Counted from the first letter of the stretch, positions 1 to 64,000 are shown. The stretch: 64,000 nt of DNA from an uncultured Holophagales bacterium (GCA_963842525.1 CAWJGT010000009.1:64001-128000); one strand, 5' to 3'. Made by a program: numbers and translations. Notes: generated by a model not told the origin, from the letters alone.

Positions 1-114
1 TCCTAGGACGAACTCCTCGCCGGCAGAAGTGCGGATAAGGACAGTCTCGGTGCGCGCGATGGCTAGGATGTCCTGGAGTGACGGTGGCGGCGTTGCTATT
101 TCGATGGTTTTCAT
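1..114 (-). CDS. Probable antitoxin (Phd/YefM-like N-terminus), runs off the window start
   Basis: Manual translation MKTIEIATPPPSLQDILAIARTETVLIRTSAGEEFVLG...; ATG overlaps the toxin stop (ATGA). Confidence 0.55.
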   Translation of the reverse strand, partial: MKTIEIATPPPSLQDILAIARTETVLIRTSAGEEFVLG

Positions 115-405
115 ATCTGGAATACCTCTCCACGAATGTAGAGCGTGTTGTGCTCCTTGACGCCTACTGCACCAACTGACACCGTCTGAGCCTCGAGGTC
201 GGGTGCGTAGAAGACGCGGAAGTTGCCGATTCGGAGCTTCCCAGGGGCCAAGTGGATTGGGGTTCAGACGCTTCCGATTGGTGGTTTCGGTCACCGGTTC
301 GTGCGTGAGTTGAAGTCGCACGACGTCAAGGATGAGCTTTTGGTCGGCCTTGCGAAAGTAGCGGACATCCTTGGCCGCGCTGGGAGTGAAGGACACGCGA
401 AACAC
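111..405 (-). CDS. RelE/ParE-family type II toxin with an apparent +1 frameshift near 238
   Basis: Manual translation MFRVSFTPSAAKDVRYFRKADQKLILD...NRKRLNPNPLGPWE / LRIGNFRVFY...VGAVGVKEHNTLYIRGEVFQI; WELRIGxFRVFY is a RelE-like motif. Confidence 0.7.
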
Positions 406-864
406 CAAGTCAGACTAGCACACCCGTCGCTTTCGGTAGCCGCTGGTGCCGAGCAAAGAGGTGTGAAGAGGGAGTGGGTGGCAGCGCACCGCCACCCACG
501 GGGGTGTGCGGCGGATTGGGCCAACGCGAGCAGACCGGCGCTCGCTGCCGGCTACAGCCGCTGCGCGCTCACGGCGCATCCTTGCGAAGCTCCGCGAGCC
601 GGGACTCCTCCTGGAGGTCCCACCGCTCGGCGAGCGCGGGCCTCGTCGTGGGGGACAACCCGAGAACCTCCGTGGTCTTCCCGATAATCCGTTTCATACC
701 CGTCACGGTAGTATTCGGCGCCGCAGCTTGCAAGGACGTGTCGTGTCATGAGATCGATCCTCAGCAGAGACGTGAGAATTTGTACTGCGAAAAGGCCGGT
801 GCTCGTGAGGCGAAAACCCGCGCAGCCATTCGTCGCACAACGTCGCGATCCTCCTGGTAACGGC

Positions 865-969
865 GCAATGACTACACTTAGTGCGACATTGACTCCAGTC
901 AACGTGGCAATGACTCCAGGAAATATAGCATTGCCTCGAGTCAATGCAATATTTCCAGAAGCGACGTGA
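865..969. repeat. Degenerate 21-bp tandem repeat, 4-5 units (GCAATGACT/CATTGAC cores)
   Basis: Units gcaatgactacacttagtgcg, acattgactccagtcaacgtg, gcaatgactccaggaaatata, gcattgcctcgagtcaatgca. Confidence 0.6.
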
Positions 970-1248
970 GAAGCACGCTTGTCTCGGCTTCGGCTCAAGG
1001 AGCTCTTCATCTCAAGGAGAGGAGGCAATGTTGAAAAGGGTAAGCCTGCGTCGCCTCCGCGCCTGCGCATCGCGACGTTTCCCCGACCTTTTATGGCGTT
1101 GGGTTGACATCATATCGAGCTAGGTGCATCAAACGAAGCAATGTGGATCACCTTTGCTACGTTGCGCGGGATTCAGGTAATCCAGACGAGGGGCACAGCT
1201 TTGCGATGCGCGGGAAATGTCGCAATTTGGCTGGACAACGGGAGGGTC

Positions 1249-1277
1249 TGGACGGTTGACGCCTCTTGCGGTACAAT
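1249..1277 (+). promoter_or_regulatory. Putative sigma70 promoter TGGACG-17-TACAAT for the gene at 1403
   Basis: Hexamers with 17-bp spacing; flanked by GCGACAT/ATGTCGC motifs. Confidence 0.4.
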
Positions 1278-1402
1278 CCCTCTGAAGCAAGGCCGCCGCA
1301 AGGAGACATTCAGTCGGGCTCTTGCGACATTATGGAGAGTCGATGGTCCTCGGAGCGGTCTTCGGAAGGAGCCGAGGCATCGCGACATTGGAGGGAGCTG
1401 CT

Positions 1403-1921
1403 ATGGGTTCAGGACGGTCCGTTGAACAGATGCTGGCGCAGTTGGAGACGAAGATCGCGCACCATCGGACGCAGCAGGCGTTCCACATGCAGCAGGAGGC
1501 GCTCCATCGGGAGCAGAAGGCTCTGCATGAGGCCGAGCTCCAGAGCACGCTCGAGCGCTTCGAGGCGTTCCAGGCCGCTGCTGCGGCCGCCGGCGAGATC
1601 CTGGAGCGCGAAAAGGCCGCCGCGGTGCCGGTTCCAGCCCGGGACAGCGATCTCGACCTGGCCAAGGGGTGGCCGGTGTCGCGGATGATGGCGCTGATCC
1701 TGGAGGGCAAAGCGGCGGACGAGGTGTTCGGGGCCTCCTCGATGGTGCAGGAGATCCACAAACGCTGGGGCCAGAAGCTGCGGCGAAAGGTCAGCCCCCG
1801 GAGCGCCTCGGCGACCCTCCGCCGCTGGGCCCAAGCCGGGCGGATCCACATGGTCCGCGACGGCAAGACCAACTACGAATCGCTCTATACCAAGGTCGCA
1901 CGGCCTGCAGGGGAGCGGTAA
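1403..1921 (+). CDS. Hypothetical protein, N-terminal coiled coil plus C-terminal winged-HTH-like domain (paralogue of 44459..44962)
   Basis: GGAGGGAG RBS before ATG 1403; heptad-like His/Gln/Glu-rich N-terminus; C-terminal SPRSASATLRRWAQAGRIHMVRDGK..ESLYTK. Confidence 0.7.
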   Translation: MGSGRSVEQMLAQLETKIAHHRTQQAFHMQQEALHREQKALHEAELQSTLERFEAFQAAAAAAGEILEREKAAAVPVPARDSDLDLAKGWPVSRMMALILEGKAADEVFGASSMVQEIHKRWGQKLRRKVSPRSASATLRRWAQAGRIHMVRDGKTNYESLYTKVARPAGER

Positions 1922-1963
1922 AACTGTTCGGCTACGAAATACCGAACACGGGAAATCACCACG

Positions 1964-2815
1964 ATGACCTTTGAACCACTGATCGCCTTCTTCGCCCTCT
2001 TCGCCGCAAGCCAGCCGCTTGTGGTAACGCTGGCCCCGGATCAGTGCCACTTCTTCGGAGAATTCAACTCCTCGTGGACAGAGTACCTGGGGCTCGATTA
2101 CACGGGTAGGTACGTATCGGTTAACAGCCAGCACCTGTTCGTCGAGGTTCAAGATCAAGGGGCATGGCGGCAACTCCCAACGGGGGTGGTCGAGCTGATC
2201 TCGGACCGACGGCTTCGTGCAGTCGAGGCTCCACCCCTTGAGGTCTTTCTTTGGCATGTATCGCCCGGTGAGCAGACAGTCTATCTGGGTTCCATTTCGT
2301 CGGCGCTGGAGCGCCTTTTGGCCGAACGCAAGCGAGATTCATTCAGCCTGAGAGAGGTCCGCTCCATCTATCGCCGCCCCTCGGTCCTCCCGGGTGAAAC
2401 CATCCCAGCCGTTGATCTCCTGGAAAAATATCCCGATCGTGATCCGCGAATGTCTCGCCGCGACCTCGAGGCGCTGAAGGTCGCTATCGGGAAATATCTC
2501 GCTGCACCAGACCAGAACGTCTTCCGGTTCACTCCTCTCGCCTTTGGCTCCGATACGTTCCTCGAATGGCAGAACACCGGCACGCTCTGGCAACGCGACA
2601 GGTTCCAGCAAATATCCATGCTAAAGGACATGAGGTTCGGCCAGTATCCCGCGATGGTGTTCACTCCCATACCGATTGCTGCATTCGCTGAAGGTGCCGG
2701 CACTACACAGGCTTTCCAGTTCTATCCCGAGATGAACGAACGGCGAGGTCATGATCAACTCCCTCTGGTCGCGCAGGTCACTGCACTGTGTGCAGCCCGT
2801 GGCGAGTCGCCCTGA
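1964..2815 (+). CDS. Hypothetical exported protein
   Basis: 283-aa ORF with hydrophobic N-terminus (LIAFFALFAA); no family recognised. Confidence 0.6.
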   Translation: MTFEPLIAFFALFAASQPLVVTLAPDQCHFFGEFNSSWTEYLGLDYTGRYVSVNSQHLFVEVQDQGAWRQLPTGVVELISDRRLRAVEAPPLEVFLWHVSPGEQTVYLGSISSALERLLAERKRDSFSLREVRSIYRRPSVLPGETIPAVDLLEKYPDRDPRMSRRDLEALKVAIGKYLAAPDQNVFRFTPLAFGSDTFLEWQNTGTLWQRDRFQQISMLKDMRFGQYPAMVFTPIPIAAFAEGAGTTQAFQFYPEMNERRGHDQLPLVAQVTALCAARGESP

Positions 2816-2927
2816 CCAACTCCCGGAGTTGGCGGTTGAGGGGCCAGGGAGCAGATGGGATTGGCGGTGAGGCACGCAAGCGGAGCCTTGTTGTGCTAAG
2901 ATCAAAGCTCCTTCGAAAGGAGATTCC

Positions 2928-3074
2928 ATGAAGCGCAAGACCCATCTGAAGACGGTCGATCCGGCGGTATTGAAGAAGATCCTCGGCGGGATTCGGCCGG
3001 TCGAGGGCAGGGACAGGGACGAGAACGTCACAGTCATCGCTCAGCCTGCCTTTAGTTCTTTCTTTCACTCCTGA
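2928..3074 (+). CDS. 48-aa peptide with double-glycine-type leader; candidate RiPP precursor (absent from ORF track)
   Basis: GAAAGGAGA RBS; extended -10-like TGCTAAGAT upstream; MKRKTHLKTVDPAVLKKILGG-IRPVEGRDRDENVTVIAQPAFSSFFHS. Confidence 0.65.
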   Translation: MKRKTHLKTVDPAVLKKILGGIRPVEGRDRDENVTVIAQPAFSSFFHS

Positions 3075-3095
3075 TTCGATTCCACCGCCCCGCCC

Positions 3096-4349
3096 GTGCT
3101 GCTCTCGGTCTGTCTGATCACGAAGAACGAGGAGCAGTTCCTGGCGGGGTGTCTGGATTCCGTCCGCCCGGTGGCCGACGAGATCGTGCTCGTGGACACG
3201 GGCTCCGTGGACCGCACTGTAGAGATCGCTGGAGAGTACGGGTGCCGCGTCCTGCACCGGCCCTGGGACGACGACTTCTCGGCCGCCCGCAACGCGGGGA
3301 TCGCCGTGGCGCAGGGGAGTTGGATCCTCTGCCTCGACGCTGACGAGAGGCTCTCAGACCCTAGGGCCGTGCGCGATGCGATCCTCGCGGCCCTGCCTGA
3401 AATAGGTGGTTTCCTCATCGAACGCCATGACGTCGTCACAGACCCCGAGGAGGGGCAGACCGACGTCCATCCCATCGGGATCCTCCGGCTGTTCCGGAAC
3501 CACGTGGGAATCCGGTACGAGGGCATCGTCCACGAGCGTCCCAACGACACCGTGATCCGGGCCGGGTTTCAGATCGGCACGCTGGCCACCCTGAAGCTGA
3601 CTCACCTGGTGAACCATCTGCCCCAGGACCGGCTGGAGGCCAAGCAAAGGCGCTACCTTCTCCTCCTGGATCAAGAGCTCGGGAAGGACGCGCGAAACTT
3701 CTGGGCCCGGTATTACCGCGGGAAGACCCTGTGGTTCCTCCGCCGGCTGGAGGAGGCCGGGTCGGAATTCCGCGGCCTGGTGGCCAGCGAGGGATGTCCC
3801 CTTTCCTTGCGGGCATCCGCCTGGTGCATGCTGGCGGCCCTGCTTTCCGAGGAAGGTCTCCGGAGCGATGCCGTGGACTGCGTGCAGGAGAGCCTCGCGC
3901 TCATCCCGGACCAGTCCCTGGCATTCTACGTGCTCGCCGAGATCCTGTACGCGGACGGCCATTTCGCCCATGCCCTGGAGGCCTACCGGCGCGTCCGGCG
4001 CAGCATGGACCCGGAGAGCTCTCTGGGCCAGGTTCTGGGAGATCTGTGCATGACCCGCGAAAAGCGCGCCTACAAGCTCGGCTGCTGCTACCTGGCCCTC
4101 GGCCATCTCGCACCGGCCGAAGCCCAGTTCCGGGAGGGCTTGGACGCGGATGCCAACCACGGCGGCTGTCACTACGGTCTGGCCCGTGTCGCCCTGCTCC
4201 GCGACGACCATGCCGGTGCCATCGAGCGACTGGAAGCCACGTTGAAGAATGACCCCGCTTGGAAGACCCCCCGGGAAGCTCCTGACCAGGCTGAGAGCAG
4301 AGGGTGCGAGGGACCGGTTTGTCTTATCGTCCTCCACCAGTCGCGTTGA
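3096..4349 (+). CDS. GT2 glycosyltransferase with C-terminal TPR repeats (SunS-like architecture); C-terminus may be frameshifted near 4276
   Basis: SVCLITKNEE, VDTGSVD, WDDDFSAARN, LDADE, YEGIVHE motifs followed by TPR-like helices. Confidence 0.9.
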   Translation: MLLSVCLITKNEEQFLAGCLDSVRPVADEIVLVDTGSVDRTVEIAGEYGCRVLHRPWDDDFSAARNAGIAVAQGSWILCLDADERLSDPRAVRDAILAALPEIGGFLIERHDVVTDPEEGQTDVHPIGILRLFRNHVGIRYEGIVHERPNDTVIRAGFQIGTLATLKLTHLVNHLPQDRLEAKQRRYLLLLDQELGKDARNFWARYYRGKTLWFLRRLEEAGSEFRGLVASEGCPLSLRASAWCMLAALLSEEGLRSDAVDCVQESLALIPDQSLAFYVLAEILYADGHFAHALEAYRRVRRSMDPESSLGQVLGDLCMTREKRAYKLGCCYLALGHLAPAEAQFREGLDADANHGGCHYGLARVALLRDDHAGAIERLEATLKNDPAWKTPREAPDQAESRGCEGPVCLIVLHQSR

Positions 4350-4424
4350 CTCTCTCAATGCGAAAGCGTATCATGAGTAGCGAGAACAAGTTACGGGATA
4401 GGATGCGCAGAAAAGGAGCAAAGA

Positions 4425-4796
4425 ATGGAACTGGGCGCGTTTTCAATCAGTTTGGCTGTCAAGGATCTCGAGGCTTCGAGGGCGTTCTACGAGAAGTTCG
4501 GGTTCAAGCCCTTCGCCGGGGATGCCTCGAAAAACTGGCTGATTCTGAAGAACGGCGATCACGTAATCGGGCTTTTTCAAGGGATGTTTGAGAAGAACAT
4601 TCTCACCTTCAATCCCGGCTGGGACAGCAACGCTCAGAAGCTCGACTCTTTCACCGACATCCGCGAGCTGCAGCGCCAGTTGAAGGCGCAGGGCGTGCAG
4701 TTGGAGCAAGAGGCGGACGAGAGCACAACGGGGCCGGCCAGCTTCATCGCTGTGGACCCCGATGGAAATCCGATCCTCGTCGATCAGCATGTTTGA
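4425..4796 (+). CDS. VOC/glyoxalase family protein
   Basis: [19 protein letters not shown] and [12 protein letters not shown] motifs; AAGGAG RBS. Confidence 0.9.
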
Positions 4797-4882
4797 GCGT
4801 CATGTCATTCGTCGACCCATACATCGTGCCGTTGATCCTGCTCGCTGCTGTGGGGTGTGCCGGCTTGTAGGCGCGAAGGGGC

Positions 4883-6232
4883 TCACCCTCTGCGGTTCTT
4901 GAGGATTTTTACGAACGACCGCCCGCGTAGCTCCTCCAGGGTCAGTCCCGAGCGCTCCAATGCCTCCTCCTCGGTGAGGGCGCCGCAGTTGATGGCGCGC
5001 AGGAAGTAGTTGAGGAGACCCTGGCCGGTTGCAGCGTCGTCGAAGACCTCGCCGACGAGGGTGGCCTGGGCGGCTTTCTGGACGAAATTGCGGAGGCGGT
5101 CGGAGGCGGCGTCGAGCCCCTCCAGGAAGAAGGCAAAGAGGGTGGCGTAGCGGGTGACGAGTTGCGCTGGGTGGAGATCCCAGCCCTGGTAGAAGCCGCC
5201 GACCAGGGAGTGCCGGACGTGCTCCGCATGGAGCTTCCAGGCACGGTGGACGACGGCGCGGTTCTCCGCGATCTGGGCCGGGGTGAGCGGCGGGCCGTCC
5301 TGGACGGCGCGGTGCGGCGGCACGGGGAGGACATTGGTGGAGCCATCCGAGATCCAGATCCCGGTGCCGGCGAAGGCGACCTGCATCATGTGCTTGGCGA
5401 AGTCGCAGGCCGGGTGGGTCATGATCTGGTGCTGCGCCGTGATGTTGCAGGAGGCCGTGTAGTCGTAGGTGCCGAAGTGGGCGGCTACGCAGCGGCCCCG
5501 GGCGGCGGCGGCGAGGATCGGCATGGGTGAGCCGCCGCTTTCGTCCAGGATCGCCTGCGGAGTCTCGATCATGATCTCGAGCCGCAGCGAGCCTTTCGAC
5601 AGGCCGAGTGCCGGCTCCAGGAGATCGAAGAGATCGGCCAGGGCTGCAACCTCCTCAGGAATGGTCACCTTGGGAAGGGTGACGACGAAGCCCTCGGGCA
5701 GGCGTCCTCCCGCCTCGCGGACCAGTGTGGTCAGGAAGAGATCGAGCGTGCGCAAGGACCGGGCCCGCAGCTCCTCGGTGAACGGTTTGATGCGGATACC
5801 GACGAAGGCCGGCAGGGTGCCGGCGGTTAAACCCGCGGCCATCTCGCGAGCGGCGGCTTCGGCGTGGCCGTCCTCCTCCGCGTCCGGCCGGTTGCCATAG
5901 CCGTCTTCGAAATCGACCCGGAAGTCCTCGATCGGCTCACGGCGCAGCTTTTCGATCACCCGCGCGTGGATCGTGGGGGCGAGCGCCTCCGGAATGCCTG
6001 CCGCTTCGGCCAGGTCTCCCGGTGTGGGGGCGTATTCCTCCAGGGCGCGCAGGGCGAGCCTGCCCAGCCGGGCGGCGGTGTCGGAGCGGAACAGGTGGGC
6101 GCCACCGTACACGGTGTGGACGGGCTGCCGGTGCCCGGAGTCGCCGGGGTGGAGGCGGTTGAACGAGAGGCTCGCGGCGCTCAGCCGCTCAAAGATCGGG
6201 CGGACCGCATCGGGGGTCAGGGTGGTCGGCAT
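4883..6232 (-). CDS. Malate synthase-like / HpcH-HpaI aldolase-citrate lyase superfamily protein, probably linked to purine catabolism
   Basis: RQPVHTVYGGAHLF, DFRVDFEDGYG, HFGTYDY, QGWDLHPAQL; lies downstream of the xdh genes; start MPTTLTP chosen. Confidence 0.75.
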   Translation of the reverse strand: MPTTLTPDAVRPIFERLSAASLSFNRLHPGDSGHRQPVHTVYGGAHLFRSDTAARLGRLALRALEEYAPTPGDLAEAAGIPEALAPTIHARVIEKLRREPIEDFRVDFEDGYGNRPDAEEDGHAEAAAREMAAGLTAGTLPAFVGIRIKPFTEELRARSLRTLDLFLTTLVREAGGRLPEGFVVTLPKVTIPEEVAALADLFDLLEPALGLSKGSLRLEIMIETPQAILDESGGSPMPILAAAARGRCVAAHFGTYDYTASCNITAQHQIMTHPACDFAKHMMQVAFAGTGIWISDGSTNVLPVPPHRAVQDGPPLTPAQIAENRAVVHRAWKLHAEHVRHSLVGGFYQGWDLHPAQLVTRYATLFAFFLEGLDAASDRLRNFVQKAAQATLVGEVFDDAATGQGLLNYFLRAINCGALTEEEALERSGLTLEELRGRSFVKILKNRRG

Positions 6233-6255
6233 CGTGGTGCTCCTCAGAAAAAGAA

Positions 6256-6310
6256 CCTCACCCCCTGGCCCCCTCTCCCATCGCACTCCCCCCGACCGGG
6301 AGAGGGGGAA
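6256..6310. repeat. REP-like palindromic element (CCCCTCTCCC...GGGAGAGGGG), intergenic copy
   Basis: cctcaccccctggccccctctccc...gggagagggggaa; related copies elsewhere in the window. Confidence 0.75.
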
Positions 6311-6323
6311 CGCAGGCGTCGCC

Positions 6324-7166
6324 TCAGTGCCCGATCCCCAGGACCATTCGGCGCACGACACGCTCCAAGGCGAAGCGGCGGTAGTCCGCGGTGGAGCGGA
6401 CGTCGTCGATCGGGGTGACCTCGCGGGCCGCCTCCCGGCCGGCGATGTCGGCTGCCTCGGGACCCGCCTCCAATCCCCGCACCGCTTCTTCGGCGGTTTT
6501 CAGACGGACAGGCGTTGCGGCCACGCTCCCGGCGGCGAGGCGCAGCTCGGCGATCCTCCCTCCGTCCAGCCGGCCGGCCAGGGCGACGACGACCTTGCTG
6601 ATCGCCTGGGCTTCGCGGGTGCCCACCTTGCGGAACGCCTGGAACGAGCCTTCCGGCGGACGAGGAAGGCGGACCCGGACGACGATCTCCCCGGGTTGCA
6701 GCGCAGTCTTGCGATAGCCCGTATGGAAGCCGGCGTAGGGGATCTCCCGCAGGCCCTGCGGACTGGCCGCCACGATCACGGCGTCCAGGGCAAGAAGGAC
6801 AGGAAGCGAGTCGCCGGCCGGGCTGGCGTTCGCGATGTTGCCTCCCAGGGTGGCCCGGTTCTGGATCTGCCAACCGCCGATCCGCGAGGCAGCCTCGGCA
6901 AGCGTCGGGAACGCGGCGCGGACGGCCGGATCGCGGCGGATCTCGGTGAAGGTCGCCGTGGCGCCGATCTCGATCGCGCCGTCGACCTCGCGAATGCCGC
7001 GCAGCTCGGGGATGCCAAGGAGGTCGAGGACCCTGTCCATGCTGTGGAGCGCTTCGGGACCGCGCACCATCAGGTCCGTGCAGCCGGCCGTGGGGACCAG
7101 GGACGGGTCCTCCTCCAGATGGCGGACCGCCTCGTCGAGCGATTGCGGACGGAGCGCGATAGTCAC
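6324..7166 (-). CDS. Xanthine dehydrogenase family FAD-binding subunit (PucC/CoxM-like)
   Basis: AGCTDL, QIQNRATLGGNIANASPAGD, PIDDVRSTADYRR. Confidence 0.92.
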   Translation of the reverse strand: MTIALRPQSLDEAVRHLEEDPSLVPTAGCTDLMVRGPEALHSMDRVLDLLGIPELRGIREVDGAIEIGATATFTEIRRDPAVRAAFPTLAEAASRIGGWQIQNRATLGGNIANASPAGDSLPVLLALDAVIVAASPQGLREIPYAGFHTGYRKTALQPGEIVVRVRLPRPPEGSFQAFRKVGTREAQAISKVVVALAGRLDGGRIAELRLAAGSVAATPVRLKTAEEAVRGLEAGPEAADIAGREAAREVTPIDDVRSTADYRRFALERVVRRMVLGIGH

Positions 7167-7181
7167 CAGGTCACCACCGGG

Positions 7182-7634
7182 TCAACGCTCCGGCTCCGGA
7201 GAGAACGCCCGCAGGATGCCTTCGTAGCCTGTGCAGCGGCAGAGATTGCCGGCCAGCGCCTCCCGGATCTCCTCGCGGCCCGGCTCCGGGCTGTGCTGGA
7301 GGAGCGCCCAGGCGGTGACGACGATCCCGGGCGTGCAGGCGCCGCACTGGACGCCGCCGGTGGCGACGAACCGCTCCAGGAATTCGCGCGCCGGACCCTC
7401 GGCGATCCCCTCGACCGTCTCGATCCGCCGCCCTTCGCACTGGAAGAGGGGGACGAGGCAGGAGAGGACCGGCTCCCCGTCCAGCAGCACCGTGCAGGCG
7501 CCGCATTCTCCTTCGCCGCACCCTTCCTTGGTGCCGGTCAGCCCGAGCCCCTCGCGGACCACGTCGAGCAGGCGCTCCATGGGATGGCCGTCGATCTCGG
7601 CGGGATGGCCGTTGAGGGTGAAGGAAGCCTTCAT
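7182..7634 (-). CDS. Xanthine dehydrogenase family 2Fe-2S subunit (PucE/CoxS-like)
   Basis: GTKEGCGEGECGACTV, QCGACTPG, GNLCRCTGY. Confidence 0.95.
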   Translation of the reverse strand: MKASFTLNGHPAEIDGHPMERLLDVVREGLGLTGTKEGCGEGECGACTVLLDGEPVLSCLVPLFQCEGRRIETVEGIAEGPAREFLERFVATGGVQCGACTPGIVVTAWALLQHSPEPGREEIREALAGNLCRCTGYEGILRAFSPEPER

Positions 7635-9887
7635 GAGGTACCTCCGAGGGTGAGGGCCAACAGGCGTTCCGGTGTGGCCGGGGTCTCGTTCGCCGGCAGC
7701 CCCGTGGCGTTCTCGATCGCCTGCAGGGTTGCCGGAGCGCCGCCGTCCATCGGCAGCTCGCCGACACCCTTGGCGCCGAACGGACCGCCCTCCCAGGATC
7801 GCTCCAGCAGATGGACGTCGATGCGCGGGCTGTCGCGGATCGTCGGGATGATGTAGGTGGCAAGCCGGTCGTTGAGATAGCGGCCGTCCTGGAGCTTCAC
7901 CTCTTCCATCAGGGCCCAGCCGAGGGCCTGCAGGGTGCCGCCCTCGATCTGGCCGGCGCAGAGGGTCGGGTGGATCGCCTTGCCGACCTCACAGACCGCG
8001 GTCGCGTGCACGGCGCGTACGGAGAGGGTGTCGGGGTCGACCTCCACCTCGACGACATCCGCGCCCCAGGCATAGGTGGGGTAGGCGGCTCCGCGGTAGG
8101 TGGACTCGTCGAAGGTCTGCCAGTCCGGCGGCTCGTGGCGCGCCGTGACCTCGACCGGACCGACCTCCTGCCGGTACGCCTTGGCCGCGTCGCGGAAAAG
8201 CTCGATCGGTCCATCAGGGCCGACGATCCAGCCGTCCCTCACCCCTGACCCCTCTCCCGCAGGAGCGGGAGAGGGGAAGCGCCAGGCGAGCACGCGGTTG
8301 CTCAGCTCGGCCACGGCGCGGGCGATGGCGCCGCCAACAATCATCGTGGTGCGCGAGGCGACCGTGGGGCCGGAATCGGGGACCTCGCCCGTATCCGGCT
8401 CGGCGAAGACGAGGTCCTCGGGCCGGACCCCGGCGGCCTCGGCCGCGATCTGGGGGAAAACGACGGCGCACCCCTGGCCCATGTCGGTCATGGCCGTGAG
8501 CACCTCGATCCGGCCGTCCTCCAGGAGACGGGCCGCGACCGGGGACCGCATCTTGCGCTCGCCGTTGCCGGTGAAGCCGGCGCCGTGGAAGTAGAGAGAC
8601 AGGCCGATGCCATGCCGGAGCTCGCCCGTCTCCGGCCTGTTTCCTGGCCTCCTCGTGGGCCTTCCAGCGGGCGCGGAAACCGGTCCGCCGCTCCGCCTCT
8701 TCCAGGCAGAGGCGAGCCGAGGTGCTGGGATCGAGCACCTGGCCGGTGGGCAGCCGGTCTCCCGGCTCGACGACGTTGCGGGCGCGGATCTCGAACGGAT
8801 CGAGCCCGAGATCGCGGGCGATGCGGTCCATCTGGCGCTCGATCGCGAATTCCACTTGCGGCGCGCCGAACCCCCGGAAGGCGCTGTTCGGCGCCGTGTG
8901 CGTGCGGAGCACCCGGCCACGGATGCGGGTTGCCGGCCAGCGGTAGGGGCCGAAGGAGTGGAGGATGGCCCGCGAGAGCACCACCGGCGACAGCGTCGAA
9001 TAGGCGCCGCCGTCGAAGAGGATCTCGGCGTCCATGGCCAGCAGGCGGCCGTCCCGGCCGACCCCGGTCCGGTGGCGGATGACGGCCGGGTGGCGCTTGG
9101 AGGTAGCGACGATGTCCTCGTGCCGGTCGTAGACGATCTTCACCGGCCGGCCGCAGGCGCGGGCGAGCAGCACGGCATGGAGAGCGATCGCGCTGGGAAA
9201 GTCCTCCTTGCCGCCGAAGCCGCCGCCCACCACCGAGGCGCGGACCCGCACCCGGTCCTCGGGCATTCGGAGCGCGTGGACCATGGCCTTGTGAACGTAG
9301 TAGGGGCACTGCATGGAGCCGAGGACGTGCACCGTCTCATCCTCGAACCAGGCAATCATCCCCTGGCACTCGATGTAGATGTGCTCCTGGTATCCGGTCC
9401 GGTACTCCCCCTCGATCACCCGGTCCGCGCCGGCCAGGGCGTCTTCGACGTCGCCGTCCTCCAGGCGCAGCTCGTAGAGCGGCGGCAGCTTTTCCGCGTC
9501 CTCGAGGGTCAGGACTGGATCGAGCGGCTCGTAGTCGACCTGGAACGCCGCCAGCGCCTGCCGCGCCGCGAGCCGCGTGGGCGCCGCCACCAGGGCGACC
9601 GGCTCGCCGACATGGAGGACGGTACCGTCGGCAAGGATCGGCCAGCCGTCATCCAGGAGCTGGATGCCGTTCGGACCTGGAAGGTCCGCGGCGGTCACGC
9701 AGACCGCGCCCGCGGGAGCGAGGGCCGGATCGAAACGGAGCGAACGGATGCGGGCGTGCGGATGCGGGCTGCGGAGCGTGGCGCCATGCCACATCTCCGG
9801 CAGGGAGACGTCGTCGACATAGCGCGCCGCTCCCGAGACCTTGGCGAAGCCGTCAGGGCGGGGAGGGCTCTGTCCGATGCCGCTCAT
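7631..9887 (-). CDS. Xanthine dehydrogenase family molybdopterin-binding subunit (PucD-like), split by a frameshift near 8625
   Basis: N-part (GGGFGGKED, AFRGFGAPQ) and C-part (DMGQG, DSGPTVASR, GQIEGG, GAKGVGE) lie in two overlapping frames. Confidence 0.9.
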
Positions 9888-9929
9888 GCGCCCGGAGTCT
9901 TGCGCAAGGTGGGTATGTCGCGCAAGGGC

Positions 9930-12900
9930 TCAGGGGCTTTCGTCGTGGCAGACGCCCGGAACGAGCACAGAGGCGCCTCCATCCACCATGAACACGGCGG
10001 ACACATTGCCGACCACGCCATCCCCAAGATCCCATTCAATGGAGCCGCTCTTGGCCTGTGCGGGCAGCCCAAGGCTCGAGGCCGGGAGTCGGAGGGAGCG
10101 CAAACTGATTGGGACGCTGATGTCGTCTTTTACGAGAGCACCGTCGGCCTCTCTGTATGCGCGGCCCGTGGCCGTAGTCCCAGTGTTGTTCTGTAGGTAA
10201 AAGACAAAGTCCGTCGTTGCATCCGAAGGCTCGCCCTCGAGAAAGCGGACATCCCAGAGCTGACAGAGCTGGGCCGGCGAGCGGCCGGGGCCGGCATCCA
10301 CCAGGGCACCGCCGGCTGCGTCGCCCTTGGAAGGGATGAGCACAAAGTCACCGCTGAGGGTCTGCCCTGTGCGCGTGACCTGTACGTATCCGGTTATCTT
10401 CCCTTGCCCCTGCTGGAAGACATCGCGCAGGTTGACCGTCCGCGTGGCGTGCCCGGCAAGAGCGAGGGTCTCAGGTGGCAAATTGCCTCCGTCTGAGAAG
10501 TACGTGTAAACGACGTCGATCTCGTCATCCGTCTCGTTGCGGACGGCAAAGAGAGTACTGACCCCGGACAGATTCTGTGGATCGACCTCGAAATACGGGA
10601 CGATCAGGGGCGAATCGGAGGATACCGGGATCTCCATCACGACAGAAACCAGGCACGGCCACTGCGTACCTGCCGGCCTTGTAGACGGCGGACACGTTGC
10701 CGACGATCCCTTCCGGGAATTCCCATTCAATGGAGCCGAAATTCGCCAGCAGCTCCACGTTATTGTCGAATTTCTCTTTAGTGGTCTTCCGGAAGGCTTC
10801 TGCGGAATTCTTTATCGAGATCGCCTGGACAAACTGGCCGGCCTCGTTGTACACCCTTCCCTCAACGAAGCTGTCTCCAAGGCTACCGGGCACGAAAAAG
10901 AGGAGCTCGGTGCTGCTGTCCAAAGCCGTGTCGTTCAGAAAACGGACGCTCCAACGCCGGCACAGCTCGGGAGGCAACCGCAAGGTATCAGTGGAGACGA
11001 GGGGCTCGCCGCTGGCAGGGCTATTTGCCGAATGGTATCGAAAGAAGTCGCCGCTCAGATCCGACGGCTCCGGCACAGCGCACCCTGTGCAATCGTCACA
11101 CTTCGTGCAATCGCTTATGGGGGTAATGCCTACGTGGCCACCCACACTGGTGGCAAGGAGCCTCGTGCCGATTGCCCTCGTCCCGATGCATGCGTGCTCT
11201 GAGGTCGATTGTCCCGGGAAATCATAGCGAACACAGACAGGATCTTCTGAGCGGTTCTTCACAGCGAAGAGAGCTTTATCGTCCTCCATCGAGAAGAAAG
11301 GCAAGACGAGCGGGGGAGCCTTGAGGACGCGAGTCTCGATGGTTGCGCTCGTGTTGTTCTCCGTGTAGGGATCGGGGGAACTAGCGGAAACGCTCGCGCT
11401 GTTTTCGAGCGGGGATCCAGCCTCAGGCAAAACCTCAACGGTGAGGGACAGGGTTTTTGGCAGAGTGTCAAGGTCGCAGGTGATGTCTGTGGTTCCGCTG
11501 CATTCATCTGCAGAAAGCTCGCTGACAAAAGTCACCCCTTGAGGCAGAGTATCCTTGACGCTCACTCCTGTAGCAGCCGTGCTCGGCCCGTGGTTGGCCA
11601 CCTCGATGGTGTAGCGGAGAAGGTCGCCTGCCACCACTGCCTCCACCTCGGCTTTCTTGGTCACGGCAAGGTCCGAATCGTTGGCCGTCGCCAGCGTGGT
11701 CGTCGCGTTGTCTTTGTTGTTGTCCGGGTTCGGATCCGTTGTCGTGGCGTTCACAGACGCCTCCGCAGTGGCGCTTCCGCGGCCGCTAGGTGTGCAGATC
11801 TGGACTTCGAAAGTCTTGGCCTTTTCAGCCTCCAGAGGGCCGATTGTGTACTGCACTATATTTACTAGTTCGCCGCTGCAAGCAAGAGAGGGCGTAACGG
11901 ACTAAGCTCCCTTCGGCAACATCAAGCTCGCCGTGACACCTGTGGCATCCGATGGACCCTTATTGGTCACGGTGAGGGTATACGCAACAAGATTGGGGCT
12001 GACCACCGCGTCCGGGGAATCGCTCAGGGTCACCGCGAGGTCCGCTTTTTGCGTCACCATCGTGGAAGCAATGAAGGTCGAGCTGTCGGGATCGTCCCTG
12101 CCTTTTACAGACGCAGTATTCTCGATGGTGCCCATGGCTCCTGCCGCCACCTTTGCGACGAAACTTGCGGTGAAGGTGTGGCGGGTCTCCAAAGGTCGAA
12201 CCGGGCAGCTCACCTTGCTCGGGTCACCGTCGTGTTTCGTACACCCATCTGGTGATGCCACGAACGTGAGTTCGTTGGGCAGCGCGTCGCGGATTGCGCC
12301 GCCCTGGGAGTCGGAGGGGCCGTTGTTCCTGACCTCCAGCTCGTAAAGCAGGTTCTCGCCGGCGTCCACGGAATCGGTGTTGGTTAATCCGAGCTTCGAT
12401 ACCGCCTTGGGGGTTTTCCCAACTAGTTCGAGGTCGGCAACAACCTTCACGCGGGTTTCCACAGGGCCGCTCGTGTTGTTGTCTTGCACGAAATCCGGCG
12501 CTTTACCAGCAACACTCGCTGTGTTAAAGATGATGGTTCCCGACGCCTCTGATGGCTTGACGGGAACCGTACAGGTCACAGTCTCAGATCTTCCCGGAGA
12601 GATAAGACCAAAGCTGCATGTCACAATAGTGGCAGCCCGTGGCTCGGTAGCAGTATTGTGAAGTTTCATTGGATCGAAGGTCAGCGTGCTCGTTACGGTT
12701 CCTTTTGACGATTCAGAAGGACCGTGATTGAAGACGGTGATCTGATACTTAAGATCCGTTCCCGCAACAACGGTTGTTGGATAGAAGTCTATGTTGACGG
12801 AGAGGTTCGCCCTGCGGAGAACACTGGTCTCGAAGGAAACCGAGTTGGCGCCGAGATCAGGATCGGGTTCAGGTTCGACAGCGGCCACCAGGATGGTGCT

Positions 12901-14108
12901 TTTTACAACGCTGTCGTCCTTCGCCGACGGCTCCACTCTCACGGTAAATGAGACCTCGGCGCTTTCATGGGCAGCAATCGTGGCGATTGTGGGGTTTGTG
13001 CAGAGAACTACTCCAACTTGTTGAGACTCGCATCGCGAGTTCGGTTTCACATCGCCCTGCAGTGCGTCGGTCATCACAACCCGCGTGGCGTCGGAGGGGC
13101 CGGCGTTGTGCACTCGGAATTTGTAGGTGAGGACCCTGCCAGCGACGACTGCTTCGGGCAGAGCAAGCGTCTCGATCGACAGATCGCTTATGGCGATGAC
13201 CTCTGTGGTCACTGTGTTGCTATTGTCGTCGGGAATGGGGTCACCCTCGTTGGCTTTCACACTTGCGGTGCTGGGCAGCACGTGTTGCCCTGCTTGGTTC
13301 AACTCGCCGCGGGTTGCCGGGTGCACCTTAACAGTGATCTCTATCGTTTGCGCCGAGGTATCGACCGCCAGGTTGCCGATGCTACACAAGACGGTCCGTC
13401 CACTCCCGGTGCAGTTGGGGCTTGCCGACACAAACTGGACCCCCTCGGGGAGGGTTTGCGTAATCTCCACTCCGGTAGCGTCCAGGGCTCCTCGATTGGT
13501 TACGGTCAGCCTGTACTTCAGGTCCTTGCCTGCCACGACGGTATCCGGAGAGGCGATGTCCAGCATCAGGTCGGGCGTCGGATTGTCGCCGGTGACCGTG
13601 AGCGTGTAAGCGCCACAGTGCTCGTCGCTCGTCGAGTCGACGACGAGGTAATAGATACCGGGATCGGGATCGTAGTGTGCCGCAGGGATCTCCTCGACTT
13701 GCGAGCCGATGAAGTCGGTCGAGTTACTGACGCAATTGCCATTCTCATCACTACATGACTTGATCAAGGCGAGCACGAGGTCGGCTGGTTTCTGAACGTC
13801 CAGGCGGAAGGCGACCCTATTCCCCTCATGCAGCCATACCTTGTAGATGGCGTCTTCGCCTGAGTACGTGACGTTCGGGATGGTGCAGGTCCCTGAGTTG
13901 TAGGAGGTCAAATTGGGCATCAAGCTGCAGGTGTCACTTTCGTGTTTGAAGTCAGGAGCAAGAACTTCGATCTGAGCGGGCGCATTGGGGGCAGGACACT
14001 CGTTCGAACGGTGCCTGGCTCCATGCTGGCGCGGCAAGGGCCGCATTGATCGCGAGTACCGCAAGGCCGAAAGTCCGAGGATTTCTGTGTGTTTCCATCG
14101 TTCGCCAT
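9930..14108 (-). CDS. Large DUF11/Ig-like repeat surface protein with a duplicated C-terminal domain; interrupted by an in-frame TAG (11902-11904) and frameshifts (about 10630 and 14005)
   Basis: Repeated DL.....VVAG..L.Y...V.N.GPSDA motifs across ORFs 11902..14064, 10525..11856 and 9930..10730; two copies of LFAV.N / LSGDF / LC..W.VRFL / GSIEW / GNVSAV. Confidence 0.75.
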
Positions 14109-14109
14109 C

Positions 14110-15495
14110 CTAGAACCGGAAGCCCGAAGAAAGCGCGATCACGCTGACCCGCTCCGAATGATCGATGGCGGCGTCGATCTGGAGGCGTCGCAGCGCCATG
14201 CCAATGCCGGCCGTGTAGTGCATCTGATCGCCTTGGCGCCGAAACACCGCGCGAAAACCCACGTTGTCACCTTCGAACCGCAGGCTGTGATCCGGTTCGT
14301 ACCAGGCTCCTGCTCGTAACGTGAGGACCGGCCAGTGCCGGAGGAACGCGTATTCCATGCCGAGATGGAGCTCGTCGGCGTCATCGATCTCGAAGCGCTT
14401 CAGGTCCTGCACGAAGCGGTCCAACTCCTGCGGCGGCCCCGAAAAGAAAGTTTCCAGACCGAAGATATCGACGAAACCGTCCGTGAGCTCGGAATAGCGA
14501 ACGCGATCGTAATCGAAGGCCAGGCGGAAGGCGTCGCTGGGCCGGAACGCGAAGCCCACACCATAGACGTCCGGCACGTGGAAAACTGCTTGCTGAGCAC
14601 GTGGCGTAAACGGCAGCAACGCGCCAGGCTCGGATTGGCTGCGCGCCTGGAAGCTGAAGTCCGGCCCCTGCCGGTAGACGCCCCCGGCGCTCCACCTTTT
14701 CTGTGGGCTCTCCCAGAGAACGCCGGCGTTTACTCCCAAATCGTTGTCATCACCTTGTTGTGTCTGGGAGTTCACCAGCGGGTCGGAGGCGAAGTCGGGT
14801 GAGGCGGTCAGGTTTGGTAGATAGCGCAGGGCCGTGGAGTCGATGGCGAAATCGTAATAGGACACCGCCACGCCCAGCGAGAACCCGCCTCCCAGGCGGC
14901 AGGCAGCGGCGCCGCCATAGGCGGCCACCTCGACGTCCATGCGGTTGCGCAAGGCTGCGAGGCGGCCGTCGAGCGTTCCGGGGATGCCCAGCGGGTTGCG
15001 GCCACGGGTCAGGACCAGGTAGGCCCCAAAGGTGGAGAAATTCGCTTCAAAGTTCACCACCTCGTGGCGATACAGGGCGAAGGACCAGTTGCGGTAGGGA
15101 TGGACATACGAGAGGAAGGAAAGGCCCGTCACCTGATCCTCGGCCTGGCCATCGCGCAGGCCGGGGAGGGTGTCCTCACCGATCATTGTGATTGCCTGGC
15201 CCTCGATTCTGCCACGGTCGGTGAATTCATGGGTGAAGGTCCAATGCCGCGTTTCGATCAGGGCCTCGGGCGCGGTGATGGTGGTGAGCCCGGCCGGGTT
15301 GGTATAGGCGGCGCTGGCATCGAAGGCGAGGGCCAGGAAGGCGCCGCCGAGCGCCAGATTGCCGGCACCCGGTGTGGAAAAGTTGAAATAGACCCCGGCG
15401 TTGGTCTCGAGATTCGTCTGCGCTGCGAGCGGATGCTGCCAGAGAATGCAGAGCAGGACCGGCGCCAGGCGGAAGCGCATGCGGCCCGGGCTCAT
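14110..15495 (-). CDS. FadL/OmpP1-like outer membrane beta-barrel protein
   Basis: Signal peptide; PGAGNLALGGAF...DASAAYTNPAGL motif; LRAG motif; C-terminal Phe. Confidence 0.8.
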   Translation of the reverse strand: MSPGRMRFRLAPVLLCILWQHPLAAQTNLETNAGVYFNFSTPGAGNLALGGAFLALAFDASAAYTNPAGLTTITAPEALIETRHWTFTHEFTDRGRIEGQAITMIGEDTLPGLRDGQAEDQVTGLSFLSYVHPYRNWSFALYRHEVVNFEANFSTFGAYLVLTRGRNPLGIPGTLDGRLAALRNRMDVEVAAYGGAAACRLGGGFSLGVAVSYYDFAIDSTALRYLPNLTASPDFASDPLVNSQTQQGDDNDLGVNAGVLWESPQKRWSAGGVYRQGPDFSFQARSQSEPGALLPFTPRAQQAVFHVPDVYGVGFAFRPSDAFRLAFDYDRVRYSELTDGFVDIFGLETFFSGPPQELDRFVQDLKRFEIDDADELHLGMEYAFLRHWPVLTLRAGAWYEPDHSLRFEGDNVGFRAVFRRQGDQMHYTAGIGMALRRLQIDAAIDHSERVSVIALSSGFRF

Positions 15496-16356
15496 CTAAG
15501 GTCCTTCCTGCTGGAGCCAGCATCGCCACCGCTGGCAGATTTCCTGGTCGGGATAGGGCTGGCGCCGTTTGGCCTCGCAGGCAGGTTTGAGCTTCTCCAT
15601 CCGCTGCCGCTCGGCCTGGACCTCCGGGCCTTGAAGCTGCTTCAACAGCGACTGATCGAGCTGATCACAAGCTTCTTGATAGCAGCCGAGATTGAAGAGG
15701 GCCTCGGCGAGGCGAAAGCGGGGGAGGTAGGGAGCGGGCCATCGGCCGGAGGTAAGGGTCGTCCGGCCGTCTTCTTTCCAGACCTGCAAAGCATCCCACA
15801 TCTTTTCCGCCGCCTTGTCCCACTCCTTCTTTTGAGAGGCCGCGAATCCTGCGCTGAAATAGGGATGCTGCTGTGGCCGCTGCTTGCTCTCGAGCTGCCG
15901 CCGGCACTCGCTGGTCAGCGAGCTGAGCTCCTGCGCCTTCGCCTTGTTTCTGACAGGCTCGTCGGAGCAGCTCGAAAGATAAAAATGCCGCAGCGCCTCC
16001 GGTACATCCTTGAGGTTGAGGTGGCATTTGCCGAGAAAATAGAAGGGCAGGAATGGATACTCGCCGAGGAATTGAACTGTAACGCTCCATGGACCCTTCG
16101 GGGCGGGGCACAGGGCCGCCGCTTCCTCGATCTCGGGAATTGCTTCGCGCCAATGCCTGCGGCCATACTGCTCCATGCCGGATGAATAGACCGTCTCGGC
16201 ACTCTCTTTGTCGCAACGTTCGCCTGGCGGGGCGGCATGGGCATTGCCAGGGAGGACGACCGATGAGAAAGCGAGGAGACACATCGCGAGGAGGATAGGT
16301 GCTACACGATCCTGGTCCGCGGATGTCGTACGTTCCAAGCACCGCATGGGCATCAC
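15496..16356 (-). CDS. Exported TPR-like hypothetical protein
   Basis: Signal-like segment and two helical repeats (YPFLPFYFLGKC, PYLPRFRLAEA). Confidence 0.6.
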   Translation of the reverse strand: MMPMRCLERTTSADQDRVAPILLAMCLLAFSSVVLPGNAHAAPPGERCDKESAETVYSSGMEQYGRRHWREAIPEIEEAAALCPAPKGPWSVTVQFLGEYPFLPFYFLGKCHLNLKDVPEALRHFYLSSCSDEPVRNKAKAQELSSLTSECRRQLESKQRPQQHPYFSAGFAASQKKEWDKAAEKMWDALQVWKEDGRTTLTSGRWPAPYLPRFRLAEALFNLGCYQEACDQLDQSLLKQLQGPEVQAERQRMEKLKPACEAKRRQPYPDQEICQRWRCWLQQEGP

Positions 16357-17063
16357 GGCTGAGACCCTCCGAAGAACTTGATGACCGCGGAGGTCGTGGC
16401 CAGGATGATCGCCACGAGGCCGACGGTTTTCGTCAACAACTCAAGGATTGTGGAATACTTCTTCGTGATCTTCTCAAAGATATCTGTTTCCCCGTCTTTC
16501 CGCGGTTTTTTCCCGGAAGGGGAAGACCATCGTTCACGCAAGGAGCCGCCAAGAAGGGCCGCGGTTACAAAGATGAGGGGTTGGCCGAACGCAAAGATCA
16601 AGAGGGCCAGGCCCCATTTGAACGTTGAATCCTCGAAGCTGGTGATCATGAGCCATATCGCAATAAGGTTGAGAAGGCCGAGGGTGACTCCGGAGAGCAG
16701 GTCGGACCGCGGGCTGCGGCGGCTCCAGACCAGGCCGACCAGGAGGCCCAACACGGCGGGAGGGAAGACGATGGCGAGAACCTTCGGCAAGTTGGGGTTG
16801 TCGACCGGCGGAGGCGGGGCGATGGTGATCAACAGATAGCCAGAGGTAAGAATGACGCCGAAGGCAACGGCGACGAACGCGACGAAGGAATAGGAAGGAG
16901 CCTCGGCCAATTTGGGGGCGGGTGCGGCGCTGAACGCCGCGACCTCCTTCTCTAAGGAGATCAGCCGCACCAACAGGGGCTTGACGAGGCTGAAGTCATG
17001 GCCGCAGTGGCGGCAGACGATTGCCTCATCCTTGATCTCTTCGGCGCAATAGGGGCATTTCAT
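16353..17063 (-). CDS. Zinc-ribbon membrane protein
   Basis: MKCPYCAEEIKDEAIVCRHCG followed by several transmembrane segments. Confidence 0.75.
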   Translation of the reverse strand: MKCPYCAEEIKDEAIVCRHCGHDFSLVKPLLVRLISLEKEVAAFSAAPAPKLAEAPSYSFVAFVAVAFGVILTSGYLLITIAPPPPVDNPNLPKVLAIVFPPAVLGLLVGLVWSRRSPRSDLLSGVTLGLLNLIAIWLMITSFEDSTFKWGLALLIFAFGQPLIFVTAALLGGSLRERWSSPSGKKPRKDGETDIFEKITKKYSTILELLTKTVGLVAIILATTSAVIKFFGGSQP

Positions 17064-17176
17064 GGAAACGCCAGGTCCCGCTCACAAGCTTTCGTAATGA
17101 TTCAGTATAGCACGCGAAACGCGTCTCTCGGCCCGGTGCCGAGGAACGCAGGCCGCGAGAGGGGGAAAGGCCGATC

Positions 17177-17980
17177 CTACGCCGGTGGACGTGGCGCGAA
17201 GAGGTCGATCGGCACGCCGGTGCCGGAGCCGAAGTAGGAACGGGAGTTGGCCCTGGGGAGCGCGAAGCCGTTGATCGCGATGCGCCGTGGGGCGCCGCCG
17301 CGGTTTTCGGCGCTTCGGTGGACCACATAGGGGCCGAAGAAGGCGGCGCTTCCCGCTTTCAGCAGCGCAGGGACGCCGGGACGGTCGCAATAGCTGCGCC
17401 GCACCGCGGCGGGATCGAGGTGCCCCTGCTGGCCACTGCGCGGATAGAAGATCAGCGGACCGTTGTCGAGCGTCGAGTCGTCGATCGCGACGACGCTCTG
17501 GATGTAGCTCCCGCGCCCGTCGACATCGTGCCACTCGGGGGTGCCGTAGCGGCGGTGCTCGCTATCCTGATGGGGCTCGAACTCCAGCCCGTCGTTGGGG
17601 TACTTGGCATGGAGCTGGTTGAGCAGGTGGACCGCGCTCTCGGAGCCGAAAAGCTGGCCGACGATCGAGGTGAGCCGCACGTCCCGCCCGCAGTCGAGGA
17701 AGGCCGGCTCGCAACCGCCCGCCCAGACGACCCGTTGCAGCCGGGTCGACCCGTTCGAGCCGCCGAAGACGAACTGGCTCCCCTCGTGCTCGACCTTGCG
17801 CTCGCCCGCCCCGTCGCCGTTCGCGGGGAGCGCCGCAGCCAGCTCTTGCCCGACCGCCCGGAGCCGCTCGGCGGCCGCGGCCATGTCCGCCACCTCCTCG
17901 CGCGAGAAGAGGCCCTCGAGGATGAGGAAACCGTCGTCGTAGAAACGCCGGATGGCGACTGGCGAAATCTGTTGAATCAT
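17177..17980 (-). CDS. Phytanoyl-CoA dioxygenase (PhyH) family 2OG-Fe(II) oxygenase
   Basis: FYDDGFLILEGLFS, PHQD, DDSTLDNGPL, VVHRSAENR; start MIQQIS chosen. Confidence 0.85.
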   Translation of the reverse strand: MIQQISPVAIRRFYDDGFLILEGLFSREEVADMAAAAERLRAVGQELAAALPANGDGAGERKVEHEGSQFVFGGSNGSTRLQRVVWAGGCEPAFLDCGRDVRLTSIVGQLFGSESAVHLLNQLHAKYPNDGLEFEPHQDSEHRRYGTPEWHDVDGRGSYIQSVVAIDDSTLDNGPLIFYPRSGQQGHLDPAAVRRSYCDRPGVPALLKAGSAAFFGPYVVHRSAENRGGAPRRIAINGFALPRANSRSYFGSGTGVPIDLFAPRPPA

Positions 17981-18018
17981 AGAATGGCTATATGGTAACA
18001 CAAGCCGCGCGGGCGTGT

Positions 18019-18540
18019 CTACCGCCGGCGGTAGCGGAACTCGAGGGTGCTCGGCTTGCCGTTCTCCACGCGCTCCAGGAGGGCGATCAAATCCTCGCCC
18101 TGCTTGCGGTAGACGATCCGGATCGGGTTGGCCGGATCGCGGTTGTCGAAGACCGCCTCGCCGGGCCGGGAGGAGACGAGATGGAAGAGGATCGCGCCCT
18201 CCTTGTCCTCCCAGGCGACCAGGCCGGGCTTGAAGTGCCGGAGCTGCAGGACGACGCTCTCTCCGGCCGGCTCCAGGGCGAGGAGCTCGTAGACCACGAC
18301 CTTGCCGTCCTTCTTGATCCAGCGGAACGTGCCGAGCATGGCGCCGCCGGCGGGCGGGCTCCACTGCTCGTCGATGAAGTCTCCTCCGATCTCCCCCTGC
18401 CACGCGCCGGCGATCCAGGAGAAATCGGCCACCTTTGCCGCCGGGGGCCCGGCAGGGGGCGGAGTCTGGGGCTCGGCTGCCAGGACCGGGACAGCGGCGA
18501 ACAGGATCAGGGCGAGCAACGGGATGCAGCGGATCTTCAT
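18019..18540 (-). CDS. Exported protein, DUF6265-like
   Basis: Signal peptide; SWIAGAWQG, EQWSPPAGGAMLG, AVFDN motifs. Confidence 0.7.
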   Translation of the reverse strand: MKIRCIPLLALILFAAVPVLAAEPQTPPPAGPPAAKVADFSWIAGAWQGEIGGDFIDEQWSPPAGGAMLGTFRWIKKDGKVVVYELLALEPAGESVVLQLRHFKPGLVAWEDKEGAILFHLVSSRPGEAVFDNRDPANPIRIVYRKQGEDLIALLERVENGKPSTLEFRYRRR

Positions 18541-18682
18541 GGGCTCCTCTCCTCCTCGCTCCGTAGACGAACGAGCCGGCCGGAAATCGACCGAGGCGAT
18601 CTACTTCGCAGCCGGCTTCACCAGCTCTTCGAGCAGGTCGTTCGAAGGCGGGATTCTAGCCGAACACTGGGCGGAAGACGGC

Positions 18683-19282
18683 TCAAGGCCGTGCTGACCA
18701 GGGCGTCACCGTGCCGATGATGAAGCGAGGAACCCTCATCTCTATCGCCGTCATCACGCCTTCGCAGACCTCTCGGTGAGTCAGCCACCGGGAGCCCTCA
18801 GGGCCCTGGACGAATCCGAGGATGACCTCGTGGTACTCGATACGGGGGAACTGTTCGAAGCTCGTGCGCCACCCCCGTTCAGGGCTCGCGGGATCGACGG
18901 CCTGGCTGCTCAGCAGGTGGAAGTACGGGCAGGCTTGGACCGGGGTTGCCACTGCCCCGGCGATGGCGAGAGGTGCCTCCGGGGCGGTGCTGTGGATCCA
19001 GACTACGCATGGCCCGATCGGCCCGAAGCGCTGCCGCGCCTGCAGCAGCGCCTGGAGCAGCCCTCTGGTGTCGCGATAGTCGACCGAGATCGGGTGGATC
19101 CGACAACCCCCACCCGCCCTTGCCTCCTCCTGCAGCGACGAGAGCCTCTCCCGCTTACGCCCCACGACGGAGACCACGTCCGCCCGTAGCGCCAGGGCGA
19201 GAGACACTCCCTTCAACATGCCTGTCCCCCCCACGACCAGAGCATGACTCCCAAGCCGCGGATTTGACTTCATTTCTGCCAT
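18683..19282 (-). CDS. Short Rossmann-fold (SDR-like) protein, divergent from the peptide cluster
   Basis: HALVVGGTGML, VDYRD, VILGFV...SRWLTHREV. Confidence 0.75.
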   Translation of the reverse strand: MAEMKSNPRLGSHALVVGGTGMLKGVSLALALRADVVSVVGRKRERLSSLQEEARAGGGCRIHPISVDYRDTRGLLQALLQARQRFGPIGPCVVWIHSTAPEAPLAIAGAVATPVQACPYFHLLSSQAVDPASPERGWRTSFEQFPRIEYHEVILGFVQGPEGSRWLTHREVCEGVMTAIEMRVPRFIIGTVTPWSARP

Positions 19283-19299
19283 AGCCGACAGGGCTCTCC

Positions 19300-19328
19300 T
19301 TGACGAGCTCCAAAGTTTATTATAGAAT
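19300..19328 (+). promoter_or_regulatory. Near-consensus sigma70 promoter TTGACG-17-TAGAAT
   Basis: Hexamers with exact 17-bp spacer in an AT-rich intergenic stretch upstream of the 77-aa peptide. Confidence 0.7.
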
Positions 19329-19416
19329 ACTCTTGCAGCCTGTTGAGTATAGCCAATTGGGGAAATCTTTATCTCCGGGCATGGTGCCCGGATGACGCGC
19401 TCGGAAAGGAGCCCAT

Positions 19417-19650
19417 ATGGCTGCCCAAAAGAACCAGTACCAGACCGGGACGGCTCGGCGCCCTCGCTTCTGCGTTGTGGCCGAGAGGTCGCTTGCCGTC
19501 TTCAACGAACGTTCGGAGGATGAGATCGTGCGAGCCCAGGCGCAGTTCAGCGACGACATGGTCAGCGCGCTGGAGTCGATGGTCAAGGCGGCTCGGGCCG
19601 GCCAGCTCGAGGGCCGGGCGGCGCTCGCGCTGGAGGCCGTTGCCTGGTAA
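19417..19650 (+). CDS. 77-aa candidate precursor/scaffold peptide ending ...AALALEAVAW
   Basis: GAAAGGAG RBS; first gene of a co-directional enzyme cluster; only Trp is the C-terminal residue. Confidence 0.7.
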   Translation: MAAQKNQYQTGTARRPRFCVVAERSLAVFNERSEDEIVRAQAQFSDDMVSALESMVKAARAGQLEGRAALALEAVAW

Positions 19651-19672
19651 GTGGACGTCCTGAGCTCTGAAA

Positions 19673-19705
19673 CCGGCCTGCCAGGCGGGCCCTGGCGGGC
19701 CGGCT
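19673..19705 (+). other. GC-rich stem-loop after the peptide gene (possible transcript stabiliser/attenuator)
   Basis: ccggcctgccagg...ctggcgggccgg inverted repeat, no U-tract. Confidence 0.5.
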
Positions 19706-19714
19706 TGCACGAAA

Positions 19715-21553
19715 ATGGCTTACTCACTCGAACGACAACCTCTTCTTCAGCCGCGATCGGCTCCGGCGCAGCGCATGTGGCGCGTGGGCAGCCGGCCTTG
19801 CGCGCAGGGCCTTGAGCCCTGCGATCTTCGGCTTGCCGTCCGTCCGGACAACCTTGAGACATTCGCCTCTCTCAGGGCGATCTTGGACCAGTTGGCAGGG
19901 TTCGCGCGGCCGGAGCAGCGGCGGCAGCTCGACAAGCTGGAAGACTATCTTCGCGAGGCCTGTCCAGGACCTTCCAGCGACCAGGCTGGCAGCCACGGAC
20001 GGCTGCTCACGGATTCCGTAACTTTCGCGATCATGCGCCGGATCAGCCGGGAGAGCTTCTATACGGCCCGCGTGATCGATCTCAGCGCGAGGTTGATGAA
20101 CGAGATCCTCGGCCGGATCCCTGGCTGCACGCGGGTGCATGTCGAGGATGTGGACCGACTCGACCGGCCGACCCTCAAGGCGCTGGCCCGGGCGGTCCTC
20201 TTGGTGGAACAGAAGCATGGCTTCTCCTGGGTATGGCATTCGATGAGCGATCCGCTCGCCTCTCCGGCAGGGAGCGGCGAAGGCCTCTTCCTCGCTTCCC
20301 GGAAGCAGCTCCTCCGGCAGCTTGCCGAAATCCTCTCGCCGACGCTCTGCCGCGAAGCGGAACCGATACCCCTGAGCGTCGGACACGGCTGCAGCCCGGC
20401 TGCCATCGATCAGGTCAGCGCGGCGCTCGTCCTGCAGAACTACGATGCCTGCTTCCTCTGGCTCGAGCCCCTTCTGCAGAGCTGTGGCGGCCCCGAGCTG
20501 GCGGAGGGCCTGCGCCTCCTCTCGCTCGCCACGGTTAACATCGGCCGCATCCGGGAGGCTCTGGAACAGCTCAGCCTTGCCGAGGAGAAGACGGACCGGG
20601 GTGGGCGCCGGGCTCACCTCTGCTACCTCCAAGGCCTGATCGAGGCAAAGAGGGGCTACGACCTCGCCGCCAGCACGAGCCACTACCAGCGGGGCCTTGC
20701 CGCGCTCGGGCAAGGAGGAGCAGGAGAGGACCTCCCCCTGGAGCAAGGGTGGCTGCTCAACGGCCTGGCCCTCAACGAGGCGATCCTGTGGCGCCGGAAT
20801 GCGGCCGCGGTCGACCACTTCCACCGAGCGTTCTCACTCGAACGCGACGCCTTCGGCCTGGTGGCCGAAGGGAAGGACCCTGCGAGGACATACCTTCGCT
20901 TCAACCTCCTGGCCAATACGACCTTCCTCCTGGAGATCCAGGGCAACTATCCGCTCGCGATCGACACCTTCAAAAAGGTGTTCGAGCTCGAGTTGGAGGA
21001 TGCTTCGGAGAAAAGGGAACGCTGGCGCAGCACTGTCGGTTACCGGATCGGCGTCCTTCATTTTCGGGCTGGAGCCCTGGAGGAAGCACACCGGTGCCTG
21101 TGCGATGCCGCAGAGCAGGACTCCTACACGGAGAGCTGGGCGACCCAAGAGCGCATTCTGCGCGCCCGCGGTCTCGTCGAGCTCGATCTGGGTTCTCCCG
21201 AGCAGGCTGCCGGTACGTTCTCTCAGGGGCTGCAGATCTGCCGGGAGGCGCGCTCTGCCGAGGGGGCACGCGAGCACGGGCGTGGGCTGCTGGCCACACT
21301 GCTTGCGAACGGCAAAATGCGAGAGGCGCGGGACCTGGCGGGATGCCTCGCTTCTGAAGAGGGGGTAGACCTCGTCTCGGAGGGGGAGCTCGACCGCGCG
21401 CGAACCGGCGCGGCCCTGCGGCCGCGCCCTCCCTCGCCCAAGCTGCCTGCTTATTTTCCGGAAATCGACCTCGAAGGGATACCGTGCACCGATCTCAACC
21501 GGTTTCTTGGGAAGGCGCAGGATCGGGACCAGGTGGTCCCTTGGCGGGATTAG
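19715..21553 (+). CDS. 612-aa TPR-like protein of unknown function; candidate peptide-modifying enzyme
   Basis: Central helical repeats plus non-TPR blocks (RRISRES, DVDRLDRPT, QNYD, NGLALNE, YLRFNLLAN, PKLPAYFPEIDL). Confidence 0.7.
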   Translation: MAYSLERQPLLQPRSAPAQRMWRVGSRPCAQGLEPCDLRLAVRPDNLETFASLRAILDQLAGFARPEQRRQLDKLEDYLREACPGPSSDQAGSHGRLLTDSVTFAIMRRISRESFYTARVIDLSARLMNEILGRIPGCTRVHVEDVDRLDRPTLKALARAVLLVEQKHGFSWVWHSMSDPLASPAGSGEGLFLASRKQLLRQLAEILSPTLCREAEPIPLSVGHGCSPAAIDQVSAALVLQNYDACFLWLEPLLQSCGGPELAEGLRLLSLATVNIGRIREALEQLSLAEEKTDRGGRRAHLCYLQGLIEAKRGYDLAASTSHYQRGLAALGQGGAGEDLPLEQGWLLNGLALNEAILWRRNAAAVDHFHRAFSLERDAFGLVAEGKDPARTYLRFNLLANTTFLLEIQGNYPLAIDTFKKVFELELEDASEKRERWRSTVGYRIGVLHFRAGALEEAHRCLCDAAEQDSYTESWATQERILRARGLVELDLGSPEQAAGTFSQGLQICREARSAEGAREHGRGLLATLLANGKMREARDLAGCLASEEGVDLVSEGELDRARTGAALRPRPPSPKLPAYFPEIDLEGIPCTDLNRFLGKAQDRDQVVPWRD

Positions 21554-22489
21554 ATGGAGACCGTGCTCTTGCTCGGTGCCGGCCATGTCGGCACTTTTTC
21601 CGCCCGCGCCGTCGCGGAGCAGGGCGCCCGGGTGGTCGCGGCCGACGTGCAGCCGGCCCCTGGATTCTTCTCACGTTTTGGGCCCAGGGAAGCGGCCGAT
21701 CTGATCGCCATTGACATCCTCGATCCGGGCGCGGTGGAACGCCTGATCAGAGCTCGTAGAGTGGATCGCGTCATCCTGGCGGCCGGCCCTACGCGCGAGG
21801 CGAGCGCGCGCGATCCCGAAAGGGTATGGCGGATCCATATCGAAGGCGCCCTCGCCGTCGGACGGGCTGCCCGCGCCACGGGTGTCCGACGCCTCGTTTA
21901 TGTCAGCAGCTTTGCGGTTTACGGCCGGCCGGAAGCCGATCGCATCGACGAGACGATGCCGGCTCGGCCCCGATCTGACTACGGTCGGGCCAAGGTGGCC
22001 GCGGAGGATGTGCTGATCCGGTTTCGTGACCAGGGGTTGGACGTCCGGATCCTACGTCCCTGCGGCCTCTACGGACCTCATCGTCCGGGAGCGGGGAGCC
22101 AGTCGGCCAAGGTGATCGACGATCTGCTCACGCACTCTCTGAGGGGTGAGAGGATGATGATCCAAGAACAGGCATTCGCGGACGAATTCCTCTATGTGAA
22201 AGACCTGGGTCGTGCCATTGCGCTTGCGACGCTCGGCGAGCCCCGTTCTGAGGACTGCGTCTTCAATGTCGGTCCCGGCCAGACGACGAGCGCGGCAGAG
22301 TTGTGCCGGGCCATGCGCCGCGCCGTGCCCGCGGCGCAGCTCGTCCTTCACGAAAGCGGGAACGCAAAACGCTTACCCTGCGCGCCGCTGCGGATCGAAC
22401 GCATCCGCGCCGCTCTCGGCTTCGAGCCGAGCTACAGCCTCTCCCGAGGGCTGTGCGATTACCTCCACGAGACCGGGCTGCGGCCATGA
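21554..22489 (+). CDS. NAD-dependent epimerase/dehydratase (extended SDR)
   Basis: GAGHVG, YVSSFAVYG, YGRAK, LYVKDL, FNVG. Confidence 0.9.
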   Translation: METVLLLGAGHVGTFSARAVAEQGARVVAADVQPAPGFFSRFGPREAADLIAIDILDPGAVERLIRARRVDRVILAAGPTREASARDPERVWRIHIEGALAVGRAARATGVRRLVYVSSFAVYGRPEADRIDETMPARPRSDYGRAKVAAEDVLIRFRDQGLDVRILRPCGLYGPHRPGAGSQSAKVIDDLLTHSLRGERMMIQEQAFADEFLYVKDLGRAIALATLGEPRSEDCVFNVGPGQTTSAAELCRAMRRAVPAAQLVLHESGNAKRLPCAPLRIERIRAALGFEPSYSLSRGLCDYLHETGLRP

Positions 22490-23136
22490 CGGCGCTTTCC
22501 GAGCCGCTCGGCAGGCTCGCCGTGAGCCGGATCGAGGATGTCAGGCCGGCGACCGTGCTGGGCATCTGCGCGAGCCTGAAACCGGCACCGGGACGTCAGG
22601 GGCGGTCCGCGGTGCGCTCGCTCCTTACCTTTGCGCTCGACCACCTGGCCAACGTCTACCCCGAGGTGGCCCTCCTCGACCTGCGGGACCACCCGCCGCC
22701 TTCCTTCGACGGGAGGATGCCCCACGACTACGACGATCCGGTGTTGCAGCTCCTCTGGCCGTGCGTGGACCGGGCAGGAGCGTTGCTGCTCGCCGTCCCC
22801 GCCTACTGGTCGGGGGTCTCCGGAGTCTTCAAGAACTTCGTCGACGTCCTTTGCGGCCCGGCGTATGACCTCGAGTGCCCAAGCGTTACCGTCTTCTCCA
22901 ACAAGCCGGTCGGCCTTCTGGTCGTCGGCGCAGAGGAGGCCAGCACTCGTGCCGGCGCGGACCAGGCCCGGATGACCCTCCTCGCAACGGGAGCCCGGCT
23001 GGTGGGGCAGCCGGTCCTTGTCGCCGATCCACGCTCCCGTCCAATGCAGATCGAGCTCGTCTCCCGCGAGCTCGCAGCGCTCGCCGGAGAGCTCGCCCAG
23101 CACGCCTATGGCCAGGTCGTCCGGGAGGGTCCGTGA
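22486..23136 (+). CDS. NAD(P)H-dependent FMN reductase (flavodoxin-like)
   Basis: GICASL, LLDLRD, PAYWSGVSGVFKNFVD, NKPVGL; ATGA overlap with upstream gene. Confidence 0.85.
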   Translation: MTALSEPLGRLAVSRIEDVRPATVLGICASLKPAPGRQGRSAVRSLLTFALDHLANVYPEVALLDLRDHPPPSFDGRMPHDYDDPVLQLLWPCVDRAGALLLAVPAYWSGVSGVFKNFVDVLCGPAYDLECPSVTVFSNKPVGLLVVGAEEASTRAGADQARMTLLATGARLVGQPVLVADPRSRPMQIELVSRELAALAGELAQHAYGQVVREGP

Positions 23137-24252
23137 GTCACATTCCCGGCCGGGCGACTGCGGAGGGCACGAGGCGCTTCACCCGCCGGTTTTCTCGGGT
23201 GGCCCCGGAGTTCTTCCGCCTCACCGGGGACCTGACCGTTTCATCGGTGGGGCTGGGTACGTTTCCGGGACGGGCCGACGAAAGTACCGACGCAGGATAT
23301 GCGGCTGCGATCGAGCGGGCGCTGGAGTTGGGATGCAATGTGATCGACACCTCTGTGGCCTATCGCCACCAGCGCAGCGAACGTGTGATCGGGAAGACGC
23401 TGGCACGGCTCATCGGCTGCGGGAAACAGGACCGCGATTCAATGGTGGTCGCTTCGAAGGCCGGTTTCATCCCCTTCGACAGCGAATATCCTGGAAGCCC
23501 CGGGCAGTACTTCGAGGAGACTTTCATACGCACCGGCATCGTCGACCCGGCGGAAGTGGTCGGCCGAGGGCACTGCCTGGCTCCTGGATTCCTGCGGCAT
23601 CAGATCGCGACGAGCCGGCGGAACCTGTGCTGCGCAACGGTCGACATCTACTTTCTCCATAATCCAGAAACACAGCTCCGCGAAGTGGACAGGCTGGGAT
23701 TCCGAACCCGGCTCCTGACCGCTTTCGAAACCCTGGAGCGCGCAGTCGCCGACGGGAGCATCGGCATGTACGGGGTGTCGACCTGGAGCGGCTTTCGTTC
23801 TCTTCCGGAGTCTGGAGACTATCTGCCCCTGTGTGACCTCGTCCGCTGGGCGGCCGAGGTCGGCGGCCCGGATCACCATTTCCGGGTGATCATGGTGCCT
23901 TTCAATCTGGCCATGCCAGAGGCGTTCGCCCTTTCGAACCAGCGGCCCTCCAGGGAGCTCCCCCTGGACCTCCCTGCTTCGGGCGGCGGCCGATCTCGGG
24001 ATCACCGTGCTGGCTGGCGCCTCGCTGCACCAAGCCCGCCTCACTTGCGGCCTGCCCGCGGAGGTCCATGCCACGGTCGGAGGGGAGCTGCCCAGCAACG
24101 CGCAACGGGCCCTGCAATTCGTACGCTCGGCGCCGGGGCTCACGACTGCTCTCGTCGGAATGAGCCGCACCGAGCACGTCGAGGAGAACCTGGCTCTCGC
24201 TGCGGTCCCTCCGCTGTCCGACGGCTGCTTCGACGAGCTCTTCGATCCCTGA
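23133..24252 (+). CDS. Aldo/keto reductase with a frameshift near 23960
   Basis: SSVGLGT, NVIDTSVAYRHQRSE, DIYFLHNPE; C-terminus (ALQFVRSAPG..ALVGMS..HVEEN) in the next frame. Confidence 0.85.
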
Positions 24253-24277
24253 GGATTTCGATTCCGGAGGTGCTGAC

Positions 24278-25369
24278 ATGACAGAGACGACGACCCAAGC
24301 GCAACCGCGGACCTTCCCGGGTGGGGTGGATCCGTCCGTCCTGCTGAAAGGAGGAGAGGCTCAGGCGTTGCTGGCGAGACACTCCGAAGCGGCGCACAGT
24401 TTCCGGCAGGCCATCGCCAGCGCGGAGGAGGCTCTGCGGGCGGACCCGGAGGACACGGCCGCGCGATGGGCGCAGGCCCGGGCGCTGCTCTGCCTCGGCC
24501 GGCTGCAGAGCGCTCTGACCCAGCGCGACGAAGCGAGGTCCACGTTCAGGCAGGCGATCGGCGTGCATGAAGAGGTTCTTCGCCGGATCCCCGGCGAGAC
24601 CGTTTCGCGCCACGAGCAGATCTTCATGCTGCTCAGCCTGGGCCGGCTCCATGCCGGGATCGGAGAGCCTGAAACGGCAGCCGCTTACTACCAGCGGGCC
24701 GGCGTTCTAGGATGCGACGCGCTGCGGGCAAGCCCTGATGACGAAGGAGCCCGCGGTCACATGGCGAGCACGTTCGCAAGCCTCGGTCGACTGCAGGCGA
24801 AGCTCTCCCAGCCCGGGCAAGCGTCGCAGAGCTATCGCGCGGCCCTCCTTCACTTCGACGAGCTTTTGCGGCGCGCGCCCGAGAATCCGAAAGTGCACTC
24901 CGGACGGGCGAGCACGTGGTTGAGCCTGGGCCGCCTGCAGGCCTCTCTGGCCGAGAAGGACGAGGCGGTCGAGTCCTTTCAGGCCGCTGTCTCCGCATAT
25001 GACGAGGTTTTGCGGCGCGCTCCCGGAGACGTGTCGGCCCTGGTCAACCGGGGGAACGCCCTCGCCCGGCTGGCGGAGATGCAGGCCGAGCTTTCGCGGC
25101 CTGATCAGGCGGAGGAGAGCTGCAAGCGGTCGATCTCCTCATCCGACCTCGCCCTGCAACGAGCACCGGCTTCCGCGGACGCCCACAGCAACAAGGGCAG
25201 TGCGCTGTTAAGCCTCGGCCGTCTGCAGAGCGGCTGGGGAGACAGCGAGGCGGCCGTCAGCACTTTCCGAATGGCTCTCGAGGAATTCGAGCGGTCCCTC
25301 GAGATCGCTCCCGACAATGACGAGGTCCGCAGCCTCCAGGAACGCCTCCGGGCCATCCTGGAGTGGTGA
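24278..25369 (+). CDS. Tetratricopeptide repeat protein
   Basis: Multiple SLGRLQ...A...F..A....DE.LRRAP repeats; GGAGG RBS. Confidence 0.85.
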   Translation: MTETTTQAQPRTFPGGVDPSVLLKGGEAQALLARHSEAAHSFRQAIASAEEALRADPEDTAARWAQARALLCLGRLQSALTQRDEARSTFRQAIGVHEEVLRRIPGETVSRHEQIFMLLSLGRLHAGIGEPETAAAYYQRAGVLGCDALRASPDDEGARGHMASTFASLGRLQAKLSQPGQASQSYRAALLHFDELLRRAPENPKVHSGRASTWLSLGRLQASLAEKDEAVESFQAAVSAYDEVLRRAPGDVSALVNRGNALARLAEMQAELSRPDQAEESCKRSISSSDLALQRAPASADAHSNKGSALLSLGRLQSGWGDSEAAVSTFRMALEEFERSLEIAPDNDEVRSLQERLRAILEW

Positions 25370-25395
25370 GCTGAGCCCGCCACGCCGGAGGTGCC

Positions 25396-26055
25396 GTGAA
25401 CAAGACCGACTTCGTGCGGCAAGAGGGCTACCTGTCTCCCGCCGTGCAGCAGCTTCTCTTTTCTCTACCCAGGCGCTGCGAGTTCCTGGTCACCCATGCG
25501 GGCCCGCCTGCGAAGCGCATTCTCGACGTGGGCTGCGCCGGCGGGCATATCGCACTCCTGCTGATGAGACTGGGCCACGATGTAACGGGGATCGAGCTGA
25601 ACGCCGAGATGGCCGCGGAGGCCCGCGCCCGCGGCGTCCAGGTCCTGGAACACGACCTGGAGGAGCCGCTGCCGTTGCCGGACGCGTCCATCGAGGTGGT
25701 CCACGCCTGCGAAATTATCGAGCACCTGTTCGACACGGAAGGATTCCTGAAGGAGTTGCATCGCGTTCTGGCGCCCGATGGTGTCCTGATCCTCAGCACA
25801 CCGAACCTCAACAGCCTGAGGAACCGATTCCGCGTCCTGTTCGGGCTGCACCTGCCCATGTGGGGTGCCTTCCCGGAGGACCGGCACGGCTGTCATGTGC
25901 GGGTGCTCAACCGCACCAAGGTCGCCCATCTGCTCGCGCGGACGGGTTTCCGCCTCGAGCTCGTCCTGGGCATGAACCAGTCGCGGTGGCGCTATCTGCT
26001 GGATCACTTTCCGACCTGGAGCGAGATGCTTCTGATCAAGGCACGGAGGGCCTGA
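25396..26055 (+). CDS. Class I SAM-dependent methyltransferase
   Basis: ILDVGCAGG, EIIEHL, GVLILSTPN. Confidence 0.9.
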   Translation: MNKTDFVRQEGYLSPAVQQLLFSLPRRCEFLVTHAGPPAKRILDVGCAGGHIALLLMRLGHDVTGIELNAEMAAEARARGVQVLEHDLEEPLPLPDASIEVVHACEIIEHLFDTEGFLKELHRVLAPDGVLILSTPNLNSLRNRFRVLFGLHLPMWGAFPEDRHGCHVRVLNRTKVAHLLARTGFRLELVLGMNQSRWRYLLDHFPTWSEMLLIKARRA

Positions 26056-26060
26056 TCGCG

Positions 26061-26777
26061 ATGACCGCCCCGAGGATCGGCTCACCTGCATGGGAAGAGC
26101 CACCAACCTACGAGGACATCGTCGATGTAGTCATCGGATTCCTCCGGCAGAAGAAAGCGCTGCCCGGCCAGGGGCCACAGACTCCCTGGGACGCCTTCCT
26201 GCGGCTCTCCGACCGGGTCCATGAGACCTACGAGGTCCCTGCGACGACGCTCACCCCCGTGATGCGGCGCCTCCTCTTCGCCTTGGGCTTCGCCGCCCGC
26301 CCGCGATGCCTCGCCGGAATCGGCGTCTACGTTGGATACGCTTGGTCCTGGCTGCTCCGGGACCGCACCGATCTTGCAGCGTCCCCCTTCTTCGAGAGTG
26401 CCGTGGGGGTTGACCTGGATGCCGATGCGGTCTGTTTGGCGGCGCGGAACTGTGCCGTGCTCGGGCATGGCGATCGTCTGCGTTTCCTGAAATCCGACGG
26501 AGTCCGTGCGCTCCGCCACTGGGACGGGGAGGTCGACCTCCTCTATCTGGACATCGACGACGAGCAGAAAGGCAAATCCGGCTATCGTGACGTCGTCTCT
26601 GCTGCTTTACCGTTCATGCGCTCCGGTGCGCTCGTCCTGGCTCATGACCCTTGTGTTCCGCGCTTTCAGGAGGATTTCAAAATCTATCATGATTTCGTAC
26701 GGACCTCGGGGCGCTTCGAGGGCCTGTGGGTGCTTCCGGTCGACCCGTGCGGCCTGTCCGTCGCTCTGGCGCGCTGA
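26061..26777 (+). CDS. Class I SAM-dependent methyltransferase-like protein (O-methyltransferase type)
   Basis: GIGVYVGY, GVDLD, DLLYLD, GALVLAHD; start MTAPRIG chosen. Confidence 0.7.
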   Translation: MTAPRIGSPAWEEPPTYEDIVDVVIGFLRQKKALPGQGPQTPWDAFLRLSDRVHETYEVPATTLTPVMRRLLFALGFAARPRCLAGIGVYVGYAWSWLLRDRTDLAASPFFESAVGVDLDADAVCLAARNCAVLGHGDRLRFLKSDGVRALRHWDGEVDLLYLDIDDEQKGKSGYRDVVSAALPFMRSGALVLAHDPCVPRFQEDFKIYHDFVRTSGRFEGLWVLPVDPCGLSVALAR

Positions 26778-26780
26778 GGC

Positions 26781-27825
26781 ATGGAACCTATCGCCGATCT
26801 GGGCCTGGGTCACCTCCGGATCCGCGGGCCGGAGGACATGGAAAGGCCGGCGATCAGCGCGGGCTATGGTCCGGCTGAGGGCCTCCGGGAAGCTCCGCGA
26901 GGCGATCGCGGCATGGGAAGGGGTCTCGGTCGAGGAGGTCTGCGTCACAACGGGAGCCTCCCTCGGTCTCGTGGCAGCCTTGACCGGACTGCCTCGTCCC
27001 TGCTCCGTTCTGTGCCCCCGTCCCTATTATCCTGCGTATCCTTCACTGGCCGAGTTGCTCGGTCTGAAAACCCTGTTCTATGACCTGGAGCCGGAGCTCG
27101 GATGGCAGCCCGATCCGCTGGCCCTCGCGCGCCTTCTGCGTGAAGACTCGCGGGCCCTGCTGTGGAATTTCCCGAGCAATCCAACCGGAACGATCCCGGA
27201 CCCCGCAGTTCTCGCCAAGGTGCGGGAGCTCGTGCAAGAGGCCAACCTGCTGGTGCTCAGCGACGAGGTCTATGCTGATTTCATCTATGACGGCCATGCC
27301 TTTCCGGACATGCGGGCAGCCCTCGGGCACTCTCACGCGATCCGGCTGCGGAGCTTTTCCAAGCTCTTCAGGATGGCGGGGGAGCGTTTGGGTTACGTGA
27401 TCGGCGATCCTGATCGCTTGCGCGGTATCCGCCGCAATCACTGGCTGCTGGCGATGTCGCCGCCCGCAGCGGCACAGGCCCTGGCCCTCGCGGGAATGCG
27501 CCTCGATCTGTCCCGGCAGACCGGGGAGCTGCGCAGAGAGCTCTCCGTTTTGCGCGATCTGGCAGCACGCATTCTGGATGGCTGTGGCAGAGTCCGCTTT
27601 TCCAGGCCGCCGGCCGGCATCTTCTACTGGATCGAGGTCCTGGGTTGCCCGATCGATTCTCGGGCCCTCGTCCGGCTCTGCGCGGAGGAGGCCGGGGTGC
27701 TCGTCCAACCGGGAGCGGTTTTCGGCATCGGAGAGCCTGTCTACCTGCGGGCGTCGTTCGCCGTGGAGCGGGACGAGATGGGCCGCGGTTTCGAGTCACT
27801 GGTGAATCTGTTGGAGCGCCTGTGA
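26781..27825 (+). CDS. PLP-dependent class I/II aminotransferase family enzyme with a frameshift near 26890
   Basis: GYGPAEGLRE / LREAIA, NFPSNPTG, SDEVY, SFSKLFRMAGERLGY, YLRASF. Confidence 0.88.
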
Positions 27826-27875
27826 GCCGGCGTGCGCGGCCACCATAGAGGATCTGACATATAGGAGGCCGAGAG

Positions 27876-28451
27876 ATGCGTGGACCTGTGCAGATTCTAT
27901 TGATCAGTGGCAGCCTCCGACAGATATCGTACACTCGCGTGCTCGCAAACGAGGCCCAGACGGCTCTGGACCGGCGGGGTGTGAGGACGATCCACTGGAG
28001 CTTGAGCGAGACGGCGCTTCCGATTGCCGATCCGGCCTTCCACGACGATCCGGCGAGTCACCCCGACAGAGCCGTCCGCAGCCTCGTGACCGCCGCGGAC
28101 GAAAGCGATGCGTTCATCCTCGCCTCTCCGATCTACCACAACTCATACTCAGGCGTGCTCAAGAACGCACTGGATCACCTTGCTATTGCACAATTCCGCT
28201 ACAAGCCTGTGGGATTGATGAGCCATGGCGGAAACCGTAGCCCTCAGGCGGTAGATCACCTGCGGATCGTGGTCCGTGGGCTCCTGGGGGTCGCGACTCC
28301 GACACAGGTCTGTACAGCGGCTTCCGACTTTCAGATGGCCTCCGAAGGGTATGCGCTCCAATCCGAAGACATCTTGCAGAGAATCGAACGCTTCGCCCTG
28401 GAGCTGGTCGTCTTCGCAGAGGCCTTCCGCGACCTCCGCAGAGCCGGCTGA
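27876..28451 (+). CDS. NADPH-dependent FMN reductase (second copy)
   Basis: ISGSLRQISYT, SPIYHNSYSGVLKNALD, YKPVGL. Confidence 0.9.
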   Translation: MRGPVQILLISGSLRQISYTRVLANEAQTALDRRGVRTIHWSLSETALPIADPAFHDDPASHPDRAVRSLVTAADESDAFILASPIYHNSYSGVLKNALDHLAIAQFRYKPVGLMSHGGNRSPQAVDHLRIVVRGLLGVATPTQVCTAASDFQMASEGYALQSEDILQRIERFALELVVFAEAFRDLRRAG

Positions 28452-28715
28452 GAAGGAGGCGGCTCCCGGGCGAGGGAACTCGCAGACGAGACCGGGAACC
28501 CCTCCCCTGCGGCTCCGCTCGGGGCCTGTGCAATTTCAGTGCCTTTAAGTGAAGAAACGACGAAGCAGGTGCGCACGGACCCGGGCCGGAGCGCGCGCAG
28601 GGGCACCGAAATGGAACCGCCGGCTCCGTCACCAGGAGATCGAGGAGCGTCCGGCCGATCTGTGCTGTAATAGAGGCCGACCGAATCAACCGACCCGAAC
28701 CGGAGGGACACGCGA

Positions 28716-29606
28716 ATGGGCAAGAGGATCTTCCTCTTTCTGTTGACCAACCTGGCTGTCGTGGTGGTGCTCTCGACGATCCTGAGCCTGCTCGGGGTGG
28801 GGAGCTACATCGGTGCCGACGGCAGCCTCCAGCTCGTGCCGCTGGCGATTTTCTGTTTCGTCTGGGGCATGGGCGGCGCCTTCATCTCCCTGCAGTTGTC
28901 GCGCTGGATCGCCAAGCGGGCCATGGGCATTCAGCTCGTGAACGGCCAGATGGGGCATGCCGAGCTCGACTGGCTCCACACCACGGTGGCGAACCTGGCG
29001 CGGCAGGCGAACCTGCCGATGCCGGAGGTCGGCTATTACGAGTCGGCGGAGGTCAACGCCTTCGCGACCGGTCCCAGCAAGAAGCGCAGCCTGGTGGCGG
29101 TGTCGACCGGGCTGCTGGGGAACATGACCCACCCGGAGGTCGAAGCGGTGCTGGCGCATGAGGTCGGCCACATCGCCAACGGCGACATGGTCACGATGAC
29201 GCTCCTCCAGGGGGTCATCAACGCCTTCGTCCTCTTCTTCGCGCGGGTCGCGGCCTTCGCGGTGCGTCTGGCCGTCCCCGAGAAGCTCGCCTGGATCGCC
29301 GGCTTCGTCACCATGATCGTGCTGCAGATCGTGCTGGGCATCCTCGGCTCGCTGGTGACCGCCTGGTACTCGCGCCAGCGGGAGTTCCGGGCCGACGTCG
29401 CGGGCGCCACCCTGGGCAGCCGGGACGGCATGATCTCGGCCCTGCGCCGGCTGATGACCACGACCGAGCGGATCGACACCTCGAACGCCGCCCTGGCCAC
29501 GATGAAGATCGCAGGCAAGAAGAGCTGGCTCCACGCCTTCTCCACCCACCCGCCGCTCGAAGAGCGCATCGCCGCCCTCGAAACCGGCCGGTACCAGGCT
29601 CGCTGA
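28716..29606 (+). CDS. htpX: Zinc metalloprotease HtpX (M48)
   Basis: NAFATG, LAHEVGHIANGDMVTMTL, SRQREFRAD, FSTHPPLEERI. Confidence 0.95.
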   Translation: MGKRIFLFLLTNLAVVVVLSTILSLLGVGSYIGADGSLQLVPLAIFCFVWGMGGAFISLQLSRWIAKRAMGIQLVNGQMGHAELDWLHTTVANLARQANLPMPEVGYYESAEVNAFATGPSKKRSLVAVSTGLLGNMTHPEVEAVLAHEVGHIANGDMVTMTLLQGVINAFVLFFARVAAFAVRLAVPEKLAWIAGFVTMIVLQIVLGILGSLVTAWYSRQREFRADVAGATLGSRDGMISALRRLMTTTERIDTSNAALATMKIAGKKSWLHAFSTHPPLEERIAALETGRYQAR

Positions 29607-29876
29607 TCCACTTCCATCTGGCTCCTTCCCTCCCTCCTCCCGGTGCCGGGGGGAGGGGGCGTCTCGGCTCACGCCGTCTGCCAATCGGGTACGAACCAGA
29701 CGGGGCCGGGGGGCCCGCGCATCGCGTCTACCGTCCTGCAGAAGTGAGTAAGCCCCTCCGTCTCGAGGAGGAGGCCGATGCGGAGGTGGAGGATGCGACC
29801 CGCTGGTACGAGCAAAGACGGCCAGGCCTCGGGCGCGGCTGAGCCGGATCGGATAGCTGCGGCGCCCACCAGTCCC

Positions 29877-32800
29877 TCACCGCCAATCGTGGCTCGGCAC
29901 CGCCGCCACTCTCTTCAGGGACCAGAACCTCTCCCCCTTGACCGAGATCGTGCCGTCCCGCTTCTGGAGGGTGCCTTCGACGACGAGGCCGGGGGAGCCG
30001 ACGATCAGCTTGCGGTGTTTCTGGAGGAGGTCGGGAGAGACGACGGCCTGCGACATGCCGGTCTCGTCTTCCAGAGTGATGAAGAGGAGGCCCTTGGCGG
30101 TGCCGGGACGCTGCCTCACGATCACCGAGCCGGCGGTGCGGACGCGCTGGCCGTCCCGCAGCTTGTCGAGGCCGGCGGCGGTGGTGACTCCCTTCTCCTG
30201 GAGCTGGTCGCGGAAATAGACAAGGGGGTGCGGGCCCAGGGTGAGCTGGATGCCCGCGTAGTCGGCCTGGGTCTCTTCGACCGCGGTCATCTCCGGGAGC
30301 GGTGAGGGCTCCGGGTCTTCCAGATGGTCGAGGAGCGGCCCGGCGGGACGGGCGCTCCGCGCCACCTGCCAGAGGGCGGCGCGGCGGGTCAGGCCGAAGG
30401 AGGCGAGGGCCCCGATCTCGGCCAGGGTGGCGATCTCGTTGGAGTTGAGACGGCAGCGTTCAATCAGGTCGTCCACGCTCTGGAAAGACTGGCGCTTTCT
30501 CTCTTGCTCGATGGTCTTTCCCATCTTGTCGCGCAGGCCGCGTACGAAACGGAAGCCGAGGCAGAGGGCCCCCACCGGCGGCACCTCGCCGGTCCGCCGG
30601 TCCCGCTCGCCTTCACGGATGTCCCGGTCCTCCCAATGGCAGCGGTATCCCGAGACCTGGACGTCCACCGGCCGGATCTCGACGCCGCGGCGCTGCGCAT
30701 CCTTGACCAGGGTGGCCGGATGGTAGAAGCCCATGGGCCAGGCATTCAGGAGCCCCAGGAAGAAGGCCGTGGGATGGTGGGCCTTCAGGTAGGCGCTGGC
30801 ATAGGCGATCAGGGCGAAGCTCGCGGCGTGCGACTCCGGGAAGCCGTAGAGGGCGAAGGAGGTGATGGACTGGACGATCTCGTCCTGCGCCTTGCCCACG
30901 ATCCCCTTTTCGCTCATCCCCCGGCGGAGCTTCTCCACGATCGCGTTCATCCGCTCCACCGATCGTTTGGAGCCCATGGCCCGCCGCAGCTCCTCGGCCT
31001 CGCCGCCGGTGAAGCCGGCTGCCACCATGGCCACCCGCAGGAGCTGCTCCTGGAAGATCGGCACGCCCAGGGTGCGCTTGAGGATCGGTTCCAGGCTCGG
31101 GTGCGCGTAGATCACCGGCTGGCGGCCGTTGCGCCGTTCGAAGTAGGGGCTCGCCATCTTGCCCGCGATCGGACCGGGCCGGATGATCCCTACCTGGATC
31201 ACCAGGTCGTAGAACTTTTCCGGATGGTTGCGCGGCAGCGACGCCATCTGCGCCCGGCTCTCCACCTGGAAGACGCCCACGGTGTCCGCCGCCCGCAGCA
31301 TCCGGTAGACCTTGGGATCGTCCGGCGGCAAGTGAGAGAGGTCGACGTTCACGTTTTCGTGCAGGCGGATGGTCGGCACCATCTCCTCCAGGGCGTTGAG
31401 CATCCCCAGACCCAGGAGGTCGACCTTGATGATGCCCAGGTCGGCGCAGTCGTCTTTATCCCACTGGACGACGACCCGGCCGGGCATGGAGGCGGGCTCC
31501 AGGGGGACGACCTCGTCCAGGCGGCCGGCGGCGATGACCATGCCCCCGGAGTGCTGGCCGAGATGGCGGGGGAGGTTGTGGATGCGCACCCACTGGTCGC
31601 GGAAGAGCTGGATGCGCGGCTCCTCGGGATCGAAGCCGGCGGCGGTCATCTCGTTGTCGAACGACTTCGGATCGCCGCTCGCCACGTCGTAGGTCCAGCT
31701 CCCGAGCTGCTTGGCGAGCCGGTCCACCTGCTCGGGGGAGTAGCCGAAGACCTTGGCCACCTCGCGCGTGGACGACTTGTCGCGATACGTGATGACGTTG
31801 GCAGTCATGGCCGCGCCGCGCGGGCCGTAGCGCTGGTAGACGTACTGGATGACTTTTTCGCGCTGCGTGCCCGATGGCAGGTCGAGATCGATGTCCGGCC
31901 ACTCGCCGCGCTCTTCGGAAAGAAACCTTTCGAAGAGCAGCTCCATCTTGACCGGGTCGACCGCGGTGATCGAGAGGGCATAGCAGACCGCGCTGTTGGC
32001 CGCCGAGCCGCGTCCCTGGGCGAGGATGTTCTCGCGCTGGCAGAACTGGACGATGTCCCAGACGATCAGGAAATAGCCCGCCAGCTCGAGCTTCTCGATC
32101 AGGTCGAGCTCCCGCTGGATCTGCGCCTGCGCCTTGGCGGTCAGCGGCCGGAAACGCGCCTTGGCGCCGTTCCAGGTGATGTGCCGCAGGTAGGAGGACG
32201 GGGTCTCGCCCGGAGGGAGCGGGTAGTCGGGGAAGCGGTAGCCGAGGTTCGCCAGGGTGAAGTCGAGCCGCTCGGACAGCTCGGCCGTGGCGGCCAGCGC
32301 CTCCGGCAGGTCGGCGAAGAGCCGGGCCATCTCGGCCGCGCCCTTCAAGTGCCGCTCGCGGTGCGCCGCGAGGAGGGCCCCGGCCGCATCCAGGGTCGTG
32401 TGGTGCCGGATCGAGGTGAGGACGTCGTGGAGCGGCTTGTCCTCGGCCCGGGCATAGCGCACGCCGTTGGTGGCCACGATGGGCAGGCGCAGCCGGGCCG
32501 CCAGGTCGAGAAGCGCGCGGTTCCGGTGCTCCTCCTCGCGCAGCCGGTGGCGCTGGAGCTCGATATGGATGCGGCCGTGGAAAAGGACGGTCAGCCGCTC
32601 GATCGCCCGCCGTGCCGCATCGATCCCGCCATGAGCGAGCTCGCGGGCCACGAGCCCCTCATCGCTGCCGGTGAGGCACCAGAGCCCGGCCGCATGCTCG
32701 GCCAGCAAGTCCCAGGAGACCCGGGCCTCGCCCTTGGGCCGGCCGAGCGCCGCCGTGGTCAGCATCCGGCACAGGTTGCGATACCCGGCCGCGCTCTCGA

Positions 32801-33410
32801 CGAGCACGGTCACTCTCGCACCGTTCCCTGTCACGTCCCCCCTCTCCCGGTTGGGGGGAGAGCGATGGGAGAGGGGGCCAGGGGGTGAGGATGGCACAAG
32901 CCCCAGAGGTCCTCGCCGTCCGGCAGGGATCGCCGGCTCGTCTTCGATCACCAGCTCGGCTCCGACCAGAGCCTTGACCCCTGCCTGCTTGGCCGCCTGA
33001 TAGAAACGCGGCGCGCCATACACGCCGTTGACGTCGACCAGGGCCACGGCCGGGAGGCCGACCTCGGCAGCCCTCTGGAGCAGGTCCTCGGGCAGGGACG
33101 CGCCCTGGAGGAAGGAGAAGGCCGAGGCCGCATGCAGCTCTGTGTAGGGAGGAGGAGAACCGCGTCGCGATCGCGGAGCGGGCTCGACGGAGGTGTACTC
33201 GCGGTGTTTCCGCTTTTCCTTGTTGGCTCCCGGGGAGCTCTCGAGGGCCGGCAGGTCGTACCCGAAGTCGCGCGAGGGAGGACCCGGCGCGACCGGCTGC
33301 TCCGGCGCGGGCGGCTCCTCCTGCGGCCGCTCCTTCAGACCGGAGAGGTCGAGCCATTTTCCGACCTCGCGGGCCGGAGGGGAGGGAACCTCGTCCTTCT
33401 TCCGCGCCAT
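29877..33410 (-). CDS. dnaE2: Error-prone DNA polymerase DnaE2
   Basis: YTELHAASAFSFLQGAS PHP start, GRGSAANSAVCYAL, PDIDLD, YGFPESHAASFA, RQRPGTAKG, C-terminal SHDWR. Confidence 0.93.
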   Translation of the reverse strand: MARKKDEVPSPPAREVGKWLDLSGLKERPQEEPPAPEQPVAPGPPSRDFGYDLPALESSPGANKEKRKHREYTSVEPAPRSRRGSPPPYTELHAASAFSFLQGASLPEDLLQRAAEVGLPAVALVDVNGVYGAPRFYQAAKQAGVKALVGAELVIEDEPAIPAGRRGPLGLVPSSPPGPLSHRSPPNRERGDVTGNGARVTVLVESAAGYRNLCRMLTTAALGRPKGEARVSWDLLAEHAAGLWCLTGSDEGLVARELAHGGIDAARRAIERLTVLFHGRIHIELQRHRLREEEHRNRALLDLAARLRLPIVATNGVRYARAEDKPLHDVLTSIRHHTTLDAAGALLAAHRERHLKGAAEMARLFADLPEALAATAELSERLDFTLANLGYRFPDYPLPPGETPSSYLRHITWNGAKARFRPLTAKAQAQIQRELDLIEKLELAGYFLIVWDIVQFCQRENILAQGRGSAANSAVCYALSITAVDPVKMELLFERFLSEERGEWPDIDLDLPSGTQREKVIQYVYQRYGPRGAAMTANVITYRDKSSTREVAKVFGYSPEQVDRLAKQLGSWTYDVASGDPKSFDNEMTAAGFDPEEPRIQLFRDQWVRIHNLPRHLGQHSGGMVIAAGRLDEVVPLEPASMPGRVVVQWDKDDCADLGIIKVDLLGLGMLNALEEMVPTIRLHENVNVDLSHLPPDDPKVYRMLRAADTVGVFQVESRAQMASLPRNHPEKFYDLVIQVGIIRPGPIAGKMASPYFERRNGRQPVIYAHPSLEPILKRTLGVPIFQEQLLRVAMVAAGFTGGEAEELRRAMGSKRSVERMNAIVEKLRRGMSEKGIVGKAQDEIVQSITSFALYGFPESHAASFALIAYASAYLKAHHPTAFFLGLLNAWPMGFYHPATLVKDAQRRGVEIRPVDVQVSGYRCHWEDRDIREGERDRRTGEVPPVGALCLGFRFVRGLRDKMGKTIEQERKRQSFQSVDDLIERCRLNSNEIATLAEIGALASFGLTRRAALWQVARSARPAGPLLDHLEDPEPSPLPEMTAVEETQADYAGIQLTLGPHPLVYFRDQLQEKGVTTAAGLDKLRDGQRVRTAGSVIVRQRPGTAKGLLFITLEDETGMSQAVVSPDLLQKHRKLIVGSPGLVVEGTLQKRDGTISVKGERFWSLKRVAAVPSHDWR

Positions 33411-33450
33411 CTTGCCAGATTAGGCGTCAGTGGAGCGTAAGTCAAGCCTC

Positions 33451-33485
33451 CGGGGTGCCGGGGGTGCCGGGGTGCCGGGGTGCCG
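33451..33485. repeat. Short tandem repeat (CGGGGTGC) x4
   Basis: cggggtgccgggggtgccggggtgccggggtgccg. Confidence 0.6.
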
Positions 33486-33495
33486 CTTGATGCCA

Positions 33496-33885
33496 TCAGC
33501 CGATCTTGGTCGGCGTGAACGACGGAGGATCGCTGGCGGGGAAGGATTCCCTCGAAGCCTCCTCGATGGGATCCTCGGGCTCGTCCGGCCGGATGAGCCG
33601 CGCCCCTTCCGGCAGAGGCCGTGAGCGCCAGGTCTGACGCGACGGGATCGCATGATCGCGCGGCGAAAGCTCCCGCCAGTCCTCCTGCTGTTCCGAGGTA
33701 TCGACTCCCAGCGCGCCATAGACCGGGCAGTGGCCGGTCGCGCCCCGGAAGAGCAACGCCGCGCCGCCCAGGGCCAGAGCCGTCGACCCCTTCGAGAGCG
33801 GATAGCTCTTCAATGCATAGGCCAGCAGGGCCCCGCCTCCGACCATCGAGGCCCAGCGTTCAATCTTTCCGACGTTGTCTTGCAT
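33496..33885 (-). CDS. DUF2892/YgaP-like membrane protein with C-terminal EEASRESFPASDPPS motif
   Basis: NVGKIERWAS, RGATGHCPVYGALG; GGAGGAG RBS. Confidence 0.8.
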   Translation of the reverse strand: MQDNVGKIERWASMVGGGALLAYALKSYPLSKGSTALALGGAALLFRGATGHCPVYGALGVDTSEQQEDWRELSPRDHAIPSRQTWRSRPLPEGARLIRPDEPEDPIEEASRESFPASDPPSFTPTKIG

Positions 33886-34102
33886 AGCGACATCTCCTCC
33901 CTGGAAGACTGAGCCGCAAGGGGCGTGCCAGACGCCCTCTCCCCCTGGCCCCCTCTCCCGTGCGGCCCCCCCGTCTTCCGCCCCGAACGGGAGAGGGGAA
34001 ACACTCTGTCAGCCGGAGGAGAAATCGGTTGGGTGGTGGCGCCTCTCTCCCGCGATCGGGGGCGCAGCTCGAAGGACCGGGTCCGGAGAGCCGCTGTGGC
34101 GC

Positions 34103-34525
34103 TCACTGGGCTTCGCGGTCATCCGGCATAAGGACGCGAACGTGAGGGAGTTTGGCGGCGGCTTTCTCAAACGTTGCCACTTCCTCGGCGCCCGAACGAA
34201 GGTAGTTTCGATGGATCACCCGGTCGATGAATCCCGGCTTTGCAGATTCCAGATTTGGAGTGGCGAGAACCGCTGCAACCTCACCCGATCCCTCGACTCC
34301 TGGACTGGCCAGGAAATCGCTCAGGGCATCCAGGGTGTCTTTCTTCGATGCCCCGTAATGATGCTGGAGGGCATAGTAAGCCTCTGCGATGACCCAGTCG
34401 GAGACGAGCACGCGATCTCCCGCCTTCTCACGCTCCAAAATGTAGCCCAGGGCTATGAGAGCCAGATCGCGAGGCTCGCCCGTCAACACTCGCACAAGGA
34501 CTGAGGTGTCGAGACCTACGATCAA
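34103..34525 (-). CDS. PIN-domain toxin (VapC-like)
   Basis: MIVGLDTSVLVR, VIAEAYY, GFIDRVI, ATFE. Confidence 0.85.
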   Translation of the reverse strand: MIVGLDTSVLVRVLTGEPRDLALIALGYILEREKAGDRVLVSDWVIAEAYYALQHHYGASKKDTLDALSDFLASPGVEGSGEVAAVLATPNLESAKPGFIDRVIHRNYLRSGAEEVATFEKAAAKLPHVRVLMPDDREAQ

Positions 34526-34815
34526 AGGTTGCGATCCCGAAGGATCCCTCGGGCGATACTCTCGCGGATCGCGCTCATCTCGTGCCGCGTCACAGCACGA
34601 GCGGTCTTTCCCAGGGCTCCAAACCAGGACGGCATCGCCCGGCCCTCCAGCAGGTCCGGCGCAGCTTTCCCAGGCTCAGCCGCTGGCGCATCTTCTTGCC
34701 CGACATAGCGCTGGTAGAGCTCTACGGTCACCTCGCGCACTGCCCGCCCCTCAAGGGCGCTCTTTGCCTTGACCAGGCGATAGAGCTCATCTGGAACCTC
34801 GATCGTTGCCTTCAT
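34522..34815 (-). CDS. Ribbon-helix-helix antitoxin (VapB-like)
   Basis: MKATIEVPDELYRLVKAKSALEGR; overlaps the PIN gene start. Confidence 0.8.
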   Translation of the reverse strand: MKATIEVPDELYRLVKAKSALEGRAVREVTVELYQRYVGQEDAPAAEPGKAAPDLLEGRAMPSWFGALGKTARAVTRHEMSAIRESIARGILRDRNL

Positions 34816-35135
34816 GTTACCAGTAAACCGTATTGCTGGGTTCCCGTCAAGCTCCCAAGAAGTTCGTCGCCGCCATGGCCTCGACCGCCCGCAACCGCTC
34901 CAGGCGACGCAAAGTGCCCTGGTGGCCCTTGACCAGCTCCTCGACAGCGGCGAGCTGCCGATCGAGCTGTTCCTGCACCCCGGCCGGCTTGATCCCCTCC
35001 GCCGACATCCCGGCCGTGATGACCGTCGCCGCCGGCCGGATGCTCGCCCGGCACTCGGCGGACAGGCGCTGGCCATTGAGCCGCGTGACGACCTCGACCA
35101 CGTCGGCCGGTGGATAGCAGGCCCAAATGTGATCT

Positions 35136-35170
35136 GTGCCCTTCGTCTACATCCTCCGCTGCCGCCCGAA
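35136..35170 (+). pseudogene. Possible N-terminal remnant of a GIY-YIG nuclease
   Basis: MPFVYILRC start, with similarity lost immediately afterwards. Confidence 0.35.
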
Positions 35171-35174
35171 GCTC

Positions 35175-35459
35175 TTATCTCTCCGTGGCGAAGACAATGG
35201 CCGATCCGAAGACCCCCACCAGCCATCCAAGAGGCCCTCCAAATCCCACTGCCACAAAGCGCCAACCCACCACGTCCTCGCCAGTGGGCCGCACAAAAGT
35301 CTGAAAAATCAGATTTAACAGAAGAACACCAACCGCTGGTCCGAGGATGGACGCAGCCGCGACCATCAAGCCACGCGTCCAGGACCTGGAATGCCAACCT
35401 GTCGCGATGGCTGGGAGGCCAAAGAAAATGACACCCACCACGATGCCTATCGCCATCAT
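35175..35459 (-). CDS. Small membrane protein
   Basis: Three hydrophobic segments; AAGGAG upstream. Confidence 0.55.
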   Translation of the reverse strand: MMAIGIVVGVIFFGLPAIATGWHSRSWTRGLMVAAASILGPAVGVLLLNLIFQTFVRPTGEDVVGWRFVAVGFGGPLGWLVGVFGSAIVFATER

Positions 35460-35503
35460 CTGTCCTCACTCCTTATGTTGATGCCATAGCGGGAGACGCA
35501 TCG

Positions 35504-35719
35504 CTACGGGGTGTCGAGGAACTCCGCGATGAGCCGTGCGGTCAGCTCGGGATAGCGGGTGTCTTTCTGCGTTACCACGGCTTCGCCAAGATAATCCCCG
35601 TGTCCACCGGGCAGGATGAGTAGACGTGCGCCTGAAATGAGGCGAGTCAGCTCGAAAGCATGTTCAGGTTTCACGATGTCTTGATCCCCAAGGACGATCA
35701 ACGTCGGTGCGCGGACCAA
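35504..35719 (-). pseudogene. C-terminal fragment of an alpha/beta hydrolase
   Basis: APTLIVLGDQDIV, ARLLILPGGHG; N-terminal part missing. Confidence 0.7.
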
Positions 35720-35800
35720 CCTGACCAGGACGTCCGGTACGTCCTTGAAGCTCTACATCCTCGCGGCAGGTCCCATGGCGCCACCAGGTGCGCAGTCGTG

Positions 35801-36061
35801 TTAGGCCTGCGACCGTCCACCGGACCAAGCCATCTTCATGTACTTCTTGCCATCCTTCAGCTCGGAGAGCATCTGATCGAGGCGCCTTTGGCGAGTCGTA
35901 TCGAGCTTGGCATCCTTGATCCAGGCTAAGTAGTCGTTCTTCTGGTACGCAGGGCGCGCCTTATACGCATCCATCAAGCCGTGCTCGTCGAGGGCTTTCC
36001 TGACGAAAGCAGGCATCGAGTGTCTGGCACGCTTGAGTGGAGTTTTCTTCGAAGTCGGCAT
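35801..36061 (-). CDS. YdeI/OmpD-associated family protein
   Basis: RPAYQKNDYLAWIKDAK..TRQRRLDQMLSEL. Confidence 0.8.
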   Translation of the reverse strand: MPTSKKTPLKRARHSMPAFVRKALDEHGLMDAYKARPAYQKNDYLAWIKDAKLDTTRQRRLDQMLSELKDGKKYMKMAWSGGRSQA

Positions 36062-36183
36062 GTGGATACCCCGCAGGTCGTCTCGGTGAGCTCGCCAAGC
36101 CAGAGGTGCTTCCGGCACGTCCGTGACCCTGCACGGACGCACCGGTTACCGCATTGCAGATCGTACGGGTGGCCCTCGGGGGC

Positions 36184-36540
36184 TCAACCGACGAGATCGC
36201 ACTCATCGAGCTGGACACTCAGCTCGCCGAGGCGAACACAGACGATCTCGTTGAACAGCGGCACGGTGTGCACGATGGCGGCGACCCATTCTCCGGGATT
36301 GGCGGTGGTCTGAATGGAGCTGCCTTGGGCGGTGATGTTTCCGTGGGCCATGGGGTTGCCGTTGACAACGAGTACCGCGACCGCGCCGGTATTGCCGCAC
36401 AGACTGGTTTCCGTAGTGCGCAGTACCATCAGCTTCTGAATCTTACCCTTTACCTGGTGCGAGATGAGCGTGGAGGCTCCGGATTCGCCGACGCCACCGT
36501 GGCCAACTGCAATACAAGGTCCTGACGCACTGTCGGGCAT
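36184..36540 (-). CDS. Hypothetical protein
   Basis: AAAGGAG RBS; 118-aa ORF. Confidence 0.6.
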   Translation of the reverse strand: MPDSASGPCIAVGHGGVGESGASTLISHQVKGKIQKLMVLRTTETSLCGNTGAVAVLVVNGNPMAHGNITAQGSSIQTTANPGEWVAAIVHTVPLFNEIVCVRLGELSVQLDECDLVG

Positions 36541-36719
36541 GTTCGACTCCTTTCAAAGGTATCGGTAGTGATTATGTGTTGCCGGCCGTCTGCGCCGGCT
36601 GTGCCGATCTTGGAGGACAGAGAAGATCGGCGTATAAGTCTTAGCTATTCTACGCTAAGTTCTGAAAGTCGTCAATACGAGCAAACCTGTAGGCCGCAAT
36701 ACGAGGCTGGTCGGGCTGA

Positions 36720-37039
36720 CAACCGAGAGCAGATCGCTGCTCTGGTCGCCGGGCATCGAAGCTCAGGCGGCGGAGGTGCGGGCAGTCATGGGGCGGCCGG
36801 CTCTCGGGCCCGAGGCGATCCGAAACCAGAAGCGGCACGATCGGCCGGCCAAACCGAAGAAATCTCCTGCGCCGCTCTTCCATGCGGCCAGCAAGAAGGT
36901 CCGTCTCGAGGTCTACAGGGCCTACGGTGAGCTCCTGGGCGCCTTCCGGACCGCCGCGGAAAAGCTCAGGGAGGGGGTACGGGATGTCGTCTTCCCGTCA
37001 GGCAGTTTCCCGCCGGCCCTACCCTGGGTGAGCGGATAG
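36720..37039 (+). pseudogene. C-terminal remnant of a Y1/RAYT-like transposase
   Basis: PKKSPAPLFHAAS...AYGELLGAFRTAAEKLREG..VVFPSGSFPPALP; no HUH region present. Confidence 0.5.
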
Positions 37040-37371
37040 GCTTTCGGAGCGTTGGCCGCTGGCAGCCTTCGTAGTTCCGGCCGCCGACAACTTCCTGTGC
37101 GCGGAATTGGGAAAGGTCTACCCTTTAGCCCTCGAAGGGGTCATACAAGCCGCCCAAAACGACCGCACAAAGAAGTGAGCGGCGGTCTCACGGCGTGCTC
37201 AGGTGCACTCACCAGCCAATTTGCACGTCAATATGCGGCTGGGAAGTGGCGATTGAAGTTTCTGGTAATCAAGGTTCGGCTGGCACTTATTGCTGGTGGC
37301 CCTACCCTGGGTGAGCGGATAGGCCTCGAGCGTCCGGGCCGCTGACAGCCTTCGTAGTTCCGGCCGCCGAC
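37015..37371 (+). repeat. Imperfect direct repeat of about 74 bp (37015-37088 and 37298-37371)
   Basis: ggccctaccctgggtgagcggatagg...cagccttcgtagttccggccgccgac occurs twice. Confidence 0.85.
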
Positions 37372-37416
37372 GGCCGGCACTTAGTTCTGGTGGTTCCGTC
37401 CGCTCTATTGATGGGG

Positions 37417-38244
37417 TTATACGCTCTCACGGTTGCCTTCTACGCCAGCACGTGTTACAGCCGCGACCTCCCTCTCTAAATGGTATCTCCACTTATCATC
37501 AATGGAGAGTCTGTCTCCCGCACCAGAGTATATGTCCGGCGTAATTGTCGCCAAATCAACCTTGGCCAACTGAATCCTTGCCTCACGTAGAGCTGTCATT
37601 GCGGCATTCACGTCCATGCCGGCACCAGCCATGAGAGCACTTCTCAAGGATGCCTCACTAGCGCTGCCTCCCTCACTAAGAAGAGCATGGACCACCTGCC
37701 GCGTGGAGGCGGAAAGACTTTCCCATTTCCTAAAGAACACCTCAGGCGGGCCATCTATGTCGCCCTCCAATATTCGGCGCACCTCGGAAGTGAATCGTCC
37801 TTCCAGATTCTCCTTTGCCTCCTTGATAGCACTCCTATCCGACGATGGGCCTAGGTTGTAGACTAACTTAACTGCTCTATGCCGAAGGTCGAAAGGCAGC
37901 CGCTCAGGTGGCCCATAACTCCGATTTAGAACAGAGACTAGGCGGTGCTCCTTAAGCCTTGCAAGCGCGTATCCATACTCAATCAAGACGTTGGGGTTGC
38001 TGCTAGGCCGCTCCGCACTTCCTGTCACAAGCGTAAGGTCACCCACAAACGCCATGCTCTGGTCGATCTTATGCAAGATAGTCTCGAAAATCGGTGGCGA
38101 GCCAGAAACCCCCCGTGTTGCCTCATCCACCTCACAGGGCACAGGTAGGCGCTTGGTCGCTGCCCTCAATGCGTCGCGTATCAAGTAGCGGTTGAGGTCT
38201 TCGGCCGTGTCAGACTGCCAGGAGTAAAAGATCTGTCGTTTCAT
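37417..38244 (-). CDS. Cassette gene: TIR-like/nucleoside deoxyribosyltransferase-like domain plus C-terminal wHTH-like region
   Basis: IFYSWQSD, GSPPI.ETI..KID, NPNVLIEYGYA, LPFDLRHR; lower GC; bounded by GTTATACGC / GCGTATAAC. Confidence 0.7.
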   Translation of the reverse strand: MKRQIFYSWQSDTAEDLNRYLIRDALRAATKRLPVPCEVDEATRGVSGSPPIFETILHKIDQSMAFVGDLTLVTGSAERPSSNPNVLIEYGYALARLKEHRLVSVLNRSYGPPERLPFDLRHRAVKLVYNLGPSSDRSAIKEAKENLEGRFTSEVRRILEGDIDGPPEVFFRKWESLSASTRQVVHALLSEGGSASEASLRSALMAGAGMDVNAAMTALREARIQLAKVDLATITPDIYSGAGDRLSIDDKWRYHLEREVAAVTRAGVEGNRESV

Positions 38245-38256
38245 CGCCCCTCAAGC

Positions 38257-38327
38257 GTATAACACTCTGGGCGATCACCGGCACATGGGCGCGAGCCCAG
38301 GTGTCCGGTGCATCGCCGGTGTTAGCT
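38257..38327 (-). mobile_element. Integron attC site (71 bp)
   Basis: Minus strand AGCTAAC-accGGCGATgCACCGGacac...gtgCCGGTGATCGCC-cagagt-GTTATAC: R''/R' boxes, imperfect palindrome with an extrahelical G, stop codon inside R''. Confidence 0.75.
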
Positions 38328-39197
38328 GCTTGCCTCATCGACCACAAAATTATCAGAGGCTTCTAGCCTAAACAAATTGCGAAGGTAACCTACATCCACT
38401 TCCGGTCTAGCGACGATGTAGGCCTCTGGCCCCCAGGTATTGAGTATTCCGAAGTGCAACCTCTCCTGGTCTAAGGCAGAGAAAACCTGGTCTAATTCGT
38501 GCCGCCGAACCTTAATCGTAGCATGTATCCAGGCTCCCTGGAGTTGAGTTCTCGGATCAGCAGGCTTAAACTTATTGACCAAACTTTTAAACAAGATGGC
38601 TGGGTCTGCAGGTCCACCTTTTACTTCAGGCTCAGTACGACCCACACCCGGCGCAATCTCTTCGAGATGAGTTATCAGGTCCTTATAGCGGTACTTGACG
38701 TCCAACACTACAGGCGTTTCGTTGGGTGGAACGAAAAGCCAGTCGACAGTCGTATTTCCTGGCCCAAAGCCCACAACCTCGAAGGTAGCGGACACCTCGT
38801 CTCCCACTCTGATTAACGGAGCCAGCTCAAATAGGACCTCATGATGTTTGGAGGGCGGTGTCAAACGTTCGAGAAAGCTCTTCAACTGAGAATCGGTGAA
38901 GCGCTTTGTGATTTCTCGTAAACCGAGGAATAGGTGCTCCACTTCTGGAGCATTATGTATACCGAGAGCCACCTGACCGCCAGGGAGCCGGTCTATCTCG
39001 TCACCGTAATCGTAACGCCAACGGTTACCTATAATATCCAGAAAGGCCGGCGCCGACTTTATCTGCAGGGAAAGGACACGGAAAAGACTCTCGGCCTCCT
39101 GGCGCGACTTGCCATGAGCAGCAGCTACTTCGCAGAAAGCATCAACTAGATGCGCTGTTCGAGAGTAGAGGAAGTCGGGGATCCTAAGTGAGTTCAT
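38322..39197 (-). CDS. Cassette gene: hypothetical protein, possible PD-(D/E)xK nuclease fold
   Basis: HHEVLFEL...TVDWLF...VLDVK; low GC; ends in attC. Confidence 0.55.
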   Translation of the reverse strand: MNSLRIPDFLYSRTAHLVDAFCEVAAAHGKSRQEAESLFRVLSLQIKSAPAFLDIIGNRWRYDYGDEIDRLPGGQVALGIHNAPEVEHLFLGLREITKRFTDSQLKSFLERLTPPSKHHEVLFELAPLIRVGDEVSATFEVVGFGPGNTTVDWLFVPPNETPVVLDVKYRYKDLITHLEEIAPGVGRTEPEVKGGPADPAILFKSLVNKFKPADPRTQLQGAWIHATIKVRRHELDQVFSALDQERLHFGILNTWGPEAYIVARPEVDVGYLRNLFRLEASDNFVVDEASS

Positions 39198-39221
39198 TCT
39201 GCTCTGCCTTCTCCTGCTGGC

Positions 39222-39279
39222 GGCCGCGAATGGGACTCAGCTGCGCCGTTAGGCGTCCGCTGCAGGCCCGGTGTTGGGA
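39222..39279 (-). mobile_element. Degenerate attC site
   Basis: Minus strand CCCAACaccgggcctGCAGCGGACGcctaacggCGcaGCTGAgtccca; R' box decayed. Confidence 0.5.
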
Positions 39280-39935
39280 GCTTCCAAAGGTTGTTTGTAG
39301 TAGTAATCTTCCTCCCACAAGGTCGGAAAGTAAGACATATTTAGAAGGGACAGTACCGCGAGGTAGAGAAGTCCCACGCTTACTATAGAGCACACCCACC
39401 ATGGAAATCGCTGACTACTCCATACAGCATAACATGACCAAAGGGGGAAGAGGATAAATCCAAGAGCAAAGGGAAGGTTCTTTAGGGCAGGCACCGAATA
39501 TCTGACACGATCCAGAAGTCCTGTCGATTGCGACAACTTGGGAAAAGCATCATGGATATTGTTGAAAATAAGGGGTAGTTGCCCGCTTCGTGCCATGCCT
39601 GGAAACTGTCGACTACGGCACCAATGCAGAACGACATCGTTTAGGCCCTTCTTAGCGCGAAGTTCCAAGAACTCTGCTATCTTGAAGTTAGTAAGAGCCA
39701 ACAGCAATAGATAGGGTATGTCGAAGTCAGTAAACTCTATATCAAACACTTTTGCCGAGGTAAGCTGAGAGAAGTGGATCAGCAGAAAAAGACCACCAGA
39801 GCTCAGCATCACCGCAATCGTGGTGCCGATTTCCGTATTGAGGTGGTCCGCTCTTGCCGAGGCGATATCGGCCAGTACCTTAGCTTCGCCGTCATCGCCG
39901 ACAAAACGGCCTAGAATATCAGCGACTGGTTTCAT
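39249..39935 (-). CDS. Cassette gene: membrane protein with about 4 TM segments
   Basis: Low GC; preceded by a GTTGGGC core site (39954-39960) complementary to its downstream CCCAAC. Confidence 0.6.
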   Translation of the reverse strand: MKPVADILGRFVGDDGEAKVLADIASARADHLNTEIGTTIAVMLSSGGLFLLIHFSQLTSAKVFDIEFTDFDIPYLLLLALTNFKIAEFLELRAKKGLNDVVLHWCRSRQFPGMARSGQLPLIFNNIHDAFPKLSQSTGLLDRVRYSVPALKNLPFALGFILFPLWSCYAVWSSQRFPWWVCSIVSVGLLYLAVLSLLNMSYFPTLWEEDYYYKQPLEAPNTGPAADA

Positions 39936-40750
39936 AACGACTCTCTTCTCGGCGCCCAACCAATAACGACCGTTGTCCCGCGACCCTTCCCGGCTGCCAT
40001 ATCATCTGTCTCCAAGACAACCGCCCATGTGGTCGAAATATGGCAACGGCTCTATGTCACTCGCATTCCACGACTTGACACTTATTTTAAGCGTCTTCAG
40101 CATCGGCGTCAACGCGGGATGCTCGTGTCATATGCACGCTGGCTGGACAGGTCTTGCCGGCACCATCAGGAAAATGGGCCGAAGGCCCGACCTTCTGGGA
40201 AGGGAGGCAGGGGAGAGGCCGAGTCCGGAGCTGCGAACCCCATAGCCGGCCGCCTTGGTCGCGGAAAGCATGGGCCGGCAAGGATGCCGGCGCTCCCAGC
40301 GTGCGCAAGAACCGACTTCCGTCGCTAATCGAACGGTTTGGGTAAGATCCTACGATACAGCAGCTTACCCTTCTGGCACCTGGTTGCTTATCCGCTACTT
40401 GGCCGTGCGTAGAAGCAGCCAGTTGTAGCGACGGAGAAGATTCTGCCGGAGAGGCTTCGGAGAGCTTCCGCGCGAGCGCGATCTGCTTCTCCACCGCATC
40501 GCGGCGTACGCGCGGGGATCGGAGGGGCCGCAGCCTTGACGAAACTCATCCGCCCTGGCGGCCCCGTATCCGGTCCGGAGCCCGATATCCAGGCCAGATG
40601 TCGAGTCCCGCGTAATTCCGTGGCCACCTTTTCGAAATATTTCGTGGCGGACAGAAGGGGGAAGAGAGCAGTCCCGGATTGGGCCGGGTGGCGGTGGAAT
40701 CCGGGACTGTTTTTGACCGAAGGGGCCGAGTTTTCAGCAGTTGCTTTGAT

Positions 40751-40993
40751 TCATTCTGGTCTTCGCGCCCAGGAGTTGGCAATCCAGCGCCGCAGGCCGA
40801 CACGGACGTTCTTGAAACGGGCGGCCGGCCGGTTGTTGTGATACCACCTGAAGGTCTTGGTCTCCTCGAGAATGTTGAGATCCTGGAAGTCTGCGATCAG
40901 CTCGTCGACAAACTCTTCGTCGAGCTTGCGATCGAACGGGTACTCGGGGACCTGGTTTTGCAGGTAGTCGAGGATGGGTTCGGGTGTGTTCAT
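40751..40993 (-). CDS. Small transposon accessory protein
   Basis: 80-aa ORF coupled to the ATPase by an ATGA overlap. Confidence 0.7.
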   Translation of the reverse strand: MNTPEPILDYLQNQVPEYPFDRKLDEEFVDELIADFQDLNILEETKTFRWYHNNRPAARFKNVRVGLRRWIANSWARRPE

Positions 40994-41796
40994 GAGCGCA
41001 TCTCCTCGGCGGCTTGCAGGACGTGCTCGGGCTCGACGAGCTTGGCTCTGGAAGTGGCTGCGGCGGCCAGGGCGTGGTGGGCCAGGGTGTCGATTCTGCG
41101 CATGATGCCCTGGGAGGCTTCAAAGAGGGCTTCCTGGGCGGGGGCGGTGAAGAGGGGTCGATCCAGGCCGGCGATCTTGAGGCGATGTTCGAGGTAGCAG
41201 CAGGTGGTGTCTCGGTCGAAGCCGCGCAGGGTGAAGCGGATGGTGATGCGCTGAGCGAGGGCCTCCAGATGCGACAGGCGCAGGATCTGTCGCAATCCGG
41301 ATTGACCGGCCAGGAGAAAGGCAAGCCGTCCTTCTGCGTCCCATTCAAAGTTGGCGAGCAGGGGGAAGAGGGCGAGGACGTCGGGCCTGAGGTTGTGGGC
41401 TTCGTCGACGATGAGCAGGACGGTTATGTGGCGGTCTTTGACGAGGCGTTGGATCTCTTGCTGGACGAGGCGGAAGGTCATGGCGCGAGACCATTCGGGC
41501 TGGAGGCCGAGTGCAAGGGCGAGTTGGCGGCAGAAGTCGGCGGGGTTGACCAGGGTGTCGTGCAGGTACACAGCGCGCACCTGGTCGGGGTGGAGATCGT
41601 CGCGCAGTCGCCTCAGGGCGGTGGTTTTGCCGCTGCCCGGCTCGCCGGTGAGCAGGCCGATGGCCCTGGAGTCGACCAGGTAGCGCAGACGGCTGTGGAG
41701 CTCTTCGAGCCCCTGAGGCCGAAACAGAGAGTCGGCGGTGAGGGGGCCGTGGAAGGGCGGCCGGGTGAAGCCGAAGGCGGTGGTATAGAGGTTCAC
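40990..41796 (-). CDS. ExeA-like AAA+ ATPase (transposition helper)
   Basis: GEPGSGKT Walker A; LLIVDEAHNL Walker B; ALAQRI. Confidence 0.9.
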   Translation of the reverse strand: MNLYTTAFGFTRPPFHGPLTADSLFRPQGLEELHSRLRYLVDSRAIGLLTGEPGSGKTTALRRLRDDLHPDQVRAVYLHDTLVNPADFCRQLALALGLQPEWSRAMTFRLVQQEIQRLVKDRHITVLLIVDEAHNLRPDVLALFPLLANFEWDAEGRLAFLLAGQSGLRQILRLSHLEALAQRITIRFTLRGFDRDTTCCYLEHRLKIAGLDRPLFTAPAQEALFEASQGIMRRIDTLAHHALAAAATSRAKLVEPEHVLQAAEEMRS

Positions 41797-43121
41797 TGGG
41801 GCTCCCCCTGATAGAACTTCTTGGCGATGAGCTCGAGGTAGCTGATGCCGGTGGTGGGCGCTTCTCTGGCCGGCTCGCTGTTTCTTTCGAGTCGGCGCAG
41901 GGTGGCGTTGGTGGCGAGGTCGAGCCGGCGCAGAGGCAGCTCGGCGCTCTGGCCTTTGCGGCAAAAGTGGACGGGCCGGGCGGGGTCATAGGGATCGTAG
42001 AGGACGTCGACGGTCTCACCGGCATAGCCATCGGGAGCCTCATAGAGACGGCCGTCGAGGTGGACGGTGCGGTCGCGGCCGACCCGGCGGGTGACCTTCA
42101 TGCGCAGCCAGGCCTCCAGGTGCTCGGGGGCCGGGCGGATCAGGGCCTGGTCCTTCAGAAAGCGGTCCAGAGGCGTTTGCCCGTCCAGGCCGCCGTGGGC
42201 AGTCTGGTGATACTCGCCCTCCAGCCAGGCCCAGAAGACGCGGTTGAGCTGGGCCAGATCGGCGAGGACCTCGCTGGTGAGGTGGGGGACAAAGGCGGTG
42301 CGGACGTGGCGGAAGAAGCGCTCGATCTTGCCGCGACCGCGCGGCTTGTGGGGCCGGGAGTGGACCAGGGAGATGTTCAGCGTGGCGCAGATGACCTGCA
42401 GGTGGTGGGTGCGGAAGGTGGCGCCGTTGTCGCAGTAGAGCCGTCGCGGCAGGCCGCGGCGCAGCAGAGCCTGCTTCAGAGCGTCCTGGAAGCAGGCGGC
42501 GTTTTCGGCCAGGTAGAAGGCGGCAAACGGCACCATGCGCGAGGCGTCATCGAGGAAGGCGTAGAGGTAGGTCTTGCCGCCGTCCTTGCGCCCCGGCACC
42601 AGCAGGCGGGGCCCGTGCATCAGGTCGGAGGTCCACAGGTCGTTGACATGCGGAAAGGTGAAAGCCAAAGCGTCCGGCTCGGCGCTGGACCCTTGGCGGG
42701 CCGGCACCGCCTGGGCGGCGAAGAAGCGGTGCACGCTGCTGCGCGACAGCCGCAGATTGGGCGCAAAGCGGCCGCACAGATGCACGGCGCGGATCAGGCT
42801 GTCGAGCGAAGCACCGGGCCGCTCGGCCCGCAGCGCCAGCAGCAGATCCTGCACCTCCTCCGGGATCGCCCGCGAGCGCCCGGCATCGGTACGCGGGCCC
42901 GGCTTGAGCCCCTCAAACCCATGGATCTGGTACAGCTCGAGCCAATCTCGCACCGTCGAACGGCCGACGTGGCTGCGCGCGCTGCCCGGGATCGTCCACG
43001 TCTTTTCCGCGATCGCACACAACAGCTTCTCTTTTTCGCGTGGCGCCAACGGCCGGCTGATCAGCTCGGCAATGACGCTGTGGCGAAACAACGCAATCTG
43101 CTCTCTTTGGCTCTCATCCAT
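41793..43121 (-). CDS. DDE integrase/transposase (rve core, Mu-like C-terminus)
   Basis: LWTSDLMHG, FLDDASR, LYCDNG, GKIERFFR. Confidence 0.93.
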   Translation of the reverse strand: MDESQREQIALFRHSVIAELISRPLAPREKEKLLCAIAEKTWTIPGSARSHVGRSTVRDWLELYQIHGFEGLKPGPRTDAGRSRAIPEEVQDLLLALRAERPGASLDSLIRAVHLCGRFAPNLRLSRSSVHRFFAAQAVPARQGSSAEPDALAFTFPHVNDLWTSDLMHGPRLLVPGRKDGGKTYLYAFLDDASRMVPFAAFYLAENAACFQDALKQALLRRGLPRRLYCDNGATFRTHHLQVICATLNISLVHSRPHKPRGRGKIERFFRHVRTAFVPHLTSEVLADLAQLNRVFWAWLEGEYHQTAHGGLDGQTPLDRFLKDQALIRPAPEHLEAWLRMKVTRRVGRDRTVHLDGRLYEAPDGYAGETVDVLYDPYDPARPVHFCRKGQSAELPLRRLDLATNATLRRLERNSEPAREAPTTGISYLELIAKKFYQGEPQ

Positions 43122-43212
43122 CGCACGAAGTCTCCGCAATCGGGCTCTGGGACCATCCCACAGCCCCCGCCAGTAGCTTCGTGGCAGAACCCTGCGATGG
43201 GTAGTTACCAAC

Positions 43213-43776
43213 CTATGGAGAGGCCTCCCCTGACCGCCAGGACGGCCGGCCGTGGCGGAACAGTCCGCTCACTCCGCCGAAAAAGCAGCCCCAGGACGAC
43301 CACAGAAAGTGCCGCAGCCGCGTCAACCAACCCGCCGCCTGGCCCACCACCTCCTGCGCCCCCCGCCACCACGGAGCCGGCACTGGCCCCAGCAGCGCCT
43401 GCAGCTTGGCGGCAAAGGGCTCGTGCGCGCTGCGCAGCCAACCCCGCACCCGCCGCACCCCCGAACTGCCGCACTGCCCTGAAACCTCGGCGCCTTCGCT
43501 CGGACTCCCCGCAGCCAGACCCGCCTCCACGGCCGCCAAGGTCAAATCGCGATAGGCGCACACGTCCTCCGGCAACACCGCATGGCTGACCCTGCAACGC
43601 GGGCACCGCACCCGCCGCAAGGCCTGAAGCACTCCTGCGAGGAAGCGCTTGTAGGAGCCGTGGCCCCGCAGACGGGTCCTCTGACAATCCGGATCCGGGC
43701 AGCTCAGCTCGGGAACCGCCCCGCCGTCCATCTGCTCTCGATACTGCTTGCAGCCCACGCCCTTCAGACTTAACAT
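43213..43776 (-). CDS. Cys/His zinc-finger transposon accessory protein (DUF6431-like)
   Basis: CPDPDC...GHGSY.R...RVRCPRCRVSHAVLP; GAGGAGG RBS. Confidence 0.75.
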   Translation of the reverse strand: MLSLKGVGCKQYREQMDGGAVPELSCPDPDCQRTRLRGHGSYKRFLAGVLQALRRVRCPRCRVSHAVLPEDVCAYRDLTLAAVEAGLAAGSPSEGAEVSGQCGSSGVRRVRGWLRSAHEPFAAKLQALLGPVPAPWWRGAQEVVGQAAGWLTRLRHFLWSSWGCFFGGVSGLFRHGRPSWRSGEASP

Positions 43777-43977
43777 GGCCTCCTCTCGGAAGCCCGTCGG
43801 GTCATCCCCGGTCCGCCAAAAGACACAAGGAGAGCCCGGCGGGCTTCGCTTGCCTTGCCCGACCTCTCCACAGGCAAAATCGTCCCGCACTCCTGCGCCG
43901 ACGAATCTACCTGACCACGCTGAAAACTGGGAAAAACTCAGGCGGCGGTCACGAAATAAGGCGGGCGTCTACACCAG

Positions 43978-44313
43978 ATAAGCTTATCCACCGCGACATA
44001 AGCTTATCCGGCGCGGATAGCCTTATCCGCCGCGACATAAGCGTATCCACCGCAAGATAAGCTAATCCACCGCGACTTAAGCTTAGCTGCGGTGGATATC
44101 CTTATCCACCGCGACTTAAGCTTATCCACCGCGAGTTAAGCTTATCTGCCGCGCCTAAGGATATCCACCGCGAGATAGCCTTATCCACCGCAAGATAAGG
44201 ATCTCCGCCGCGACTTAAGCTTATTCACGGCGCCTAAGCTTGTCCACCGCGACGTAAGGATATCCACCGCAAGATAAGCTTATCTGCCGCGGCGTAAGCT
44301 TATTCACCGCAAC
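43978..44313. repeat. Non-coding tandem array, about 17 units of 19-20 bp, consensus ATAAGCTTATCCACCGCGAC
   Basis: Units counted manually; palindromic ATAAGCTTAT core; no unique spacers. Confidence 0.92.
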
Positions 44314-44458
44314 TTGGGCCGATCCGGCTCTTCTTGTGGTATTCTGCCGCAAGCCTGGCCCTTCACCGCAACCTGGACCGCGGCGGCAGACCGGCGGCGA
44401 CGTCGCGGCAGCGATGGCCGTCTGGCGCAGCTTGGGGTCCGCTCTGCTGGAGAATGGA

Positions 44459-44962
44459 ATGAGCGCGAAGGTATCGATCGAGGAGGTGTTGGCGAATCTG
44501 GAGCAGCGTGCGGCCTTCCACCGCGAGCAGGAGGCGTTGCACGCGCAGCAGGAGGCCCATCACCGGGAGCAGCGCGCGGCCCACGCGGCCGAGCTCGCGG
44601 CAGTGCAGCAGAGTCTGGAAGCCTTCCGGACGGCGGCCGAGACGGCGGTGGGCCTCGCCCGGCCGGTCGTGGCGCCCCCTGTCCCGGCCGTTGTCGAAGA
44701 GGAGGAGCTTCCACCTCCGGGTCGTCTGAGGGTCAGCCAACTGATCCGGCGGGTCGTCGCGAGCCCGGACCTGCAAGACCCCTTCGGCCCGAGCGCCGTG
44801 GCCGAGGAATTCAACCGCCGCTATGGGCAGCGCCTGGGACAGGACATCGGCCCTCGGACCGCCTCGGACGTCCTGCGCCGGATGCTCGCCGAAGGCAGGA
44901 TCCGGTTGGCCCAGAAGGGCAAGGCGGTCCGCGAGGCGATGTACACCCGAAGGCCGGGCTGA
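44459..44962 (+). CDS. Hypothetical coiled-coil plus winged-HTH-like protein (paralogue of 1403..1921)
   Basis: SIEEVLANLE..AAFHREQEALHAQQE..HREQ aligns with the first copy; PRTASDVLRRM..EGRI....GK..REAMYTR. Confidence 0.75.
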   Translation: MSAKVSIEEVLANLEQRAAFHREQEALHAQQEAHHREQRAAHAAELAAVQQSLEAFRTAAETAVGLARPVVAPPVPAVVEEEELPPPGRLRVSQLIRRVVASPDLQDPFGPSAVAEEFNRRYGQRLGQDIGPRTASDVLRRMLAEGRIRLAQKGKAVREAMYTRRPG

Positions 44963-44990
44963 CGCGGGGGGACTGCGATAAAGTGGTCGC

Positions 44991-45740
44991 ATGTCCGGCG
45001 AGCCCCTCCAGGTCTCCCGCGAAGGCCCCGCCTTTGTGGTCCGCCTTCACCGCCCGCAGGCGCGCAATGCGGTGGACCGGCGGACGGCCCAGGCTCTTGG
45101 AGAGGCCTGGGATGCCTTCGAACGGGATGGCGAGGCGCGGGTCGGCATCCTGACCGGCGGCGCCGAGGTCTTCTGCGCCGGGGCCGACCTGAAGGACCTC
45201 GACGGGCAGGCTCCGCAGGTGACGGGTGAGGACGGGCCTCTCGGCTTCACCCGCAGGCTCGCCACCAAGCCGACCCTCGCGGCCATCGCCGGCTGGTGCG
45301 TGGCGGGTGGGCTCGAGCTGGCCCTCTGGTGCGACCTGCGGATCGCGGACGAGACCGCGGTCTTCGGCTGCCTCGAACGCCGCTATGGCGTGCCGCTGGT
45401 CGACGGTGGCACCCAGCGCCTGCCGCGCATCGTCGGCCTCGGCCGCGCCCTGGACCTGATCCTCACCGGCCGCCGGGTGGAGCCCGCCGAGGCCCTGGCG
45501 ATGGGGCTGGTCAACGAGGTCGTGCCGCAGGGCCGCAGCCTGGACCGCGCCCTGGAGCTGTCCCTCACACTGGCCGCCTTTCCCCAGATCTGCCTGAACA
45601 GCGACCGCCAGGCCGTCTACGCGGGCCTCGGCGTGCCGCTCGCCGAGGGGCTGCGGATCGAGGCCCGCCATGGCGCCGAGGTGATGGCGAGCGGCGAGCC
45701 GGCCACGGGCGTGCAGGCTTTCAGGGAGGGGAAGCGATGA
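44991..45740 (+). CDS. Enoyl-CoA hydratase/crotonase family protein
   Basis: FCAGADLK, AGGLELALWCDLR, DGGTQRLPRIVG. Confidence 0.92.
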   Translation: MSGEPLQVSREGPAFVVRLHRPQARNAVDRRTAQALGEAWDAFERDGEARVGILTGGAEVFCAGADLKDLDGQAPQVTGEDGPLGFTRRLATKPTLAAIAGWCVAGGLELALWCDLRIADETAVFGCLERRYGVPLVDGGTQRLPRIVGLGRALDLILTGRRVEPAEALAMGLVNEVVPQGRSLDRALELSLTLAAFPQICLNSDRQAVYAGLGVPLAEGLRIEARHGAEVMASGEPATGVQAFREGKR

Positions 45741-46540
45741 GCGCGTTCCGGGACAACGTCGTGGTTCTGACCGGTGCTTCACGCGGGATCGGCCGCGAGC
45801 TGGCCTTGCAACTTGCCGATCAGGGCGCCCGGCTGGCCCTGTCGGCGCGGGACGTCGGTGCCCTCGAGGAAGTGGCGGAGGCGTGCCGCCGGCGCGGCGG
45901 CCAGGCAGTGGCGATCCCGGCCGACGTGGCGGAGGAGGCGCAATGCGCGGACCTGATCGCGCGGAGCGTCGAGGCCTTCGGCCGCATCGACACGCTGATC
46001 AACAACGCGGGGATCAGCATGTGGGCGCTCTTCGACCAGGTGACCGACCTCTCGATTTTCGAGCGGATCATGACGGTCAACTATCTCGGCAGCGTCTGGT
46101 GCACCTGGCACGCGCTGCCGCATCTCAAGAAGGCGCGCGGCCGGCTGGTCGCCGTCTCCAGCATGACAGGCAAGACAGGCGTCCCGACGCGCAGCGGCTA
46201 TGCCGCGAGCAAGCACGCCATGGTGGGCTTTTTCGACACGTTGCGTATCGAGCTGGCCGGGAGCGGTGTCACCGTGACCGTGGCCTGTCCCGACTTCGTG
46301 GCCACCGAGATCCGCGAGCGCGCCTTCGGTCCCGACGGCAAGCCGCTGGAGAAGAGCCCTGTCCAGGAGGGCAGGATCATGACCGCCGAGACCTGCGCCC
46401 GCCTCATCCTCCAGGGCGCCGCCCGCCGTGAGCGCGAGCTGATCCTCTCCGGCCGCGGCAAGCTCGGCCTCTGGCTCAAGCTCCTCGCTCCTTCCTTCCT
46501 CGACAACTTCGCGAGGAAGGCGATCGAAAGGGGGCGGTGA
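45737..46540 (+). CDS. Short-chain dehydrogenase/reductase
   Basis: TGASRGIG, NNAG, YAASK. Confidence 0.93.
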   Translation: MSAFRDNVVVLTGASRGIGRELALQLADQGARLALSARDVGALEEVAEACRRRGGQAVAIPADVAEEAQCADLIARSVEAFGRIDTLINNAGISMWALFDQVTDLSIFERIMTVNYLGSVWCTWHALPHLKKARGRLVAVSSMTGKTGVPTRSGYAASKHAMVGFFDTLRIELAGSGVTVTVACPDFVATEIRERAFGPDGKPLEKSPVQEGRIMTAETCARLILQGAARRERELILSGRGKLGLWLKLLAPSFLDNFARKAIERGR

Positions 46541-46547
46541 GCCGCGA

Positions 46548-47399
46548 TCAGTTTTGGTCTGGCGTGAGCTCGTCTGCAGAGGAGGCCAGGGCGGCCCGGC
46601 GCAACCACCGGTCCAAACGATCCAGGTCTGAACAGTGCAGGATCTCTTCCCGTTGCTCCAGACTTACGGCGACACCGCGCACTTCCAAGAGCTTGAGGAT
46701 CGACTCGGCAATGCCTTCAGCCCTGCCCTCGGCTCTGCCTTTGGCTCCTGCCGCAGCTTCAAGGTTGCGGATTGCCGGGTTGCCCTTGGCAATCAGGGCC
46801 TCCGCCACTGCGTTATCGGCCAGGGCCGCATCGAGCAAGGCCGCGACGGCCAGCGGCACGGCCAGGCAGCGGTCCTCGATGTAGGAGCCGGCCTCCAGGT
46901 GATCCCAACTCCGGCTCGCGGGGGACCACTCGCAGAGCCGCGGCCTCTTGACGAAGACCGAGAAGATCCGGCGCACCCCACGCCGGTGCATCTCCACGGC
47001 CTTCTCCGTCACATCCCCAAGGCTCTGCCCGGAGACCACCTCAAAGGCGATCTCCTCCAGGTAGCGTCCGCCGGTCGCTGGATCTACGCCTCGTTTGTAC
47101 ACACAGGCATCGCTGGCAAAGTCCGACTTTTCCCCGTGCCGGGTCAGAAGGTCGACGGCTGCAATGTACCCTGGGTTCACGTGAGCCCGCAGCACATAGG
47201 AAAGGTCGCTGTGCTGGGTTGCATGGGGCGACTCCGCCGGCCAGGCCACGACCCGGCGGCCGACGACGATCTCGTCCCGCGTGATCTCGGGTACGACCAG
47301 ATGATCGTCGACCCGCGGGAAACCACGGCCCGGCAGATGCAGCGAAGTGCCCGCGGCCCCGGGCGCTCTGAGACTGTAGCCTGAGCGTTTTTCGTCCAT
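46548..47399 (-). CDS. Uma2-like PD-(D/E)xK family protein with C-terminal helical tail
   Basis: HATQH, SDACV, AFEVVS, EKA...RRGV; tail EGRAEG...CSDLDRLDRWLRRA. Confidence 0.65.
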   Translation of the reverse strand: MDEKRSGYSLRAPGAAGTSLHLPGRGFPRVDDHLVVPEITRDEIVVGRRVVAWPAESPHATQHSDLSYVLRAHVNPGYIAAVDLLTRHGEKSDFASDACVYKRGVDPATGGRYLEEIAFEVVSGQSLGDVTEKAVEMHRRGVRRIFSVFVKRPRLCEWSPASRSWDHLEAGSYIEDRCLAVPLAVAALLDAALADNAVAEALIAKGNPAIRNLEAAAGAKGRAEGRAEGIAESILKLLEVRGVAVSLEQREEILHCSDLDRLDRWLRRAALASSADELTPDQN

Positions 47400-47514
47400 C
47401 GCCGATATCATACCAGAGGATCGCGTTGCGGGTCGAGGAAAACTCACGGGCGCCCCGTCCACCGAACGCCTGTCCCTGTTTCCGGGGCGCCCGACCCTCG
47501 CGAGCCAACCTACG

Positions 47515-48198
47515 TCAGCTCCGTGCCTCCTCCTTCTCGAACAGCTCCAGCGAGCCCAGGAAGCCCACCGCGGCGTTCAGGTTGTAGCCGGCAAGGTCCC
47601 GCATGAGGCTCTGTACGAAGGGTGAGCGGTCCATCCGGTCCGCATAGCGCCGCGAGATCCAGAGCGCCAACGGGATCACCGCCAGTCCGAAGAGCACATT
47701 GGCGACCAGCCACCCGCTGCTGAAGATGGCGTAGGCATCCAGGCCGAGCAGGCCCTTCAGGCTCACGACCAACAGCGGCACCCACAGCAGCGGCGCGAAC
47801 AGGAACGTCAGTTGGGTGGCCCGAATCCGCTGGATGCGGAGCGACCCCAGCCTCTTCTGGATCTCCACGATCGGTGCGCTGTAGTCGAGGCTTCGGATGG
47901 CGAACAACTGGTAGCCACCGTCGATCATGAGAAGGATCACGCTCAGATGGAGAACCACCGAGGGGATCAGGAAGCGTGCTTCTGCGACATGGTCTGCGCC
48001 GAAAGAGCCCAGCAGGATGGCGAGCCCGAGGCCGAGGAGCAGCTCGATCCACAGCAGGACGGACAGCCGTCCCAGGGCGGTTTCGGCCTTGTTCAGAACG
48101 GGCATCTGCAGAAGGCGGGTGTTCAACCGGATGCTGGCGTCCAGCTTCCTGTCCTGGGCTTCCCAGAGCTGTTTCATATCGTCGAGGTTCATTTTCAT
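47515..48198 (-). CDS. Membrane protein downstream of the ECF sigma factor (putative anti-sigma)
   Basis: MNLDDMKQLW start, four TM segments, operonic with the sigma gene. Confidence 0.7.
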   Translation of the reverse strand: MKMNLDDMKQLWEAQDRKLDASIRLNTRLLQMPVLNKAETALGRLSVLLWIELLLGLGLAILLGSFGADHVAEARFLIPSVVLHLSVILLMIDGGYQLFAIRSLDYSAPIVEIQKRLGSLRIQRIRATQLTFLFAPLLWVPLLVVSLKGLLGLDAYAIFSSGWLVANVLFGLAVIPLALWISRRYADRMDRSPFVQSLMRDLAGYNLNAAVGFLGSLELFEKEEARS

Positions 48199-48210
48199 AT
48201 CTCCTGTTTT

Positions 48211-48717
48211 TCAAGCTGTTTGTGCGAAGTCGCGCCGGAGCCTTTGCTTGATCCGACTGATCTTGGTGCCGACGTTGGTCTCCGAGATTCCGAGGATCTC
48301 GGCGATGGTGTCGTAGCGGTTGCCATCCAGGTAGAGGATGATCAGCGCCCTGTCGAGCTCGTCGAGCTGTCCGATGAACTGTTGCAAGAGCTGGAGGTTG
48401 TCGTCCGGTTCCGCGGGCTCGGGACCCGCCGCGATTTCGAGGATGGAGTCCTCGGCCGGTACGGTGTTGCGCGATCGCCGGGCTTCGCTGCGGTAGAAGG
48501 AGATGGCGATGTTCAGGGCGATCCGGTACATCCAGGTGGAGAACCGGTAGCCGTCGTCGTAGCGGTCGAAGGACCGCCAGAGCTGAACGACGATCTCCTG
48601 CACCAGGTCCGGCCGGTCGGCCGGGTTCCTGCAGTAGGAGCTCGCCACCTTGTAGAGGATCTTCTTGTGCTCGTCGAGCAGGATCAGGAATCTGTCCTGC
48701 TGTGTTGGTTTCGGCAT
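48211..48717 (-). CDS. ECF RNA polymerase sigma factor
   Basis: DLVQE, FSTWMYRIALN, IAEILGISETNVGTKISR. Confidence 0.93.
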   Translation of the reverse strand: MPKPTQQDRFLILLDEHKKILYKVASSYCRNPADRPDLVQEIVVQLWRSFDRYDDGYRFSTWMYRIALNIAISFYRSEARRSRNTVPAEDSILEIAAGPEPAEPDDNLQLLQQFIGQLDELDRALIILYLDGNRYDTIAEILGISETNVGTKISRIKQRLRRDFAQTA

Positions 48718-48820
48718 GGGTTTTTTCCTTTGGCTCGCGGCGCTCCAGGGTGCCGCCTACACCCTATGATTCGCACCGAGCCCCGGAAAATCACACCCGC
48801 CGGACAAGGCGGCGGCCGAA

Positions 48821-50458
48821 TCAGGGCCGGGTGAACAGGATGTAGCCTTCGCGGGGGTCCAGGTCTTCGGCCACCTTGCGGAGGGGCGGCAGGGGAGGCG
48901 GAACCTTCGCCAGGTCGTCCCGCTGGATGAGAATCCAGACCCGGCCCGGCCGCGCGGCGAACGCCCGCAACGCCTCGGGGCTCTCCAGGGGGACGGCGTT
49001 GCGCCGGGTATAGAAGAGGAAGGTCGAGTCGAGCCGCGGGTAGATCCCATAGACGTCTTGCGGGCCCATCTTCTCCAGCAGGAGGCGCGACATGCCGCGG
49101 GTGGATTTGTAGACGTCGAAGCGGGGGAGGAGGACGAGGGAAGCGGCGGCGAAGATCAGCGCCATTCCTGCCGCGAGGCCCGCCGCGGCGCGGCTGATGC
49201 GGCCCGAGCGCGACTGCCACCACGCGTAGAGGGCTCCGAGGAGGAGCGGCACCAGGGCGGCCGTGAGCATCGCGACGAAGCGGTCGCCGCCCAGGGGGAT
49301 TGCCTCCGGCCGGCCGCGGCCCCAGACGGCGATCCCCGCCACGAGCACCAGCGCCAGCCCGGCCAGGAGGCCGCAGGGCCAGACGACCCATCCCCGGTCC
49401 CGCGGCCACGCCGAAGCAATCCGGTCGAGGGCGGCTCCCACGAGCAGGGCCATGGCCGGGTACATGGTCAGGATGTAGACGTCCCGCTTGGCCGGCGAGA
49501 GGCTGAAGAAGACGACGGTCACCACCATCCAGCAAAGGGCGAAAAGAAAGCCCTGGCGCTCCCGCTCCCCGGTCAACCGCTTCCGGCCCACGACGATCGC
49601 CGCCGGCAGGAGGAACGACCAGGGGAAGAACCCGTGCGGGATGGCCGCCAGGTAGTGGTACCAGGGCGCGAAGTGGTGCCAGGGGTCGGCATAGCGGGTG
49701 ACGTTCTGTTTGAGGACGATCTGCCGCAGGTAGTCCTCTCCTCCCCTGATCCCGGCCGGGACCAGCCAGGCGAGCACCACCAGAGCCCAGACGAGCAGGC
49801 CCCGGCCCAGGCCCAGCCTCTTCATCTCCGTCCAATCCCTTGTCAGGGCCAGGAAGGCGAGGATGGACAGCAGCGGCGGCAGGAGGCCCACGGGGCCCTT
49901 GGCCAGGGTGGCGAGCCCGGCGAAGAAAAAGAAAAGGAGATAGAGGCGCGGCCGGCCTTCGGTCCACCCTCTTACCCAGAACCAGACCCCCAGGAGCACC
50001 AGGGCGGTGAGGAGCATGTCGATCTGTCCGAACCGCCCCTGCCAGAGGATCTTGAAGGAGGTTCCGAAGGCCGCGGCGGAGAGCCAGCCGGCGCGGCGGC
50101 CGAAGAACCGCTCGCCGATCCGGAAGGCCAGGAGGATGGCGCCGATCGCGGAGAGCGCCACCGGCAGGCGCGCCGCGGTCTCGTCGACGCCGCCGCGCAG
50201 CGCTCCGAAGAAGGCGATGAGCCAGAAGAGCAGCGGCGGCTTCTGGCTGTAGACCTCGCCGTTCAAGTGCGGGACGGCGAGCTCGCCGAGGAGCGTCATC
50301 TCGCGGGCCACCTCGGCATAGCGGGCCTCGTCCGGGTTCCACAGGTCGCGCCGCCCGAGCCCCGGCAGGAAGGCCAGCGCGGCGAGGAGGGTAAGGACGA
50401 GGAGGTCGCGCCGGAGGTCTCGCCGGTCGTCTTGCCGTAGCGGCCGGGGCTCGCTCAC
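48821..50458 (-). CDS. ArnT/GT39-like membrane glycosyltransferase
   Basis: DEARYAEVAREM, KPPLLFW, LAKGPVG, KRDVYIL..YPA. Confidence 0.9.
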   Translation of the reverse strand: MSEPRPLRQDDRRDLRRDLLVLTLLAALAFLPGLGRRDLWNPDEARYAEVAREMTLLGELAVPHLNGEVYSQKPPLLFWLIAFFGALRGGVDETAARLPVALSAIGAILLAFRIGERFFGRRAGWLSAAAFGTSFKILWQGRFGQIDMLLTALVLLGVWFWVRGWTEGRPRLYLLFFFFAGLATLAKGPVGLLPPLLSILAFLALTRDWTEMKRLGLGRGLLVWALVVLAWLVPAGIRGGEDYLRQIVLKQNVTRYADPWHHFAPWYHYLAAIPHGFFPWSFLLPAAIVVGRKRLTGERERQGFLFALCWMVVTVVFFSLSPAKRDVYILTMYPAMALLVGAALDRIASAWPRDRGWVVWPCGLLAGLALVLVAGIAVWGRGRPEAIPLGGDRFVAMLTAALVPLLLGALYAWWQSRSGRISRAAAGLAAGMALIFAAASLVLLPRFDVYKSTRGMSRLLLEKMGPQDVYGIYPRLDSTFLFYTRRNAVPLESPEALRAFAARPGRVWILIQRDDLAKVPPPLPPLRKVAEDLDPREGYILFTRP

Positions 50459-50763
50459 GGCTGGTCGGCACCTGGGGGCTGCGCCGGGGCGAGCGTGTGG
50501 GTGCGGTAGATGAACCAGAGATTCCGGCTGTAGATGAACAGGCCCGGAATCTGCCCGATGATGATGACGGAGTCGCGCCGGTGGATGCCGTAGGTGAGCA
50601 GCACCACGCTCCCCGCCAGGCTGAAGAACCAGAAAGCCGTGGGGATCACACTGGTCTTCCGCCGCTCGGAGGCGATCCACTGGACGAAGAAGCGGGCGAA
50701 GAAGAAGGACTGGCCGAAGAGACCGATGGCGGTCCAGAGGTTCCAGACGAATTTGTATTCCAA
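50455..50763 (-). CDS. Lipid A biosynthesis N-terminal (LAB_N) domain small membrane protein
   Basis: GQSFFFARFFVQWIASE, FWFFSLAG, YSRNL. Confidence 0.85.
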   Translation of the reverse strand: MEYKFVWNLWTAIGLFGQSFFFARFFVQWIASERRKTSVIPTAFWFFSLAGSVVLLTYGIHRRDSVIIIGQIPGLFIYSRNLWFIYRTHTLAPAQPPGADQP

Positions 50764-51494
50764 GCGTCGATCTCCTCGGAGAGGTTCCGGTCGACCCAGC
50801 GTTTCTGGAGCCAGCGGACGCCGAAGAGGTCGGCGAGGCCGCGCCAGAGGCGGTTGTTGATTCCATACTTGGGCTGCCCGTGCAGCCGCGGCCGGTGGTG
50901 GACCGGCACCTCGGTCACCCGCGCGCCCTCCATCCGGAGGAGCGTCGGCAGGAAGCGGTGCATCCCGTTGAACACCGGGATCCGCCGCAGGTACTCGGCG
51001 CGGTAGGCCCGGAGGGTACAGCCGACATCGGTCACCGACTCGTGGGTGACCCGGTTGCGGACGCTGTTGGCCAGCCGGGATGAGACCCGCCGCACCCAAC
51101 TGTCCTGGCGGCGGGTCCGCACGCCCGAGACCACGTCGTGCTCGTCCATCCGCTCGAGGAGGCGGGGGATGTCCGCCGGGTCGTTCTGGAGGTCGGCGTC
51201 GAGGGTCACCACGACGGGACCGCGGGCGTGCCGGAACCCCGCATCCAACGCCGCCGACTGGCCGCTGTTGTGCCGCTGGCGCAGCACGTGCACGCGTGGA
51301 TCGTCCCGGGCCAGGCCGCGCAGGACCTCGGGGCTCCCGTCGGTGCTGCCGTCGTCGACGTAGAGGACCTCGTAGGGCCGGCCGACGGCCTCCATGGCCT
51401 GGCGGATCTCGCGGTCGAGGACCGGCAGGTTCTCCTCCTCGTTGTAAACGGGGATCACGAGGGAGACCTCCGGGGCTGGAGGCGGGGCGGGCAT
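50646..51494 (-). CDS. GT2 polyprenol-phosphate glycosyltransferase (ArnC/DPM1-like)
   Basis: VIPVYNEEEN, VDDGSTD, TLDADLQNDPAD, MHRFLP. Confidence 0.9.
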   Translation of the reverse strand: MPAPPPAPEVSLVIPVYNEEENLPVLDREIRQAMEAVGRPYEVLYVDDGSTDGSPEVLRGLARDDPRVHVLRQRHNSGQSAALDAGFRHARGPVVVTLDADLQNDPADIPRLLERMDEHDVVSGVRTRRQDSWVRRVSSRLANSVRNRVTHESVTDVGCTLRAYRAEYLRRIPVFNGMHRFLPTLLRMEGARVTEVPVHHRPRLHGQPKYGINNRLWRGLADLFGVRWLQKRWVDRNLSEEIDAWNTNSSGTSGPPSVSSASPSSSPASSSSGSPPSGGRPV

Positions 51495-51665
51495 ACGCGG
51501 TATCTTAATCGAGGGGAGAGCGGGAGGAGGCGCGGCCCGCGTTGCCCTCGAGCGATCTGCTACAGCGCCCAGGTTTGTCCCCGGACCGGACAGCCTGGGG
51601 AGACCCACATCCGAAAGGGATTTTGCTTCGTACTCAAGCGATGAGCCCGATGGGGAGGAAGAGCT

Positions 51666-52199
51666 GTGAGAGATTGTGCTTCCTGCGGATTCATTCTTGT
51701 GCTGTTGCTGTTGCCCGTTTCGGCGGCCGCTGAGTCGCAGTATCGCCTCGGCCCGCCCCAGGAGGTGGTCGCCAGCTCGGGTGTGTTCGAGACCCTGAAG
51801 GACGCCGACACCTTCGAGATCGGCGCCGAGGTCCGCTACGCCCCTCGCCGCTTCCCGTGGCTGCCTCGTTTCGTACCCGACCTGATCCCGGTCGCAGGAA
51901 CGATGGCCGGCTCCCGGGGCATCCTCTACGCCTATGGCGGGCTCCGGATCGAGCTGCCGCTGGCAGACCGCTGGGGGATCAGCTCCGGCTCGGCACTCGG
52001 CCTCTACGAGCCGGCGCACGGCAAGAACCTGGGCGGCCCGCTGGAGTTCCGCTCCCACATCGAGCTGTCCTACCGGATGCGCGACGGCTCGCGCGTGGGG
52101 CTCTGCCTCTACCACCTCTCGAACGGCGGTCTTCACGACGGCAATCCGGGCACCGAGTCCCTGGTGCTCAATTACAGCGCGCCCCTGCGCCGACGCTAA
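51666..52199 (+). CDS. Lipid A 3-O-deacylase (PagL-like) beta-barrel
   Basis: Signal peptide; LGGPLEFRS, YHLSNGGL..NPG.E. Confidence 0.8.
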   Translation: MRDCASCGFILVLLLLPVSAAAESQYRLGPPQEVVASSGVFETLKDADTFEIGAEVRYAPRRFPWLPRFVPDLIPVAGTMAGSRGILYAYGGLRIELPLADRWGISSGSALGLYEPAHGKNLGGPLEFRSHIELSYRMRDGSRVGLCLYHLSNGGLHDGNPGTESLVLNYSAPLRRR

Positions 52200-52269
52200 A
52201 AAACGTCCAAAACATTGAATTCCGTGCATCGGTCGGGTATCATGCGGCTTCCAGGAGGAGGAGCGTCGC

Positions 52270-52905
52270 ATGACTGAGCACGCCGAGGCCGCGAGAGGCC
52301 TCCGAGAGATCGCCTGTGGCAAGACGTTTAGCTGGATCGCCCGGCGCCGGGGTCTGCTGGCCTCCCTGCTGGGAGCCATCGCCATCGCCAATGCCCTGTG
52401 GGGCAACGCCCAGCCCCTCGACCTCCTCGGAGAGGGCCGCTCTCCCTTGACGCCCTGGATCCTGGCGCTGGTGTTTCTCGGCGTGTTCATCCGCGTCTGG
52501 GGAGCGGGCAACCTCAACAAGAGGGCCGAGGTGACCCGGACGGGCATCTACCGCATGGTGCGGCATCCGCTCTACCTCGGGAACAACCTGGTCTTCCTGG
52601 CCTGTTTCCTTGCTCTCGGCGCCCCGGTCCTCAATCTCTCCCTGTTCGTCCTGCTCGTGCTCCTCGTGCACTATCCGGTGATGCTCCAGGAGGAGCAGCG
52701 CCTGGCGCGGGACTACCCCGCGGCTTTCGCCGACCACGAAGCGGTGCCGCGGCTGCTGCCCGACCTGCGCGCCCTCCCGGCGGCGGTGAAGAGCGACTGT
52801 TTCTCGTTGCGCCGCGCCCTGCACAACCGTGCGGCCATCAGCCTCTGGGCCTTCGCCCTGCCGTTCGCCATGGAGGGGTTGATCCTGCTCCGCGGGATGG
52901 TGTGA
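52270..52905 (+). CDS. Isoprenylcysteine carboxyl methyltransferase/PEMT family membrane protein
   Basis: GIYRMVRHPLYLG, EEQRL, VPRLLP. Confidence 0.85.
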   Translation: MTEHAEAARGLREIACGKTFSWIARRRGLLASLLGAIAIANALWGNAQPLDLLGEGRSPLTPWILALVFLGVFIRVWGAGNLNKRAEVTRTGIYRMVRHPLYLGNNLVFLACFLALGAPVLNLSLFVLLVLLVHYPVMLQEEQRLARDYPAAFADHEAVPRLLPDLRALPAAVKSDCFSLRRALHNRAAISLWAFALPFAMEGLILLRGMV

Positions 52906-52969
52906 GCGGCGCGGGCTCCCTCTTTCCCGGGAGAGGGATAGGATCGATCAATATGCTATCCTCCAGGTC

Positions 52970-53221
52970 ATGGCGGTCGATCCGGAGCTGTTGGAGATCC
53001 TCGTCTGTCCGCAGACCAAGGGTGAGCTGGAGCTGATCGAGCTGCCGGCGGAGGTCCGCGCCACACTGGTCGAGAGGTACCGGGAGCACTTCCGGGACGA
53101 GGAGCCGGTGGTGGAGCAGGGCCTCTATTGCTCCGCCTCCGGGCTCGTCTATCCGATTGTCTCGGACATCCCGATCATGCTGATCGAAGAAGCGCTCCCC
53201 GCCTCCGCCGTCGGGCGGTAG
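52970..53221 (+). CDS. Trm112/YcaR family protein
   Basis: LLEILVCPQTKG...YPIVSDIPIMLIEEA. Confidence 0.88.
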   Translation: MAVDPELLEILVCPQTKGELELIELPAEVRATLVERYREHFRDEEPVVEQGLYCSASGLVYPIVSDIPIMLIEEALPASAVGR

Positions 53222-53236
53222 CCTCAGGCGTGCCCC

Positions 53237-54472
53237 GTGCCGGCGGACCTCCGGCTTTCCGCGCCGACCTGCGAGGCTCCGGTCCTCCCGGCGGAGCCGG
53301 TGCGCCGCCCCTCCTGGCTGGTGCGGGCGGGCTCCTGGCTCTTCCAGGGGCATATCCTCGCCGTCTTCAGCATCGCCCTCTGCAGCATCCTGCTCGGGCT
53401 GGCCGTGCTCGCCGCCCCGTGGACCGTGCGCGTCCGCCGGGTGCGCTGGGCGGCGGCGGCTCCGGTCACGGTGCCGCTCGGGGTCTATGCCCTGACGCTG
53501 GTCGCCTCGATCCTCGCCTCTTTCGATCCGCTCACCAGCCTGAACGGCCTGCGCGAGCTCTTCACCCTCACCGCCCTTCCCCTCGCGTTCCTCTTCGTGC
53601 GCGGCGAGCGCGTCGTGCGCCGCATGGTCGACGGGCTGGTGCTCGTCGGGGCGCTTCTGGCCGGCACCGGGCTCGCGCAGTACCTGATTGGCTACGGCGA
53701 CATCGAACGCCGCATCCGCGGCCCCTTCTCGCACTACATGACCTTTTCGGGGTTCCTGCTGATCTGCGATCTCCTGCTGCTCGCGGCGCTGATGTTCAGC
53801 CCGCGGCGGCGGCGGAGCCTGTGGCGCTGGGCGGCGCTGCTGCTCATCAACGTCGCCCTGCTGGGGAGCCTCACGCGCAGCGCCTGGGTGGCTCTCGCGG
53901 TGACCCTCACCCTGCTCCTGATCGCCCGCGCGCCCCGCCTCCTGTTCGCCTACGTGCCGGCGGCCTTGCTGTTCATCGTGCTCGCCCCGGTGCCGATGGT
54001 CCAGCGCATGGCCTCGATCGTCGACCTGCGGGACAACTCGAACTACGACCGGCTCTGCATGGTGAAAGCGGGCCTGGCGATGGTGGCGGAGCGCCCGCTC
54101 TTCGGCCTCGGGCCGGAGATGGTCGAGCGGCGCTATCCGATCTACCGGGAGCCCACGGCGCCGCGCTTCCAGGTCCCCCACCTCCACAACACTTTCCTGC
54201 AGCTCGCCGCCGAGCGGGGCCTGCCCGCCCTGGCCGCCTATCTCGCCCTGCTCGGCGGCAGCGCGTGGGCGGCCTGGCGGTGCTACGTGCGCGAGGGGAA
54301 GAGCCGCGGCCCGCGGGCCGATCTCTACGCCGGGACGGTCCTCGCCCTGCTCGCCTTCAGCGTGGCGGGGCTGTTCGAGAACAACTGGGGGGACACCGAG
54401 GTGCAGCGGCCGGCATTGTTCCTGCTTGCGCTTCCGTTCTGTCTGGCCGCTGGCGAGAACGAGGAGACGTAA
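53237..54472 (+). CDS. O-antigen ligase family protein
   Basis: Multiple TM segments; TRSAW, PLFGLG, HLHNTFLQLAAERG. Confidence 0.88.
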   Translation: MPADLRLSAPTCEAPVLPAEPVRRPSWLVRAGSWLFQGHILAVFSIALCSILLGLAVLAAPWTVRVRRVRWAAAAPVTVPLGVYALTLVASILASFDPLTSLNGLRELFTLTALPLAFLFVRGERVVRRMVDGLVLVGALLAGTGLAQYLIGYGDIERRIRGPFSHYMTFSGFLLICDLLLLAALMFSPRRRRSLWRWAALLLINVALLGSLTRSAWVALAVTLTLLLIARAPRLLFAYVPAALLFIVLAPVPMVQRMASIVDLRDNSNYDRLCMVKAGLAMVAERPLFGLGPEMVERRYPIYREPTAPRFQVPHLHNTFLQLAAERGLPALAAYLALLGGSAWAAWRCYVREGKSRGPRADLYAGTVLALLAFSVAGLFENNWGDTEVQRPALFLLALPFCLAAGENEET

Positions 54473-54501
54473 GATACGGCACGGAAGGGGGAACCCCGGA
54501 G

Positions 54502-55254
54502 TTGCGTCTGGATCAGCTTCTGGTCGAGCGTGGCCTGTTCCCCAGCCGTGAGCAGGCGCGGAGAGCGGTCATGGCAGGGGTGGTCGAGGTCGAGGGGCGG
54601 CGCGTGGACAAGCCCGGCACGGCGGTGCCCGGCGCGGCACGCCTGGAGGTCCTTGCGCCCAGGGAGCCCTTCGTCTCCCGCGCCGGCCGCAAGCTCGCCG
54701 CCGCGCTCGACCATTTCGGGATCGACCCCGCCGGCCGGGTCTGCCTCGACGCCGGGGCGTCCACTGGAGGGTTCACCGACTGTCTCCTTCAGAGAGGGGC
54801 CGCCCGGGTGTACGCGCTCGACGTCGGCTACGGCCAGCTCGACCATCGTCTGCGCACCGACCCGCGGGTCGTCGTCATGGAGCGGACCAACGCCCGCCAT
54901 CTCGCGTCCGACGCGCTCCCCGAGCCCTGCGGCCTGATCACCGTCGACGTCTCCTTCATCGCGCTCGCGAAAGTGGTGCCGGCGCTGCTGCCGCACCTCG
55001 CTCCCGGCGGCCTGCTGCTGCCGCTGATCAAGCCGCAGTTCGAGGCCGGCCGGGGCGCCGTGGGCAAGGGGGGCATCCTGCGCGACGAGGCCGCCCGCGA
55101 GAAGGTGGTGCGCGAGACCGCCGAGGGGCTGGCGCGGCTGGGCGCAGGTCCTGCGGGGGTGGGGCTCGAGCTCGCCGGCCTCTTCGACTCGCCCATCCAC
55201 GGCACCGGCGGCAACCGCGAGGCGTTCGCCCTCTTGCGCAAGGGAGCGGCATGA
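54502..55254 (+). CDS. tlyA: TlyA family rRNA methyltransferase
   Basis: RLDQLLVERGL, VSRAGRKL, DAGASTGGFTD, LIKPQFE, GNRE; start approximate. Confidence 0.92.
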   Translation: MRLDQLLVERGLFPSREQARRAVMAGVVEVEGRRVDKPGTAVPGAARLEVLAPREPFVSRAGRKLAAALDHFGIDPAGRVCLDAGASTGGFTDCLLQRGAARVYALDVGYGQLDHRLRTDPRVVVMERTNARHLASDALPEPCGLITVDVSFIALAKVVPALLPHLAPGGLLLPLIKPQFEAGRGAVGKGGILRDEAAREKVVRETAEGLARLGAGPAGVGLELAGLFDSPIHGTGGNREAFALLRKGAA

Positions 55255-56168
55255 GGCGCCGGCGCAAGCTCCAGCGGATCGGCGTCGTCAGCAAGGTGGC
55301 GAGCCGCGAGGCCGTCCATACGGCTCACGAGCTGGCCGAGTGGCTGCGCCGGCGCGGCTTGGAGGCCGTGCTCGACGAAGCCACTCTGCGCGCCCGGAGC
55401 GGCAGCGGGGACGCCGCCTTCCACCCCGGCGACCCGGTCGACCTGGTGGTGGTGCTCGGCGGCGACGGCACGCTGCTGTCGGTGGCGCGGGCGGTGGGCT
55501 CCGGCGTGCCGATCCTCGGGGTCAACCTGGGCAACCTCGGCTTCCTGACCGAGATCGGCCGCGGCGAGCTGTACCCTTCGCTGGTGCAGGTGCTGGCCGG
55601 CCGCTTTCGCACCGAGGAGCGGTCGCTCTTCGACGTCGAGCTGCAGAGGAACGGCAGCGGCTCGCTCAATTTCCGGGTGCTCAACGACGCCGTGATCAAC
55701 AAGAGCGCCCTCGCCCGCATCATCGAGCTGACCCTGCGCATCGACGGCCACCTGATCTCCCGCTTCCGCGCCGACGGCCTGATCATCTCGACTCCGACCG
55801 GCTCGACCGCCTACAACCTGTCGGCCGGCGGGCCGATCCTGAGCCCCCTGCTGCCGGTCGCGGTGCTCACCCCGATCTGCCCGCACGCCCTGTCGCTGCG
55901 GCCGATCGTGGTGCCGGACACCGGTCAGATCGAAATTACGCTGGAGACCCAGCGCGAGGAGGTCTATCTGACCCTCGACGGCCAGGAGGGGACCTCGTTC
56001 GGCTACCGTGACGTGATCCGCATCACCCGCAGCCGCGACCGGGTACGCCTGGTCAAGATCAGCGGGCGCGGCTTCTTCGATCACCTGCGCGGCAAGCTCC
56101 GCTGGGGCGGCCTCGACGGCCGGCCCGACGGCGCGGGCGTACCCGAGCCCCTGGAGGAGACCCCGTGA
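55251..56168 (+). CDS. nadK: NAD(+) kinase
   Basis: GGDGT, GNLGFL, LND, STPTGSTAYNLSAGGPI. Confidence 0.95.
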   Translation: MRRRRKLQRIGVVSKVASREAVHTAHELAEWLRRRGLEAVLDEATLRARSGSGDAAFHPGDPVDLVVVLGGDGTLLSVARAVGSGVPILGVNLGNLGFLTEIGRGELYPSLVQVLAGRFRTEERSLFDVELQRNGSGSLNFRVLNDAVINKSALARIIELTLRIDGHLISRFRADGLIISTPTGSTAYNLSAGGPILSPLLPVAVLTPICPHALSLRPIVVPDTGQIEITLETQREEVYLTLDGQEGTSFGYRDVIRITRSRDRVRLVKISGRGFFDHLRGKLRWGGLDGRPDGAGVPEPLEETP

Positions 56169-59100
56169 GCGACGAGGTCGAGAACAGCGAGCCTCCGTCG
56201 GAGCCCCCGCCGCGCCGCCGGCATGGCCGCGTGCGGCGCTGGGTGGTCCGCCCCTTCATCTGGGGCCTCCTGTTCCTGGCCGTGGTGGTGGCGGCCGCCC
56301 TGCTGTTGGTCCAGAGCCGGTACGTCCGCAACCAGGCCGCCGCCCGGCTGGCCGCCGCGGTCTCCGAGAAGCTGGGACGCCAGATCCGCATCGGCGACCT
56401 CGACTACAACTTCCTGCCGCTCGAGGTCGAGGTGCGCGACGTGGTGATCCCGGGCTCGAAGCCCGGGGACCCGCCCTTCGCCTACATCCCCTACGGCCGG
56501 GTCCAGTTCTCCTGGCGCGACCTGGAGCAGCGCGTCCTGCGCCTGGAGCAGCTCGAGGCCGTCGAGCCCCAGATCTACATCCAGCTCAACCCCGACGGCA
56601 CGGACAACCTCCCGCGATGGCGGACCGAGAAACAGGGGCCGCGGCGCTTCGAGGTCCAGATCGGGCGCATCCTGCTCCAGGGCGGGACCCTGCGGATCAA
56701 TGAGCGCCGGCTGCCGCTCTCCGTCGAGGCGCGCGCGGTCTGGGGCCGCCTGATCGGTTCCGCCGAGCGGGGTGGAGAAGGCGGCGACCGGCTGGATGCC
56801 CTGGCCACCGCCCAGGACGTCAAGATCCTGCTCCCCAACGCCCTTCCCTGGCGGAGCACGGTATCGGTCAAAGCGAGCCTCGACCCGCGGCAGGGGCGGG
56901 CCCGGATCGCCGGCGCCCGCATCGCCGGCCCGGACCTCCAGACGCGGGTCGCCGGCACGATCCAATGGCGCGCTGATTCCAGGGGTCCGAGGCGGGTGGA
57001 CTTGCGGGTCGACGCCCGGGGCGCGGCCCAGCTCGCCAACCGGCTCGGCTACATGAAGGAGCCGATCGAGGGCCCGTTCACCTTCCGCGGCCGGATCGAC
57101 GTCCGCGGGAGGGAGTGGAAGTGGTCCGGCACCGCCAGCGCGCCGCGCATCGCCGTCCTCAACCGGGTGTTTCGCGGCATCGGAGCGGAGATCGAGGGCA
57201 ACCGCGAGATCGTGACCGCCGACGTCGCGGAAGCCGAATACGCGGGCGGGCAGATCGAAGGGCTGGTCGTGGTCCAGGTGTCCGACGAGGGACGGCCGGG
57301 CACGCCGGTCGACCTCGACCTGGCCCTCTCCGGCCTCTCCCTGCAGACCGTCATCCAGGACCAGTTTCCGGGCGAGCGCTTCCCGGTGGTGAGCAACCTC
57401 GACGGCCGGATCCGCGGCAATCTACGCTATGGCTTCAACACCGAGGCGGTCCTGCGCGGCAGCGGCGCCGCCGACCTGCGGGTCGAGGCCGTCCACCGGC
57501 AGAGCCGCCTTCCTCTCTCCACCGCCGCCCGCCTGCTCATCGAGGACGGCATCGTCACCAGCCCGGAGATCCGGGTCACGGCGCCGGCCCAGGAGGCGGT
57601 CGCCCGCAATTTCGACCTCGACCTGGAGCGCGCCTCCGGCGGCCTGACCTGGGAGCTGGCGAGCCGCGACCTCGGCCGCATCGCGCCGCTCCTGATGGAG
57701 GACGCCAAGCCGGGCGAGGAGCGCCCCTTCTGGCTGCCCACGGCAGGACAGGGCCGGCTGGGGGGAGAGGTGACCTTCACCCGCGACCAGTACGCGATCC
57801 GCATGGACCTCGACCTCCGCAACGCCGTCACCCCCGACCTGCGGGCCGACGTGGTCCGCGGCTCGATGCTCCTGCGGCCCGAGGCGATCGAGGATCTGCA
57901 GATCGCTCTCACGAGCGGCCCGGGAGAGATGACCGTCGCCGGCCGCGTGCCCCTCCCGCGCGAAGGGGAGACCGTGGCCCGCGAGCCCATGGCGCTCGCC
58001 GTGGACACCCGTGCATGGCCCGCCGCCAGTGTAGCCGGTTTCCTCTTCCCCGACGCTCGGGGTTGGGACCTTGGCGGCCTGGTCACCGGCCAGGTGAACG
58101 TCCAGGGCTATCCGGAGAATCTGGACGGCAAGGCCGATTTCGACGTCGCGGACCTGGCGGTGGCCGGCGCCGCGGTGGGCCGGGTGCGCGCGAGCGTGCT
58201 CTTCGACGGCCCGCGCATCCAGGTGACCCAGGCCGTCACCGAGACGCCCGCGGGCAACGTCCTGGTCCGCGGTACCTTCGTGGCCGCTCCCGCCGGCCAG
58301 GAGGGCGGGACCCTCGATTTCACCGTCGACGCGCCGGAGCTGTCGCTCGCGGCCGACCCGTTCCGACAGATCACCGGCGGCCGTCTCGAGGGCCGCACGT
58401 CGGTGGCGGCGGTCATTGGCGGTACGTTCGACCGGCCCGAGGCGACCGTGCGGGTGCTCGGCAGCGGCCTCGCCCTGGCCGGCCGGCCCCTCGGCGAGGA
58501 CGGCGGGTCGGGCACGGCCCAGGCGCTCGTCTCCTGGGACGGCCGCTCGCTGCGCGCCACCGGCTCGCTCCTCGGCCTCGTCACCTTCGACGGCGGCGGG
58601 GGAGCTCGACCTGCAGCGTGGCGCCGACCTCGCCTTCGACGTGCGCAGCGACGACCTGCAGGCCCTGGCCGGGGTCCTCGCGCCGCAGCCGCTGCCGGAG
58701 CTCCAGGGCTCGTTCCTGGGCAGCCTCGCCGTCGACGCCGACTTCCCGGCGGAGACCTGGCAGGCCGAGCTGCGGCTGGCCGACCTGCGGGTGCAGTACG
58801 AGGGGCACCGCATCGCCAGCCTCGAGCCGGTCGTCATCGATCTCCTGCCGGACCGGCTGGAGGTCCGCTCCTTTTACCTGGGGGAGCCGGAGAGCGAGAC
58901 CGAGATCTTCGTCTCCGGTTCGGTCGGGCTCGGCGAAACCATGCCGCTCAACCTGCGCATCCAGAGCACCATCTCGGCGGTCTGGGCCGAGCTCTTCGTG
59001 CCACAGATCGACATCGACGGCTACCTGGACATCCTGGCGACCGTCCGCGGCACCGCGGACGACCCGGCCCTCAACGGGCAGGGCGAGCTGCGGCAGGGCC

Positions 59101-60266
59101 GGCTGATCGTCCCCGACTTCCCGCAGATCGACCAGATCCAGGGGCTCGTCTTCCTCAACCGCGACTCGATCGAGGTCGACGGGCTGCGTGCGCGCATGGG
59201 CGGCGGCCAGCTCCAGGGCACGGGCCGGCTGGACCTGCCGCGTTCGGGCGAGCCCTTCACATATCGGCTGAACGTCATCGCCGAGGACGTCAGCGTCCGC
59301 TACCCCGAAGGCTTCCTCGCCCGCGGCGACGCCGATCTGGCCCTCGTGGCAACAGCGGCGACTCCGCAGAGCCGGGTGATCCGGGGCGAGGTACGGCTCA
59401 GCCGCCTGTTCTACCTGGAGGACTTCGAGGTCGATCCCCTTCAGCTCCTGCGCACCGGCCTGCAGCGCCAGCGCCTGGAGGTGGCCGAGACCGACGAATT
59501 CCTGGCCACCACCCAGCTCAACATCCAGATCACCGGCGAGGACGCCCTGCGCATCAACAACAACCTCGCCAACCTTCGCGGCTCCCTGGAGCAGCTCTCC
59601 GTCCGCGGCACCCTGGCCAGCCCCGTCGTCTTCGGGCAGGTGGAGCTCGAGCCGGGCGGCAAGGTGGTCTACCAGGACAACGAGTACGAGATCGAGCGCG
59701 GTCTGATCACCTTCAACAACCCGTACCGGCTGGACCCGACCTTCGACATCGTGGCGCGGACCGAGGTGCGCAACTACGACATCCTGCTCTTCCTCGAAGG
59801 GACCCTCGAGCGGATGAAGGCCCGGTTCTCCTCCGACGAGGGGCTGGCCGACCTGGAGGTGCTGGCGCTGCTCGCCACCGGCCAGGAGCTGGAGGGCCAG
59901 GGGCGGCTCCTCGCGCCCGGCGAACGGCGGGTCGAGAGCGAAATGAACCTCGGGCCGTCGAGCTTCCTGGCGGGGCAGGCGGCCTCCCTGGTCAGCCGGC
60001 GGGTCGGCACCCTCTTCGGCTTCGACCGCTTCCGCATCGACCCCCTGTCGAACACCAGCCGCGGCACCCTCGGCGGCGTCCGCCTGAGCGTCGGCAAGCG
60101 CATCTCCCGCAACCTGTTCGTCACCTACAGCGTCAATCCGGCGGCCTCCGAGGAGTACCTGGTCCGCGCCGAGTGGCAGATCGCGAACAACGTGCTCCTG
60201 GTCTTCAGCCGCGACGGCAAGGAAGACTCGTACGCCGTCGACGCCGAGTGGGAGAAGCGCTTTTGA
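56165..60266 (+). CDS. TamB/AsmA-like translocation-assembly protein with a frameshift near 58600
   Basis: N-terminal TM anchor, long beta-rich body, TamB-like C-terminus (GKRISRNLFVTYS...WEKRF) in a second frame. Confidence 0.85.
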
Positions 60267-63249
60267 GGCAGCGGCCCGGGCTCGCGCGGAGCCTGTTTTT
60301 CGTGTTGCTGCTGGCGGGCGGCGCGGCCTGGGCGCAGGACCCTCACCCCCCTGACCCCCCTCTCCCATCCGCACTCCCAACCACCCGGGAGAGGGGGGAA
60401 GAAGAGGTGTTGTCGCAGGAGCCTGAGGGTGGGGGCTCCCCTCTCCCGGGGGAAGGGAGTGCGGATGGGAGAGGGGCCGGGGGTGAGGGCCCCCTCGTCA
60501 CCGCCATCGAGATCCGCAGCGAGACCCCGCTCGACGACGAGCGGCTCGCCGAGGTGGAGCGGCTCCTCAAGGTGAGCGTGGGCGAGCCGCTGACCGAGGA
60601 GGCGGTCAGCCTCACCCTGCGCCACGTCCAGGCGAGCGGCGTCGCCTACGAGATCGAGCTCTACTCGCAACCCGACGAGACGGGGGCGGGGGTCGTGGCC
60701 ATCCTGGTGCTGCGCCCCGTGGTCCTCGTCGACGAGGTCCGCCTGGACGGGGGAGCTCGGCCTGGACGCCGGCGAGCTGCGGCGCGAAATCCCGCAGAAC
60801 GAGGCCGAGCCGCTCAACGAGGAGAAGGTCGTCCAGGGCGTCTACCGGCTCCAGGAGTACTACGACGACCGCGGCTATTTCCAGGCCGAGGTCCGGGTCC
60901 ACGTCGCCACCAACCCCGTGACCCGTGCCGCGGTCGTCACCTACCAGATCCAGAGCGGGCCGCGGGCGCGCGTCGAGACCGTGCTCTTCGACGGCGCGAT
61001 CGACCCCTTGACGCCCGCGGCGCTGCTCGAGCCGCTGGAGCTGAAGCCGGGCAAGCCGTTCAACCGCCGCACCGCCCGCGAAGACGCCGATCGCCTCCAG
61101 AACTGGCTGATCCGCAAGGAATACCGCACCGCCCAGGTCGACCGTCCCGTCGAGGAGATCGACCGTCCGAGCGGCACCGTGCGGCTGACGTTTCCGGTCG
61201 AGGTCGGCCCCCTCGTCAAGCTCCAGGTGATCGGTGCCGAGGAGCGCGAGCTGCGCCGCCACAGCCTCCTCCCCTTCCTCGGCCGCCAGGGCTACGACGA
61301 AGCCCTGCTCCTCCAGGCGGCCGAGCGGATCAGGGACTACTACCAGCGCGAAGGCCACTACCGGGTGAAGGTCGAATCCGAGCAGAAGCCGGCCAACGGC
61401 GTGCTCCAGGTCGTCCTCCGCGTCGACCCCGGCCCGGAGCACACCTTGACGGATGTCGACATCACCGGCAATGAAGCGTTCAGCGACGACCAGCTCGCGG
61501 AGCTGATGACGACCGCCCCGCGAAGCCTGCTCAACCTGGGCAGCGGCCGGCTGGTGGACGGCGAGTTGGAGAAGGACCTGGAGAACATCCGTTCGTTCTA
61601 TGCCCTCCAGGGATATGCCCAGGCCGAGGTCGGTCCCGCCCGCATCGGCGAGCAGGGGGACCGGCTGCGGCTCGAGATCCCCATCGTGGAAGGCCCCCGC
61701 CAGCAGGTGGGGACGATCGACGTCCAGGGCGTCGAGTCGCTCGACCTCCGCGCCCTTGAGGACCAGCTCCCGCTCAAGCCCGGCGGGCCGTTCCACCCCT
61801 TCCTCCTGGAGCAGGAGCCTCGACCGCCTCCGCCAGGCCTACCAAGACCGGGGATATGCCACCGCCCAGGTCTCGGCCACGACCCGTTGGAACCCCGACC
61901 AGACCCTGGTGGATATCACCATCGAGGCCCTCGAAGGGGACCAGGTCGTGCTCGACCGCGTGATCGTGCGCGGCAACCGCAGGACCCGCAGCGAGGTGAT
62001 CCAGCGCGCCCTGGCGGTCCAGCCGGGAGACCCGATCAGCGAGGGCCGCCGGCTGGAGATCGAGCGCAACCTCTACCAGCTCGGCATCTTCTCCGGGGTC
62101 GACGTCGAGCTCAAGAGCGCCGGCCTGTTCTCCGCCGAGCGCGACCTGATCGTGCGGGTGGAGGAGGGCCGGCCGCGGCGGGTCAGCTACAGCCTGGGCG
62201 TGGAGTACCAGTCAGGCGATCCGACGCCGTGGCGGCCCCGCGGCGGCTTCAGCTTCACCCACAGCAACGTCGCCGGCCGGGCCTTCAGCCTGCGCACCGA
62301 CGTGCGGGTGAGCGAGCCCGACCAGAGCTTCCGCATCCTGTTCAACCAGCCCTACGTCGGCCGCTATCCGGTGCCGCTCTCCTATTCCCTGTTCTTCTTC
62401 AACGAGGACAAGGAGCACTGGGACGTGGTCCGCTATGGCGGGCGGATCGAGGCGGTGCGCGACTACACGGACCGGCGGGTGAGCCTGACCTACGACTATC
62501 GCATCGTCGAGACCACCGTCGAGCCCGGCTTCCCGCCGATCGGCGTCGACCGCGAGGACCGGCCGTTCGAGATCTCCAGCCTGACGCCGGGGTTCCTGTG
62601 GGACCGCCGCGACGATCCCGTGCTGGCCACGCGCGGCTGGAGCACCCTCGCCCAGCTCCAGTGGGCCTTCCCCATCGCCTCGGCCAGGGGCGACTGGCTG
62701 AAGCTCTTCGTGCAGCAGACCCAATATCTCAACCTGCGACGCCTGGGCGTCGTCGCCGCGAGCCTTCGCGCCGGTGCTATCGAGCCGTTCAGCACGCTGG
62801 GGCGGGACGACCCCGAGCTGCTGGAAGACCTCCCCAATGCCGACGTCTTCATCGACGAACGCTTCTTCGCCGGCGGCGGCACCACCCACCGCGCCTACGA
62901 CCGCGACGACCTCGGCATCCCCGGGCGAACGCTGTTCCTCCGCCCCGACCCGGAGGAGACCGACGGCATCAGGATCACGCCGGTCGGCGGCAACGGCCTG
63001 CTGCTGCTCAACCTGGAGTACCGTTTCCCGCTTTTCGGTCCGGTCGAGGGGGTGGCCTTCTACGACGCCGGCAACGTCTGGGCCGGCTGGCGGGATATCG
63101 ACGTCAACGACCTCAAGGCCGGAGCCGGCCTCGGCGTCCGCTACCTCTCGCCCATCGGCCCCCTGCGGGTGGACGTCGGCTGGAAGCTCGACCGCATCGA
63201 GGGCGAGAGGGGCTATGCGGTGTCGCTGATCTTCGGGAATCCGTTCTAA
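60263..63249 (+). CDS. Omp85 (BamA/TamA-like) protein with POTRA domains; frameshifts near 60752 and 61817
   Basis: POTRA motifs (Y..RGY..A.V, GNRRTR), [30 protein letters not shown]-terminal GNPF. Confidence 0.85.
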
Positions 63250-63282
63250 AGGACGGTGCGTCCGTGTTGTACACTCGACATC

Positions 63283-64000
63283 ATGAACAAAAGCACACCG
63301 TTCGCCCCCATCGAGGAGGCGATCGAGCAGTTCCGCCAGGGCCGGATGGTCATCATCGTCGACGACGAGGACCGCGAGAACGAGGGCGACCTCGCCATCG
63401 CGGCCGAAAAGGCCACCCCCGAGGCGATCAACTTCATGGCCCGTTTCGGGCGCGGCCTCATCTGCCTCGCCCTCACCGAGGAGCGCTGCCGGCAGCTCGA
63501 CCTCCCCCTGATGGTCGAGGACAACACCTCGCCCTTCGGCACCGCCTTCACCATCTCGATCGAAGCGCGTGGCAAGGTGACGACCGGCATCTCGGCCGCC
63601 GACCGCGCAGCCACGGTCCTCACCGCCATCGATCCGGCGACCCGGCCCGAGGACCTGCTGCGGCCCGGCCACGTCTTCCCCCTGCGCGCCAGGAAGGGCG
63701 GCGTCCTCAAGCGCGCAGGCCAGACCGAGGCCTCGGTCGACCTCGCCTCGTTGGCCGGCCTCACGCCCGCCGGGGTGATCTGCGAGATCATGAACGACGA
63801 CGGCACCATGGCCCGCGTGCCGGACCTGACCGCGTTCGCGTTGCGCCACGGGCTGCTGATGATCACCGTCTCCGACCTCATCAGCTACCGGCTGCGGCAC
63901 GAGACCCTGGTGCGCAAGCTCGCCGCGCCGCGCCTGCCTACGGCCTTCGGCGAATTCCAGATCCACGCCTACCGCTCGGACGTGACCGGCGACGAGAACG
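63283..64000 (+). CDS. ribBA: Bifunctional DHBP synthase/GTP cyclohydrolase II, runs off the window end (absent from ORF track)
   Basis: Manual translation: [57 protein letters not shown]. Confidence 0.93.

Follow-up and report, generated by a model that had tools for sequence, protein, structure and literature searches.

How a tryptophan at the end of a ribosomally made peptide could be converted to a modified indole without a PEARL enzyme is the question raised by a gene cluster from an uncultured Holophagales bacterium. The cluster is located in a contiguous stretch of 64,000 nucleotides (GCA_963842525.1, CAWJGT010000009.1:64001-128000), which is referred to as the window. With reasonable probability, the locus is best explained as a RiPP-style variant of the tryptophan-quinone pathway of pearlins (ammosamide/bha) that does not depend on a PEARL. 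For comparison, 27 related loci were inspected (12 from genomes, 13 from metagenomes, and two from plasmids). The two plasmids are from Rhizobium, and there the compact operon adjoins IS elements. Cultured strains that carry the cluster include Rhizobium leguminosarum Vaf10, Sphingomonas psychrotolerans Cra20, and Solirubrobacter taibaiensis KCTC 29222.

Organization of the gene cluster

The 77-aa precursor or scaffold peptide ending in ...AVAW is encoded on the plus strand (19417..19650) by an ORF with its own RBS. The promoter and RBS which the preliminary description had placed ahead of this peptide are both found: a sigma-70-like promoter (TTGACG-17-TAGAAT, 19300..19328, plus strand) has 10/12 consensus matches, and the Shine-Dalgarno sequence AAGGAG (19406..19411, plus strand) is 5 nt upstream of the ATG at 19417. 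Sites of the GGAGG/AAGGAG type also precede the peptide starts in related loci. Two promoter-like sites were observed in 10.9 kb, with 0.8 expected. The second one is on the minus strand (19346-19319) and faces the divergent gene up199 (18683..19282, minus strand; 199 aa), whose product may be a Rossmann protein that binds NAD(P); its weak N-terminal adh_short match is below the cut-off in the profile search (E 0.0017). This gene is a frequent accessory of the cluster. Its homologues, as detected by tblastn, adjoin the cluster in 5/12 genome loci (L003, L006, L007, L010, L012) and are also found beside it in L032, L040, and L041.

A perfect 13-bp G+C-rich hairpin (19673..19703, plus strand) separates the peptide gene from that of the 612-aa enzyme. 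The stem-loop described earlier is thus present, but it has no U-tail, is not more stable than shuffled sequences (MFE -32.3 kcal/mol for a 76-nt stretch, z -0.93), and has no match in Rfam. Stems of at least 10 contiguous bp occur 3' of the peptide stop in 9 of the 18 loci examined, which is a raw count without shuffle control.

The peptide gene is followed by nine genes on the plus strand, coupled as tightly as had been claimed: adjacent genes overlap or are 0-50 nt apart. Pfam agrees with their previous annotation (Epimerase/SDR, FMN_red, Aldo_ket_red, TPR, two methyltransferases, Aminotran_1_2, FMN_red) and, also as reported, detects no monooxygenase domain in any cluster gene. Six of the enzymes are encoded in 12/12 genome loci and are considered as core. 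The first is the 612-aa TPR protein (19715..21553), a candidate BhaC1/AmmC1-type FMN-dependent Trp hydroxylase according to homology searches, predicted structure, and conserved residues. It is followed by an extended SDR of the NAD-dependent epimerase/dehydratase family (21554..22489; PF01370 at 1.5e-36), the nearest solved structures being UDP-glucose 4-epimerases and L-threonine 3-dehydrogenases, and by FMN_red 1, a divergent protein of 216 aa (22486..23136; PF03358 at 1.2e-16) with weak PDB matches to YhdA/AzoR. FMN_red 2 (27876..28451; PF03358 at 2.2e-29) is of the NADPH:quinone/azo-reductase type and is structurally closest to the FMN-dependent NADPH-quinone reductase AzoR (7f76) and to YhdA. 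PF03358 scores of 61.0 and 102.5 bits, at a cut-off of 24, make both FMN_red proteins members of this family. The core is completed by a Methyltransf_24 methyltransferase (26058..26777; PF13578 at 4.2e-8), for which no PDB sequence match was found, and by a class I/II PLP aminotransferase (26781..27825; PF00155 at 4.8e-44), which has the SFSK Lys motif and, as top NCBIfam match, a GntC-like family (178.6 bits, under the 415-bit cut-off).

The other three genes are accessory. An aldo/keto reductase (AKR; 23133..24252), with a Pfam match restricted to profile positions 4-142 of 291, and a 363-aa all-TPR protein (24278..25369; many TPR Pfam families) are shared, among the 12 genome loci, with L006 only. 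The class I SAM methyltransferase MT1 (25396..26055; Methyltransf_23/11 by Pfam) occurs in 3/12 genome loci (L003, L006, L007) and in L026. Directly downstream of the operon, an M48 peptidase is encoded (28716..29606, plus strand; PF01435 at 1.2e-38). It is doubtful as a cluster member, and a tblastn search of 25 related loci did not detect any homologue of it.

Two of these genes are disrupted. A two-frame alignment to the L006 orthologue shows that the AKR changes frame close to a C5 run (~23960). In the aminotransferase, an imperfect tandem duplication of 10 nt at ~26895 places the N-terminal ~38 codons in a frame different from that of the rest. Such lesions would be expected if, irrespective of the function of the family in other hosts, the cluster of this genome were partly decayed and its final product were missing or truncated, and a 10-nt insertion is unlike a typical homopolymer sequencing error. 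However, the promoter, the RBS, and the peptide as well as the remaining eight genes are undamaged, the AKR is an accessory, and an N-terminally shortened aminotransferase could be made from an in-frame ATG (MVRLRASGKLREA...). In addition, a LanB-like gene located at another site of this assembly is likewise spread over several frames, a hint that indel errors of the assembly may be involved. We thus regard decay as unlikely, while granting it a real chance.

Conservation of the Trp-terminal peptide

Translation of the ORF confirms that the only Trp of the 77-aa peptide is its last residue (...LALEAVAW). The gene is present as a single copy in the host genome, and the peptide matched no Pfam and no NCBIfam family. 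As a chance control, 24 of the 836 ORFs in the window with at least 40 codons end in Trp. A survey of homologue neighbourhoods had been proposed as a test that could refute a link between this peptide and the 612-aa protein. The link survived: a short ORF ending in Trp and having an SD site is encoded upstream of the 612-aa homologue in 12/12 genome loci, which are from Acidobacteriota, Actinomycetota, Alpha-/Gammaproteobacteria, and Planctomycetota (counted as five phyla).

The peptides from these loci (clade 1) have 70-80 aa, are not net acidic, and are conserved along their entire length across phyla (40-69% identity). The final Trp is invariant in an alignment of 11 peptides. The endings found among relatives are AVAW, AIKW, AIRW, AAPW, AAAW, SISW, and AATW. 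Of the Ala-Trp end that was thought to be ribosomally encoded, the Trp is indeed encoded and invariant, but the penultimate Ala is not conserved among relatives: across loci, this position is occupied by A, K, R, P, S, T, V, N, I, or L. In three loci, namely L032 and both Rhizobium plasmids, five more residues come after the Trp (AVVDV, AGASV, AGAAV). An encoded Trp is in itself not new because the AmmA gene already encodes a C-terminal Trp, as stated in a review (PMC9505594).

A sister clade, ~30% identical to the 612-aa protein, has a Trp-ended peptide in 11 of 13 metagenome loci. These peptides (8 distinct sequences in the 11 loci) have 37-38 aa, are acidic, and end in ...DEVETAxRAxxW. All six core enzymes are encoded on four long contigs (L021, L026, L027, L029). 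Gene order changes between the two deeply diverged clades, and in the sister clade the FMN_red 1 gene is directly 3' of the TPR enzyme gene, but the linkage of the six enzymes is strict. Judged by its sequence, the cluster would be a RiPP cluster, as a short putative precursor gene with an RBS is conserved alongside apparently co-transcribed tailoring enzymes.

Absence of a PEARL enzyme

The reported lack of a PEARL in the cluster is corroborated. PF04738 proteins are encoded in the host genome at C3:1.39 Mb and C9:1.526 Mb, and with the cluster at ~C9:83-92 kb the nearest of them is >1.4 Mb away on the same contig. Among five other cluster-bearing genomes, four (G041-G044) have no PF04738 protein and one (G045) has a single one, on another contig. 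No PEARL neighbour was found in the 27 related loci inspected, including the large ORFs of the sister-clade loci. What is established here comprises the set of genes and how it is conserved, the invariance of the Trp, the absence of a PEARL, and the modelled fold of the 612-aa protein.

With no PEARL, the cluster has no means of reloading the Trp and no access to nitrogen donors carried by tRNA. The peptide is thus expected to be consumed once per product, like a classical precursor.

Alternative products of the peptide

With the same Trp chemistry, the end product might instead be the modified peptide itself, or a short piece of it, serving as a quinone-type redox cofactor or electron shuttle derived from Trp and comparable to PQQ or mycofactocin. 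In this case, the role of the two NAD(P)H:quinone reductases and the SDR would not be restricted to biosynthesis, and they would act as redox partners of the cofactor. This is supported by the seven-gene core, which contains no protease, exporter, or immunity gene in 12/12 clade-1 loci, and in which the two quinone-reductase-type genes are invariably present. It is also supported by the conservation of the peptide over its full length, as typical leader peptides are not conserved over the whole length, and by the plasmid-borne Rhizobium operon, which resembles a portable metabolic module. However, the sister clade has the same enzymes and adds TldD/PmbA (3' of the enzyme gene in L023/L024 and L031) or M16 peptidases (L026) as well as exporters (ABC-2 in L021, MFS in L027), which point to a product that is released and exported. 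Also, no conserved candidate for a cofactor-dependent enzyme is found nearby. The 612-aa family was detected in 0/40 relatives and 0/400 other genomes of the host phylum, and such a patchy distribution fits an accessory metabolite better than a cofactor. A cofactor is therefore rather improbable.

The C-terminus rather than the indole might be remodelled, as in daptides, by oxidative decarboxylation, PLP-dependent transamination, and methylation. In favour of this, oxidoreductases, an aminotransferase, and methyltransferases belong to the conserved set, and MT1 partially matches the daptide methyltransferase model NF041820 (E 6e-8). This match, however, covers just the SAM-binding loop (residues 39-79) and scores 32.4 bits, against a cut-off of 175. 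Moreover, MT1 is an accessory, and there is no daptide family among the best 25 matches of the aminotransferase. The invariant residue in daptides is reportedly Thr, whereas it is Trp here. Given the score and the invariant Trp, the cluster was not classified as a daptide cluster. Such a remodelling would also leave the large TPR enzyme, with a pocket presumably lined by Lys and Asn, and the two quinone-reductase-type proteins without a role, and we give it little credence.

The 612-aa TPR protein

The 612-aa protein had been called an orphan, which could not be upheld: one search returned 59 homologues, 3355 representatives were obtained at E<=1e-3, and the family comprises at least 169 clusters (50% identity, E<=1e-30). 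A Pfam search yielded sub-threshold TPR_1/TPR_12 matches and no flavin family. According to an AF2 model (pLDDT 85.8, pTM 0.88), the protein would consist of a degenerate STAND/AAA+-like N-domain (~15-216) and a TPR solenoid (~227-551). The TPR part of the model (residues 227-551) resembles the LGN TPR domain (4wng_A; Z 20.1, rmsd 3.2, 312 aligned). The N-domain resembles MalT/STAND NTPases (8bob_D, Z 8.7, rmsd 3.7, 140 aligned; 6mfv_A, Z 7.5), and all of the best 50 matches listed are P-loop AAA+/STAND proteins (Z 8.7 to 5.8). In the VIA comparison, 6mfv_A aligns across model residues 15-572 (Z 11.8, rmsd 8.4, 424 aligned). Because the Walker A motif GxxxxGK[ST] is absent from residues 1-240, the N-domain is at most a degenerate STAND/AAA+ relative, and a classification of the protein as STAND/AAA+ NTPase was rejected despite the similar fold.

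Twenty residues are invariant in 42 diverse members (R108, R109, R112, E113, D150, L308, K312, R313, E343, W346, N349, Y393, L394, N397, N401, K576, D585, E587, P590, and N595) and persist at 22-64% sequence identity. This constancy, together with the strict linkage to the same six genes in two clades with differing gene order, makes it very improbable that the protein is a non-enzymatic STAND/RRNPP-like peptide receptor or scaffold for signalling, with downstream enzymes of unrelated metabolism: the combination of an NTPase-like domain with TPRs, as in MalT and STAND-TPR proteins (6mfv_A, 8bob_D), and the peptide-binding TPR receptors Rap, NprR, and AimR among the Foldseek/VIA matches would suit a receptor, but Pfam detects no DNA-binding or output domain, Walker A is lacking, and BhaC1/AmmC1 are TPR proteins that are enzymes, as described in PMC9850906.

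Proposed pathway

By analogy to pearlins, the six conserved enzymes of the PEARL-independent pathway probably oxidise and decorate the peptide Trp. The 77-aa peptide would be translated with its substrate Trp already C-terminal. The 612-aa TPR enzyme may bind the helical peptide and thread the C-terminus into a pocket, where the invariant K312/K576 would contact the carboxylate and N397/N401 the indole NH. As a flavoprotein of the BhaC1/AmmC1 type that has a degenerate STAND-NTPase domain as its basis, it would hydroxylate the indole using reduced FMN, giving a hydroxy-hydroquinone/quinone. FMN_red 1 is the most likely source of reduced flavin for this step. FMN_red 2 could be an NADPH:quinone reductase of the BhaH/Amm17 kind, which would set the quinone/hydroquinone state for later steps. 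The Methyltransf_24 enzyme may methylate a ring hydroxyl or amine, and the SDR may perform a further redox step. The PLP aminotransferase could replace amination by PEARL/Gly-tRNA by transaminating the quinone or a keto tautomer, or might act on a released amino acid; the role as nitrogen supplier or decarboxylase that had been assigned to it is a guess.

The lack of a protease and of an exporter in the core speaks against this pathway, as do the frameshifts in the core aminotransferase and in the AKR of this genome. With respect to the PEARL-independent route to a modified indole that the preliminary description had envisaged, the absence of a PEARL and the conserved pairing with a Trp peptide stand, while its chemistry is inferred. 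If the proposal is true, the cluster is a self-contained form of a pathway that has hitherto been described only alongside tRNA-dependent helper enzymes.

Comparison with known systems

STAND NTPases with TPR sensors (MalT; 6mfv) appear to share with the modelled 612-aa protein the domain order, in which a P-loop-like alpha/beta domain comes ahead of a TPR solenoid. They differ from it in that the 612-aa protein has no Walker A motif and no effector or DNA-binding domain, and has two family-specific features, an invariant RRxSRES helix and the conserved tail KLPAYxPEIDLEGIPxxDLNRFL.

PQQ, made from PqqA, and mycofactocin, made from MftA, also involve a small peptide and redox enzymes in a compact operon without exporter, and they have the quinone-type chemistry that is expected for the cluster as well, on an aromatic residue that is C-terminal or close to the C-terminus. 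In contrast, Pfam detects no radical-SAM protein, PqqB/C/D/E, or MftB-F among the ten genes, and the residue presumed to be modified here is Trp.

The closest correspondence is to BhaC1 from Bacillus halodurans (BAB05752.1) and AmmC1 from Streptomyces sp. CNR-698 (WP_051437089.1), which PMC9850906 describes as FMN-dependent trihydroxylases of the C-terminal Trp of a scaffold peptide and as TPR-containing enzymes without canonical flavin site. No PDB entry was found for either protein, and neither was retrieved by name in word-index searches. When compared by description, they share with the 612-aa protein the length (~600-700 aa), a TPR domain, the lack of a canonical flavin-binding domain, and a partner gene whose product is a short helical peptide with Trp at its end. 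That the 612-aa protein is a flavin-dependent oxygenase of the peptide Trp fits this description but remains a guess. The 612-aa family also has two conserved Lys ~260 residues apart and conserved Asn, which may correspond to residues of BhaC1/AmmC1. In the published models, two Lys (391/654 in BhaC1, 350/602 in AmmC1) are assigned to the Trp carboxylate and one Asn (472 and 432, respectively) to the indole NH (PMC9850906). The Lys-Lys spacing is thus 263 in BhaC1 and 252 in AmmC1. It is 264 for K312-K576 and varies between 227 and 285 within the family, where 12/186 members have 263 and 4/186 have 252. In the Bacillota clade, it is exactly 263 in 8/8 members. As the family spacing varies and the Lys-Asn distance differs (81-82 in BhaC1/AmmC1, 85-89 here), the agreement is circumstantial. 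According to the same paper, BhaC1 is active solely on a C-terminal Trp and needs a small residue before it, whereas five residues follow the Trp in three of our loci and the preceding residue ranges from A to K, R, and L. The scaffold of the bha/amm systems is an acidic helical peptide of 41 aa (PMC9850906, PMC11117183, and bioRxiv 10.1101/2025.09.03.674030), while the peptide of clade 1 is not net acidic and has roughly twice the length of BhaA. Finally, no PEARL is encoded near the 612-aa gene, and none of the 27 related loci provides such a neighbour as a link between this family and the characterised enzymes.

The pearlin pathways (ammosamide amm, bha, lymphostin) build a Trp-derived aminoquinone in a PEARL-dependent manner on a reusable scaffold peptide. 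Since PF04738 is absent from it, the cluster itself was not classified as a pearlin cluster. Pearlin pathways and the cluster have in common a peptide-borne C-terminal Trp as building block, quinone reductases, and an oxidation to the quinone, which is predicted for the cluster by analogy. PMC11117183 lists FMN-dependent quinone reductases (BhaH/Amm17), a methyltransferase, and further TPR proteins for the bha/amm clusters, all of which have counterparts here. Peptidases of the TldD/E type, represented in the ammosamide pathway by Amm12/13 (bioRxiv 10.1101/2025.09.03.674030), are found in the sister clade; by Pfam, the operon in the window has no TldD/PmbA gene, and its adjacent M48 peptidase is not conserved. 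Neither a glycine oxidase nor a halogenase was detected by Pfam among the ten genes. In place of PF04738, the cluster has a PLP aminotransferase and an extended SDR as core genes.

Organization of the gene cluster

A sigma-70-like promoter on the plus strand (TTGACG-17-TAGAAT, 19300-19328, 10/12 matches) precedes the cluster. An AAGGAG ribosome site is found 5 nt upstream of the ATG at 19417, which starts a plus-strand ORF of 77 codons (19417-19650) with the terminal sequence ...LALEAVAW; the final residue is the sole Trp of the peptide. This is followed by a perfect 13-bp hairpin without a U-tail (19673-19703, plus strand). The stability of the hairpin is not above that of shuffled sequence (z -0.93) and it has no match in Rfam. 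The nine genes downstream of the hairpin are tightly spaced; adjacent genes overlap or are separated by no more than 50 nt. The first codes for the 612-aa protein (19715-21553), referred to here as the TPR enzyme, for which Pfam returned TPR matches only, all of them sub-threshold. NCBIfam has no model for either this protein or the 77-aa peptide. The other genes were assigned by Pfam to an extended SDR (21554-22489), an FMN reductase (FMN_red 1, 22486-23136), an aldo/keto reductase (AKR, 23133-24252), a TPR protein, two methyltransferases (MT1, 25396-26055, and Methyltransf_24, 26058-26777), a class I/II aminotransferase, and a second FMN reductase (FMN_red 2, 27876-28451). Promoter, ribosome site, peptide, stem-loop, and coupled genes are thus all present as given in the preliminary description, and its family assignments are borne out.

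The TPR enzyme and the peptide each occur once in the genome. At 0.645-0.672, the cluster does not deviate from its flanks in G+C content. Elsewhere in the window, at 38001-40000, it drops to 0.524 (window mean ca. 0.66), and this stretch may be a foreign insert.

The reading frame of two genes is interrupted in this assembly. The AKR gene is shifted at a C5 run near 23960 (23950-23970), and the aminotransferase gene near 26895, at a 10-nt imperfect tandem duplication, TCCGGGAAGC/TCCGCGAGGC (26880-26910). These frameshifts represent either assembly error or genuine decay. A LanB-like gene on another contig of the same genome (C3:1392860-1394854) is likewise broken across several frames.

Upstream, a minus-strand block (11902-18403) codes for a DUF11/CARDB repeat protein (720 aa), a FadL/TodX-type outer-membrane transporter, a TPR protein, a zinc-ribbon protein, and a PhyH-family dioxygenase (408 aa); none of its genes is conserved with the cluster. 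An M48 peptidase gene (28716-29606, plus strand) directly follows the operon, and the gene for DnaE (DNA polymerase III alpha; 29877-33410, minus strand) marks the end of the cluster. The flanking genes for the M48 peptidase, the PhyH dioxygenase, the zinc-ribbon protein, and the TPR protein were rejected as parts of the core because homologues were absent from the 25 related loci searched. A divergently oriented gene for a 199-aa protein (18683-19282) recurs in 5 of 12 genome loci.

The TPR enzyme and its conserved gene neighborhood

The 612-aa protein had been considered an orphan, which is not correct. A word-index search returned 59 homologues (32-65% identity), and a profile search against 1.84 billion representatives returned 3355 matches at E<=1e-3, 384 at <=1e-10, and 169 at <=1e-30. 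In the ESM Atlas, matches were solely to unnamed TPR clusters of Actinomycetota and Bacillota (610-777 aa), at most a lead towards the BhaC1/AmmC1 enzymes discussed below.

When each species was represented by a single genome, scanning resulted in 12 distinct loci with a homologue of the 612-aa protein. These are from MAGs (Pyrinomonadaceae, Blastocatellia, Thermoanaerobaculia, Actinomycetales, and two Planctomycetota) as well as from Solirubrobacter taibaiensis, Mesorhizobium, Sphingomonas psychrotolerans, and Cysteiniphilum. The link between the TPR enzyme and a Trp-ended peptide, proposed from a single locus, holds throughout: a short Trp-ended ORF is found directly upstream of the enzyme gene, on the same strand, in 12/12 genome loci. 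As a control, 24 of the 836 window ORFs with at least 40 codons end in Trp. The termini of the peptides are AVAW, AIKW, AIRW, AAPW, AAAW, SISW, and AATW. Most of the ORFs have a GGAGG/AAGGAG site ahead of the start codon, and their products have 36-80 residues. When the 11 delimitable peptides were aligned, the final Trp proved invariant, with identities to the peptide from the window of 22-69%.

The SDR, FMN_red 1, Methyltransf_24, FMN_red 2, and the aminotransferase were each detected by tblastn in all 12 loci. MT1 is found in three of these loci, and the AKR and the 363-aa TPR protein in a single one (L006). Because six enzymes and the peptide accompany one another in every locus, the core of the cluster consists of seven genes.

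A sister clade and plasmid-encoded copies

An alignment of members with ca. 30% identity to the protein from the window was used as query for the sister clade and retrieved 13 metagenome loci. In 11 of them, a strongly acidic ORF of 37-38 aa, ending in ...DEVETAxRAxxW, is located upstream (8 distinct sequences). Such an acidic Trp-ended ORF was absent from the 1.7 kb searched in L027. L032, though retrieved with the sister clade, is of the same type as the window. Orthologues of all six enzymes are encoded on the four long contigs (L021, L026, L027, and L029) with differing gene orders; in the last three, FMN_red 1 directly follows the TPR enzyme gene. TldD/PmbA genes occur after the enzyme gene in L023/L024 and L031, and an M16 peptidase gene in L026. 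Exporters are encoded in L021 (ABC-2) and L027 (MFS). Large ORFs of the sister-clade loci are devoid of the Lant_dehydr_N domain.

Family members were also detected by tblastn on five Rhizobium plasmids; the protein from the window and two of its relatives (P0226 and P0095) each returned five Rhizobium records and no others. The conjugative plasmid of R. leguminosarum Vaf10 (L040, NZ_CP016290.1, 91504-111069) is large and carries the seven-gene module, annotated as hypothetical (75 aa), hypothetical (629 aa), NAD(P)-dependent oxidoreductase, NAD(P)H-dependent oxidoreductase, class I methyltransferase, PLP aminotransferase, and NADPH-dependent FMN reductase. A gene for a pyruvoyl-type histidine decarboxylase precedes this module, and IS66 and IS6 transposases follow it. 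The module in L041 is likewise on a large Rhizobium plasmid. Two records besides L040 and L041 have the enzyme gene at about half its length (52% coverage). The aminotransferases of L006 and Rhizobium are intact, unlike the frameshifted one in the window.

In one subgroup, the encoded Trp is not terminal. The peptides from R. leguminosarum Vaf10 and R. lusitanum have ...GAVAW followed by AGASV or AGAAV, and that from L032 has ...GALAW followed by AVVDV (peptide coordinates within the loci: L040, 8380-8607; L041, ca. 8400-8650; L032, ca. 9380-9606). Either trimming or an enzyme with looser requirements is needed here. The five-residue extension is probably functional since it is conserved between species.

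Distribution of the TPR enzyme family and search for PEARL enzymes

The TPR enzyme family was found in 0/40 relatives of the genome represented by the window and, with three candidates scored per genome, in 0/400 other genomes from its phylum and in 0/400 further Actinomycetota (1/401 being the query centre itself). Since five phyla and plasmids hold the family despite these patchy scan results, its distribution points to horizontal spread.

As noted previously, the cluster does not code for a PEARL enzyme. PEARLs are described as truncated lantibiotic dehydratases assigned to Pfam PF04738 (bioRxiv 10.1101/2025.09.03.674030). The genome has one PF04738 match on another contig and one on the contig with the cluster, 1.44 Mb away. 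The latter is a 907-aa ORF with a Lant_dehydr_N domain (C9:1526001-1527944), either a PEARL or an ordinary LanB. Four other host genomes (Solirubrobacter, Sphingomonas, Cysteiniphilum, and the Actinomycetales MAG) gave no PF04738 match. In the Thermoanaerobaculia MAG, a single ordinary LanB is encoded, on a contig other than that with the cluster.

Predicted structure of the TPR enzyme

The AlphaFold2 model computed from the family alignment (pLDDT 85.8, pTM 0.88) has a TPR solenoid at residues 227-551 (4wng_A: Z 20.1, rmsd 3.2, 312 residues aligned). Searches of the PDB with the whole protein, by sequence and by Foldseek, returned TPR proteins only. Residues 1-240 (19715-20434), folded alone (pLDDT 79.1), gave no Foldseek match at E<=1e-3. 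With VIA, this N-domain resembles the nucleotide-binding domain of MalT (8bob_D: Z 8.7, rmsd 3.7, 140 residues aligned) and that of the STAND-TPR protein 6mfv_A (Z 7.5); among the matches listed, 50/50 are AAA+/STAND P-loop proteins, with moderate scores. The N-domain lacks a Walker A motif and contains an invariant RRxSRES helix as well as D150 and R151. In the model, it thus looks like a degenerate STAND/AAA+ nucleotide-binding domain, and a plausible location for the FMN would be its degenerate nucleotide site. Co-folding of enzyme, peptide, and FMN, run without controls, scored 0.04 and 0.12 relative to a mark of 0.32, which counts neither for nor against their binding.

Proposed function

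From gene content, conservation, invariant residues, and fold, we infer the following chemistry. The Trp-ended peptide would be the substrate, and the TPR enzyme would hydroxylate its indole with reduced FMN. The likely source of the reduced flavin is FMN_red 1, the constant neighbor of the TPR enzyme in the sister clade. FMN_red 2, with NADPH quinone/azo reductases as its closest solved relatives, would fix the quinone/hydroquinone state, as BhaH does. Methyltransf_24, the aminotransferase (SFSK lysine present; nearest solved relatives AspAT-like), and the SDR (GxGxxG and YxxxK motifs present) would tailor the ring or the released residue. Because a PEARL is absent, the peptide would be used once. 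The gene set hints at PLP-dependent chemistry in place of tRNA-borne nitrogen donors.

The module points to a new family of Trp-derived products, or possibly to a cofactor. A far-reaching version, which we consider improbable, is that a ribosomal peptide is processed by the cluster to a Trp-derived (amino/methoxy)quinone which remains peptide-bound. Such a quinone would act as a redox cofactor or electron shuttle of a new type and, after PQQ and mycofactocin, constitute the third class of peptide-derived cofactors; the NAD(P)H:quinone reductases and the SDR of the cluster would serve it. Its maturase would be a flavoenzyme derived from a STAND NTPase, with FMN held in the dead nucleotide site. 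A daptide reading and a receptor reading of the cluster both ranked low.

Tractable cultured carriers of the module are R. leguminosarum Vaf10, Sphingomonas psychrotolerans Cra20, and Solirubrobacter taibaiensis KCTC 29222. Enzymes which convert a C-terminal Trp to a quinone are sought as bioconjugation tools. The TPR enzyme family, with its many variants and looser sequence needs beside the Trp, is of interest in this respect.

Comparison with BhaC1/AmmC1 and the pearlin pathways

The BhaC1/AmmC1 class is described as having no canonical flavin site, a cleft for a helical acidic scaffold of 41 aa, and a tunnel for the C-terminus of the scaffold; the Trp is held by Lys391/Lys654 and Asn472 in BhaC1 and by Lys350/Lys602 and Asn432 in AmmC1 (PMC9850906; bioRxiv 10.1101/2024.03.12.584671). 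In the 612-aa family, K312, K576, N349, N397, and N401 are invariant over 42 members with 22-64% identity. The Lys-Lys spacing is 264 in the protein from the window and exactly 263 in 8/8 members of the Bacillota clade. Spacing agreement with BhaC1/AmmC1 is only circumstantial, since values between 227 and 285 occur for the Lys-Lys spacing within the family and the published Lys-Asn distance is not exactly reproduced. Among the matches from word-index searches with P0085 and P0226, none carries the name of B. halodurans or Streptomyces sp. CNR-698. We consider it very likely that the 612-aa family is directly homologous to BhaC1/AmmC1. The STAND-like N-domain may then explain where the "missing" flavin site is located and how the class originated; it is a first clue to the origin of flavoenzymes without a recognizable flavin site.

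To our knowledge, oxidation of a peptide-borne Trp to a hydroxyquinone is documented solely in PEARL-containing pearlin clusters, with two studied systems. Known from earlier work are the class of enzyme, the scaffold peptides, the quinone reductases, and the TldD/E proteases. A search of main texts for a PEARL-free version retrieved only reviews and work by van der Donk on BhaC1/AmmC1, in which the gene set is undescribed. Not found in these texts were the seven-gene module as a fixed set with PLP aminotransferase and SDR, its two deep clades, and its occurrence in five phyla and on plasmids. Figures S3 and S8 of PMC9850906, cited there as alignments of homologues of BhaA and BhaC1 "from diverse phyla", may already contain such Trp-ended peptides and enzymes.

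According to a review (PMC9505594), the AmmA gene encodes a C-terminal Trp and AmmB2 adds Trp again. The bha and amm clusters are reported to code for a methyltransferase and additional TPR proteins as well as for BhaH/Amm17, which are FMN quinone reductases (PMC11117183), and for the TldD/E protease Amm12/13 (bioRxiv 10.1101/2025.09.03.674030). Quinone reductases, TPR proteins, and a methyltransferase have their parallels in the cluster described here, and TldD/E-type peptidase genes in the sister clade. The enzyme-peptide pair and its fixed set of five further enzymes constitute a compact PEARL-free module, patchily distributed over at least five phyla and present on Rhizobium plasmids. Trp-quinone chemistry is therefore probably older and more widespread than the tRNA-dependent add-ons of the pearlin pathways.
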